Source: Marsupella aquatica
Taxonomy: Eukaryota; Plantae; Marchantiophyta
DNA length: 64,000 nucleotides
Assembly (NCBI GenBank): GCA_973895155.1
Contig: OZ316898.1
Location: 12,427,659 to 12,491,658, forward strand
Direction of reading: 5' to 3'
Below the pieces are notes generated by a model, which saw only the letters and a program-made list of their open reading frames with translations, was not told the origin of the DNA and made no database searches. The position numbers were made by a program, and so were the translations under genes. Shown here in pieces: positions 1-64,000 of the stretch. How positions within the stretch are numbered: position 1 is the stretch's first letter; each line of letters starts with the position of its first letter.

Positions 1-1882
1 TCCGGGCAGTCCGGGCAGTTTGAGCAGGGTGATGGACAGGACAGCACAGCACTGCACAGCACAGCACTGCAGAGCACAGTAGTAGGAGCATCGAGAGAAT
101 TGACTGCGGCGCAAAAGCGGAAGGAAGTTAGTTCTTTTGAAGGCATCCGACTTAAATACATTCAAAGCCGGAGCAGTTTCGAGAAACCGATCACTCCCTT
201 TGTGTCACCATCGCTCACGGTTTCCCACCCATACATTTCCAGAGAGCGAGCTGGAGCTGGCTGGTTGTATCGGTGGAACCACCAGATTGGGAATGCGAGC
301 AAGCAAGCAAGCAAGCAAGCTATCTCTCTATCCGAATTCTACTGCTATGCTGTACTTGTTGCCAGCTGCGTCCATCCTTGCCTGCGCTCGTGCTAGCAGC
401 AAGCGCCGGGGAAAGTAGCAATCACGAGTGACGGAATGAGCAGGAGTGGTGCGGTGCCCCCTATAATAGACAGAAAGAGAGGGCGATCGAGGCAGGCAGG
501 GCAATTGGGCATTCGTTGAGGCACACGAATGCCAGCCTTTTGCCCCGGGGGATGTATAGAGACTGAGAGGCGTTAAGTTCGAGAAGCCGCTGAGACACAT
601 CTGCACGTGTTTAAGGACTTGAGCTATCGTTCATCGATCAGGTCATGCATTTTCTCGCTCGCTCGCTCGCTCGATGGATCGTTCACCTCTCTACTACTAG
701 TTTCGTAGCTCGGAATTGCGTTGATTGGCATGGATCCGGAGCTGTGTCCCGGGGATGATCATTTGAGAAGCGGTGTTCGTCGCTCTTCGTCTTCGTCTGC
801 GGATTTCAGCTAGTGTTCTCTGCGAGGAAGTGCATTTGTGCTCGGGTTTCGTGGGTGACAGCTGCTGCGGCTGTTGTATGCGCGAACAGTACAGGAGCGA
901 CGGAGGGTTGCGGAGTAGTTAGACATACTCTACAGGTGCGCGAGGTTTTGGACTCCGGGTTTGGAAAACTCGTCGTTTCGGGACGAGTATCTGAGCATTG
1001 GATGAATGATCGGTGCACTTGGGAAGGCGTGGTAGAACTTCGAGGCTCTACATTTTTCTGAAATTGGGTGCAAGCTCGCCGCCACCAGACTGAGGCGAAG
1101 GGTATGGATGAGAATGGGCTTTGGTGACGGCATTTTATTTTGCGTTCGGGTCGGTGAACTCTTTCGTAGTGTGTGGTGTCTCTCAATGAGTGTTAAGAGT
1201 GTTGCCATTCGATGATGGATCGGATCGATGACCGGATAGCAATGCGTAGTCTGTGTATGAGTAGCTAATGCTCTGCGGCTCAATTTTGCCAGTTGCCAAC
1301 GAGCATATCTACGGTCTCCAGTACGTGCAAGATTATTGCGGAACGTATGTGGAGAGAAGTGTGAGAGTCTGACGGTCACGGTTTGTACTTTGTGTCATCA
1401 ATGCCACAATGACTGACACACTTTCGTGCACATTGTTCATGACTTGAACCTCAGAGCTTGAATCTTTACGAAAGCTGCACGAAATTTAGAGTTGCTGACT
1501 ACCTCTCTCTCGATCACTCGTGTTGAATGTGCATTGCTACTGGAAATGCCTTCAATGCTTGGCTGGCTCCTTGCACGATGTGCCATCGCATTGATCATCG
1601 TTACGCTGTGTTCCACCACACTGTCTAATTCTTCGTCGAGATGTCTGAAGTTTGGGGACCTTTGCAAAGTTACATCGGGGCTTCGTTTGGATCGAGCGAC
1701 TTCTCCGTCTATCTCGCCGATGCATTAGATTTCGTAGGAAGGCTATTCTCTTGTCGTCTTATAACTTTTATAAGGTCTGATTTTCTCTTCTCTGCGAACG
1801 TGGAGCAGGTTGTGTTTACTTCATCCGGGATTGAAGGCGGCATTTAATAATCAACGGGGGTGATATCTCTCTTGTTCGAAAC

Positions 1883-4800
1883 ATGGCCCCACAGAAGCCT
1901 GAGGGCGAGGCGGAGGAGGGTCCCGTTGGGACTTACCTGGAGATGCAAGAGCAGAACCAGAAAATTGAACAGCTGGAAGGGGATGCTCCGTCTGTCGGCG
2001 GACGTATGAAGTCGCTGCTTTGGCATGGAGGATCTGCCGGTGATGCTTGGTTCAGTTCGGCGTCTAATCAGGTTGGTTCGAAACGTCTAGCTCACATTGA
2101 AATGCAAATCTTGTGACTAAATGGTTCATTTGGACACGTCTCGACAGCGTCCCAACAATAAATTATGTCTCAGAAATTCCACGGCACGATAAAGTCGATC
2201 AGGACGGATCAGGCTGCACAGATTGATCCGTCTTTTCGCGTGCGTAATAGCGAGCTTCTAAGCCATCTGATAGGAATCATTCTGCAGAATTCAATCTCTC
2301 TCTCAAATCTAAAAATGTTTTGCGAAAGAAAAATCACTGTTTTCAGCTATCAAAGCTCGCTGCTGAATGGTCAGTGCTTTTGCTTTGCTGCAAATATCGG
2401 TTTTGGCAGTTTTGAGAACTCGGCGACAAATCGTCTATTTGCCTAGCTTGCTCGAGAAATTCGCTACAATTATTCCGAAATGTTTGTAGCCGGCCTCCTA
2501 GCTGATGGCGGGGAGCGCTCCGCACAGAGACACCATTTGTGACTAACAATTAGACGGTCGCTGAATTCAGAGCTTGGCCTAGTTGTCGAGTTTGCTCGGA
2601 AGATCGCGATTAAAGAATAGAGAGAAATATGATATCCTCACTCATGAATTTCCTTGGTTTTCGCAGGTTGCGCAAGTGCTCCTGACGCTTCCAACCTCAT
2701 TCTCACAGCTCGGCACGGCCTCCGGAATCACATTGCAAATCTTTTACGGGCTCCTTGGGTGCTGGACTTGTTACCTCATCACCACTCTCTATTGTGAGTA
2801 CCGCGCTCGCAAAGAGAAGGAGGGCCATAGCTTCAAAAACCATGTTATTCAGGTACTTTTTATGTGCGCTGTCGCCCACCTCTTGCGGTGTGATAATTAT
2901 GTCGCTGCTCTGGGTCTAGTAATCACAACACCCGTGTATACGGCTGCTTGCTTTCTTCTTAAAGCGCAATCATGAATCTGTGAGACCAATCATAGGAATC
3001 ATCAAACCTTACATTGCTTAGAATCTACTGATGAATGGAGGATGATTGTCGTCATCATTTAAGCCCGTCCGTATGCACGCACAGCTGGTCAATGCATCAT
3101 GTCCACAGTCCAGATGTTCACAGAGAGCTCGACGCTGTTAGATGGGCCTGATCTCACGGTTGAGTGTTGCCATTTGTACCTAGTGCTCGCACCCTCTTCA
3201 CGGACTAAAGCTCAAGATCATGAACATGACTCCATATTGATTCATGATCCGTGTGAACTTCGCAGTGGTTCGAAGTATTAGATGGCCTTCTGGGCCCTCG
3301 ATGGAAGGCCCTCGGTCTGGCCTTCAATTGCACCTTTCTTCTCTTCGGATCCGTCATTCAACTCATTGCTTGCGCCAGGTACATACGTTATTTCAAACCT
3401 TCTCCTTGAGCTGATCCTCGTGATATCTGTTGCTTCGGCGACTCGAGTGGTAGGGACAGATCTCAAGTGTGATGTAGAGTAAATTCCGGTGTTAATCCTG
3501 TGTTGGTAATGATCTCCATCGTTTCAGCAACATCTACTTAATCAACGATCACATGGATAAGCGGACATGGACGTATATATTTGGCGCAATCTGCATGCTG
3601 ACGACTCTAGTGCCAAGTTTCCACAACTTCCGGATCTGGTCTTTCTTCGGCTTGATTATGATCACGTACACCGGATGGTACATGACCATCGCGTCCCTTA
3701 TTCAAGGACAGGTACGCGCTCTTCCTCGATAGGGTCTATTGTGAGCCTTCAAGCCATGTCTTAAAATTTTAACTGGGCCGACATGCTATGACCGCATTTC
3801 GTCTCGAGCTTTCTTCAATTTTTGTCAATGGGAGGCTGTCTAAATTTGAACTATCGTGCAGGTGAAGAATATCGCACACTCGGGGCCCACGAGCCAGGTG
3901 CTCTTCTTCACTGGTGCCACCAACATTCTGTATACCTTCGGTGGGCACGCGGTCACTGTGTAATCCTCTAAACCCGCCCAATTTGAATGGCAACGGTTCT
4001 CATCGGTTGAGGGTGGAGTTGCTTGGTGTATGACATCTTTTATGATCATTCCCTTTAGTTGGTATTCGTTTGCTGAACGTCTCGTGGGATTTGTGCACAG
4101 GGAAATCATGCACGCAATGTACAAGCCTGCAAAATTCAAATTCGTCTACGTGCTGGCCACCTTGTACGTATTCACAGTGACTATTCCATCAGCCACTGCT
4201 GTGTACTGGGCATTCGGCGACGAGCTGCTGAAACACTCGAATGCCCTGGCTCTGCTTCCAAGAACTGGTTGGCGTGACGTTGCGGTTATTCTCATGCTCA
4301 TCCACCAGGTGATTTTCTACATCCACAAGAAAGGTCCACATAATTTGGAATAGGAGTCCTCTTCATTTGCATTGACATACTGTTTTATGCATTATCCATA
4401 AATTATTGGAGATTAATAAGCCAGGAAATTGAATGGTTCGCATCTTAATGCCCACTACCTCTATAGATTTGCTTGAGAGAAGCATTAAATGGTGGTCATG
4501 TATATCTCGTGAATTCACCATCAATGTGGCATTTGGCTGTCGACGGACTGAGTCGAAATTTGTCATTGATTTCCATCCCCTGGACTTTCATGGGATTCAA
4601 TTGTTGGGACCTGAATATTAAAAGCGAAACTATGCTTGCAGTTTATCACCTTTGGCTTCGCATCGATGCCGCTCTACTTCGTTTGGGAGAAGGTGCTGGG
4701 AGTGCACAAGACGAAGAACCTCCTGTTCAGAGCACTCTGCAGAATACCAGTGGTTCTCCCCATTTGGTTCCTGGCCATCATTTTCCCCTTCTTTGGACCT

Positions 4801-5656
4801 ATCAACTCTGCCGTGGGTGCTCTGCTGGTCACCTTCACCGTCTACATCATTCCGTGCGCCGCACATATGGCGGTCTACCGCTCAGCGTTTGCACGCATGG
4901 TCAGTGGCTCCTCTCTCTTCTTCAGTTTATCAGGTGCTATCGATAGACTTCGTTGACTAAAATGGGCTGCATTACTCCTCAAATTGCATGCCTTCGTGTT
5001 AGATTCGCCTCTCAATTTTGCACTTTCTGAACTGAAATGGCCGTGTGTACTCAATCCTCCAAGAGAAAATCTGCATCTCATTCTTTGAGTGTAGTCATGA
5101 TCATGGCATCAGAGAGTGGTTTCTCCTTTCGTTTATGAAACTATTTACCATGGACTATTGTCGCATAGGTGAACATCATCCTTTCTGTTGTGTCTTGTTT
5201 CGTTCGAGTTTACTGAACTAAAAAACCTGCCAATTAGGGACATCAAATGTGCGCTAGCGAGAACATTTGCGAATCGCAATTGAGTGATACGAACTTAAAT
5301 TCCGTAAATTGCAGTATAATGTGTGCATCGGTCACAGCGTCGTGCTCATCGCAATATTCAAGGAAGACCCGGGCCAGGGTACATTATTGCGTTGTTCTTT
5401 TGTTGTGCAGAACGCTATATTCAAGCCTCCGAGGTTGCTGAAAAGCTGGGCGGTGCTTTACACAATCAACATCGTCATCGTCTTGTGGATTGTCGTCGTC
5501 GGAGTAGGGTTCGGAGGCTGGGCCAGCATCACGAACTTTGTAAACCAGGTTGCCACCTTTGGATTGTTCGCGAAGTGTTACCAGTGCCCGCCGCACGAGC
5601 ATGCTGTCTTTCCTCCAGCACCGGCGCCCCTGCACTCAAACGCAACCCTTCATTAA
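1883..5656 (+). CDS. AUX1: AUX1/LAX auxin influx carrier, ~493 aa. Exons ~1883-2071, 2667-2852, 3266-3378, 3528-3711, 3862-3959, 4101-4308, 4642-4899, 5411-5656
   Basis: Spliced translation gives family motifs LWHGGSAGDAWFSSASNQVAQVLLTLP, HSFKNHVIQWFEVLDGLLG, FTGATNILYTFGGHAVTVEIMHAM, FFGPINSAVGALLV and FGLFAKCYQC. All introns are GT-AG and phase-consistent (1482 nt in total). Confidence 0.97.
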
Positions 5657-8600
5657 AAGGCAAATCAGTGGCTCGGTTCGGGTCCAATAAAACACTTACA
5701 AGCTGGTTTTCTCGACTTCCAACGATACATCTATGCCTTGGAATTTTGCAACCAGCGCGCTGGCTCTCGATGCTCGGAGGTTCAGCTCTAGCCAGGTTTT
5801 TCTTGGCATCGGATGAATAAGTTGCTCTAGCTAGAATTTTGTAACCAGCTAGCCAGCCAGCCAGCCAGACGTAAGACCAACACTTAGGAGACCGAACGCT
5901 GGCACAGAGGCGATCCGTCGCTTTGCCTCTCGAGTCTCTTAAACCTTGGCCTACCGAAGATCTAGCTCGGGCGAGGTAGATCAATATGCAGAAAAGATGA
6001 TCGTCGCGTGTTGAGTTATTCTAATAGTAAATTTTTTGTGGCTACCCGCGTTGACTGGTGATCGGGGAAGCTATCACACCTCCGCACCTTTGTACTTCTT
6101 GCTCGATCATACATTGGGTCGTACTGATCCCGAGCTCGAGCTTTACAAGCTCTTGATTTCCAAATTCAATCTTAAGATTACATACGCTACCACCCTGCGC
6201 GCTGCCCCAGCGCGGTGTAGTTCTGAAGATCTACTGCAGCCTAAACAGCAAAATGTTTCAATCGTCGTCTGGCCCTCGGTGAAGATCGATCATGATCATC
6301 CTCCATTGGATCAGAGAGGATTTTGTTAGGATATGAAGGTTGCGATCCTGGAGGTGCCATTTCGGATCCCAAATCTTGGAAAGTGGAGTGGACCAGACTT
6401 ATGCTGAGGCTGGGCTGGCAGCACTGGGTTTCCCAGTCAACGTACTTAAGACACACACTACGTACGTCTTGCAAGAACAAAATGGTTTTTTTGGTGTAGT
6501 GTCGAAAGCCCAAACTGTACAATGTTGCTAATATCGGAATGTTTTTTTAATGTTTCATTCAAATGGCATGTCACTTCGAAGGTGTGATTGTCATTGTGTG
6601 TGACTTGTAAAAAATCGTGCTTGTGCGGTAACGCCTAATGCGAAGAGATGTGCCACAGTTCATGATTTGGATTGAATGCGAGCCTCCAACTCCTTAGCGC
6701 TTTTGACTTTGATGCCCTCTGTCGTACAGAGTGCATGGAAGTTTGAACAACGCACTTTCGGGCCACTGGCCAGACCGGGCCTATGACTAAAGTATTCGAT
6801 TTGCCACAGCGCTATAATGGTAAAGCACTAATCATAAAGCTCAAGAAGAATCTGTCGTGTCAGCTCATAAACTCAGCCGCCATTGCATCGAACTTTGCAA
6901 ATAATGACTTGGAACTCTAGAATATCGATGACACGATTGGTCGGGAAAAAATTCGTGGTGGGCCGCCGAGTACCACCCAAACAAATGCTTAGATTTGCAC
7001 AAAGATCGATCAATACTCTGTCGAGAAAAAGCTTTCATTGGGGATGTACTACGCCGGCCATCCACTGCTTTCAAGGCGATGAGTCATGTCAATCCTCCTT
7101 TGACGATCGTGATCGAGGCCGCTTTAGTGTAGGTATCAGGAAGCGATTACTAGATCGTTAAAACACTCTTTCTCCTCATTCACTTCGTCGCGACAGCGTT
7201 TTAGTCTACTTCTGTTCCGGCCATTGGAAGACGCAAGACAGCATCTTCCGGATAACGCGCCTCCAAGTGTATGCAGCGTGTGTATGCAGCGTGCAATTTC
7301 TAGGGCTGCTTCGGAAACTCCTGTGGGCCATGCCAACCAATCACGAGAATGACGGCTGTTCCCTGATCGATCTCAGAACCACGAGGGATTGAGGTAATGA
7401 ATGATGCATCCACCCCGCTTTCCAACAACTGATACGCGCAGCCTAAGAATTACACAAAAATTAGCTTTCGCCTTCTAAGTAGCAGCCAAGGCTCATGTCT
7501 CACTAACAACCGTACTTGATTCGGATCCACCATGCCAACGGGAACGTAAAGAATCAATCCACCTCATGGATTCCGCACAATGAGGAGCTGGCGTAGGTTG
7601 ACGGAGAAGAAAATTTCGCCTTCAGTAGAAATTGCCTTGCATGATGGCGGAGGAAGGTCGCTCAGAGGGGGCTCTCCCGGTTTCCGTAACGTCCCCCGTT
7701 TTTCCCTTTGCTGACTGTATCTGTCAGTAGAAAGTACAGCTAAGGCTCGGCATGTTGATCGGTATGAGACTGGATCGATACTAGGCTGTCATCATTACGA
7801 CTACAAGTGTTTGGAAAACGTACCTGCCTCAGTGGTATATATCACTCCAGTAGCGACTGCTGATGATACCTAGACTCAAACCCACCTCTTCTTTCTTACG
7901 GAATGGATTCGCCAACGGAGAATGGACCCTGTCATCTCAAGATCAGATCAGAGAGAACCTGTAAGACTACGGAAGCTATACCCATCATGAGAGCTTCAGA
8001 CATCCAATCATCCTTGACATTTTGAAGTGTACATGTTTTAAGAAAACAATTCATCAAACTTGAAAGCGCCCTCTTTCTAAATCTCTGCCAAACTGTTGAG
8101 CGACGAGCACAGGAGTAGTAGCCTTTCTCTACCGTAGCTCAAATGCTCAACAGCCATATTGATTGTACCGTATGGCAAGACCAGTAAAAGTACGTTTCAG
8201 AGAAACGCGTATCGGAGTAAAATCCGAACTGGGGATACACAGCACATCATTGTCATGTGTTCCAAACCACCGTAGTCCAGAATCAAAACTTACTACAGTT
8301 CAACGGCATTTCTAATCCACAGCTTTAATTCGGTCTGATCGAATCCTTGCAGAGTGGCTTCGTAACCGAAGCGGGAGGACTCTGAACAGTCAAAACTCAC
8401 TGCTGGATTAATTCAACCAAAACCTTGGCGGCGTCATCTGTGACGTGCTGCAACGTTGCAGGCTGGACGAATCTGTGTAGCAGACTGAGTCATTCATTCA
8501 ATCAGCAGCGTTACCATCATTGATCCATGGCGATACAGAAGTAAGAGTTTCTGCAATGATCAATCTATCTACTGCAGCATGCACTGAACAGAGAAATTCA

Positions 8601-10319
8601 GGGTCTCAAAGTGTTTGTGCAGCAGGAGGGATCGAGGGGGTGATTCAACACAGCCGCTCACCTACATGTCATATACATACACAATTATAGACTGAACTCG
8701 ATGAGAATTGCAGATCTATGTGTAGCATGGGCGGGAATCGCATGCAGTTTCAGGTTGCAGGAGGTTTTTCTATTAATATCTCCCAACAGTTCATCGTGGA
8801 TACTTGCATTGTGGATAAGTGCACTCTGGCTGCTGGAGATTTTTATATAAAAGTCTACACACCGTTCGCCGTGGCTAACTGCACTCCCCTAACATTACAA
8901 GTAAATGCACTGACGAATGCAATTTTTGTGTGTGCATCTGGAGCATCACTAAACGATAAATTTATAAATGTATTTTTGTCTACGGGTGCATACATCCAAT
9001 ATGTCACTGCAGCATTTACGTGAAAAACATCTAATGATAACTACAGTAGAATGATGTGGAGTACTTTCATGCACATATCCAGCAGTACAAGGGCTCGGGC
9101 AAGGAGTCGTGTGTGACATGACAACACACATGAAGAAGTGCATAAGGCATGTTACATGTAGTTGTTGGGTGTTCACACATACCTTGCACGTATGGGAGAG
9201 TACATAAATGATTTTTCATGCACTTCTAATATAGTCCATGCCATGAATAAGTGCAAGCGGGGGCTTCTTCCCAGGAGCATGCAATTACAGATGGTGGACA
9301 CGTCATAGTTCATAGTTCATACGCAGTTACCACATCTTGAAGGTTTAATGGCGTCGTTTCATTATTTGTACATTCCCTCTGCACGAACGTACTGTCCAAT
9401 GTACCGTGGGGAGGGACACGGCATCCACGCGATAACTACTGTAAGAAGTCTGTATGGATCGAGCAGTTATCTTCCCCATTCTTTTCCTGGTACATTCCAC
9501 CTTCTTTGGTCCATGCCTGACTTCTTCTTCCATCTTCTGAGAGGTACTTGTGTCTGGCTTTCGTCCTGCCTTCGCCTTTTGGCTTTGCATCCACCCTGCA
9601 GGACACCATCCCCTTGAATTCGGAGGGACGGGCATGCAGCCACATCGAATTGTTAGCTCAACTATCAAAGACCACAAAGCTTTCCAAGCTGCAAGCTGAC
9701 AGAATGATCGTTCTCGATATACATACCGAGTGAATGAGTGGTACTCTCTCGTCTCTTTCCCTTCAGACAATATGTTTGCTTTTCATCATTCTGTTGATCT
9801 GTGTCGACTCTTGAGTCAGGATTTTGTTCCATCACCTACTTAGTACGCTCTGTACTGATTTGTGCACCCTGAGATACAACACTGCAACAACAATAATTCT
9901 ACAACGCAGAACTTCCTGCAGAAGAGTAAAGAGGCACCTGTCAAAGATACACTGCAGGGACAAAGTGGAAGCCTAGTGTGACAGTATTCCCATAATAATT
10001 ATGTTTTGCCCCATGTTAAACTATGTGCCCTCAGCTCTGCTGCTAAATGAGTGGTGAGGAGCTGGACACACCTCACTGGCACACTACTAAGCTTCCACTT
10101 TTCTGCCAGTGCGACTAATGGGATCTTGTTCAACATATTCTATCACACAACTTTGGTCGTGGGCTTGGTCACAGAAGTACCATTATACCAGAGTTACTTA
10201 GCCACTGCATGATAGCTTTTTCATCAAAGGAAGCACTATGTTTGCAACAAAATTGCATGGAGCAAAACTAGCTCTTGCGATGTGGGTTGGAAGAGACTCA
10301 TCAAATCAGCATCTTATTG

Positions 10320-10414
10320 ATAATTCCCAAGGGAAGCTACTTTTAGGGTCTATGGTCTAGAGTGAAGATAATTCCCAAGGGAAGCTACCTTTAGGGTCTA
10401 TGGTCTAGAGTGAA
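10320..10414. repeat. Tandem duplication of a ~48-bp unit (2 copies)
   Basis: GATAATTCCCAAGGGAAGCTAC(T/C)TTTAGGGTCTATGGTCTAGAGTGAA occurs twice back to back. Confidence 0.9.
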
Positions 10415-10514
10415 GCCTGTTAGATAGTCCCTAACTCAACGAGTACAAAACTGATAATGACTGCTAATAAGGACAAACCTTAAAATGAGGGTGGGCAAAA
10501 AACAGAGAGGGGAG

Positions 10515-10605
10515 CAAAGACGAACAAAAGTCACATTGACTCCAAATAAAAACAAAACTGAAATGAGGGGGGACAAAAAACACGGATGGGGCAAAGGTGG
10601 ACGGT
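10515..10605. repeat. Dispersed repeat fragment, similar to ~54745-54830
   Basis: Shares ACAAAAGT.ACAT..ACTC.AAATAAA.A.AAAACT.AAATGAGG...GGAC.AAAAAC..GGATGGGGCAAAG with 54750-54825. Confidence 0.6.
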
Positions 10606-11247
10606 AAAGAGTATTTGCAGATTTTTGTGTGTCCTCATATCTATTTACTTTCTAGAAAGAGGTAATCCAGGCTAGTCTAAACAATTCTAGAACACATCCC
10701 TTCAGCTGAATCATGGAAGGATATTTATGTAAATTTCTAATTTGAACTACATTTGTGTAAATGCAAGGGTAGTTTTTTAATAATTCTCCCAAAATTTAGC
10801 CTGTCCTTGTGTGATTGTCTCTCATGTGCCAAACTGCTAAAGGTTCGATGGGCTGGGCCCATCTGCAGCCCTCCTCGATTTCCATGCTGCCAGAATGCCC
10901 AGTGGTTTGTGGCCGGTGATTTTGTGATACTGACCAATGGGAGGCTTGCATTGTGTGGATCTTCCTTTCACATCATTGTGGGGCTCCTTATTACTACATA
11001 GGGAATCGTGTTTTCCTCTTTGAATAAAGACGCTTTCCAAGGGGCAAAAGGACAGTGAATTGTGTGCAAAGAGATTTTTTAAAGGGAAAAGAACAAATTT
11101 ATATCCCTATCCAAACAAAAAGTGTCAGACCTAGAGATAGGATCCCAAAGTAGGAGACCTAATAGGGAGTCCCAAACCTGTTGTTTCCTGTATTTCTTGA
11201 TCAGCCGGTGCCTAAACTTTCCCTGACTGAAATCTAACTTCCGTACA

Positions 11248-11400
11248 AACTTAACCCAAGGGTTATTCAGTTCAAGATGGGTCATGACACAGGTCTACGG
11301 GTTAACATCATTCAGTTGTTGAACTTAACCCAGGGGGTATTCAGTTCGAGATGGGTCATGACACCGGCCTACTAGTTGACATCATTCAGTTATTGAATTT
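11248..11400. repeat. Tandem duplication of a ~74-bp unit (2 copies)
   Basis: AACTTAACCCA.GGG.TATTCAGTTC.AGATGGGTCATGACAC.GG.CTAC...GTT.ACATCATTCAGTT.TTGAA is repeated. Confidence 0.85.
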
Positions 11401-11727
11401 GGATATATTTTTCTGAAGGGTGCTGATGAGCCTTGAAGGGCACGGATGCATTCCTGTGGACCAAGTTAGTGGTGGTAGCCCTTTTTAGTGAACCACACAT
11501 TTTTGTCCCATGACCTAGCCCATGGCATTTTGGTTGCCGAAAGTCCCACAGAACATGAGGATTACGATGCCCTAATCTATAGGGGAGAAAACATGGGGAA
11601 ACTCAGGAAGACTTGCGAGCTAAATAAGCCTAAGTGTTCCTAACAACGGCACAAACCCTACAGAGCAAACTAAAACCCAATGGAGCTACAAACTGAAAGT
11701 ATGGTAAAGTTTTGGAGTGAACTGCAG

Positions 11728-11824
11728 ACTTGGGTAACTAAGAGGATGGTCAAAAATATTGTTAGAAGATTAAACACACTTGGGTCACTAAGAGGACGGT
11801 CAAAAATATTGTTAGAAGATTAAA

Positions 11825-11858
<34 letters not shown>
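11728..11858. repeat. 49-bp tandem duplication followed by a (CT)n microsatellite
   Basis: ACTTGGGT.ACTAAGAGGA.GGTCAAAAATATTGTTAGAAGATTAAACA occurs twice, followed by about 16 TC units. Confidence 0.9.
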
Positions 11859-11860
<2 letters not shown>

Positions 11861-12489
11861 GTATGGTTTTTATTTTATTCTTTAAAGGACGGAATAGAAA
11901 ATTGAATACAGTACAGCTATTAGAAGTTATGTTTACTTTCTAGCTTACTTTTTTCTCCCTTTCCTGACATTCTCTTCTTACTCCTACTGCGGTAGTGTCA
12001 TCCTTGGGAGAAACATGAAATTGGCATTCATATTAGAAAATAAAGAAGTGAAAATATATTAACCTACTCTCTAGTTTTCATTTTTTCCAAGTTAAAATCA
12101 AAGTATACAAAAAGTGGGATGCTCAAATTAAATATTCCTCAAAATTTTAAGGGATTTTTTTTTCTAGGTTTCACAAGTGTTGGGAATTTACTCTGGGTCT
12201 AAACTTTCTCCCAGGGTTACTCCTTAACCATAATTAGCCTAACTGTAGTCAGTACTAACTACTGTTGACAGTAACTTGTCATCTCAAAGCCCATGCATGC
12301 ACCTCTATTTCTATTGTTATAGCATCATGGCCACCAAAGCTGTGGAGATGCTCTTATCATGACAAGGAGTTTATAGCAGTAGAATGGGGTTTCCCAAAAC
12401 CTTCTGCCACCCTAGTGACACTCCAAAATCTCATTTAAACAGAAAAGTTAGTAAAAGCCCAGTAAAAAATGACAGTACAGCATAAATAT

Positions 12490-12570
12490 GCCCAAATAGG
12501 CATGGCTGTGTGGTAGCTCACTTGAGTGATGACTCTAGGTTTTAGGTTTAAATGTTGTGACTGATTGTTC
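12490..12570 (+). mobile_element. Degenerate copy of a tRNA-derived SINE head
   Basis: GCCCAAATAGGCATGGCTGTGTGGTAGCTCACTTGAGTG...TGTTGTGACTGA aligns with the complete copy at 54558-54698 (-). Confidence 0.7.
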
Positions 12571-14113
12571 CCTTTTTCTGAGGTCTCCCAAATTTCTCAT
12601 TTGAAATAGAAATAAATTAAGATGCATTCTAAGACATATATTAGACAAAAACCAGCAAGGGAGAAAAGGACACAAATCCAAGGAACCAGAACAAAAGAAG
12701 GAATGGATCAAGGTCAGCCAAGGTAGTGGAAATACTACAGTAGTAGTCCAATAGACACCACCTACAATAGTGAGGGGATCTAGCCCTCTCCAAAATCAAA
12801 CTTGCGAGCCACTTTAAATAGTAATGAAGTTCTACTATGCGTCTGATTGCTCTGACTTCAGTCTCCCATACTACTTCTAGGCTTAATCGTTTCCTAATTT
12901 CAGTCCAAATTATGATCGGGCATGAGTGTTTGTAATTGATCTCAGTGGACTTGTTAAGTGGGTTGGCAAAATACTTGCAATGATATTTTGCAAAATAAAA
13001 CTTCCGTTTCACAAAAGAAAACACAAAATGAAATGATAATAAAACTTGAATATACTTATAATTCATAAACTTCTTTTTTATATGTTTTGAAGAACACTGA
13101 GAGCTGTAAGTTTCCATGTGGGGTTGATTGGAACTTAGCATATTCCATTTCAAGAAAAAAATTCTTTATTGAGTTTTCTTCTTGTGCAACTCTTGTTTTC
13201 ACAGTCACCGCCCATGCATGATTGAAGGAGCTTAAGGGATTTTTAATAACTTCTGCAAAATCTAGTTGCACAAAATGTTTCATGACCTTTGCAAATTATA
13301 GGGTCTATTAATCAAATGTTTGTTGTTGGTATCACTACAAATGAAATCACTTTAACAGAAAACAATACCCATTATTTGTAACGTGAAGTTTTATGGGGTC
13401 ACGTAGGGGTGGCATGGGTAGGGAGGGTACCCGTTCTCAATAGACACAAAGGTTGGTAACTGAGGAGACTCGGTTGGACGCACTCAAAGCATAGTTTAAC
13501 AAAACTGGATCAAAGTACTTTGAACATCTAAATATATTGTTACCGGACTGTAATATACTGTTTGTTGTCTGTCTTTTGGGCTCTGAGTCCATCCAAGTAC
13601 CTTGTCCAACTTTTGTCTCTCTGGGATTTTCTTTCCCCAAAAGAGTAAACAGATCATTCTGCTAGCTCGATGGCCAAGAAGAGCATGAGGACCTAATAGA
13701 GAAAAACTCATCTCTTTGCTAATTGCTACAAATTCAGACAGTCACATACTTGCACACTGGAAAGATGTATTGTATAATGCAAGCAAACAGGAATTTTGAT
13801 AGCAAGGAGAGTGTTATTAGCAAATGATTTAAAATTTCTTTTCATTTCTCTGCCTTTTATATTTTCAGTGTTTGTTTAAGACTCCAGATGGCTAGCCAAT
13901 TAGCTAGCCAAAGGAGGAGTCCCCACAATGGATGTTACCAACCAGGTTGTTGTTAGCAAGGCATTTGGATATAGAAAGAGAAGGGTTGTGTGAGTACAAC
14001 ATTTCTAGTGCAAGGAAATTTCTTACTGTTTCTTGGCACGCAACAATGACCTGGCAAGCAAGGGGTGTGGAGTGTATATGTTTGGGTGGGTGTAGTGAAG
14101 GGAGTACTGGTTT

Positions 14114-14456
14114 TGTTAGGTATTTACTCAAGGTCTAGGGTTACGACATGTAACCATAGTTAGGCTAACCATAGTCGGAGATGTGGTTAGGTTAACTAGG
14201 ATGCACACTATATGCCAAGCAGTGTTTGCTTGGATAAGTGGAACTTAGACTCATTGTTATGGAGCCACTTGAGAGATGAAGAGAGCTTACACTGTAAAGA
14301 CTTGGTATGGCCGACGGGCTTAGAGTTCAATAAAGCTCTCTTGTGTGTTCCCGTGGACGTAGCCTCGAGGAGGTGAACCACGTATCTCTTGTGTCGACTA
14401 CTTGCGCGTTGAATGTGTCATGTGCTTACCGTTACGAGTGTCATCTATGCTCATCA
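14114..14456 (+). mobile_element. Solo LTR (Ty1/copia-like), 343 bp, with 5-bp TSD GGTTT
   Basis: Begins TGTT and ends ATCA. GGTTT lies at 14109-14113 and 14457-14461. It contains GTGGACGTAG...GAACCACGTA and is homologous to 25797-26141. Confidence 0.88.
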
Positions 14457-17428
14457 GGTTTCTCTTTGGCCCCTGGTTAGCTACTTTGGGAGCCTATTTC
14501 AACCCTCTCTCCCTCCTGGTACTGGTCTCTGTCCACCACCTATTGGAACCCTTTATTGTCCCCCTGTGACTACCCTACAGAGGTGCATGCTCCAAAATAG
14601 GTTTATACTGTGTTGCGTGGGCAGTTGGATGAGGCTTTTGTTTCAAGGCAAAAGAAAAATTCTGACACTAATGAGTTTTTTTGGCCCTTTTGCCTTTGGA
14701 TACATACTTTGGCTTGATCTTGGTCAAGTCAAGGACAACCATTGATTTTCTTGACAAAAATAAGAAATGATTGTTTCATAATTGCACAACCTCTTCATTC
14801 CCACTCTAATCATGTAGCTTTATAAGCACTGGGCTACTCATCTGGAGGAATAATTTAAGTATAGCAGAATTTAGGCTTTTGAAATTTTGGGGGAGCAAAG
14901 CTTTGTGGACAACTTTAATGACAGGCGTGCATGGAATCTGGCTCTTGAGACCACTGGGCAAGATGATAAATAGTGGGAGTTCCAGGCTGGAGGTCAAGGG
15001 TTCAAACCTTGATGGCACACAAGCCAAACCTTTTCACACACTCCACCCCAAAGTGGAGTAGACTTGCCTCTCTTGGTCTTTTACAAAACCAAGTGAAGGG
15101 CTTGGGGCAACCGTGGGTTGGGACGACCATGGAGTTTTTTGGGCTTATTAATATAGTCTTGAATTGAGGTCATTGGGCTAGGATGGCCAAAGAGTATTTG
15201 AGGCTTAGTTATTACTTTCATCCTGAATTGAGGTCCCTGGCTTAGTTTGTGCACGTGTCAAACCAATGATGAGGAGGAAGCTAGACTAAGGGCATCTAGT
15301 ACAACACTGAAAGGTCCAACTCAACTCTCACAATATGCAGAAGGCACTTTATTTAGCTCCTTTTATCCTTGAGTACAGGACTCCCACACCTGGCCGAAGT
15401 GGACCACAACAAGCTAATCAAAGGAAAAGGGACTACACACAGGTAGGGTGGAATTGACATGCTTAATGACCATCACTACCCACAATCCAGGGGTACTCAC
15501 TTATTCTCTTCCAAACCATCATGTGTACGTATAGAGTTTTATTCTTGCACGTAATCACATATCAAAATGTGTAAATATATGATGTGTCATTTAAAAAAAA
15601 TAACAAGGTTTATCATAGTATAAACATATGTAACACACAATATATATCATATACTGATGTGCAGTACGGATACCTGAGTTTTATTGTTGGGTTCAATGGA
15701 AAACCTAAATTCTTTTGTGGAAAAACATTAGGAGTCTCTTAATCCAATTTTGAGTATTTTTAGTAAAGATAGGGTTTTTAAAACCAAAGTTTGGATTGTG
15801 TTTATGAAATAAAATAAAGGTATATTTTCAACAAAAAAAAATTGAATATTCTAAGATGTTTTAAAAAATCCAGAGTTAAAAAAGATCTGGAAAAACTGTT
15901 TTCTTATGTTCCAGGGTATATATTCCCCCAAAAATGTTAAGCATGATATGGGACCCCCTTAGTGAGACCCCAGAGCCTACAATCATGCTGTCATCAACTC
16001 CTCCACCCTTACATCTCCATCTAATTTGTGATCCTGATCTCTTGCATGATGAATCTGATGGTGCAAACTCTCCTGTACAATCCAATTTTGAGTTTTCTAT
16101 TGGGGCATTAACTCTCATCTGAGGGTAGGAAGTAAGGAGGGTGTACCTGGCCAAAAACTAGATATAGAAAATCTAGTGCTACTTTGTTAGTGAGGCAGGA
16201 AAAGGACCAATTTTAAAAAAAGGGTTAAAAAGTGTTTCACAAGGGTAGCACCATCAGATCATTACACCATTGCACTGGTACCTTCTTATTTTTTTAGTAT
16301 TTCTTGTTTCTAAGTATTTTTCTCTCAAACGTTTTGTACTCTCTTGTACTTTGGATGGCCCTTTTTAGTAAATTGGTCCTTTTCCGCCTCACTAATAAAG
16401 TAGCCTTTTTTTTACTACCATAGGAATGATGAGGTCTGCGCATGGTGCAGAGAATTGTTAGTAACAATACTATATGAGTAGAGCTCAAAGGTTTTTCAAT
16501 CAGAATTTTTGTGAGCTATCAGTCTGGTTTCTTGTAGTGGTATTGCTATCAAGAGCTTCAGCAGACAGCCTGTTGTGGACGATCTTGCAACCTATTGTAA
16601 ATCTTAGTCTCAAGAAAGGGTAGTATGGATTCACAAGTGGGTAGTGTATCATTAGTGCTCATCTCAGTTGACCAGAGTTCTCTCTCTCGTTCATCAGATC
16701 TCTGCCGTTTTCTTTTTCTGGGCAAGACGCCATTTGGTCAAGATCGAAAGTTCCAAGTTATGTTTGAACGCCTCTGTGATCATTTAGATTTGGTTATCGG
16801 TTTTCAGAAAAGCATTGCCGTAGTAAGCCGAGCTGATTAGTCCCTCCCTTAGATCTTCTTGCATTCCATCACTGTATATTTTCTTTCAATACTTACGTGA
16901 AGGATCACTTGTGTGAGTGTGAATTAGGATGCTGAGAGGGAATACGTATAATTTCTCATCCTCTGCGATGAAGTCAACAAATTGACCCTTTTCGTTCAAA
17001 ATAAATACTTGAGAGATGCTCAGCTCGTATCCCAATTCTTGTCGTGTCCCTTCAGATGTACTCGTTGTTGTGGTAAGAAGGCCTGAGTTGCTTCCATCCA
17101 AAAGCACCAAGATAAGCGAAACAAAGTGTCAGGCGCAACCAAATCATTCCAGGCATTCATATGGCTGAACCAGGAGAGGTCTAATACTTTACAAAAGCAA
17201 AGTACCACCATTCTTTTCAGGACACCGTCTGGTGAGCAAGAACACATACGACGTTTATTCTCAGGTCGGAAGAATTTTGCATCAACGATTCGTGACGCTC
17301 TGCTTCCACATTCACCTATTCTCCTTCCATGGACGAGTCACAGAAGAGACCAGATTTTCCAGAGCCATAAAATAATTCTCTTAAAAAAACTAATTCGTTG
17401 CTACCCTACGTCATAGCAAAGGTCGCTA

Positions 17429-20400
17429 CTATGAAAACTCAGAGAAACGCTGCCTTGCAGAGTCCGAGACTGCCACTTTGAGAGCCTGTTTCACCAGTAC
17501 TTGTTTCTGTTCCCTATCTTGCGTTTCAATTGCTTGTCGATAATACATAAAGGCCAAACAATCTCCAGGTGCAGTTGTGAAACCCTGTACATGGAAAGAA
17601 CACATTGAAAATCTCAGCTGATGGCAGCAACTACGTGTCTGCAAAGGAATGCAAAACGGACTACATGTGAAAACGCATGAACTCATCGAAGGTGTGCATA
17701 GTGCATAGTGTCAACAAAATTGCTCAACTCACCGCACCGGTATGCAGCCATAGAAAGCTAATCTGTAGGTAATGAACAGTTTAAAGGTCTGACATTTTGA
17801 CTAGCCCATCCTTCTGCCTCTGTATTTTGCAGAGCATATAAAGCAACTCATGGAGGTCATTCGATACGTTTAGACCAATTATTGAGAAGGTTTTTTCCTT
17901 CTCGTCTCTGTCACTGATTCTTCAAGCCGGGACTCTCCTAAAGTCGCAAGAGATGGACAAAAGATCCGATGGATAGGGTTTACACTGGAGGCTTCAAAGC
18001 ATACTAAACTTTAAAAGCTCGGGTTGATCAAACTCACAGAGAGACAATAGAGGTGGTGAGGCAATGACGTTGAAGGCAATGACGTTGATTGATTGAGGAC
18101 TCTACAGCATCTACTCGAGTTCCTCAATACAAGGTTGAGGTGCTGAAGATCATAAGATAGATTGGCTCACCTAACAACTGGAGAATGGCAAAGCGTGGCC
18201 TGCAAATTAGGTTTAAATTTTTTTCTCAGCATTCCGCTCTTCATAAACCCATCTCGACTACTGCAGGCAGGAATAATGAGACTCTAGAAAAGACCGGCCA
18301 GAGTGTAATTGGACACTAGGCAGAGTGACAGTCAAATTGCTGCAGTGTGAGACATTCTCCTAATTCACCATGGCGAAGTGCACGATACATGGCCAGTAAC
18401 ACTCTTGTGAGGTGAGCCGCTTCAATCATCGAGATCCAAAGGTGCGAGCCTTGTTGTAATATTCCCTAATTTGTAGTAGAAATATTTTTTCTCAGACGTA
18501 CCTGAGTGAGAAGTTTGTGTCACGGATTGAGAGAACAAAGAGCGTTCACTACCACTACATATCCAGCATGGTAAGGGAAGTGTGGGGCCAGTGAAAGAAC
18601 CCTACTGCCCTTACCAACCTTTGTGTACTTCCTATTTTACATCATTTCAGTTATGGCAAAATTTTGTTCCCCATAATTCATTTGATTCTTGTTCACCTTC
18701 AGAAGAGCACTAGTTAAAGCAACTGTCTGTGACAGGTTGCATGTGCATAATGCCTTCTGTTGAGCTTGCTTGTATCTGTGGTACAAGAAAATATGGATGC
18801 CGCTGACACCAATACTGTTGACTAATTTTAATGCAAAAGAAGGCAGGGTGATATGCCTTGAATATCAGTTATTATTCAATCAAGAATCTGAATTGTTGTC
18901 AGGACAAAAGTTCTTATGGGATGGGAAACTCGAACTTCGGGAGAAGAGAGTCTTACCTGACGACCAGAAGGCCTCCGTTCATGATCTTTGATTGCCCACG
19001 CTAATTTCTGTGCTTCCTCAACATTCCAGGAATTTTCTATTACATATTCCGCTGCTGACTGCATTCAAATTCACAATTAAGATAACCAGTGAGTGAACTC
19101 CATGCTGAGACTCCAGATATCATCTTCATCTGGAGACCCCGTCCCTCGGCTCTTTACGTGCACTACATTACGTAAACACTTGTGTTGAAATAACTTTAAT
19201 ACTAAGGCATCTGAGACACTCGATAAAGTTCATAGTGAGGCTCCGTGTAATGTGTCCTGTTGAAGGACTGATAAGGCAGGTGTAAATCATCAAAGCCTGT
19301 ATGCAATGCGTGTGGATTTAACCAGAAGAAGCACTCACCCTGCGCTGGCGAGCCGAGAGGGTTCGCAACGCGTACAGCAAACTTAAGCTAGACTCATCAA
19401 AACATTGCAAAATTTCCAGAGGAGTACCCGACTGGACCAACGATTCATAAACCTGCCAAGGACGAAATGCTCGAACAATCAGTAAGCATGCCGAAGTGAA
19501 TGCAGACCCCTCACCCATAAAGGATGCAACCATTCGTTTAGATCTCATCATATGCAGTTAAGGACAGTGGGCAATCCTTCTCCATCATTGAGATAAGAAA
19601 ACTGTTGAAAAAATCAAAACGATGCGGGATGAACAAGGAGAAAACAAAATCGAAGCCATCCTACGTGTGGTCGTATGCTCATCGTGAATAATTCACCTCT
19701 CATACTGTGCAATTTCCAGTTCCATCTACCCCAATACATTATGGAAACTGATAAAGTCCCCAGAGCATTCTCGTGTAATGAGTTCTAAGCTCTCAAGACT
19801 ATGGATTGCAATCGGTTGAGCCCTTTCAAACAGAGGAGTGTCTCTCGGACGATCAACTCCATCATGCTGCATAATGAATGAAAGTGATGCAACTTTTAAT
19901 TTCTGTATAGTTTCTCAAATTACATGTCACTCTGGGAAATAGACTTTTTCTTGAGAGAGAAGGGAGACCACATCAAATTATGAATGCCCACTTTGATTTT
20001 CCTTCTTAGCCATTCTTTTCAACGATTCTCGAGACACATCTCTCTGTCGACCACATGATGCTTTGTCCATAGTTTCTTTATTGTATCGTGTGCATTTCTC
20101 GTTTTCAAATGACCTTGACATTTATTTCGTTCAGGTGAATCAAATGACAGGCTTTGTAGCAATACAACAAGAACATTGAATGGATGAGCTTACTTGTGCG
20201 GCCACGATGATCTCCAGTTGCATCACGATTGGGACAAAAGTCTGGTTATAGAGATCCTCAGAAGTGACACCCAGTTGCTGCAACTCTTTGACAAGTGCAG
20301 CTCTCTCCTGCCATGATCCTTGCCCAGCTCGCAGCTTCTCTATCAGCAACGCCTTCTTAATTTCTCCACTTTGCCTTTCCTCCTCAGTCTCCTCAAAGTT

Positions 20401-20805
20401 GGGTACGAAAGTGCTGGGAGGAGGCCTGAATTGGCCCAAACCTGGGGGAGAGATATGGCTCCTTGGCGGCCACTCTGGCCCACTTCCCGGGAGCCTACCA
20501 CCGCCTCCTCCCCTGCTTCTTGGAGCTACGGGCCCTCTCCTACTAAACTTACGCCCATGCGACAGCACTCCAGGAAATCCAATACTTGTTGACGTTGATG
20601 ATGACGATGGCGGAAGCTGCACGTACAACAACACCGAGGGGCTCGCCCTAGAGCTCGAATTCCTCGCATTCAGTAGCGCAATCGCAGAAGTAGAGGCGGA
20701 GCTTCTGATGAGCAGTTGCGGGGACGAGGATGAGGACGCCATCATTGTTGTTGTTCGAGGTGATGATAATGTTTCGGAGCACGAGCGCAGAAGCCCGACC
20801 TCCAT
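17429..20805 (-). CDS. RAF1: Rubisco accumulation factor 1-like protein, ~327 aa, plastid transit peptide plus alpha domain. Exons 20805-20194, 19452-19339, 19058-18957, 17584-17429
   Basis: Motifs QFRPPPS, IIVAAQVYESL, LLYALRTLSARQR.AAEYVIE and GFTTAPGDCLAFMYYRQ match the RAF1 N-terminal/alpha domain. The N-terminus is Ser/Arg-rich. Three phase-0 GT-AG introns. Confidence 0.85.
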
Positions 20806-21064
20806 GGCTGAGCAGCTCCTGGCTCGTCTGCTCCTTCTCCGGATTGGGCTCCTGGTCTAATCTAAGCTAATCTCGATCAATGGCCGTCTTTTCAGTTTAC
20901 AGATTCCAGCTGAGGTGTACTGGAGCGAGCTAGCTGACCCACGTCATGAAGTTACAATCATCAGCTTTCAGTGGATGACGAATGATGCGAACATGGGCTA
21001 TGGCCAACAATTCGTTACGAGGTGTTGTGCTAATCTCTCCTCTCCTCTCTCTGTGCTGTGCTCT

Positions 21065-21155
21065 GCTCCTAATGAACAGAATGTTGCTGAAGGACTGATT
21101 GATTGCCTCTGCTTGCTCCTAATGATCAGAATGTTGCTGAAGGACTGATTGATTG
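21065..21155. repeat. Direct repeat of ~41 bp upstream of the RAF1-like gene
   Basis: GCTCCTAATGA(A/T)CAGAATGTTGCTGAAGGACTGATTGATTG occurs twice. Confidence 0.85.
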
Positions 21156-24100
21156 TCCGCAGTTCAGCTCACAACTCCAGAGCTTTGGTGAGGAGAAAGG
21201 CTTTGAAATTTGATTTTGATATTTGGGAATGTTCTCAGCTTGTGATAGGCGAAATTTGTTTTTGATAATTGGGGATGTTCTCAACTTGTGATAGGCCCCC
21301 ACTCATCTTCGTCAGCAACGGCATGAGCAGCACACTGTAGATTAGCTTCTTCTTTTTATGTGCGAAAATTTTCCAGATTTTCTCCCCCCTAAAATGTATT
21401 CGTCAATTTTGGCGAATGTTCACCAGTCTTTTTGGTCTTGGCTTTACAAGTTTTCCACGTAGCAACAGACCCCATTCGCCATAAGCCCAGGGTTCCCCTA
21501 AAATCTGGAAATCTAATGGCCAAGATTAATCTAGAAGAATTAGATAAGAAACATTCTTACAATCTTCTGGTCACCCAGGTGACATTTGCACTCTGGCCCA
21601 AATGGAAAAACCTTAAAGGACTGTAAGGATTCCCAATTTTCAGGTTCTAAAGTTGAGGATGACTATTTCATTCATTTGTGCCCCCAAACCCCTACAAACA
21701 GACTTTTTGGCATGTCATTTTGTGACAGCCTTGGAGGTCAGGATCTCCTCCAACATTCTGGTAATATTTAGGGGAAGGGAAAAAGGGGCAAATGAATACA
21801 TACATGTGACACAACCCTAATAAATGCAGCACTACTTATTTCCTTGGCTCCTGGTTTGCCACTTTAGGACCCTAACTTAACTCTATTGTTGGAGCCCTGA
21901 ATATCTGCAGTATTCCATGCTCAAGAGATGATCCCCTACTGATTGTTGGATACTTTCTCTTCATCACCGCAAAATAAGTGCATTACCTAAGTATGGCAAG
22001 TCCTTCACTTCTACACCCAACTCTCTAATTTCTATGACCCATGATCTAATTAATGGAACCCTCCATAGTATCAGAGCAAAGCCTGTCCTATCCACTACCT
22101 GTGTGGTTTTCAAAAATGTGATTCAACCATGGTAGTGAAAAAGTGGATTGGACTGACACTATTCAAAGGAGGTGGCTGACATGGAAGTGGCCCATCATGC
22201 ACCTCAAAGTATAGGGTTTGCTTAATCATTTTGAAAACCACTGTTACAGATGTTGGTGGAAAGAAAACATTTTCAAATTGAAAAATGTCATGTGTCATCA
22301 TATGATTGGTTCTGTATAACTTCATTTAAAGTGATTAATGGGTTGTTAATTAACCAAACTCGTCAAGTGTGATGCATGGCCCTGCATATAGTGGTCCCCA
22401 ACAAAGGACACTAATTCTAGTAGTTTGGTGAGGTGCATGTTAGGAATTATTGTATTCTTCTTAACCAGTTAGTTTGGCTTTACTAGGGTGAGTTAACCCT
22501 AGATCAGTTTAGGAGTTAGGTTTTTTTTAAGGGGTTTTAATCCAATTTTGAGAATTATAAGAGCTATAAGGGTTCTTAATACAAGTTTTGAGAATATTCT
22601 TAGAATTCCCAAAAGTTAGGGGTTAAAAATAGCAAATTTTAGGGTGTTTATTTATTACTTGAAAACTTGGCACATGATAGAGGACCTCCTTGGAGTGAGG
22701 TCCCAGAGAGAGTGCCCAACCTAACTTTAATTTGTGAAGGCTTGTACTGTGGAAGGCATATGGTCTTAGGGGCGTCACCTGGTTGGACCCCAGTTTTTTA
22801 TGTGCAACAGCTCAGGCATTAACTCCTATAATACACAGTTGCACACACTTGCGTCACTTTTTAGAGTGGTAGTCATTCAAATTTGCAGGCCACAAAAATT
22901 AAAAAATCTGACCACGAGAAGGAATAAAACAAAATTGAATTATATCGAGTGTGAAATAAAGAGTGACACGTTTTCCAAGCAAGAATTAAAGGGAAATTGG
23001 GAATGTCAGGGAATGCCAATACACAATAATCAAGTATTTTATGGACCATCTATGTATAATACTATCCATGCATACCAAGCCCCATGCATAGAAATAGTAT
23101 TCTCCATGCCTAGACATTGTACCCCATTGTAATCTATGTCCTAGGAAGAGTTTAAATGATTATAAATCTACTTCTATAATATGCAATGCCGCCAAAAACC
23201 TCTTTCGTCTGCTTACAAATTCAGAAATGGAGTGAACAAACCTGAGCCGTCAGATTCTTTCAGAGATTTTTTTGTACCCTTGGATTATTGACCATGTATG
23301 TCAAATGATATGCTCATTTTAATAGTAAAATACAAAGTATAAGAGATGATACTGATCTGACATCGTATATGAGAAGATACTTATGTGACATCATCTTAAA
23401 TTTAAGATTAAATGTGTTTTCTTTTTTCAAGAATGAAAGTACACACGAATGGAAGAAGAATCTTTTGGGGCATGAAAAATTTTGGATTTTTGCAGAGCCT
23501 ATGAGACTCTAGAAGGAAGGAGAATGGGTTAATTTTCTCCTTCTTTTTCTTCTATGTATTTAGTTGTAGATTTTTCTGTTTATTTAATGGTGCCAATGTA
23601 AGAAAAAAAGGGAGTGATGGTGTTGCATAGGAGTGTAAAAATAGGAAAAAGGGGGAGAGAAAAAAATAAAATATTCCCCTCCCAATAGTATCAAAGCACC
23701 CGGGGCCATCATCTCTCTTGCACTCACTCTCACCCTCCCTCATCCTTGCTCTCCCCAACAATATAGTTTTCACAACAAAACAACATCTTCTTCCAAAATA
23801 AAATAAAAATGCAAAAGCAAAGTCAACTGTTTTTTACATGTTTTGATTATATTTTTATTTTTTGTTTTATGTTTTATACAAAATGGTCCCAAATTTGTTA
23901 TTCCATCTATACCTCCAACATTCTCATTGAAAATCTTTTCAAAAAATGCATCTTTAATGAAGACCAAGAAGATCAAGATCCCAACATCTTTTCTCCACAA
24001 GACATGTATGCTTGACATGCCCCCTCATCTCTATTAGTCTCGCTTTTGCCCTAATTCTTTTCCAAGTCTGGAGCCCAACTCTTTGCCCCCATTTGCATCT

Positions 24101-24854
24101 TTTGTCCAGTCTTTTGTTCCATCTTTTGTATCATTAACAATAAGGATTTCTTGCCCAACTCTTGCCCATGTACTCTCATTACCCATTTGCACCTTATCCC
24201 ATATTTTTGTGTTGACTTGAATTACATTACTTGATTACATAATTTCATGTGCTATTTTGAACAAGGTCTCCGCATTGACAACACTTTTCACATGAAATGG
24301 GCAAGAAAGAATTATAGAAATCCAATATTTTAGTTTGATCCACCTAAAAACCTCAGCTTTTAATCAATAGTTCTTTACCTTACCTAAATGTATCTTTGCA
24401 ATGCGTTGGCATTGGGCTTGGCAACAACATGGCCGCAAGACCAACATAGCCACAACACCCTCATGGCCAGAGTGACTGCATCATCATAATGACGAGATGG
24501 TCGTAACAACATATGAGATGTTTAAACAACTTTCTTGCCTTGCTTACATTAATTTACATTATCTACATTTCTTTGGCTCACTTGCATCTTTTTGCATTTC
24601 TTTGCCTCGAGTCAAAATGTTCACATCACCCCAAATCTTTGCCTCAATGCAATGTACATTTAAACATGCCTTGACATTTTTGTCTTCTTTTGCCTTGACA
24701 TTTTTTGCTCACCGTGGCATCTTTTGTTCACCTTGGCATAGTTTTCTCTCCTTGAAATCTTCATCTTCATGATGTTTGCCATATCCCATTATCAATGTTG
24801 ACATTTGTGCCTCACTTAAACATCTTTTGCTCATCTCAACATTTTCTTCTTTGT

Positions 24855-25252
24855 TGAACATCTTTTTATCACTCGACATCCTTTTATCACCTCAACATCT
24901 TTTTATCACTTCGACATCTGCTTATCACTCAACACCTTTTTATCACTTGACACCCTTTTATCAGCTCGACATCTTTTTCTCACTTCGACATTCTCTTATC
25001 ACTCGACATCTTTTTATCACCTCAACATATTTTTATCACTCGACATCTTTTTATCACTTCGACATCCACTTATCACTCAACATTATTTTATCACCTCAAC
25101 ATCTTTTTATCACCTCGACATCTTTTTATCACCTCGACATCTTTTTATCACTTCGAGATGACTTATCACGCGACATCTTTTTATCACCTCAACATTTTTT
25201 ATCATTCAACATCTTTTTATCACCTCAACATCTTTTATCACCTTGACATCTT
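24855..25252. repeat. Minisatellite, ~18-19-bp unit CATCTTTTTATCAC(C)TCGA
   Basis: About 20 degenerate tandem copies run directly into the first Helitron hairpin. Confidence 0.9.
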
Positions 25253-25459
25253 TCGTGCAACGCACGGGCATAGGGCTAGTATTACATAATGTAATAGAAA
25301 AGATCAAACCAAAAAATAGTACAAAAGGCCTAAAAGGGGGGGGGGGGGTTAAGGTTTTCAAGGAATTACAAAATGAAAAATACAAAGACAAAAATCGTTC
25401 TTGACTGGTGATACTTTGTGGTTGTTGTTACTCATTTTTTGCGCCCTTTTTGCGCAAGA

Positions 25460-26220
25460 TTTTTTTCTTAAGAACATCTTGGGCGACACCACATCTTTTT
25501 TTCTTAACGGCATCTTGGGTGACACCACATCTTTTTTCTTAAACAACAACATCTTGGGCGACACAACATTTGTTTTTCTTAATGACATCTTAGATGACAT
25601 GACATCTTTTTTCTTAATAACATCTTGAATGGGAGACATGACATCTGTTGTTCTCAACGACTTCTTGGCCAACACGACATCTTTTGTTATCATCGGCATC
25701 TTGGCCAACACGACATCTTTTGTTCTCACATCTTGGGCGACACAACATCTTTCTTCTCAACGACCTCTTGGCCGATACGACATCTTTATTCTCAACTGTT
25801 AGGTATTGTTTTTAGTCTTGTGACTCATGAGCTAACCACAGTTAGGTTAACTCGGGTTAGGACTTAGCTAATGTTAGCGATAGTGCTGTTGTGTATATAG
25901 CCAGGGTTGGTGCCAGACCCTGGGGGAACTCAAGGTCATTGTTACCGAGCTAGTTGAGAGATAGGGAGAGCTTGCGCTGTGGATGCTTGGTATGGCCGGT
26001 CGGCCTAGAGTGCAGTAAAGCTCTTGTGTGTTCCCGTGGACGTAGTCTCATGTGGAGGTGAACCACGTATCTCTCTGTGTTGACTCTTGTGCGTTGGATG
26101 GTTCATGGGCTTGTCGTTGCGATAGTCGTCTTTGCTCAACATCAATAACCTCTTGGCCGACACGACCTCTTTTGTTCTCAACAACATCAGGAACAACATC
26201 TTGGCTGTCACGACATCTTT
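25460..26220. repeat. Minisatellite, ~33-36-bp unit CATCTTGGGCGACACCACATCTTTTTTCTTAA, interrupted by a solo LTR
   Basis: Degenerate tandem copies at 25460-25796 resume at 26142-26220. Confidence 0.85.
25797..26141 (+). mobile_element. Solo LTR (Ty1/copia-like), 345 bp, nested in the Helitron minisatellite
   Basis: TGTT...AACA termini. Flanks are TCAAC and TCAAT (4/5 TSD match). Same family as 14114-14456. Confidence 0.85.
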
Positions 26221-26913
26221 TGTGCAACGCACGGGTATTGAGCTAGTAGGCTCATAAAATTGAGATTGTGATGGCATAATTGCTAGGAGGTTAGAATTAG
26301 TGTCTCTCCACAGGGCAATTCTGGTGAAAGCAAATAGCAGGATACACTCAATCATGATTAGTGTTACCTAAATGAATAAAAATTATGCAATCTAATAATT
26401 GTTAATCCACAGCCTTTGCCATTTGGCAGCTGAAAGCCCAAACCAATGAGAACGAAAGGGGGGGGAGGGGGTAGGCGGAAGTCATCATCCCTACTAATGC
26501 ATATGTACACCCTTCAATCAATGTAAACCTGGGGGAGTAAGCGAAAGTCTCCTATTACAGTTATTGCAACCCCCTCACTCCCTGTAAAAGCCCCAATCAA
26601 ATTGGCTCAAACACTAGGCTCAAACACTCCCGGCTCATGGAACCATTTTATATATGAAACCTATTTCCCGATTACTCTTCACCCACAGAAAACTGCGCCT
26701 CCCATGACCTGCAGTTCTCTTCATTTTACTTAAGTTTTTGCAAAAAGGTTACATTCAATCAATGCGATCATAAGTGTAAATCTTCACGTTGGTTCATACA
26801 TCCTGGGGTGAGAAATTACCAGAGACAGAACTTCAGCAATGTGTTACAATTGAGACGCACTCCAGGGCACAAAAAATTTTTAACCCCACAGCTCAAGATC
26901 ATGGCCAATCTTG

Positions 26914-27278
26914 CAGGACTTCGTTTAGATTGGTTGTAAATTGCTTATAAAGATTATTTCAATTTCATTCCCTGAATGTACTATCAAGTCTAAACTGACT
27001 GACTGTTAATTATCAGCTCCTCGTCTGGCTTTGGACCTCAACAATAGTTTGGGGTGTCACAGGTTGTGGAGACTCACATTCTCGAAAATCCACTACACTA
27101 TGCACAACCTCATTGTCGGAGACTTTTGAGTTCCCCATTTGCCTTTCGAGTGATTCATTACGAGAGCTGTCATGCTGCCAGATAACTAGCAGAGAGCTTC
27201 TGGTAGACACAGACTCCTTGGAAATCAACCAGGTGCCGATAGACCCTAGCCCATGGTCGGTTGCTGTTGTTGTTGTCA
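26914..27278 (-). pseudogene. Tandem duplicate of the last ~85 codons and proximal 3' UTR of the CHX gene
   Basis: Near-identical to 27277-27646 (offset ~360 bp). It encodes ...ISKESVSTRSSLLVIWQHDSSRNESLERQ...VQSQTRS*. Confidence 0.92.
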
Positions 27279-27371
27279 GGACTTCGTCTGGTTGTAAATA
27301 GCTTATAAATTTTATTTCAATTTCATTTTTCTGAATGTACTGTCAAGTCTAAAGTTACTGACTCTCAATTA

Positions 27372-30300
27372 TCAGCTCCTCGTCTGGCTTTGGACCTCAA
27401 CAGTAGTTTGGGGTGTCACAGGTTGTGGAGACTCACATTCTCGAAAATCCACTACACTATGCACAACCTCATTGTCGGAGACTTTAGAGTTCGACCTTTG
27501 CCTTTCGAGCGATTCATTACGAGAGCTGTCATGCTGCCAGATAACTAGGAGAGAGCTTCTGGTCGACACAGACTCCTTGGAAATCAACCAGTTGCCGATA
27601 GACCCAAGCCCATGGTCGGTTGTTGTTGTTGTTGTTGTTGTTGTCACAGACTGGGAACTAGTCTGCAACACGTTTTGAAACAAATCTAGGCGGCTTGAGT
27701 GCAAACCCACGAGTATTAGACCGTATTCTCCTGCTTCCAGCAATTCATCGATTGCTACCATCTCTAGGGCCTTCACAGTTACTCTATCCGGCAGATTCTC
27801 AGCTGCTGCTTGGAGGTGTGCGAGAACTTTTTCATCCAGGCTCTTCTCGTTCTCGTGCTCCAGCTGACCCACAGCGACTTGGATATTATCTTCAGCATGT
27901 GATCCATTTGACTGCTGATGTGGGACTTGGCGATGCTGGTCCATTAGCATCGTTGTTCCCGGGTCCTTTGTAGTTGTCCTATCAGTGTTTGGGGCAGGGC
28001 CGGAGATGCAGATGCAATTTTGCGACAGGTCTGTCGAGTCATTCACTTGCAATGGAGGAGTTGCCGTTTCAGTGCTTGCTTCTAGCCCATCGTGATTTCT
28101 GAGCCAACGAAGTGATCTCCTTCCGCATCTCATGAGCCAGTCTTTGCTAAGCTGGGACGAGGATTTAGGTGACGGACCCTGTTCCTTGGAGGGGATCATC
28201 GAATTGTTTGCTACTCGATCAGGTGAGCAACAATCCTTGAATATGCACTGAACTATAGTGAGCTTCACACCGCTATGGTCTGCCATTCGCTTTGCCAGCC
28301 AAAGAGCCTCGCGATCATCCGGACCACCAAAAAACAAGACCAGGATATCGTTGTAAGGGAGCTGCTGTACCGAAGTCGACGAAGCTGTAGAAGACCCCAA
28401 TCCGCGGTCAACTAGCATCGCCACTGAACATGGGGATGCCTTCAAGACCCGCTGATTGACTTGGAGGAATCCAGGTCTAGCTGATTGTAGGGTTCCGTCT
28501 GGGCGATAGTACTTGTGGTATGGAAGAATGATGATGTTGGCTCGACTCTTTACCGCAGCTAAGCATATGTCTTCATGCATACTGCTCACCCTACTCACAC
28601 TGCGACTTACTTTCACACGGATATTGTTGACCTGACCAAAAGTCCTCATTGATGTTGCAAGCGTATCGTCATTGACCAGTGCATCCTCCTGAAGAAATCC
28701 AGCAACAAGAATCAGAACAGCCACTGTCTAGAGTAATTTGAACAAGAAGACTTTTATAATGTGGAATATTAGTATTGATTATCGACTGTATTGGGGTTGT
28801 CCTTTCACTTTTGTTCAAAATCCTTGGTTTATTTGTCTGTCTGTCCGTCTGGTTGTGTGTGTTTCTTCTAAGCTTCTAGTCTTCACCAAAAGGAGGAATT
28901 GGGAACTCCAACGTTGAGATGCATAAGAAGGATCACTCAATGGAATTTAGGCCGGCTCTAAAATATCGTTGCACTCAGTCAGCATATCCGAGGATGTACC
29001 TCGAAAGTGTTGAGAAACCTTACCAGCTGAGGATCTGTTTCATCGTCCCAGGGTTCTGATGCCTTTAAAGCCTCCGCCATATTCACGCCACCGAGGCGGT
29101 CCGCGAACTCGAGCAGGTGCAGAGCATTTACTTGGAAGAGCTTCGTGTGTCTTCCTTTGCTCATCTCGACCAAATTCATCATACTGGGCAGGTTTCTCAT
29201 ACCATACAGACACACTAGCATCCGAAGTTTGTCGTCGTCCGAAGACTTGGCCTCTAGGTTTCTTCGCTTGTAGGGAGGGAGGTCTCGAGCCGGCTTGTAA
29301 AGCCACATTATCATCGGTGTTGTAGCAACAGTCGCTACTAAGGCCATCAACACCATTATTGCAAAAATCTTCTTGTTGATGACCTAACAGAATAACAGAA
29401 TACCACCAAGCACAAAGAGTTAATAGATTGGACATGAGCCCCGGGACGTTGAAGTGACACGAATGTTAGACTCAACCTACACATCTTACTAGCACAAGAG
29501 TAGTAGAAGTCCAATTGTCATTAATTTCTATTTCCTGATGCAGACTTAGTCATCTTTTGCAACTCCTGTGTCCTATCGGCCAGGATTTCCTGCCGAGCAC
29601 CATGAAGCTACTACGACTGACAGAGGATGAATCACAACTTAACCTTGGCATTATATATTAGATACCTCAGTCTCACTCTCAGTCTCACTCTCAGGACTGC
29701 TCGGAGAAGAGGAAATCTTGGCTGATGCTTCTTGGAAAACTCTTAGCTAGCCAAATTCACTACTAAGCATATTCATCAATTGCCTTGGACTCTTGAACCC
29801 GACTAAGACTACAAGAGCTGGCTTTTAACCTGTACTTCGAGGTGCTTGCTGCTTCTGAGACTGTTAACGAATAACCGAGTTCCGTACTCCAGCATAAGAT
29901 ATAGTGAAGGTCGGACCGTATAAATAACTGTCATAAGACGTAGCCTGAAGGATGTTGTCACCTTTTGATTTTGGTTGGCAGTTCTCATTTGCAAAGAAGC
30001 ATGACATGACGACGTAGAAGTCATGGAAGGCACTCACCCCTTTGCTCAGACCAATGTTGAGAACGACGAGCTCCACCAAGCCCTTCGTACTCATGAGAAA
30101 ACCCAAAGCAGCACTGCTGCGGAGGCTCAAGCCGTGAAATTTTGCTACTATCATGGTGCTCACAACTTTCCCCGCAACCGCCGTAGCTGTTACGAGTAGA
30201 AACGCGGCAACTGAAGATTGAAATCAAATTAAGAACTCTCTTCATGCAATGCAATCTGGAGGTCGTGAACATTAAATTCCATGAAATAATCCAGATCTAG

Positions 30301-32634
30301 AGCAATGCAACTACATTCAGTACTACTGGCGTTCAGCAGATACCACTGTCAGTCCTTTAGAGACAGAAATTCATCCATACAGTCTTTTCAACAGTGACTT
30401 AGAAAACTGAGCCCATATTGGAAGAGTCGGTGACGGTTCACCTACCTGCTGTTCCGTTGCTGATGCTGCTTAAATCTACATTTAGCCCGGAGCTGGTGAA
30501 ATACAACGGTAACAGCAGAATCGATACGTAATCCTCTGTTTTCTCGATTAGAATGACTGCAAAGAAGTAACTAAGAGTTCGTTATTTGAGATACGGATTG
30601 AGCTCTTCCGGCATTTATAACGAGTAATTCCCTTTACTCAACTACTGCCTCTTCAATGACTCGCCTAAATCTAGCTTGTCATTCGACGTTCCGTGTTACA
30701 ATCGATCAATGGCACACCACGCACTCCCCAAACTGCTTCCCTCTGTTCGGAAATAGGCCTTGGAATCCTCACAATATTGTTCCGGTACTGGTGATTCAGA
30801 AGTGCGAGAGAGAAACATATCGAGCAGTATTTTAAATCTCGAGGACAATTGTGTGACATACCTGAAATTGGCTGGTCTTTAGGAATGATAAGACCCATGA
30901 TGAAAGCTCCAAATATGACATTTATCCCAATAACGTCGGTGGCGAAGCTCGAAAGTAATACCAGTATAAACGTGATCGCTATGGCGTACTCTGGTACCGG
31001 ATCCTTCTTCGCCAGGACATTGCAAACGAATGGACGTACTATGATGAACATAATTCCGAGATACACAAATCCAGCGATAAGGACCCAAAGAATCACCAGA
31101 GGAGACGATCCTGAGTTCGACACCGCCACTGCGAGTCCTAAAAGCACCCAAGCTGCCACATCGTTAACTGCTGCAGCCGAAATTGCAATTTGTCCGACCT
31201 GAATTCAATGGTCCATGTATCAAAATCTGCTTCGGCCCAGTACTTGAACGCAATTTGTCAGACTCCATGTTGAATTGGTTGTCTAAGATTGAATTGTCAT
31301 GTGAGACCTTGGACAGAAAATCAGAGGTGTACCTCAGTGGCCGCAATTTTTCGCTCAGCCAAAATTCTGGCGAGTACTGGGAAGGCCGTGATGGACAGAG
31401 CGACTCCCATGAACAGAACGAAGGGTAATCCGAAATGCTCTCCACTTTGTCGCATTCCTGCTTCCTTGAAAATTTGCAGTGACACAGGTATCCCCAGCGC
31501 GAAAGGGACTACAATCCCCACTGCCGCAATGCCGATAGCCTGGCCACCGGTCCTGCATAATGCGAATCGAATCTCTTGATCATCGATCAGAAAATGATAC
31601 AGACTTCATCTCTTGGTAATAACGGATCATCTGTCAAACTTGAAACATATGTACGATCAACAGTAGTGTCACAAGACGATCAAGAACTCGAATATCGTGC
31701 AGTCAAGACTTGCGAGGGAAATTGCGTAGGTTGCAATCAGAAATATATGGAGCCCGCAAATGTTTCAACGTACTCAGCCGAACACATGACTTTCCAAATA
31801 TATGTAGAAACCAAAGAAGAACGGTCGTCATTTCTAGGTCAACATCGGCACGACGCAAAGTCCTATTCAGAGATTCATAGGAAGCTTAGTAAGCTTACTT
31901 TCTGAGGACACCCAAATCAAGCTCAAGCCCAATCAGGAAAAGGAAGAATATGAGGCCGAAATTTGCAACCGTTTGCAGTACATTAAGAGAACTCTTCGGA
32001 AACACAGCATCGCTAAATTTGTGGATGCTCCCAAATGCCGTTGGACCGAGCAATATTCCACTGACGAGTTCTGCACAGTTGGATATCAGGGAAGTAAATG
32101 TTTCAGAGACCAAGAGACTAACTTCGATCCCTACAACATGGTGATCAATATGCAGCTCGTGAGGTTTGACTGAAAGCCATCAGTACCGAAGTACACCCAG
32201 TCAAGAGCATTATCGGTCCATTGGTTAATCCAGCCATGAATAGTACGTTACAAAACATTCGGGAGATCTTTAGACTTACACTCTATACTTACAAACCAGG
32301 CCTGCTGGTTTGAATCGAACAAGGGCTTTTTGCTAAATTGTCACGAGAAACAATTCGCTGAAGTGTGGAGCTGTAGCAGTTGTCGCATGTTCAGGAGTCC
32401 TAAACTAGTTCCTATGCACATGTTTCATGTGGTGGAGAGTGTCACGGAGAGAGTTGACTCACCAGCAACGACCCTAGGCTGGCGTAGGGGTCGGAAAAGG
32501 AACGAAACGAGACGAGAAAAGCTCAAGATTATTACGATCTGCACAATGAGGAGCAAGAGAGAATGCTTCAATGGGTCATCGTGCGCGAACAGCCCACTTG
32601 ATGTTACTCCCGCATCATGTGGTGGAGCTTCCAT
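27372..32634 (-). CDS. CHX: Cation/H+ exchanger (CHX, CPA2 family). Exons ~32634-32463, 32070-31899, 31552-31333, 31198-30862, 30556-30446, 30210-30038, 29383-29024, 28688-27372
   Basis: Motifs RPLRQPRVVAE, GILLGPTAFG, FFLFLIGLELD, LSITAFPVLARILAE, AAAVNDVAAW, LMSTKGLVELVVLNIG, SMHEDIC, PCSVAMLVDRG and FFGGPDDREAL. GT-AG junctions are phase-consistent. Confidence 0.95.
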
Positions 32635-35061
32635 GGTCCTAGATGGCTTTCTTGTCTCGAGCTACGTGATCTCCTCCGATGCGTATGCATCAACACTGCG
32701 ATCATACAGACTTATCTCAGTTAATTTTCTGGCCCGATAGCAAGCTAAATGTACAAATCAGAATAACGTAAAGATTTGTGATTTTCAAGAGAACGCAGCT
32801 ACCTCGTTTTCAAGCTTAAGTAATTGAATTTTACACTAGAAAAAATAATTTCAAATCTAGAGCACTGATTGGTACACATGACAACCGCTAAGTTCTATAA
32901 ACCAGGGTCGACCATCCACTTACAACCTTTCGACAGGATCAGATCATCTACTGACTTTATGTGAAGGTAGCAAGGGCGAGCATTGGATTGAGAGGAAGGA
33001 TTTCTAGCTTCTTCCTCGACTAAGCTGATATCTATTGAATCCAGGATCTTGAGAATCCAAATTGCACAGAATCCGAGGGATATTGATGCATGAAAGCTCA
33101 CAGTAGAGTAGCGTTATTGATTATTGGCCTTATTGGAGGTCAACAAGCCACCCTCGTGTCAATGTTGTATTGCACGGTCGAACTGAGCCCAGTGTCACTA
33201 GACCATGCACATCGCAATCCTCGGTGGCTAGACCTCCAGTAATCAGCCTGCTCCAACGACGGGTAACTAAGTTTCTAGGAGGGATCGTTTCCATTCGAGG
33301 ACACACGTTCACCAGATCTGGGTTGCATACTCTCAATCTCCACTGCATTTCACCCACCAGGCTCGGTTCAGTTTGTGCTGATTCCTATCTAACGCACAAA
33401 CTGTGGAACCTCGGTTCAAATTGCGCTGATTCCTGTCTAAAGCACAAACCGTTGAACCTAGGCAAAGTCCCGACCGAGATCTGGTCTGGCAATATGATAG
33501 CTTCAAGCTTCAAATTTTCCTAATCTTTCCACCTCTGGCCAGTGAAACACTAGCACTACTCCTCCAGCTCATGGTAAAAGGAGGCGACACCTCGGCACGA
33601 AAGAACCAGCTAGCAAGCTGTGCATGAGGTACGTTTCTCGTCTAAGTAGACTCGAGACAGCTTTTCAGCAATGAATGAGTCAAGATGAATGCTGTGAAAA
33701 CATCAGAAATTCAGAACAGTAAGTTTACCACTGACGGTACTGGACTGCAATGGCAGAGCAAGGACAATTCATTCATGTCTGTCCTTTTCACAGCAGTACC
33801 TTTGATCTCGCCGTCACGAATTGTATTTTTTGGGGGGGGCTTGAACGGCCAACTTTGCTGATCAGTACCAGGAAAGCAAAGGAGAATACAGTGGGCTGCA
33901 GAACAGGAGAGAACCGCAAGGACAGACGCATCCATACGACTATACGAGAGTCCAAAGAGATCAAAAAATTCACATCATTGTCCCATTTATTGGTTTTATT
34001 AGAGCGTTTCAAAACTCAACCATATCCTGAAAATTTCCATACCACACGAGCTATAGGAATTCTCATAAAAGTTGTGTAAGTCAATCTTAGATTTCCCCTA
34101 ATAAAATCCTGTACGTTGAACACTTACTAGGTAATAATCTCAACAACTTACCCGTAATTTTAGGTGCAAATCTCAAAATCTGGAATCCAGAAAATTACAA
34201 TGGAAGCCACATTCACTTTGAACCTGACATGGTGGTGAGGAGTAACCAAGAATGAAGGAAAATGAATATATACCATCAGACTGAGGTGAGACCTCCTCCC
34301 ATTTTTAAAAAATACTTAATTGGGTCCCATAACCAGAGTTACAGATTGGAATATATATATATCCAAAAATGGCAAAGGTTTGAGACATCCTGTTGGGTCT
34401 CTTAGTTGGCTTTGGGGTCCTATCTCCCCTTTTTGCATTTGCAAAGTGATATATAAATACACAATGTTTCAAAGATGAGAAACCTAACAGCAATTGCACT
34501 AGCATAATACAGACTACCAGGTCCTATTAGTAGTCTAGCCTCTGACTAGGGAGGGAACTGGGTCCCCAGCCATGTGTGTCTACACATTTTCCACTACGTC
34601 CTTTTGGCCTTGCCTGTTGGCAGCAAGGGACAACCAAATGTCTAAGTAACCTCATCCCATTGCAGGCATGATCTGAAAATTGAAACAGTTCAATTAGATG
34701 GTGGGCATTTGCCTGCCGCTTTGTCTGGCCGATTCTGCAACTCACAACTCCCAACCCGGAGAGAAAATTTGGCTGGGCCAACACTTGGTTTTCATTACAT
34801 CCGGGGGCTTATAATAAGTGTTTTGGACGGAGGGCCGACAACACCATTTTCCCACCCTATTTCCTCGAACTAGTGGAGATGCTCTACCATGCCATCAAAA
34901 TCGCATACCTTTTGTCCAGAGGGCAGCCGCCAGTGCAACTAGTAGAGCATAAATCATTCTAAGTCAGGCAGAGCCATTTGACCTATACTATTCATTGTTG
35001 TTATCCTAGTACCATCCCAGTCCATGAAATAAATGTCAGATTAGTAAAATTTTGGTCCCCA

Positions 35062-35140
35062 GCCCAAAGAGACATGGCTATGTGGTAGCTCACTTGAGTA
35101 GTGACCCATAAGTTTGGAGCTCAAACGTTGTGACTGATTT
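35062..35140 (+). mobile_element. Degenerate copy of a tRNA-derived SINE head
   Basis: GCCCAAAGAGACATGGCTATGTGGTAGCTCACTTGAGT...CGTTGTGACTGA is homologous to the 54558-54698 and 12490 copies. Confidence 0.7.
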
Positions 35141-36372
35141 TTAATTAAAAAAAAGGTCCCTGTGTTAAACCTCAGAAAATTAAACATTTGTCATGGTGAA
35201 TTTAAAATTATTCTAGGCATCCTGGTGCACTGACTTTCCAGTGTACATATTCTATTTCAAATATGTATAAAATGAAACAAGAGGATAATATTCTGGCTAC
35301 AAGTTATGTCTAGAAATGAAAAATAATTGATGTTTGGTGTAGGTCCTACTCAAAACATGGACAGCACAACAGACGGTTACGCAAAAATTAGTGTCGATTC
35401 TAGTGAATTCAACACTTACTCCTGTCAGTTTTAGGAAATTACATTTTTTTGGCTTGGCTGTAAACTGGAGTAAAAAATGCAGATGCAACAACTGTGTGAC
35501 TGTTCAGCCGATTACTTGCAGCAATAGGCATCAGCTTCAAAGTCATGGAGGGCTCCATAGCAGCATCAAACTTGTGGACGATCTGGTGGCAGCTCAATAG
35601 GGATGCAAAGGGCCAGCTATCGACCCTACATTGAATGCATGCAACTACACAGAGCTTTGTCCAAAAAGTGCAATATAAAACCAAGTAACAATGATTCAGG
35701 GGCATGCACCTAGTGTTACTAACACTAATCAATATATTATGCCTTGAAGTAATCTGAGATGAAGAGTGTAGGTATACGTAGTCTTCAAAGCTGTAGCCAA
35801 GGAGGAGTGCGACAACCCCATCACTTATCAGTAGCCAATCATGTATTCATTGTTCCTATCAAAACTTTGCATCTGGAACGTTCTTACTTGGCAAGCCCAC
35901 AAAGATGACTTAGCAGGGCAACTCTACAAGGTAAGCTAAGTGAATTTTTTCTCTATACATTTTCACCCAACTAGGTAGGCCAAATGAGAATTTTCCAATT
36001 TGGAGACTGAGGCTGATTAGAGAAAAAAAAATCGACCCCTAAAATGATGTTCTAGTTTGATGAGGCCTATGGCTTCTCTACTATGACCGATTAGTGATTG
36101 AGTTAAAAACGGCTTTGCATCCTGAGGTTTCTACTTAGTAAATTATTGGCAGAAATATATTACATATATCCAGTATGGTCACAATTTCAAACAAAAACTC
36201 ATTATAAGAACTACACACACTTATAAATGACACAATAGTGTCTAATGTGCCTAGTTGTACCAATATGGGGGACCGAGATAAAAAATATATATATTACATA
36301 TATCCAGTGATGGTCACAATATCAAACAAACGTTCATTATGAGGAACTTATCACTCTGAGGCTGGTCGTATG

Positions 36373-36446
36373 TGGGCGAGGAGGGTTTCGAATCCCAGAC
36401 ACCGTGGTTCGTAGCCACGTGCTCTAATCCTCTGAGCTACAGACCC
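36373..36446 (-). tRNA. trnR-ACG: Plastid-type tRNA-Arg(ACG), probably a pseudogene (T-stem disrupted)
   Basis: The minus strand reads GGGTCTGTAGCTCAGAGGATTAGAGCACGTGGCTACGAACCACGGTGTCTGGGATTCGAAACCCTCCTCGCCCA, anticodon ACG. The T-stem TGGGA/CCCTC has two mismatches. Confidence 0.9.
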
Positions 36447-36631
36447 TGCCTCCATTTGATCCGTAAATAATTTTAACCAACCCCCCTTCCGTCTTCACCC
36501 ATTCGAGCGAAGAGGCGTAAGTTTAAAAGTTTTTTTGAAAAGTATATATTTCGAACAAAGGGTTGGGGGGGTGTCAAAGTTCTGTGTTTTTTATTCTGAC
36601 TCGTGGAAAGAAATGTTAAGTTTTTTTTCTT

Positions 36632-36655
36632 CATCCTGGCGACGAGCTATTTTTC
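36632..36655 (-). rRNA. rrn5: 3' fragment of plastid 5S rRNA
   Basis: The minus strand reads GAAAAATAGCTCGTCGCCAGGATG, close to the conserved plastid rrn5 3' end, and lies just upstream of trnR-ACG. Confidence 0.75.
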
Positions 36656-36774
36656 AGTCACTATTGAAACTTTACAAATAAGTTCGCAAGATTGGCACAA
36701 TAGTGTCCAATGTGCCTAGTTGTACCAATATAGGGGACCGAGATAAAAAGTTCAGCCAGGGGTCCATCAAGGAG

Positions 36775-37313
36775 AGATATACTTAGTGGACCTCCAAATG
36801 CAACTTTTTCTCTTAATGGACCAAAAGTTGCACATGCCCTCCCAATGGACCTCCGGGCCCACCAGAGGTGCCATTTCGTGTGAGATGTTCTTCTAACACA
36901 TTGTACAGTTCTTATAGCGCGAGATTGTCACTGTAAAACGCAGCATGTTCTAATGTTCTTCAGTGTCCGACCGCATCGCCGAACACGGTCGACTACGATT
37001 GCAGTTCCGAGTGAATCAATGTATCAATGTATACATTGACCACAATGCCTACTACACATGACCAAGCACGATGTCCACAGGGTACGTAGTGGACCTGAAC
37101 TGTGTGGTAAGGTGCTTTAGAAGAACATTGCTTGTTCGGAGTGGGCCCAGGGGTCCATTGGGAGAGATAAGGTGTTTCAGAAGAACATGCTTGTACGGAG
37201 TGAACCCAGGGGTCCATTGGGAGAGAATCTAAACGTTGGGGTTCCACAGGGAGGGGGTGTAGGGTCCATTAAAAGAAAAAGTTGTATTTGGAGGTCCACT
37301 AAATATATATCTC
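36775..37313. mobile_element. Foldback/MITE-like element with long imperfect terminal inverted repeats
   Basis: GAGATATACTTAGTGGACCTCCAAATGCAACTTTTTCTCTTAATGGACC (36775-36822) is inverted at ~37263-37313. An inner pair lies at 36838-36862 and 37141-37164. No TSD identified. Confidence 0.75.
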
Positions 37314-40300
37314 GTCCATCAAACATATACTTCCTCTGTGTGTGGATGAAAATACGGTGGGCACGGAACACGACAAGCTATCTACTCTAAGTTGCCTCTC
37401 ACCTTCACCAGGGACTTCACTCACAAACGGGACACAATTCTACAGACAGGCGGAGTTGTACGTGGGCTCTGTGGAATTCAGTGAACGATATTTATTACAC
37501 TTCTTTATTAGCTCCCCGATTGCGTGCCTTGAGAGGCGAGCAGCTGCAGAACACCGTACCTAACGAGACTAGCGAGGAGAGGCTCATGAAGCTCGCTGCT
37601 CTGTCTGATCCAGAATTCGACAGACAATCAAACTTGGCGGCTAGCTACAGAAGCAAGAATATTGGCAGCCACCCGGACAACCAGACCGGCTGCTCTGCAC
37701 CAGTGATGCCAATTCGACAAAGCGCTGACCATCGACGAAATTGATGTATCCCACAATGATGCTGGGGATGAATCGCCTTTCGATTGGGCGACCGTACGCA
37801 GATTCCAATCTGCGGGCCTTGACAATTGATTGCTGGCTTCTGCCTTCTGGGATCGCAAGCCCATTGCGCGTATTGAACGCATTGGCATGGACGAGCTTAA
37901 GTTGCCATGTCGAAAGCAGGCTTGACTTCTCTGCGTACTAAACAATGATTCGCAATGTATGTCACCTTCAATCCTTCTGGTAACGCCTTAGTTTCCTAAT
38001 TGAATCGGAAATTTCTGTGGGTTTTGTTTCTGCTGCCGTGGTCGTAGCATCCCGAAATTTCATCACTCCTTCTAGTAACGCCTGCCCTGGTCGAGTACAG
38101 TCAATTACAGGCCTTCTGCGGGAGTTGAACGTTTGTTCCGTATAGTTCTGTCTGCTGGTTTGGTTGGGCTACAAGCTGAGTGGCATTCCGCTTCCTGTCG
38201 TACATCAATGGTTATCGGTCCACCCAATCATTTTCTGAGTTGGGCTGAAAAAGTCTTGACAGTTACAACTTCAACGATATGCTTATGCACCGCTCGTGGC
38301 ACTGGTGTGATTTGACGACTTGTCACCAATTGTAAAAGCGAGAATTGAACGGGTCTGCAGTGTCGACTTGTTCAAAATGATTCTTGGCACAATGAGATGT
38401 GCACAGCATGGATGTACGAAGCATGTGTGCGAATAAAACTCAGAAAAAGTAATGCTAAAATGGCTGGCGAATTATGCAACTGTACATTCAAACAACTTTG
38501 AGTAAATTTGTCATCATACAGCCGATTTGCTTGTGATCTGGCCCACTTTCACCAAACTCTCCTTCCTCCTCGTGACCACATTGACTGGAAAAGGCAGAGA
38601 AGCGGCTACGGCCCAAGTGTTAATGTGCACCAGTTTCTTATGAAGGACAGGCTTGTCTTTCAAAATATTATCTTAATGTGCTACCTTGTCAATTGTTGAT
38701 GTCCTTTCTCTTCTCCATGTATGCAAGAGAAGAAGTGAATCAGGATGTAAGTCTTCCATCCTTTGTAGGAGTACTAGGGACACATAAAAGACTTCGGAAC
38801 GCAACTGGTCTCAAAGTGAATCATTTTCCAGTATACCCCCTGACAAGGAGTGCAATATCATCAGGACCTAAAGGAGTCAATTAAGGACACTAAAATAAAA
38901 TGGCTTTTAGTGCCATTAACCCTCTCATCTTTAGAATACATGAAGACGGAAGTAATTAGCTGAAACGAAGCTTGAAACACAGCAAAAGGCAATTGGGTAA
39001 TGACCTGCACCAGGCCCTCTGGACGATGACTTTTCTTTGTGAGACATGAGACTGGAATCTTGCAGTAATTACACCTCAATTTTGTCAGGAGTATCCCCTT
39101 GGCAGCCTTTTATAGCGAATACTGTCTTATTACTCCAAAACCACGTGCATTGCAGGATGCAGCTACATGGGGAGCTGACGGAGCAGAGCAACGACAAGAC
39201 CATCCATGTCTTGCAAGCTCATGGAAAGCGGTGAAGGAAAACACGGTAAAAACATGGATTTGATTGATGCATTCCGGCACGATCTGTAGGTCGTCTCTTG
39301 CGAATGGGTTTGCGAAGCGCTGCAAGGTGGTGGCTTACTGGAGGAAGTAGCATGTGCCCACCCTAGGGGATTTAGAACGGGTAGTGGTTAAGCCTACAGT
39401 AAGTTAAAAGGTGGTAACTAGGAAACAAATTCGCCTAATGATTCCGGATAAGGGCTGGATAGGATCGAATCTTAGATCCAGAGTCCCACATCAGAGAGGT
39501 GCGCTTCCTTGCATCTCTCATGCAAAGATGAAAAATCAACTCAAAGCCTAGTCAAAAAACCCCTCAAGTATATGGACCTCATTCAGGAATTTGCCTCCTG
39601 GTTTAAAGTAATCGCTCTGATATGAGTAAGAGTCTGAGATGGTTTGTTCACTGAAATCCACGAAAGAGGGAATGAAACACTCTACAGCCCGGTCTCTAGC
39701 CTGATACTTAGCTGAGAGAATATACCTCAAAGAGTGCAACTCCCAAACGGCTACAACGCGTGACAACAATTTTTTTGCAAACTCCTTTCCTTTGTTGTTT
39801 GGACTTCAGATCCAGCAATGGAGCCAATCCAGATCACACCAATTGATACGAACACATCAATTTCTGTAGAGCAATGAGAATACTGTCCAATGCAATTGAT
39901 CATATGCGCAACGTAGCAGCATTCACATCTTTTTGAGATTGCAAGAGGCCAGTTCCCAGCTATGACTTCAGTAACCAAAGAGTCTTTACAGGAAAAACTA
40001 TTTTCATAAAACATATGCCTGAAATTGTAACCGGCCAGTTATTTGCCATACTCTTTCAACGAGTCTTGACAAAACACCCTAGTTTAATACTCACGAGATG
40101 AGCAATCGTCCAACCACGAATCCTCCAACGGGACAAGCATTTCTTAAGAGAGGCCTGTGGTGAAGGTATGTGCATGAAGACATGCCATTCTCATATCAAT
40201 CACGGACTGGGAGGTTATCATAATCAAGTGTCCTCCAACGGGACGTAATGAAACCTCCTCAATACAAAAAGCTCAACGGTGGTAGTTGGCAGATTACCCT

Positions 40301-40707
40301 GCAAGAACTTTCGGTGCATCATACACACAGGCACGTACTCCCCATCTCAAATACATTTTTATCTCAGCACCTCTCTTTGAGGGTACTTAAAAGGATGGCA
40401 CAAACTTCCCTTCTCAATACAATTTCTCAGCCTCTTCTTGAGAATACACAAGGACAGGCAAACACTTCCCATCCACGTAATTGTTCTCAGCACCTCTCTG
40501 TGAAGGGTACAAAAGGTTACAATGATCTCACTTAGCAGATCTGCTACCAAGTAGATAAAGTTATTCGTCTCAGTAGGAAGTCCAAGAGTCTGGAAAATTG
40601 CCTTATTAAGTCAGCCTTACCCTTCAAAGGCCAATTGCAGATGGACGACGCCTTGATTCCACTTTTGTCTGGTCCAGCCGGTCCAGTGGAGCAGGCTAGG
40701 TTGAACT

Positions 40708-42174
40708 TCAAGAAGATATTTTGTCAGCATCATCATCTGTGCCAAAGTAGCGGTCACCAAACTCACCCATGCCCGGAAGTACTCGATAATCGTCATTCAA
40801 TCCCGCATCAATCTCGGAGGTCACTATTTTCAACAAGGGGAAACGCTTACATACAGCATGGATACCTTCAGGTGCTGAGATCAAGTTAAGAAATATAATG
40901 TGATTCTCAGGAACTCCCTTGTCTATGAGCAACTCAATAGCCTGAACAGCAGAGTTTCCTGTAGCCAGAACTGGGTCGAGCAGTAAGACATGCCTATCCG
41001 CAATATCCCTTGGTAATTTCTCATAAATAAGTCGCTTGCCATTATCACCATCACGATGAATTAGAATTTTTCCAATCTTGATACCTTTACAACAAGCTCG
41101 CAGTGCATTTTCCATACTTTCTCCACTCCGAATGATGGAAACCCCACAAAGCTGCTTGCAGAAGTCAACTCCAATGTACACAGAGCTTGTTGGCGTAATT
41201 ACTTGTTTCTCAGTGAACGGAAGATGCCCAAGTCCATGCTCAACTACCAAACGTATGAGACGATCTGCATAGAATACGAAATCATATTTGGTAGTCTCTT
41301 GATCACGGATGAGAGTGTGCATACCCCGGATCTGGAAAGTTGACTGAATAACATAGACATTGGGGTAGATTTTGCGGAGGTCATGCTGCCCCAGTTTTGT
41401 CCGTATGTGCTGAACAATAAGATCAATTGCCACATGATTGTCTCCCCCTCTTGGAATGATAACATCAGCATACTTCTTCGATGGCAGGACAAATTCATCA
41501 AAAGATGGCTTCACGAACTTGGAATACTGCTCAATTACACCCTGCACATCTCTTCCTCTCTCTAGCGTATCCCTTTGTATCCTTCGAGCCAGCCGGACAT
41601 CCGCATCTGTGTCGACAAAAATCTTCATGTTCATCAATTCACGAACTCGGCCATCATAAAAAACTAGAATCCCCTCCATGATAATCACATCGACAGCATT
41701 TACCTGGCGGGATTTGTCACTGCATCGCTGATGCTTCTTGAAATCATACACAGGAATCGCCACTGGTTTACACTGCTTCAGTTTCCGCAGGCATTCCAGT
41801 AGCTGCTCTGTGTCAAACGCATCTGGGTGGTCAAAATTGTACTCTCCAACATTATGTGACTCCTCTGGAGTCAGACCCCTGTAGAAAGAGTCTTGATTAA
41901 CAAGAACAACCCGGTGGTCATGGAGTTGGTGAATTATCATGTCACATACTGTGGTCTTCCCGGATGCCGTGCCCCCGGCAACCCCAATGACAAATGGGGT
42001 CTTTGTGGCTGTACTCTTGATTTTTGCGTTGGCCTGCTGCTGCTGCTGCTGCTGCAACCCATTACCATCTTCCTGGAGTCGCGTTGGGACTCCACTCGAG
42101 ACCTGGACGTGGTTGTTATTGTTGAATGCTAAACCGATGGCACTCTCCATGCCCTGATCGACCCCCGACATCAT
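40708..42174 (-). CDS. UKL: Uridine/cytidine kinase with C-terminal UPRT-like domain (UKL/UCK family), 488 aa, intronless
   Basis: P-loop GVAGGTASGKTT, plus NFDHPDAFD, DTDADVRLARRI.RD..ERGRD, LLDPVLATGNSA and PGMGEFGDRYFGT, all in one uninterrupted ORF. Confidence 0.97.
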   Translation of the reverse strand: MMSGVDQGMESAIGLAFNNNNHVQVSSGVPTRLQEDGNGLQQQQQQQANAKIKSTATKTPFVIGVAGGTASGKTTVCDMIIHQLHDHRVVLVNQDSFYRGLTPEESHNVGEYNFDHPDAFDTEQLLECLRKLKQCKPVAIPVYDFKKHQRCSDKSRQVNAVDVIIMEGILVFYDGRVRELMNMKIFVDTDADVRLARRIQRDTLERGRDVQGVIEQYSKFVKPSFDEFVLPSKKYADVIIPRGGDNHVAIDLIVQHIRTKLGQHDLRKIYPNVYVIQSTFQIRGMHTLIRDQETTKYDFVFYADRLIRLVVEHGLGHLPFTEKQVITPTSSVYIGVDFCKQLCGVSIIRSGESMENALRACCKGIKIGKILIHRDGDNGKRLIYEKLPRDIADRHVLLLDPVLATGNSAVQAIELLIDKGVPENHIIFLNLISAPEGIHAVCKRFPLLKIVTSEIDAGLNDDYRVLPGMGEFGDRYFGTDDDADKISS

Positions 42175-43841
42175 CGTCTTCTTGTTCCCCTCACCTGGAA
42201 TCCCCTCCGAAAGTCACCCTACAAGAGGGATTCGGTTTGAGCCTGAACCATCCTGCATTTCATTTCACTTCGCATCAACTTTCTCTTCAGTCGTTCTCAG
42301 AGAAGATCAGGCTTTGAGCGGATTTCGAGTAGCAAGGTTGTAAACCGCATCAATCCCAACATCCCATCCCAACTCTCGATCTCATTGTAGATCTCATTCT
42401 TTCCTGTTGTCGACAGGGAATGGGATCGGGCAGAGCTACAAGCCAGACAGGACGCAGAGTTGTAGATCCAGCTTGATCTACAACTTGCAACCCGTGGTTC
42501 TCTGAACAAAGTGAAGTCCAGTGGGACCTCACCACCTCACCACATAATCATTCTTGTCTGTAGCTTTTGGGGTAGGGTAAGAGTGGTAGGGTATTTTGGG
42601 CTATAGGCCATGGCTCCCTAGAGGGAATGAATTACCACACCTACTGTAGATCCTGCGAGAGAATATTGAAAACGACTATGCATAGGAGGAGTCACGGCCC
42701 ATGTCCGGGGTAGTAATACAGAGAGTTAAATCAAAGAATGCCTGGCCAGGCTAGCAAGGGGGTTAGTAGGATAACCCATGACAGTGAAGGGGTTATTACA
42801 GCCCAAAACCCCAAAGAGAGGATGAAATACCAAACATAGAACTGGCAAGTTATTATTGAAAAAAAAAACTATGCATAGGAAGAGCACTGCCCATGTACTT
42901 GCTAGTAACACAGATTTAAATTAAAGAATCCCCACCCAGGCTCTGCAAGGGGGTCACGGCCCATAACCTTTAACAAAAATACAAATGACTACTCACGAGG
43001 AGTGTTCACATGACAATAAAGTCCTGTTTAGATGACATTACAGGATATAATGCCCTGAAAAGCAACAGCTTTGGCTCAAGTTTTGACGGGCTATTATTGG
43101 CCGTAATGATCTAGGACCTTACTACACTTAAAGGCCTAAGAGTTCTTTTTTCATTTTTTCTGACTTCAACAAAATACAGGAGAAACTTCCTAAGAGGTGA
43201 TCCAGATCTTGACGTGAAAAATACTAAGGGACATGCTCCCATAATGCCCTGAAATATACAAAGGGAAAATCACGAAGTACATTGAGGATAACCCATGACA
43301 GTGAGGGGGTTACAGCCCAAAACCCCAACATAGTCAATGAGCCCTTTGGGTTTTGGGCCCTATTTCCACCAAAACCTTCCACCCTAAGTCTCATAACCTT
43401 GAGTCAGGCTGGCAAAGGGGTTACAGCTGATAACTGTGAAGAAAATTACAAAAAAAACACACAAGGGATTTATGAAGAAAAGATGTGGAGACAAAGAGGA
43501 TTCATTCAGTCTTCTTGTGACTGTTCTTTCGGACTATAGTACTCAGGTCGGTATGAGGTGGGTCATAGTGTTGCTGCCAACCCGGGAGAAAAACCTCACT
43601 AGTCGCGAGCTCCCAGGCTAGTCCACCAGCAGCTACTCAACTGTAATGTACAATAGTGAGAGGCAGGTTCCATACTGTCCCTCCCCCCAGCTCTCTTTCC
43701 CCATCACACCCCCAAAGAGGCACTTTACACAGAACAGGGGCAATTTGAGCCACAGTGTCCAACCTAACCCAAAGCCCACTTTGAATGAGAAAAAGGTAAC
43801 TGGACCAAAATCAGTCAGTATTTGTGGACATATCTACATTA

Positions 43842-44085
43842 TTGCCTAGTGGACAGAACTCTGGACCTCCTCTCTTGGCACAAAGTTCCCACCTTTTAGG
43901 CTAAAAGTTGGATCCACAAATTCCAGGTAGATTTGGGATTGCAATTGGGTCCCTTTTGAGTGAGACATTTCTACATGATTGGCCTAGTGGACACAACTTT
44001 GGACCTCCTTTTGGCACAAAACTCCCACCTTGTCAGTTTAGAGTTGGGTCTACAAATTCAGGTAGACTTGGGATTGAGATTGGGA
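43842..44085. repeat. Imperfect tandem duplication of a ~138-bp unit (2 copies)
   Basis: GCCTAGTGGACA.AACT.TGGACCTCCT..TTGGCACAAA..TCCCACCTT...AGTTGG.TC.ACAAATTC.AGGTAGA.TTGGGATTG occurs twice. Confidence 0.8.
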
Positions 44086-45147
44086 TCCTAAGCCCTACAA
44101 TGTCTCCCTTGGTTCGTAAGGAGAAATGCTGCCTCAAGTTTGTGAGCGATGGACTATATTCAAAATTTGACAACACGCTCCAAGATCGAGTGGAAAGAGG
44201 ACATAACCAGGAGGCAGCATTTCTGTTCTCCCACTCTTTGAAGCGTTTGAAGGCAAGGAAAAAATTGGGGCCGGATGTTGTTCTAGTCCCTCAGTTGAAA
44301 CGCAGATGTAAGTCCCTCAGTTGATACACAGTCAAGGCTTGTGACACAAAACCACAATTACATGCACAACAATTTCACTACGGAAGTTGGGTGAAAACCC
44401 ACTCATCTCACATGAGTTGCATTGTGGTTTTTCTGAAAAGGAGTGAATGAAAACTCGCCCTCCCTCCCCCCCCCTCCCAGCAACTAGCAGAATCTACCTT
44501 ACGTTCAAGAGACTGAAATATATTGAGTGTCAAACACCCAGGCGAGTACCAGCTCGTGACTCACCCACAGCTGGCCCAATACTTCCCATCATAACTATTG
44601 ACATACATTGTGAGTTAGGCTCCCTTGCCTTCTTTTTATCTCTGAAAAAATTAGCAAACAAAGCGAAAATGCAACTCATCCTATGTATTCAGCAACTCAC
44701 CCCCGTAATGCGCCTATTGTGGAAAACTCTCTTTTCATGATTTTTCTTGAATTTTCGTGGTCATACATCCAATCTTGATTATTATTTTTTTGGACCCTTA
44801 GGGTCAGAGGTGTAGAGTGTCTGCAGTTGTAACGTTCCATCTGAAATCAAGGGAAAGACTGGATATGGCAGAGCCACTGTCATTTCAGGATATGGAACCA
44901 TGTAGTCAGCAGGCAGTAGGCAGCTTGTCAAAAATTACTTTGCTTTCGTTGGTCTCTGCATGATGACCATCTTGTGATCAGCAGTCTTCAGAATTATAGA
45001 TGTTTCGGTGCTTAGTAACATATTCAGTGACCAAACAGCTGGATTTCCTTAATTTCCGAGCAATTCACACTGCCAAAACTTAATTTCCTGCCCTTGTTCG
45101 ACATACACCGCAGTTGAACCCCTGTTGAAACACGTTCTCAATGAAAC

Positions 45148-48100
45148 TCAACTCTTGGGTGACTTAGCCACTTCCAAAATTTGTTCGAGTTGGTTAGCTG
45201 GTGGACAAGTTACATCGGGTACCACAACTGGGCCAAAGATCGTCCTAGCACTCCAAGATTTACGTGGTTCTAGCTTCACTGCAGGATACAGCTGCATGTT
45301 GACCAGCCCAGCAACCAATCACACACAAACCCTTCAGCTGATACTCCTTGGAGGAGCAGACTATTTTAAGCATAAAACTTTCAAGTGATTTTTCTCATAA
45401 TCTACTCATGGTATAGTACAATTCCTTTGAGTAGACAAAAGCACGCCAAAAGGACCATCCCGTGAGTGCATAAGGTCAACTACTCAACCCCAAACTGTGT
45501 CTTAGCAGTCCAAGATTCCCCAGGTTGCAATTCCACTGTGTCTTTCACCTGTGTTGTAAAGCACATGACCAATACCGAACTGCAAATTAGCTGCTATAAG
45601 TTGCCATCTAGCCCACCCAGTCGGTATAATGATTTCAATCACAGACTTTGAAAAAGCTGGCGCTAGAGAATCAGTATATCACATCTACATGTGAGAGGAG
45701 GAAGGTAAGACTGGACGTTGCTCTACACATCAATAATCTCTTCAACACTTCAAGCCCTACCCGCCCCCTCTCCCCCCCCGCGCCCCCCCCCCCCCACTCC
45801 CGGCTACAAAACCAATACAGGTAAGGGCAAAATGGCACTGACTTGCTTAACTTCCAGACCAGGCGCAAGAGACTCTCATCTGAAACACGTACCTGGGCAT
45901 TTTCGATGCAAACGAAATCCTTGTAATAGAGCTTCATCGTTAAATATGGATTCCAAACCACAGCATCGGGCCATCTGAAGCCACATTATAGAAAGAGTCA
46001 AGCTAAGTACCCTCGTGGGTGCATACATTGTATTAGAGGAAGAATTCATGCCTTCCTTTAGTGCAATTCTCGGTGAAGTGATAAAAGCAAGCCCAAAGAC
46101 GGATGGATAAAAAAGCTTTCACAAACTACTATTGACCTAATTCAAACCTACCTGACTTTCAAATTTGGATTGGAGAGTATATCTAGCTGCTCGAAAAAAA
46201 TTGTATAGCCAATCCTGCGAGTTAAGAACATGGTACTTCACTTACCCCTCATTTTCGATTGCAATTGTTTTTCCGAGTCCATTCCTCAACACCAGCCTCT
46301 TTGGAGCATCTAAATAAACGCGATCCACAAAACCCCCGAATGTAACTAGATCCCTGTAATAACAATTATTTTCCAACAACTGTCAAGCGTCACTAATCCA
46401 TAAATGCGACGACATTGATAACCCACATTCAAGTCTCCTCGCGTAGATATGCTTGATCATCCAGCGAAGTGTTATTGCATTGTAGTCGGTTGCAAACTCA
46501 GTTTCTTAGAACAGTGGATGCTTTATTTCTATACCAACATGTTATAGCAAAACAGAACAGTGGATGCTTTATTTCTATACCGACATGTTATAGCAAAACA
46601 TGGAATAGGCATGGCAACCTTGTCTCGGCTGTCTCAACAGGCTCTTTGGTGACCGGGTGCTTATCCAAGGCTTTCAGTCCATTCAAGCCTGTGATTACAA
46701 CATCCTCGATTTTTGCCTGCATTAATAATCACATGCCAAACATAGTAAATGTGCTGCGACACGTTGATTCATTATACAAGATAAGGAGGCTTTCATACAT
46801 CACTGTACTTAAATTAAAACATAAACAGCCCTCGAACGTAGAAGTGAACGGCTAGCAGATCAAACTACCTATATAAAAAGTTAGCATCACAGGGAAGTTA
46901 TTTGTTGCACTCACGCTGAAGTAAGAATGCAAGGCAGTTGTAAAGGTGAAAGGTTTCTGATCCACATTCTTTACGACAAGCTCTGTTTTCAACTTCTCTG
47001 CTTCTAGAGAGACCTGCGTCAGCATCCATAACAAATCTTTCAACAAAAATCTAAATTTTTATATCAGCAGAAAGGAGGCACGTTTTTACCCAATAAGCGC
47101 CAGTTACTCGTTCTCATTTACATGGAGTCTGTCTATCTACCCTAAAACTCATTGTTTTGAAAATTCGCTATTCTCTCTTTGCATGTAAGGAAAGAGTATG
47201 CAAAGATGACCCCATTACTTGAATGACTTTCTCTAGGACATACATAAATAATTGTGAAAATTTGAACCACTGCCGTAGCATCCCGCCTATTCTATTCAAA
47301 AATGGAAATCCGCTTATCCTTGATATCCGTTAAAGCCAAGAAAGGAGTCAAATTACCAGCAAGGGTTCACTTATACGAGAGCACTCTTCCTCGAGAGCTT
47401 GACACTAGTCCAATACGACCAGCTACAGCAGTTGTTCTTCACCATCGGCATGAATAAGATTGAGAAATAATTTTCCAGAAGCGGTCCAAGAATAAGACGA
47501 GGATGTACCGTATATTTAACGAGAAACTTGTAATCCCATATAGCCCGACTGTACTCTCCGTCCCTTAACTCCAAGGTAACAGATGGAGTGTCATTCTCAT
47601 TGCTTGAGCTGGCAACACTCCAGGACACGTTTCGTGCAAATCCATGCTGCCACCACACCACACCACACCAAACCAAACCAAACCAAACCAAACCAAACCA
47701 AATCACGATCAAATCAACATGGCTGTAATTGTTACCCTTCCATTCCTTTGTCCAAAATACAATTTTTATTGCAAATCCCGTGCATTCGTTTGCCTGAACT
47801 AAGGAATTAAAATGGCATCCTCCGCATTTGGGAACATAAGTACAATTCAGTCTCTTCTCAAATGCTCCCGAGACCCTGGTCACCTGTATCTGTTGGGAAT
47901 TTCATCTTAACAACTGACACATATAAAACATGAGAAAGTAAAGCACTGTTCACTTATGAACACAGAACCTAAGATCGAATGGATAACGGTGTCAACATAC
48001 CTGCTGTATGGCGCCCGGCCCAAACTGGGGGAAGCAATGGGGCAGCCCTCCACTGCAATTTGCGAAATGAGTTGGAGTTCAGTTCAGCATGACCACTACA

Positions 48101-48756
48101 CTGTGACTCTTAAGTAGACCGCAAACCAACGCTCAGAGCGTGAAGCAGAGCTGGGCAAATCAAATGAGCACAAAGATCCGTTGGAACAATTGCGAGTTCA
48201 ATCGGCAACAGAAGAACCAGGTAATCTGGGGTCAGGACCATCATCCACCGTTACCTGATAGGCTTGACTCCATCGAACACGGCGTCAGGACGCACATGCA
48301 AGAGCTCTGTCCCCTCTGACTTCCATGACGTGACAACTCCTCCATGGAGATAGATCTCCGCCTCGCTGCAATCAGATACTCCTCAGAAATCTCACGAGGA
48401 GGGGTATGTGACATATTCGCTGTTTTACTTAGCTGATAAATAATGAATTTTATAACGTTGTTAAACATTGACATCGGCTGGTGGTTGGACATTCCATTCA
48501 TTCATTCAAAGAACTAGAACTGTCCCTCTTACGCTAATTTCTAGGACGATTCCCTTCAAGACCGGATCCACTGTCGTGCGAAAATTGTTCTGTGTCTCGG
48601 ATGAAAACTGTTCAGCCCATAGACAACAATTTCAATCCAACCCAATTATTACCTTTTGTCTTTATTGTGGAGTTTGATCTTGGGAAGCCCACCTGTTCCC
48701 TCGAGAACATCGATCCCCTCGATAGCAAATGTCCCACTCAACCTACCGGTAGCCAT
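45148..48756 (-). CDS. Aldose 1-epimerase family / putative glucose-6-phosphate 1-epimerase. Exons 48756-48653, 48365-48255, 48052-48001, 47646-47509, 47013-46915, 46716-46619, 46353-46246, 45974-45893, 45291-45148
   Basis: Spliced motifs GTGGLPKIKL, SEAEIYLHGGVVTSWK, KPISGGLPHCFPQFG, QHGFARN, FTTALHSYF, VDRVYL and DAVVWNP..YKDFVCIENA. All junctions are GT-AG and phase-consistent. Confidence 0.92.
46510..46600. repeat. Intronic tandem duplication of ~46 bp
   Basis: AACAGTGGATGCTTTATTTCTATACC(A/G)ACATGTTATAGCAAAACA occurs twice. Confidence 0.9.
47651..47702. repeat. Compound pentanucleotide microsatellite (CACCA)n(AACCA)n adjacent to a splice acceptor
   Basis: Directly visible. It abuts the AG of the exon that starts at 47646 (-). 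Confidence 0.9.
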
Positions 48757-51714
48757 GGCAACGTCAGGGACAAAGGCTCACCTCGCCTGCTCAAATAATG
48801 GCCAAAACAACGACGGAAGTGACCAAACAAGCCTACTGAAAACAAGATCCCGCAACAAGAATAGGTATGCAGCGAGCACATGGGAGAATCAGATCAGATG
48901 ATTGAGGTTCCTCTTCTTCTCTACATTTCGTAAAAGCCTCTAAAAGGTACAGGAAAGCCCCGATTGCTAGCCAGCCAGAAAGCCTGCCTATTTGCCCCGG
49001 CGTGTCATGAACTCCACCTATCAAACTTCCTCAAATTCTGTGTTGCTTAATATCGTTCATTCCTCAATTATCAGTACACGCCCGGCGAGCTTCCCATCCC
49101 TTAACCAAGATTGCAGCCTATTCATACAATGCCGAAATCACAACTGTAAATTCATCTCTGCCTCATTCCCCACGAGAAAATGCCACCAACCCACCTCGGA
49201 AGAAATGCCCACCTCTCTACAGACTAAGACTACAGAAATCACCAAAAAGACTGTAAGAGACTCGATGAATGTCGCAAGGTGGTCCAAATTAATGGACTTA
49301 AGAAACTAATAGCTATACAGGCAGCTACAACGCAAGCGAAATTAATTGTCTTGGTTGCTGTTCCCTCCCTCCCTGCATCGTGCAAACTTACTCGGTGCTC
49401 TGCGTGGCACGAACAACACACAGTCGTGTATGAAATGACCGCCTGGGCCGAATGTTCACGGAATGTACCACTCCCGCAGGACGAGGGGCCGAAACGCAGA
49501 GTGCAGCAGCCGTAACAGGAGCACTGCTTCTATTGTAGTGGTGAATCATTGTCCCACCGAGAGCCTGCTGACTACCAAGCGCATACATTTTGCCTGCCCG
49601 AATCTGACTGGAGGGGACACCTTTTGATCGTTCGTTCTGCTTCTTCCTCCTGTCCCCTGGATTCCGGAGATTGCAAACTGCCCACGGAGTTGTTCTCAGT
49701 GGTCCAAGTGTGATAAACTCCTCCACCCTTCTTACGAACTCACGTACGCAGTTGTGAATAAGTACGTCTCGATACTTACGTCCATCAGCTTCTCCCTTGC
49801 TTACGTCCTGTAGTTCCTTCCTCTGGTCCAGTTCTCATCTCACTTTTGATCCAATCCAAGCCAACCCCAGCCCAGACCAGTAAAGTGTGTTTGAGAACTT
49901 ACGATAAACCGCTGAGTAGGTATCAACCAAGGAAACTCAAATGTTGAGGAAAAGATGCCGACCTTTGTGAGATGCTCGTGGAAAGCATGGTAATATGCTG
50001 TCTTACTGAACTGGAATATTCCTTATCTGCTGATAGGCAATGATTGTCTGGCTCATTCTTCGGCAGCTGTGTTTTGAGTTTCATTCCTTATCTGCTGCAT
50101 AGTCAAATGATTGTCTAGCTCATTCTTCAGCGGCTGTGTTTGAGCTGCTAGATTTCAGAGTTTTTACTGATAAGAGGAAGAATGATCACTCCAGCTCCCC
50201 ACTTAAAATAATGCTGTATTTGATGGATTTTTTATTTCTTTGTGAAATCGCGTGACTCGTTGTGACTGTTGAGTTGTTCTGACTGTCATTCGTTTTGGCT
50301 GGATGGAGCAGGCGTTTGCAGTTTCTCTTGGCATCTTCAATTATTTTGAGTGGTCTCTCCTTCCGATCCACGCTTTCTTGGCCACTTCGGCTTGGGCTTC
50401 TCCTGGCAATCGGGTCTGACATCCTTTCGTTCGAACATGATTGTGCAGAGTGAAATATGATGAGTATCTTCCAAACACATTTCACATTTCACATTAGAAA
50501 AGGTTCAAATGGATTGGAGCGATGAATTGGCGAGAGTGACAATATTGCCCTAACGTAACAAAAGCAAATTTCACATGTTGGTATAATAGGCAAGTTCTCG
50601 TTGTTTGACTTCTCCCTCTCGCCCAACGTAAGAACAGCAAGTCATGCTAAGCAAAGTTGTCGAGTGCAGAAGAACTGACTCAAAAATTGCTTAACGTGAA
50701 GAGTAGAAAAGCTCTGTACTAAAAGCTACACGCCCAAACGAGTCCCACAACTGGTGTATACATCAGGATCGGAAGCCACGTTGTAAGCAAATACGACAGA
50801 GATGAAACGAACTATGTATGTTGGAACGTTTTCATCATCAGAGGAAAAGAAAATGATAAATCCGCTCTGATAGAAGGGAGTAGTCATCGGGCCAATCTTC
50901 TTTTTACAGCACAATGGCCGCGAGAAAGGTTCCTCCTTAGTACAACTTCACCTATTCTCTCGTATTAAGCACTACTTACAGTTCAATTCTAATTCCCATT
51001 CCGTCCTAATGACTTGCCTCTTCAGCAAATACCGCGTGTTCGTAGTACAAATAGGAAAATCTAGTAGATAGAATAACTTCCACCATAGAATATCATCAAC
51101 CTAATATCCTCAATCGTAATTTCTTTGATTTCTTTGAAGTAGGGGTTCCATCCATGGCAGCCTCCATACCAAAATATGGCCAGCGAGGACAGATCTATAA
51201 GAACAGCAGCCCATCCTTCATAAACCTCCATTCCTATAAATCCTTCCCTCCAGATCCTCATGATATAGCCTACGGCCGCGATCTCCTCCAGTGTAAATTC
51301 GAAAAATGCTAAGATATGGAGGGTTTTAAGCGATTTCACCTTCAAAGAATGACCATGGCCTTGGAAGCAACAGCCCCCAACGTGAGCCCCTGTTATCAGA
51401 AGTGTAGAAAAGAGTGATGCAATTACAAGCTAGCTTCCCATCCCGGAAAGGTGAAAGTGACAGCGCTTTGTTGAAAACAACACCTTGAAGGTTTTGTAGA
51501 TCATGACCGGGACATGGAGAATTGCAAGTTAGTCTACAAAATGTGCCACCTCCAAGATTGTAGAAGAGGCTCTGAAGAGTACCCCTAGGTCTTCGGATTC
51601 ACGGTGATTCTGAAAGAGACTAGAAGTGAATTTACAGGCTAGTGTCCCTCGCAGAACTGAACACGCTTTCTAGACCACCAAGGGGAGAGATTTTTACCAT
51701 CGTACAATCACAGC

Positions 51715-53453
51715 TTATTTGTGTTGAAACTTTGGTTTCCTTTTCTCAACAAAGGCCGACATTCCTTCTTTCTGATCCTCGAGAGAAAATGCCGCACAGA
51801 ACAATGAATGTTCCAGTCTAATGCCCTCCTGCAGACCCATCTCGTAGGCAGAATTGACAGCTTCCTTAGCCATGGCAACAGAAGGTCTTGACAGCTCAGA
51901 TATGCTCTTTGCTAGTGCAACTGCCGCAGCCACTAGTGCCTCATTGTCTCCTGGAATCTGTGCACCAACAATATAGAGGGTGAACATGACTCCACGAGTT
52001 TTTGTTAAGCTTCATGCAAAAATCGTCATAAGAAGCACTACAATCGAAGAAACACTTTAGTTAAGTGAAAGAATTGAAAATGATTACGTACGACGCGGCT
52101 GACCAGGCCCCTCTGCACAGCTTCTTCAGCGTTCATAAAAGCTTTGCCTGTCAAAATCATCTCCATTGCACGCGACTTTCCCACTTGGCGGATCAGCCGT
52201 TGGGTTCCTCCAATACCAGGGATAACACCCAAATTGACTTCAGGCTGTCCAAACACAGCTTTCTCTCCTGCGAGAAGAATGTCACACAGCAGGGCTAGCT
52301 CACAACCCCCTCCAAGGGCATACCTATACCATTGAAAGAATTCAACCAAGAGGATCAGAAGAAGACTTCATATCACACACGCAACCCAATAGTCCACGAA
52401 GTAGAGTAAGGTTACTTAGTAAACAAAAGGCTGGAATTGTACATAGAGTTTTAAATTGATGGATGGAATGAGTGTCTTCGTACATCACACAAGAGATTCC
52501 ACATCAAAGAGTACCAAGTAGGAACTTGCCCATTGATGGCACCAATTACAGGCTTTCGTATGGCTCTCAAAGAATTCCAATCGCTAAATATTCGAGAATT
52601 ATAAGCCTCCGCGAATGATTTGTCCTTCATTTCCTTAATATCGGCTCCAGCTGCAAAGGCCTTATCCTTACCTGTAATTACAATGGCTCCGACCTGCGAA
52701 TCCAGCAACCAGCAAGCTTGCTCACTCCGTGATGAACAATTGCGCAGAAAACAGGGCTTCACAAATTACCCTGCAGAGGAGCTGAACCTATTTCTTTACT
52801 CTAATGCATGAGAATGAAAAATTGAAGTTTGCATGCAACCGAAGAAATGATACTAATGCTCATGTCAATCTTTTGCTCTTGCAAGGTCTTGCCACTCCAT
52901 AAAACAAACCAACACAACAGGTCACAGAAATGCTGGAGGAATCCAGCGAGGTCTCCACTAAACTTAGTGAGGGTGCGATAAATGGAAATTAATAATGGAT
53001 GGTACAAACCGTCTCTGACCCGTCAAACGCTTGGCAAGCGTCAACCACCTCGATCATCAAAGCCTCAGACAGAGCATTTAGGGCCTTCGGTCTATCCAAT
53101 AAAATCAATCCTACAGAACCACCTTCCACCAGCTCCGCCTTTATTGTTGTGTAGCTTTTGCCTGCAAGTGCGCCTTCAGTGTTATGCTCAAGTGTTTCGG
53201 AAACCGACCCACCAGCCTCCTGACTGTGAGATCTTCTTCCTCTACGAAATGGCTGACAAGGATCTGTCCTCCATGTAGCACCCGAAGAGCTTCTGCATAC
53301 AAGCCAAAGGCTTTCCAATCCCAACCCATGTCTAAGGACAGGTGGGGGACTGCACTCGTTGCCTACTATCCGTAGCAGAACTCGACTTAGAAATCCGGTG
53401 GATGGCCCGGTTGGACATAGCTTTGCAGCTGCACCTGAAAATCGCCATTCCAA
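51715..53453 (-). CDS. Enoyl-CoA hydratase (crotonase, ECHS1/EchA8-type), probably mitochondrial. Exons (start uncertain)-53010, 52693-52530, 52323-52092, 51957-51715
   Basis: Motifs [52 protein letters not shown] and [17 protein letters not shown]. The intron at 52324-52529 is GC-AG. The start codon is unresolved. Confidence 0.92.
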
Positions 53454-54557
53454 TCAGACAGAGAGACACCTCCGTTCGTCGAGGACGCTCATTGCAACAA
53501 AATGCAACAACAGCGCATGCAAGCCAGCCATCTCGGTGAGTGAGGAGAATGAAATCATGAAAATCTTAGAGAATCTCCAGACCCTTTGCCAAACAGCAAA
53601 AAAATTCGTCGAAAGCATTTCAGAAAAACTGAGCTTCTTCTTCTTCAGTATAAGTTCACCACACATATACAGATGACGAAGATTGCAGGATTAAGGACAA
53701 CACTGCCATTAGTGTACAAAGGCAAGCTGAGCTTCAGCTTCGTCTTCAGCAAGTTCAGCCAAAGATCAAAGAGAGAACGAACATTCAAAAATGAAGAGAG
53801 CGATTTCAGGATTCCGGACAACACTGCCTTTAGTGCAATTCCAAGGAGAAGAACGAGTAATTCCTTTCCAGAATTCGTCTCAAAGGACGATAGGAGAGCA
53901 CACAAGTTACTTGGAGTGGAACGCAGACACGATTTGAACAATATTCATTGTTGAGCCAATTGTTCTCAATTGTGGGTCTCAATTGTGCGTTGAGCAGCAG
54001 TGGTAGTAGTTGGTCTCTTACTCACAGAAGAAGCAGACGAGAGCAAGGGCGATCGCAGCACGATTCGCAAGGAGCAACCCATGAGATGATGCATAGTCAT
54101 GATGCCCTGATGAAGAAGCCGGCCGAGCTCTTCCGGATGGACAGATTCTCAGCGCGATTGCACTCTCCCATGCACCAAAAGCCCTCAACGCTGCTCACCT
54201 TTCGACAGTAAGCTCCTCACATTCCGATCCGGCCTCCTTTCATTAAATTATGCAAAGACAAATCGACGCAACTCGCCAATTCGCTTGACATTTAGTCTGC
54301 AGAGTCTAAACATTCTTGCCACAGAGTGCGAGACATTATTTCTCAAATGCTAACTTTGGTTTCCATGGAGTACGTTTCTCCTTCAATAGAACCCTTCTTC
54401 AACCCGAAATGAAGTAAGTACTGGGGGCTTAAAGGAAGTCATTTTTGTGCAGGCTCTTTCTTCATCTTACCATGAAAGCTCCAAATGAAGCCTACTCTTA
54501 AGGGCCAATAATCTACAGTGAATACTCTAGACCATAACTCCCAATAATTTTGATATT

Positions 54558-54698
54558 TTTTATTTTATTTTATTTTAAGGAGAAACCTGTGAAACCCCAC
54601 AGAATAGGTTTCACAGAATAGTCAGTCACAACACTCGAACCCAAGCCCTATCAGTTTTCACTCAGATGAGCTACCACTGAGCCATGCCTCTCTGGGCA
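54558..54698 (-). mobile_element. Complete tRNA-derived SINE (~140 bp) with A-rich tail and 17-bp TSD
   Basis: Minus strand has an A box (TGGCTCAGTGG), a B box (GGTTCGAGT) and an (AAAAT)n tail. CCAATAATTTTGATATT flanks both sides (54541-54557 and 54699-54715). Confidence 0.88.
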
Positions 54699-56084
54699 CC
54701 AATAATTTTGATATTGAAGTTGAATAAGGTCAAAAAAATTAATGAGAATGGACAAAAGTGACATGTACTCTAAATAAAGATAAAACTAAAATGAGGATGG
54801 ACCAAAAACCAGGATGGGGCAAAGATTAACCAAAATAGCATATAACTTTTGTTGTGCAGGATTTTTCTTCTTATGTTTATGTTCCTTGAAGGGGTCATGA
54901 TGCTAGTCAACGAAAAAGAGCCAGGCACCTATACGCCAAGAAGTTATGGGTGAGGATTATGTTGTTATGGTACGAAGCAGAGTGCTTCAAGCTGACATGT
55001 TGTCGACAGAACCTACAGTGTTTGTTAGTCACCTGCACAAAGACTAATACCTACTGTTTGCTTTTCAGTTTTGAAAGAAAAAAACATATGTTAGTGCATA
55101 GACTGAAATGTGACCTACAAAGTGTCTCCTGTTGCTTGCAGCCTGTTTCATAAGCCTGGATGGACTGTCTAAGAGATAGGCTTTGACAGAAAGTCCAAAC
55201 AAGATTCAGATAGCATCTCTTAAATGTGACCTACAAAATTGTCTTGATTGATTGCAGCCTGTTTCAATTAGTTACCAATTGGTAAGTTAGGTGCTCTATC
55301 ATGCTCAAACTACTCACTCAGGGTGTCCTTCACAAAAGTAGTCCTTAGTTTTTAGTTGATGTATAGTATCTGACTTCAAATGATTTTAGAAACTTCTCAA
55401 ACTTTTGCAGGTAATAGATTGGACATCTGAGAACATGCTTATAAAATTTAAGCTTGAACATAGATCCAAACGTTGTCAAAATAAATGGGGGAAATTTTCA
55501 CAAAAGGGAACTGTCCTTCCCAAAAGCAGCCAACCCCAATTTAAGGAATACTGAAGTATTAGATTAATTCCAATTTTATCTAAATAATATTAATTAATGA
55601 ATGATCAACCTCTTTAACATTTGGTGGGATAGTCAAAAACTTCAAATATTTTGTTACAAGATCTTTATAACAATGCATCACTAAATGACATCAAATACCT
55701 CTTGATCCATGCACAAATCCTTAATTAAACTGTCATTCATTGTTTCAATTGTCTATTTAATTATTATAGGGTTGAATACAAAAAAGATTGACACGCACCA
55801 GGGTGCGTGACCTACAATCATAGTAAGTACCACCCTTTAATTAGTTAGTTTCTTTACAACAATTAATAGGATTGTTGTATATTACAATGTCTACTGGACA
55901 TTCATTTGAATATCAATAATATCATGCCTTAATATCACCAAACTAAGGCCCCACTAACTAATATTATATCTTAAATAAACTAACCAACTTAGACAATAAG
56001 ACTTGTCTAAACTTGAGTTCTCTGGCTACTACTATTCTGAGTTGCCTTTTAAACTGTATGCTAAACTACATGCTTCATTACTAT

Positions 56085-59000
56085 CTAGGATTTGTCACTT
56101 GCTATGCATGTCAAGAGATAGTCTCTTGCCTTGGCAGGAACATTCTTTGGAATTCCTACCAGCCCTGTCACTGGTCCTTTGCGTGCTTTGAAATACCACA
56201 AGGCAGAGGAAACATCTATTGTCTCAACTTCCTTGTATATTGGAGCTGGATCACGTTCCCATTTCTTATCCCAAGAATCTGCCCACCGCTCTCTTGGCTG
56301 CCAGTCTGATTGACCACGTTGCTTCTTTGCCATAAATGGTCTAAACCACTCAACGCCACATACATGAGTAAGAAGGTTTTGTTCATTCACTGGTCCTTCT
56401 ACCACATCTGTAACAACTAACCCCATATGGACGGGATAAACATCCAGGTCTGAGTCGTCCGGCTGTACCAACACATAACAGCCCTTCACAACATCAACCC
56501 TAGGGTTAAAACTCTCAGGAGGTTTATCTTTTGCTGGTCCCACATAATCCACTGTTGCCTCCAACTCACATGCCACATTTTGATATTCTGGTGGAACGTG
56601 CTCTCTCCATATTGATAAAGGCCAAAACCCGTATTCCAAGTTGTGTGCACCTTCAGGTTCATATTGCACCTGCTCACCCTGTAGAGTATCTACAATATCA
56701 TTCCAATAATTGATGAGAGTTGTCCAACGTCGCTTTGGTTCTTCCTCTTTTGTTCGCTTTAGAATAAACTCAAAGAATGACACATGCTTCTTCAACCCTG
56801 TCAGCACTTCAGGAAGCATTTTCAACTCCATCATTGGTAGCCGTTTGGGCACCCCAATTGGGATGTGAGGACTTTTGTCATCTTTCCATGACCACATTTC
56901 AATACCTTCCTTGGGTAACCATCCCTGATCAGTTGATTTCATTTTGTATTGAAAGCATGGCATACTATCATGACGAACATAGAACCTAAACAACCTGGGT
57001 TTTAAATGCCCCACCAATGCCTCAGGGCCCTTCAACATGAATGGAGCTAAGTAGTTTTTGAAATCTGGGACCTCCTGTAGAGAATGTGGGACTGCATTGG
57101 GTGTCCTTGCTCTCATGAACAAGGACATTAACTCAGGCAATGAGTATGTGGGGTTATGCATCATAGACTCTGAAAAATGCCCGAACATACCGTCAACGTC
57201 CTCATGAGTATGCCCAACCACCATAAAACCAAGATGAACCTCTTCAAACAACTCCCTTGCCGTCAATAATGACAAATAAGCCATCATATATCTGTTCTTG
57301 TTGTCTGAGGCACAATTATCCAGTTGTAGCTTCAATACTCGTGGAAGGGGCCTGAACTTTGGTGCCTCAGGTGCTCCATCACAATGTAACAATCTCAAAA
57401 TGCTTTTAAATAAAACCCTAGTCAGACCCTAAACCCCAATTTAGGGTTTAGGGTTAAAACCCTATTAATGAAACCTTGGCTAGGAGGAGCAACAACTACA
57501 CAAAGTAGAGTGTCAGTGTGTGTGAGCTTATATTATTAAATAATAATAAATTAAAGGATTGTGAGTAAAGTACCTAGGCTTGAGATGTAGGCAATGTCAT
57601 CCTCAAATGCTCTAAGGACACTTGCCTCCAAGATATCTGCTCTCCCAAAAAGGAGGTCTTTAAAAAGACTTGTCGAGTCTGGCCCCTCCACAAGTGATTT
57701 GACCATTGGATTTGGGTTTTCCAACATCCTTAGTATTGAATCAATTGACCCAATAGTGATGTTGACATTACCTGGCCACACTCCAACATGATATTGGGCT
57801 ATGGCCTTGGGACCATGACCATGAGTAAGGATACCAGTGACAGTAATTGGGAACTTTTGGGCACCATCCACATGCTTAGGATTGAAGGGCATTCTTGGGA
57901 GAGCTGTCTTTGAATGATCCATCTTATCATGAATAAGGCATAACACTTCCTTTGGACGATGGATGGACTCATATCTCCAGGTATGATAGCACATTCTTTG
58001 TTGTGTGTGGTCTTGGTGATGTTCCTCCTCGTCACACCTTAGGCCCTCTAACTCTTCCTTAGCTCCTGTAAGGTTTGATTTCCGTTGAAGCAACTCACTA
58101 CAAGTTGTACACTTTGAAAAGTTGTTGCTCTTTTTGTGACGCGAGAACTCCCTGAAATACATCTGATGTAGATGACTCAAGATGGGTTGGGAAATTGGAG
58201 GAAGACCAGCCTCCTTGTTGACAACATTAACCCTATTTCTAATATTCTCCCAAGTCAGATTTGTTGGCAATTCCCTCAAAACCATCCTTGTATTATCTGC
58301 CATGGTTCTCAACTTGGCTGGATGATGATTAGCTGCCTCCTCAATAATCTCTTTCATTGACATGAACGCTTGAGATACTTTCTCGGACATACGCCTTTTT
58401 CCAGCATTACCATGGGTACCTATGTTCATTCCAGCCATCACAGTCTTCTTCAAGGCATAAAATTGAGTCTTTTGTCTTGAATGAATGATTCTCCATGCCT
58501 CCAAGCACAATACTTTGCCCTCCACTGCTAGAATCCTTTCTCCAGTATCCAAGTGTATTGTATTTTTAATAGCCTTGATTTCCTCCTCCTTGCACTCCGC
58601 AAAAGATTTTGACCACCACTTTTGCCTAATTGCCATAGCCAAGTTGCGGTCCAAATATTGGCAACAATGTTCACTAAAACAGTCCTTAGTGTTTATCAAC
58701 AACACATCTTGACGTGCCAAAGATGTGTCTCTTCTAGATGTATGGGAAGATGGACTCTTTCTTTTCCTACTTTTATGGACGTAGGACCGCTTGCCACTTG
58801 TTGGAGATGTGTTCCCTCCCACAGCTTGCCTGATGTTGTGGAAAGACAACAAGTTGCCATCCTTGGCAATGAGTTGGTCTATCGACCAAGCTTTTAAGCA
58901 ATCTCTATGCTTCAGATGATCTATTGTAGCTCCCTCGACAAAATCGTTGATCAGAATTCCCACATGTGTATTCCCAAGGGTGACATCCCCAAGCTTCACT

Positions 59001-59203
59001 ATAGGATCTAGAACATGTCTAGTTGCCACTGCAAAAATCAACTTGTTCTCATCCACCACCTTTACAGGCATGCCCATCCACAAGGCCTTTGGTAAAACTA
59101 CTTCCACACCAAACCGACTCTCATTATGGTTGTTCCCATCAGAATTTTGATTGACTGGATCTTGATCATCACCAACAGTGCCAAACACATCCTCCGATTC
59201 CAT
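56085..59203 (-). mobile_element. Sola-like (DUF7869-type) DNA transposase in two ORFs (59203-~57574 and ~57398-56085), ~980 aa if joined
   Basis: FSKCTTC...HH metal-binding motif, followed by LIHDKMD, LQLDNCASDNKN and GFMVVGHTHEDVDGMF, which supply a plausible acidic triad. The family assignment comes from motif recall, not from a search. Confidence 0.8.
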
Positions 59204-59519
59204 GGGAGCTCAAAAAAGTTGATTCCTTTCCCATACAAGGTAACCCCCAATCATGTCCTTCAAAAGTTTGCCATCTTCGCATAGAATGGTCTCGTAAAAA
59301 ACTTCCTCCAATAGAAGAAGAACTCTGTCCGCCCCAAGAGGAACATTGTGACAAACCCTGGAAGGATCAAGACTTATCACGCGACCTTTTCCAACCTATT
59401 TCTCACATATGCCTATAATAACTTGTCCGCCTTCCCTGATCCAGACTGTCAATGTCACCATAATAATTATGATCCTGCACATCAGAGAATATCATTGTAA
59501 GCATACAGTCCTGTCACGT

Positions 59520-60207
59520 CCGTCAACTTCACTGCACTGTCCTGTCACGTCGGTCAACAAGCAGAATGTAGTCAATGCACTGCACTGCACGCGACTGGTC
59601 GCGTGACCCTAGAGGTACCACATATACCGGCAACAGACTATGCATGGTCCGTCAGTCATTTCAAGTGAATGAGAACGACCACAATCGATTACGATCAATC
59701 ATTTCACATCCACTCAGAACAAATCAGTGGACAGTACCAGTTTACCAATGAGTGGACACTGGACAGTCAATAACTAATGAGGACTGTAATGCTAATAAGC
59801 ACCAGTAAAATGTCCATGAACTGCATTGTCCTATCACGACCATCAATAAATAAGCAAAATGTAGTCAATGCACTGCCCTGCACGCGACTAGTCGCGTGAC
59901 CTTAGTCAAAGGGTGTAGGGATAATAGGGTCTACGACATAGAAGCTAGAAGGCTAGGCCCAAACTCTAGCTCGTACTTGGTACTTCATAAGTAAGATACG
60001 ATTGCGCGTGAGACAGGAAGATACAGTTACGGATCTGAAGGCACCACACATACCGGTAACAGATTATGCATGGTCTGTCAGTCATTTCAAGTGAATGAGA
60101 ACGACTACAATCGATTACGAACAATCATTTCAACTCCACTCAGAAAAAATGAGTGGACAGTACCAGTTTACCAATGGGTGGACACCGGACAGTCAGTAAC
60201 TACTGAC
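59520..60207. repeat. Imperfect direct duplication (~270 bp) upstream of the transposase; the second copy carries ~130 extra bp
   Basis: 59520-59608 resembles 59812-59901, and 59612-59780 resembles 60037-60207. The segment 59902-60036 occurs only in the second copy. Confidence 0.88.
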
Positions 60208-60521
60208 CCTCATAAGAAATCTCAGTACTTCACTAGCAATCAGTATTCTCGGGGCGGTCGCCAAACGTGAAATTAAAGCCATAATTAGAGGAAACCTGAA
60301 CTTCCCGCCAATTCTAATACGCGCCAGTCAAACGCGCACTCTCTTCTAGAAACCACTATGTACAATGACTAGTGGAGACTAAACAGTATAAAGCATTGAG
60401 ATGATCCCTACTGCTCATTCCCCCACGCATTCCACTTTCTAGCTACTGGATAATCTATTCGCACATTAGCTCTCTCATTTCCAATTCTTAGTCTCGGTCC
60501 GCATCTCTTGTTTGAAGGGCG

Positions 60522-61054
60522 ATGACTACTCCGCTGAGCTCGAAGAATGAGGATGTTCCGACAGACGATTCAGAAGGTTTGACGTATCGAATTCGTGGTA
60601 CTCCTTACAGAATGTGTCAACGATGTAATATAATGTTTACGGTGACTAAATTGGGTCAAATGTTTTGTGAGAGATGACATTGTTCGCCACATTTGTCGAT
60701 GGAAGATCACATGGAGAGCAATCCGATAGAGATGACTACAAAGATGGCATCAGGGGAGAAGTTAAAGGGCAAAGCCCTCGTGGAATCCGTTTCGGGGGGG
60801 AGAAGTTGAAGGCCAAAGCATGCATCGAATCCATTTCGGGGGAAGCAGCAGCAGACGCTAAGAGAGTCAAGAAGGAGGCCAAGAAAGTGGATGCACCGAA
60901 GAAAAGGCAATTAGAGATGAACGAAGATTCTGATTTGTATTACAGAAAGAGCAAGCCGAGAAAATCTATGGACGTTAGGACTTGGGCAAAGGAAGAATTC
61001 TTGGATTCAAGGGAATCCACACCAGACACCGATGAGTGGATGCCTTCATCTTGA
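60522..61054 (+). pseudogene. Disabled small Cys-rich/charged ORF divergent from the transposase
   Basis: MTTPLSSK...MCQRC...FCER*HC with TGA at 60675-60677, then a frameshift in the G7 run (60794-60800). Correcting the frameshift restores the internal peptide repeat SGEKLKGKALVESV-SGEKLKAKACIESI-SGE. Confidence 0.5.
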
Positions 61055-61287
61055 AATGACTGACTCGATCGAAGTCAACAATATTTTGAGTAGTCAAAGA
61101 TTAAAACTACAGATTCAAGAGTAGTTCAAGTTAGAACTTGTTATAGATACTGTGTAGCTTAATTTTGTCCCGTGGAAAATAGTGTTCGAAAGACCAGGTC
61201 AGTTAAATTCCTGGATAGTGCTAGTGGATATGGATTCCACATCCGAAGTCCTTCGGGATCGATGTAACCATCATCCACAAGATTCCT

Positions 61288-64000
61288 CTGACCTCTAAAA
61301 CATTTTTGCGACCGATCGCGTGATGAAACGAAGACGTTGGTTTTAAAATAGATTTCTGGCCAATTCACTAGGCTGTCGACTACAATAAACAATATAAAAA
61401 AGACCTGAGATAAATTGGTTCACGCGACTGTGCGCGTGATGAACTACATGTGTAACCAAAAAAACAAGTCATCCTACTAACAAGTTGAGATCAGGCAGAT
61501 ATGAGAAATAAAGGGCGATTACGTCTAAGAGTGCAGAGCTTTTGCTGACCTCTAAAACATTAACGCGACCGGGCGCGTGATGAAACGAAGACCTCGGTTC
61601 TAAAATAGATTGCTGGCCAATTTGCTAGGCTGTCGACTACAATAAACACTATCAAAAGACATGAGATAAATTGGTTCACGTGATTGTGCGCGTGACGAAC
61701 TACATGTGTAACCAAAAAAACAGGTCATCCTACTAACAAGTTGAGATCCAGCAGATCTGAGAAATAAAAGGCGATTACGTCTAAGAGTGCAAAGCTTTTG
61801 CTGACCTCTAAAACATTAACGCGATCGGGCGCGTGATGAAATGAAGACCTCGGTTTTAAAATAGATTGTTGGCCAATTCGCTAGGCTGTCGACTACAATA
61901 AACAATATCAAAAGACACGAGATAAATTGGTTCACGCGACTGTGTGCGTGACGAACTACATGTGTAACCAAAAAAAAGGTCATCCTACTAACAAGTTGAG
62001 ATCAGGCAGATCTGAGAAATAAAGGGCAATTATGTCTAAGAGTGCAGAGTTTTCGCTGACCTCTAAAATATTAACGCGACCGGGCGTGTGATGAAACAAA
62101 GACCTCAATTTTAAAATAGATTGCTGGCCAATTCGCTAGGCTGTCGACTACAATAAACAATATCAAAAGACACGAGATAAATTGGTTCACGCGATTGTGT
62201 GCGTGACAAACTACATGTGTAACCAAAAAAATAGGTCATCCTACTAACAAGTTGAGATCAGGAAGATCTGAGAAATAAAGGGCGATTACGTCTAAGAGTG
62301 CAAAGCTTTCGCTGACCTCTAAAACATTAACGCGACCGTGCGCGTGATGAAATGAAGACCTCGGTTTTAAAATAGATTGCTGGCCAATTCGCTAGGCTGT
62401 CGACTACAATAAACAATATCAAAAGACACGAGATAAATTGGTTCATGCGACTGTGTGCGTGACGAACTACATGTGTAACCAAAAAAAAGGTCATCCTACT
62501 AACAAGTTGAGATCAGGCAGATCTGAGAAATAAAGGGCAATTATGTCTAAGAGTGCAGAGTTTTCGCTGACCTCTAAAATATTAACGCGACCGGGCGTGT
62601 GATGAAACAAAGACCTCAATTTTAAAATAGATTGCTGGCCAATTCGCTAGGCTCTCGACTACAATAAACAATATCAAAAGACACGAGATAAATTGGTTCA
62701 CGCGATTGTGTGCGTGACAAACTACATGTGTAACCAAAAAAATAGGTCATCCTACTAACAAGTTGAGATCAGGAAGATCTGAGAAATAAAGGGCGATTAC
62801 GTCTAAGAGTGCAAAGCTTTCGCTGACCTCTAAAACATTAACGCGACCGTGCGCGTGATGAAATGAAGACCTCGGTTTTAAAATAGATTGCTGGCCAATT
62901 CGCTAGGCTGTCGACTACAATAAACAATATCAAAAGACACGAGATAAATTGGTTCATGCGACTGTGTGCGTGACGAACTACATGTGTAACCAAAAAAAAG
63001 GTCATCCTACTAACAAGTTGAGATCAGGCAGATCTGAGAAATAAAGGGCAATTATGTCTAAGAGTGTAGAGTTTTCACTGACCTCTAAAATATTAACGCG
63101 ACCGAGCGTGTGATGAAACAAAGACCTCAATTTTAAAATAGATTGCTGGCCAATTCGCTAGGCTCTCGACTACAATAAACAATATCAAAAGACACGAGAT
63201 AAATTGGTTCACGCGATTGTGTGCGTGACAAACTACATGTGTAACCAAAAAAACAGGTCATCCTACTAACAAGTTGAGATCAGGAAGATCTGAGAAATAA
63301 AGGGCGATTACATCTAAGAGTGCAAAGCTTTTGCTGACCTCTAAAACATTAACGCGACCGTGCGCGTGATGAAACGAAGACCTCAGTTTTAAAATAGATT
63401 GCTGGCCAATTCGCTAGGCTGTTGACTACAATAAACAATATCAAAAGACACGAGATAAATTGGTTCACGTGACTGTGTGCGTGACGAACTACATGTGTAA
63501 CCAAAAAAAAGGTCATCCTACTAACAAGTTGAGATCAGGCAGATCTGAGAAATAAAGGGCAATTATGTCTAAGAGTGCAGAGTTTTCGCTGACCTCTAAA
63601 ATATTAACGCGACCGGGCGGGTGATGAAACAAAGACCTCAATTTTAAAATAGATTGCTGGCCAATTCGCTAGGCTGTCAACTACAATAAACAATATCAAA
63701 AGACACGAGATAAATTGGTTCACGCGACTGTGCGCGTGACGAACTACATGTGTAACCAAAAAAAAAGGTCATCCTACTAACAAGTTGAGATCAGGAAGAT
63801 CTGAGAAATAAAGGGCGATTACGTCTAAGAGTGTAGGGCTTTCGTTGACCTCTAAAACATTAATGCGACCGGGCGCGTGATGAACCAAAGATCTCAGTTT
63901 TAAAATAGATTGCTGGCCAATTTACTAGGCTGTCGACTACAATAAACAATATCAAAAGACATGAGATAAATTGGTTCACGCGACTGTTCACGTGACGAAC
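61288..64000. repeat. Satellite array with a 255/256-bp monomer, at least 10.6 copies, running off the window end; 511-bp dimeric higher-order repeat
   Basis: The anchor (C/T)TGACCTCTAAA lies at 61288, 61545, 61801, 62056, 62312, 62567, 62823, 63078, 63334, 63589 and 63845. Confidence 0.97.

Follow-up and report, generated by a model that had tools for sequence, protein, structure and literature searches.

Sola1-1_Ec32, a 21.5-kb giant Sola1 transposon of Ectocarpus, carries a gene combining ParB and DNA-methylase opposite its transposase, and the authors proposed that the ParB-like/methylase product binds to the very element that encodes it and modifies that element (PMC12477816). In Plavaka, an EnSpm-related element of the red alga Bostrychia, PAG3 (ParB-like plus 2OG oxygenase) adjoins tandem inverted-repeat arrays (bioRxiv 10.1101/2025.02.11.637652). 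The VANDAL21/VANC system of Arabidopsis is one of anti-silencing, with short lineage-specific motifs in non-coding element DNA that evolve through tandem repeats (PMC5735166). Short sites are also a feature of En/Spm, where the DNA-binding domain of TnpA is a pair of helix-turn-helix motifs (bioRxiv 10.64898/2026.08.24.746577).

We analyzed a 64-kb stretch of the genome of the liverwort Marsupella aquatica, referred to here as the window, whose minus strand encodes a DUF7869 transposase in two exons, with palindromes on either side of the gene. Tandem inverted-repeat arrays inside the element, as described for the algal Plavaka elements, are present in the form of a 256-bp array with 22 sites. 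Like Sola1-1_Ec32, whose transposase is divergent from the accessory gene, this is a large DNA transposon; palindrome arrays are unreported there, however, the host is a brown alga and not a land plant, and the likeness is one to a published description. Plavaka shares inverted-repeat tandem arrays within a giant DNA transposon, read as self-binding sites, but has another transposase superfamily and other accessory domains, and our arrays lie on the 5' side of the transposase with an additional site in the opposite subterminal DNA. Similar elements are already described in algae, and the palindrome-array design itself is not new.

Other comparisons are more distant. VANC is similar in form only, in that lineage-specific motifs are arrayed in non-coding DNA and differ between related elements. 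Its motifs are non-palindromic and its elements Mutator-like, whereas we find palindromes and DUF7869 with no VANC homologue among the window's ORFs, and CpG decay suggests that this copy was methylated. The TNPA system of En/Spm (CACTA) likewise has many short subterminal and promoter sites for an element-encoded, promoter-regulating protein, although in our case binding is a prediction, barrels that look Tudor/KOW-like stand in place of helix-turn-helix motifs, and the core is DUF7869, not CACTA. Plasmids such as F (sopC/SopB) and RK2 (KorB operators) carry arrayed or dispersed 13-16-bp palindromes bound by ParB-family dimers. The likeness to these partition and operator arrays is an analogy only; they are prokaryotic, with roles in segregation or repression.

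Palindromic sites, satellite, and transposase gene

The strict pattern CACGCR-N6-YGCGTG has nine exact matches in the window, all within 55792-63738 (starts at 55792, 59588, 59881, 61421, 61933, 62188, 62699, 63210, and 63721), against 0.00 expected from 100 shuffles. With up to one mismatch, ACGCG-N6-CGCGT occurs 20 times, all in 59589-63993 (0.23 expected in the window), and CACG-N10-CGTG is found 12 times, never before 55792 (0.24 expected). The initial annotation had noticed no copy in the first 55 kb; the pattern scan agrees, finding 0 full palindrome sites and background half-sites only in this host DNA, and every site previously quoted lies at its given position.

The left-side palindrome CACGCACC-AG-GGTGCGTG (55792-55809) lies 276 bp past the transposase stop and some 260 bp in from the left edge of the element. 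Upstream of the gene are CACGCGAC-TG-GTCGCGTG (59588-59605), 127 bp from the transposase ATG, and the perfect 18-bp palindrome CACGCGACTAGTCGCGTG (59881-59898). Relative to these upstream sites, the left palindrome is changed in both arms at matching inner positions. The 6-nt spacer earlier taken as variable is not free: the left-end site and both upstream sites have a longer dyad, in which arms of 8 bp leave only 2 nt between them. The copies described earlier as partial, at 59378 and about 60003, are half-sites, the one at 59378 falling inside the transposase coding sequence.

A 256-bp satellite with a 511-bp higher-order repeat occupies 61279-64000 (its start also placed at 61288) and runs off the window end, with 10.6 copies of the 256-bp period inside the window. 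Each unit contains two sites with shorter dyads, type A (CACGCG-ACTGTG-CGCGTG, 6-bp arms) and type B (ACGCG-ACCGGG-CGCGT, 5-bp arms), giving 22 in all; beyond the array, the transposase gene has two further sites on its upstream side and one on its downstream side. Two variants per unit had already been described; an exact ACGCG-N6-CGCGT is kept in only 7 of the 22, the others having decayed mostly by CpG transitions, which account for 22 of the 53 variable columns in the array. Such heavy CpG decay argues that the window's copy of the element was methylated in the past. Decayed sites have been copied anew within the 511-bp repeat, and at least the most recent satellite expansion looks neutral.

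The 3' exon of the transposase (56085-57398, minus strand) is a 437-aa open frame, including the stop, that contains the DUF7869 core (Pfam PF25273, 1.3e-36) and is 58-65% identical to liverwort-type proteins, Calypogeia fissa among them; the designation Sola-like derives solely from this Pfam DUF7869 match. The 5' exon (57574-59461, minus strand) starts with the ATG at 59461, not 59203, and its translation aligns with the N-termini of relatives L001 and L003. Between the two is an intron with approximate borders (57399-57573, minus strand), placed by a frame break between the open frames and by relatives diverging after "...ISSLG". Telomere-like CCCTAAA/TTTAGGG units are found in this intron. 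Two early in-frame stops, a TAG (59398-59396) and a TGA (59212-59210), interrupt the otherwise open 5' exon of the window copy; position 59212 is A in the window but G in every contig of four read runs. The N-terminal domain has a weak Pfam match to TNP1/EN/SPM (E 0.014). Two N-terminal beta-barrels, with a good structural model (pLDDT 84), return only generic Tudor/KOW/SH3-like matches (E 2e-3 in Foldseek; Z no higher than 7.0 in VIA), too unspecific to point to a function. Going by the model, the barrels look, weakly, like Tudor/KOW/SH3-type folds and like no known sequence-specific DNA-binding domain.

On the plus strand, small open frames of 51 and 126 aa (60522-61054) had been annotated as a divergent Cys-rich ORF. 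We do not retain this as a gene, as the frames are broken by in-frame stops, include a 44-bp tandem repeat (60753-60842), and have neither a Pfam match nor a counterpart in relatives. The frames might be the first exon or 5' region of an accessory gene. A Pfam search of the window's element ORFs recovered DUF7869 plus one weak chance-level match, and no VANC-family protein.

Extent of the element and arrays in its relatives

The approximate left edge of the multi-copy element lies at 55530-55545, within a single-copy contig (55010-55559) that shows 0 differences in runs X1 and X2; past this contig, only short, high-depth contigs fall on the stretch. Public contigs indicate that the DNA is repeated, in roughly tens of copies, starting near 55.53 kb and continuing at least as far as 60.6 kb, with the word depth of transposase contigs at a rough 40-55 times that of flank contigs (X1, X2). 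The contigs contain no single-copy junction between the transposase gene and 60.6 kb. This read-contig evidence covers that interval and stops short of 61.3 kb and the satellite. The transposase, the Cys-rich ORF, and the satellite had been proposed to form one mobile unit carrying its own recognition sites; repeated DNA unbroken to at least 60.6 kb supports this for the transposase, the palindromes, and the array side, but the Cys-rich ORF drops out. Inside the window the element measures at least 8.5 kb (55.53-64.0 kb), and it continues past the window end.

A candidate 4-bp target duplication, AATT at 55538-55541, is seen at one end only, inside the interval of roughly 15 bp to which the left edge can be placed. 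The statement in PMC3845634 that cites Bao et al. 2009 gives the Sola1 target-site duplication as a 4-bp AWWT. The window contains no inverted partner of the left end (55400-56090), and the repeat-rich 54-56 kb contain no tRNA. Some of the other copies carry the subterminal unit that holds the left palindrome (55749-55989) as a tandem duplication, and 55793-55851 are missing from a minority (joints 55989 to 55749 and 55792 to 55852 in three runs). Just upstream of the transposase ATG, 59505-60206 comprises two copies of a 300-430-bp repeat, each with one perfect palindrome, and the repeat number varies among copies of the element (repeat families D5, D9, and D12; joints 59784 to 60250, 60323 to 59802, and 60006 to 59744).

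Palindrome arrays are also present directly upstream of the transposase in eight relatives, so that other transposase copies do not lack both motif and satellite. L001, from C. fissa, is 56-65% identical at the protein level; its sites, about 6-8 of the form TCACGAACCATGGTTCGTGA, lie at 7034-7560, shortly ahead of the transposase ATG at about 7760. In L003/L005 (an ENA contig, about 50-54% identity), about 22 sites CACGACC-YRCC-GGTCGTG form a 56-bp array, one lone site lies 277 bp before the transposase ATG, and a second cluster of five perfect CACGACCGGCCGGTCGTG is found about 10.6 kb further upstream, beside a compositional break. L005 has an open transposase exon and well-preserved sites. 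Compared with the window, these relatives keep the outer CACG/CGTG and the 18-bp length, and the inner bases differ on both arms. Among more distant full-length relatives with upstream flank, 6 of 12 have arrays immediately 5' of the transposase that are built on other, private CpG palindromes, with periods of 22, 34, 53, and 77 bp and others, and these differing periods point to independent amplification. No such array was found at any of about 53 partial-match loci. The transposase is the only protein seen adjoining the arrays in every locus.

Candidate binding proteins and competing readings

Both arms change together between lineages, which makes a site for a dimeric protein, as suggested in the initial annotation, the most economical reading of these sequences. 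Building on the sites observed, their restriction to the element, its repeated DNA, and its layout, we tentatively infer that the 18-bp dyad serves the family as a cis-element of its own and is recognized by a protein dimer that the element encodes, with the transposase as leading candidate; this is our preferred reading, though we hold it at somewhat less than even confidence. The dyad frame CACG-N10-CGTG (here CACGCGAC..GTCGCGTG) would be the predicted binding site for that dimer. Present in subterminal DNA downstream of the transposase gene, the dyad would have been multiplied upstream by tandem duplication, with the two-unit repeat arising before the 256-bp satellite. All parts would make up a single large DUF7869 (Sola-like) DNA transposon that is present in many copies and whose other end is not reached within the window. 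The transposase may contact the DNA through the Cys-rich, helical part that separates the two N-terminal beta-barrels from the catalytic core. Recognizing its own copies by these sites would allow it to find the element's ends and to regulate its own promoter.

As an alternative to the transposase, the binder might be a putative ParB-like or methylase-like accessory protein of the element, with arrays that, by analogy with plasmid centromere/operator arrays, load protein to mark or de-repress the element's own copies. Published proposals for Sola1-1_Ec32 (PMC12477816) and Bostrychia Plavaka (bioRxiv 10.1101/2025.02.11.637652) are consistent with this, as are L002, L006, and L007, members of a distant DUF7869 lineage in C. 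fissa, where a divergent gene has N6_N4_Mtase-like and NIF domains and a private palindrome (GCCTCGA..TCGAGGC) in every gap. These dispersed palindromes fit an accessory marking protein better, and the sites by which a transposase recognizes ends usually have an orientation, which palindromes lack. Yet the ParB likeness of the L002-type exon is a weak lead, with an AlphaFold model at pLDDT 31, Atlas TM values of 0.42-0.47 to ParB_N proteins, no Pfam ParB match, and empty PDB sequence searches. L005, too, has arrays and a far cluster, yet an accessory gene goes undetected: Pfam finds no ParB, methylase, NIF, or Ulp domain in the 42 ORFs of the 10.5 kb between its clusters (one DUF4283 match), and searches with a profile of the L002-type exon, phmmer, and tblastn reveal no accessory gene in L001, L005, or the window. 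Judged from sequence comparison, we cautiously favor the transposase as binder and regard an accessory protein as possible but less likely.

We consider it unlikely that the dyad is a promoter element for a host factor, or a CpG-rich promoter module, with the satellite a neutral by-product of unequal crossing-over. The arrays do always lie in the transposase 5' region, the CpG transitions in 22 of 53 variable columns and the recopying of decayed sites in the 511-bp repeat suit such a reading, and plant CGCG-box motifs resemble ACGCGT/CGCG. We nevertheless rejected a host CGCG-box (CAMTA-type) as the main explanation because the sites of relatives (CACGAACC.. and CACGACC..) contain no CGCG, their dyad symmetry being kept by changes on both arms. 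Nor would a single host factor explain the quite different palindromes found in the same place in distant lineages, and the arrays have arisen independently in at least eight lineages with differing periods.

It is quite improbable that the satellite and the transposase represent two different elements, or a host satellite beside a transposase, with the motif shared through nesting of related elements. Read contigs do reach only to at least 60.6 kb, and the right end of the element lies outside the window. Both sides share the motif and a GTGA flank, however, 59.2-60.6 kb contain no single-copy DNA, and arrays occupy the matching relative position in eight relatives. Least probable of all is that the palindromes work as DNA structure (hairpin or cruciform), for example in transposition or replication, and not as protein sites: single strands do fold as weak 5-7-bp hairpins (-5.2 to -8.2 kcal/mol, z down to -4.3), but stems of this length cannot support a stable cruciform in duplex DNA, and the satellite versions that were amplified are those without the inner pairs.

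Possible private recognition sites in bryophyte transposons

If the element's own protein binds the dyads, the family would provide a clean series, made by nature, of variants in both site and protein, in which outer bases are common to three close lineages, inner bases differ on both arms, and the palindromes that distant lineages have in the same position are unrelated. Such a series could reveal how transposons evolve private recognition codes, and could furnish land plants with sequence-specific DNA-binding modules. Bryophytes, and the promoter region of the transposase itself, are now added to a design that had been noted only briefly, for algae, in papers from 2025.

More speculatively, and with considerable doubt, bryophyte DUF7869/Sola-like transposons may possess a "private operator" system. 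A lineage-specific dyad would coevolve with a predicted element-encoded dimer through paired arm changes and would be repeatedly arrayed at the transposase promoter, such that each lineage activates, protects, or mobilizes only its own copies. If this is true, private operators would be a general way in which transposon lineages split, similar to VANC but palindrome-based, and present in several transposase superfamilies.

Palindromic sites around the transposase gene

The initial annotation had reported copies of an 18-bp palindrome on both sides of the transposase gene and in the neighboring satellite, and a sequence check of the window confirmed their positions. The strict pattern CACGCR-N6-YGCGTG has nine matches in the window, all at 55792-63738, and none in 100 shuffles. 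Allowing at most one mismatch, ACGCG-N6-CGCGT is found 20 times, always within 59589-63993, against 0.23 matches expected in the window, and the looser frame CACG-N10-CGTG is found 12 times, never before 55792, against 0.24 expected. The first 55 kb of the window hold half-sites alone, at background frequency; the half-site at 59378 falls within the N-terminal coding segment of the transposase.

The transposase gene is represented on the minus strand by open frames of 550 aa and 437 aa, about 170 bp apart, the second of which matches Pfam DUF7869 (1.3e-36). Comparison with relatives moves the start originally proposed further upstream, to an ATG at 59461. The stretch 59395-59213, at the N-terminus, is common to the window transposase, a Calypogeia fissa locus (L001) and an ENA contig (L003), and the window copy carries two early in-frame stops, TAG at 59398-59396 and TGA at 59212-59210. 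Because every contig of four public sequencing runs has G at position 59212, where the window has A, we conclude that the damage to the window copy is recent and that the majority form of its family has no stop at the TGA codon (59212-59210). The transposase intron also holds telomere-like CCCTAAA / TTTAGGG repeats of the plant type in both orientations (57400-57460). A divergent Cys-rich ORF had likewise been suggested upstream, but it is not supported as a gene: the small plus-strand frames concerned (60522-61054) contain stops and a 44-bp internal tandem repeat, match no family and have no counterpart in relatives.

Edge and copies of the transposon

The host neighborhood includes a Raf1-like gene (20140-20805), a CHX-type antiporter (27372-28724), a uridine kinase/UPRTase in a single open frame of 488 aa (40708-42174) and, next to the insertion, an enoyl-CoA hydratase/crotonase-like gene on the minus strand (51700-54100) with a weak ECH_1 match in its first exon. 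Two minisatellites at 24812-25796 (19/37/74-nt and 36/75-nt units) are strongly C/T-rich on the plus strand and unrelated to the palindrome. Short, very high-depth SINE/MITE-like repeats (54590-55000 and 55399-55439) occupy part of the interval from the host gene to the transposon; many contigs end in them, and ARAGORN found no tRNA there.

When Logan contigs from the four runs were aligned to 54601-60600 of the window, a contig of single-copy depth with zero differences spanned 55010-55559 in two runs. To the right of 55559 there are short contigs only (150-800 bp), whose word depth in runs X1 and X2 is roughly 40-55 times as high as in the flank contigs, a contig depth rather than a copy count, and this repeated state is unbroken across the transposase and the upstream repeats up to 60600. 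This places the left edge of the element near 55530-55545, with the palindrome at 55792 some 260 bp inward of it. At this approximate edge, AATT (55538-55541) would match the AWWT target duplication reported as a hallmark of Sola1 (PMC3845634); the other end is beyond the window, and a search of the window for an inverted counterpart to the left end found none. Copies vary: a 241-bp unit with the left palindrome is in tandem in some and the palindrome is missing from others, and they differ in how many upstream repeat units they carry. A run from a third, differently labeled organism (X5, organism C) yielded transposase pieces 96-99% identical to window positions 56345-59735, at low depth and with none of the window's flank, which could come from a close species or from transfer.

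Sites in close and distant relatives

The closest proteins to the window transposase are liverwort-type, including that of C. fissa. There (L001), a tandem array with periods of 83, 173 and 256 bp stands immediately upstream of the transposase ATG and contains about 6-8 TCACGAACCATGGTTCGTGA sites, several with CpG decay. The transposase intron of this locus has a decayed site, CATGCACCATGGTTCGTG (9730-9747), whose left arm matches the window's left-end variant CACGCACC save for a C-to-T change in the CpG, and a Ty3/Gypsy retrotransposon with gag, RNase H, integrase and chromodomain cuts the element just downstream of the gene (12200-20700). The ENA contig (L003, extended as L005) has a 56-bp array upstream of the gene with about 22 CACGACC-YRCC-GGTCGTG sites, one lone site 277 bp upstream of the ATG and a second cluster, five perfect copies of CACGACCGGCCGGTCGTG located about 10.6 kb farther upstream, with zero sites between array and cluster. 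This cluster comes directly after a compositional break, beside host-like DNA, and is probably subterminal.

A search of JGI metagenome contigs, using the N-terminal exon as the probe, recovered 80 more distant loci. In six of the 12 full-length relatives with upstream flank, and in none of about 53 partial-match loci, the gene is directly preceded by an array built on another, private CpG palindrome; these palindromes (TTTGGGTCGATCGACCCAAA, TTTACGGACGCGCGTCCGTAAA, TTTCCAGTCGACCCACTGGAAA, TTCCACTCGACCGAGTGGA and TTCCTCTCGGYCGAGAGGAA) recur with periods of 22 to about 80 bp. In a distant DUF7869 lineage from C. fissa (L002, L006 and L007), a divergent multi-exon gene with methylase-like and NIF-phosphatase domains has the private palindrome GCCTCGA..TCGAGGC in every gap. 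Its outer GCCTCGA is kept and the inner three bases have changed on both arms (..TAC-N-GTA.. versus ..GAT-N-ATC..), the same pattern as in the window's lineage.

Proposed binding protein and origin of the arrays

The sites of the window, L001 and L003/L005 have the 18-bp frame and outer CACG/CGTG in common and diverge at inner bases of both arms. Such paired changes, which keep the dyad symmetry, are the best argument at sequence level for a dimeric protein reading the site, and we consider it likely that the dyad serves the family as a cis-element to which a dimer encoded by the element binds. That the dimer is the transposase itself is a tentative proposal: it is the only protein seen beside arrays in all loci, and in L005 its exon is open and the sites are well kept. 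A 2026 preprint argues that transposases are sequence-specific regulators of cognate copies (bioRxiv 10.64898/2026.08.24.746577). The N-terminus of the window's transposase is modeled as two small beta-barrels (pLDDT 84) with generic Tudor/Agenet/KOW/SH3-like structure matches only, and one relative's sequence gave a weak TNP1/EN/SPM family match; by inference, the candidate DNA-binding part would be the Cys cluster and conserved helical region downstream of the barrels. The protein P0046 (1277 aa) consists of this barrel domain in about 15 tandem copies.

An accessory protein of the element is a somewhat less probable binder. Algal ParB-like accessory proteins have been proposed to bind inverted-repeat arrays in their own giant transposons, in the 2025 papers that already described this kind of element design (PMC12477816; bioRxiv 10.1101/2025.02.11.637652), and the palindrome-bearing divergent gene of L002, L006 and L007, with the ParB likeness of an L002-type exon as a weak lead, would fit this; however, the sites of L005 are well kept, and no domain of the ParB, methylase, NIF or Ulp type could be detected in the 10.5 kb that separate its clusters. 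A host CGCG-box does not fit the sites of relatives, and hairpins at the sites fold weakly.

The satellite (256-bp period, 10.6 copies, 511-bp higher-order unit) runs from 61288 to the window end, each unit with one type A (CACGCG-ACTGTG-CGCGTG) and one type B site (ACGCG-ACCGGG-CGCGT). Only seven of its 22 sites are still exact, CpG transitions account for 22 of 53 variable columns among monomers, and decayed versions recur within the 511-bp unit. This CpG decay and re-amplification of decayed sites suggest that the present array was methylated in the past and that at least its latest expansion was probably neutral.

New here are the revised transposase start and the pair of in-frame stops, the data on copy number and left edge, the frame with paired arm changes across three lineages, the second site cluster of L005, and, in eight relatives, the recurrent independent amplification of sites on the upstream side of the transposase. 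The targets of Arabidopsis VANC evolved via tandem-repeat formation (PMC5735166). Because the arrays of the relatives differ in period, we infer that they arose independently many times; mutational bias may be the source, but this recurrence points to selection for many sites.
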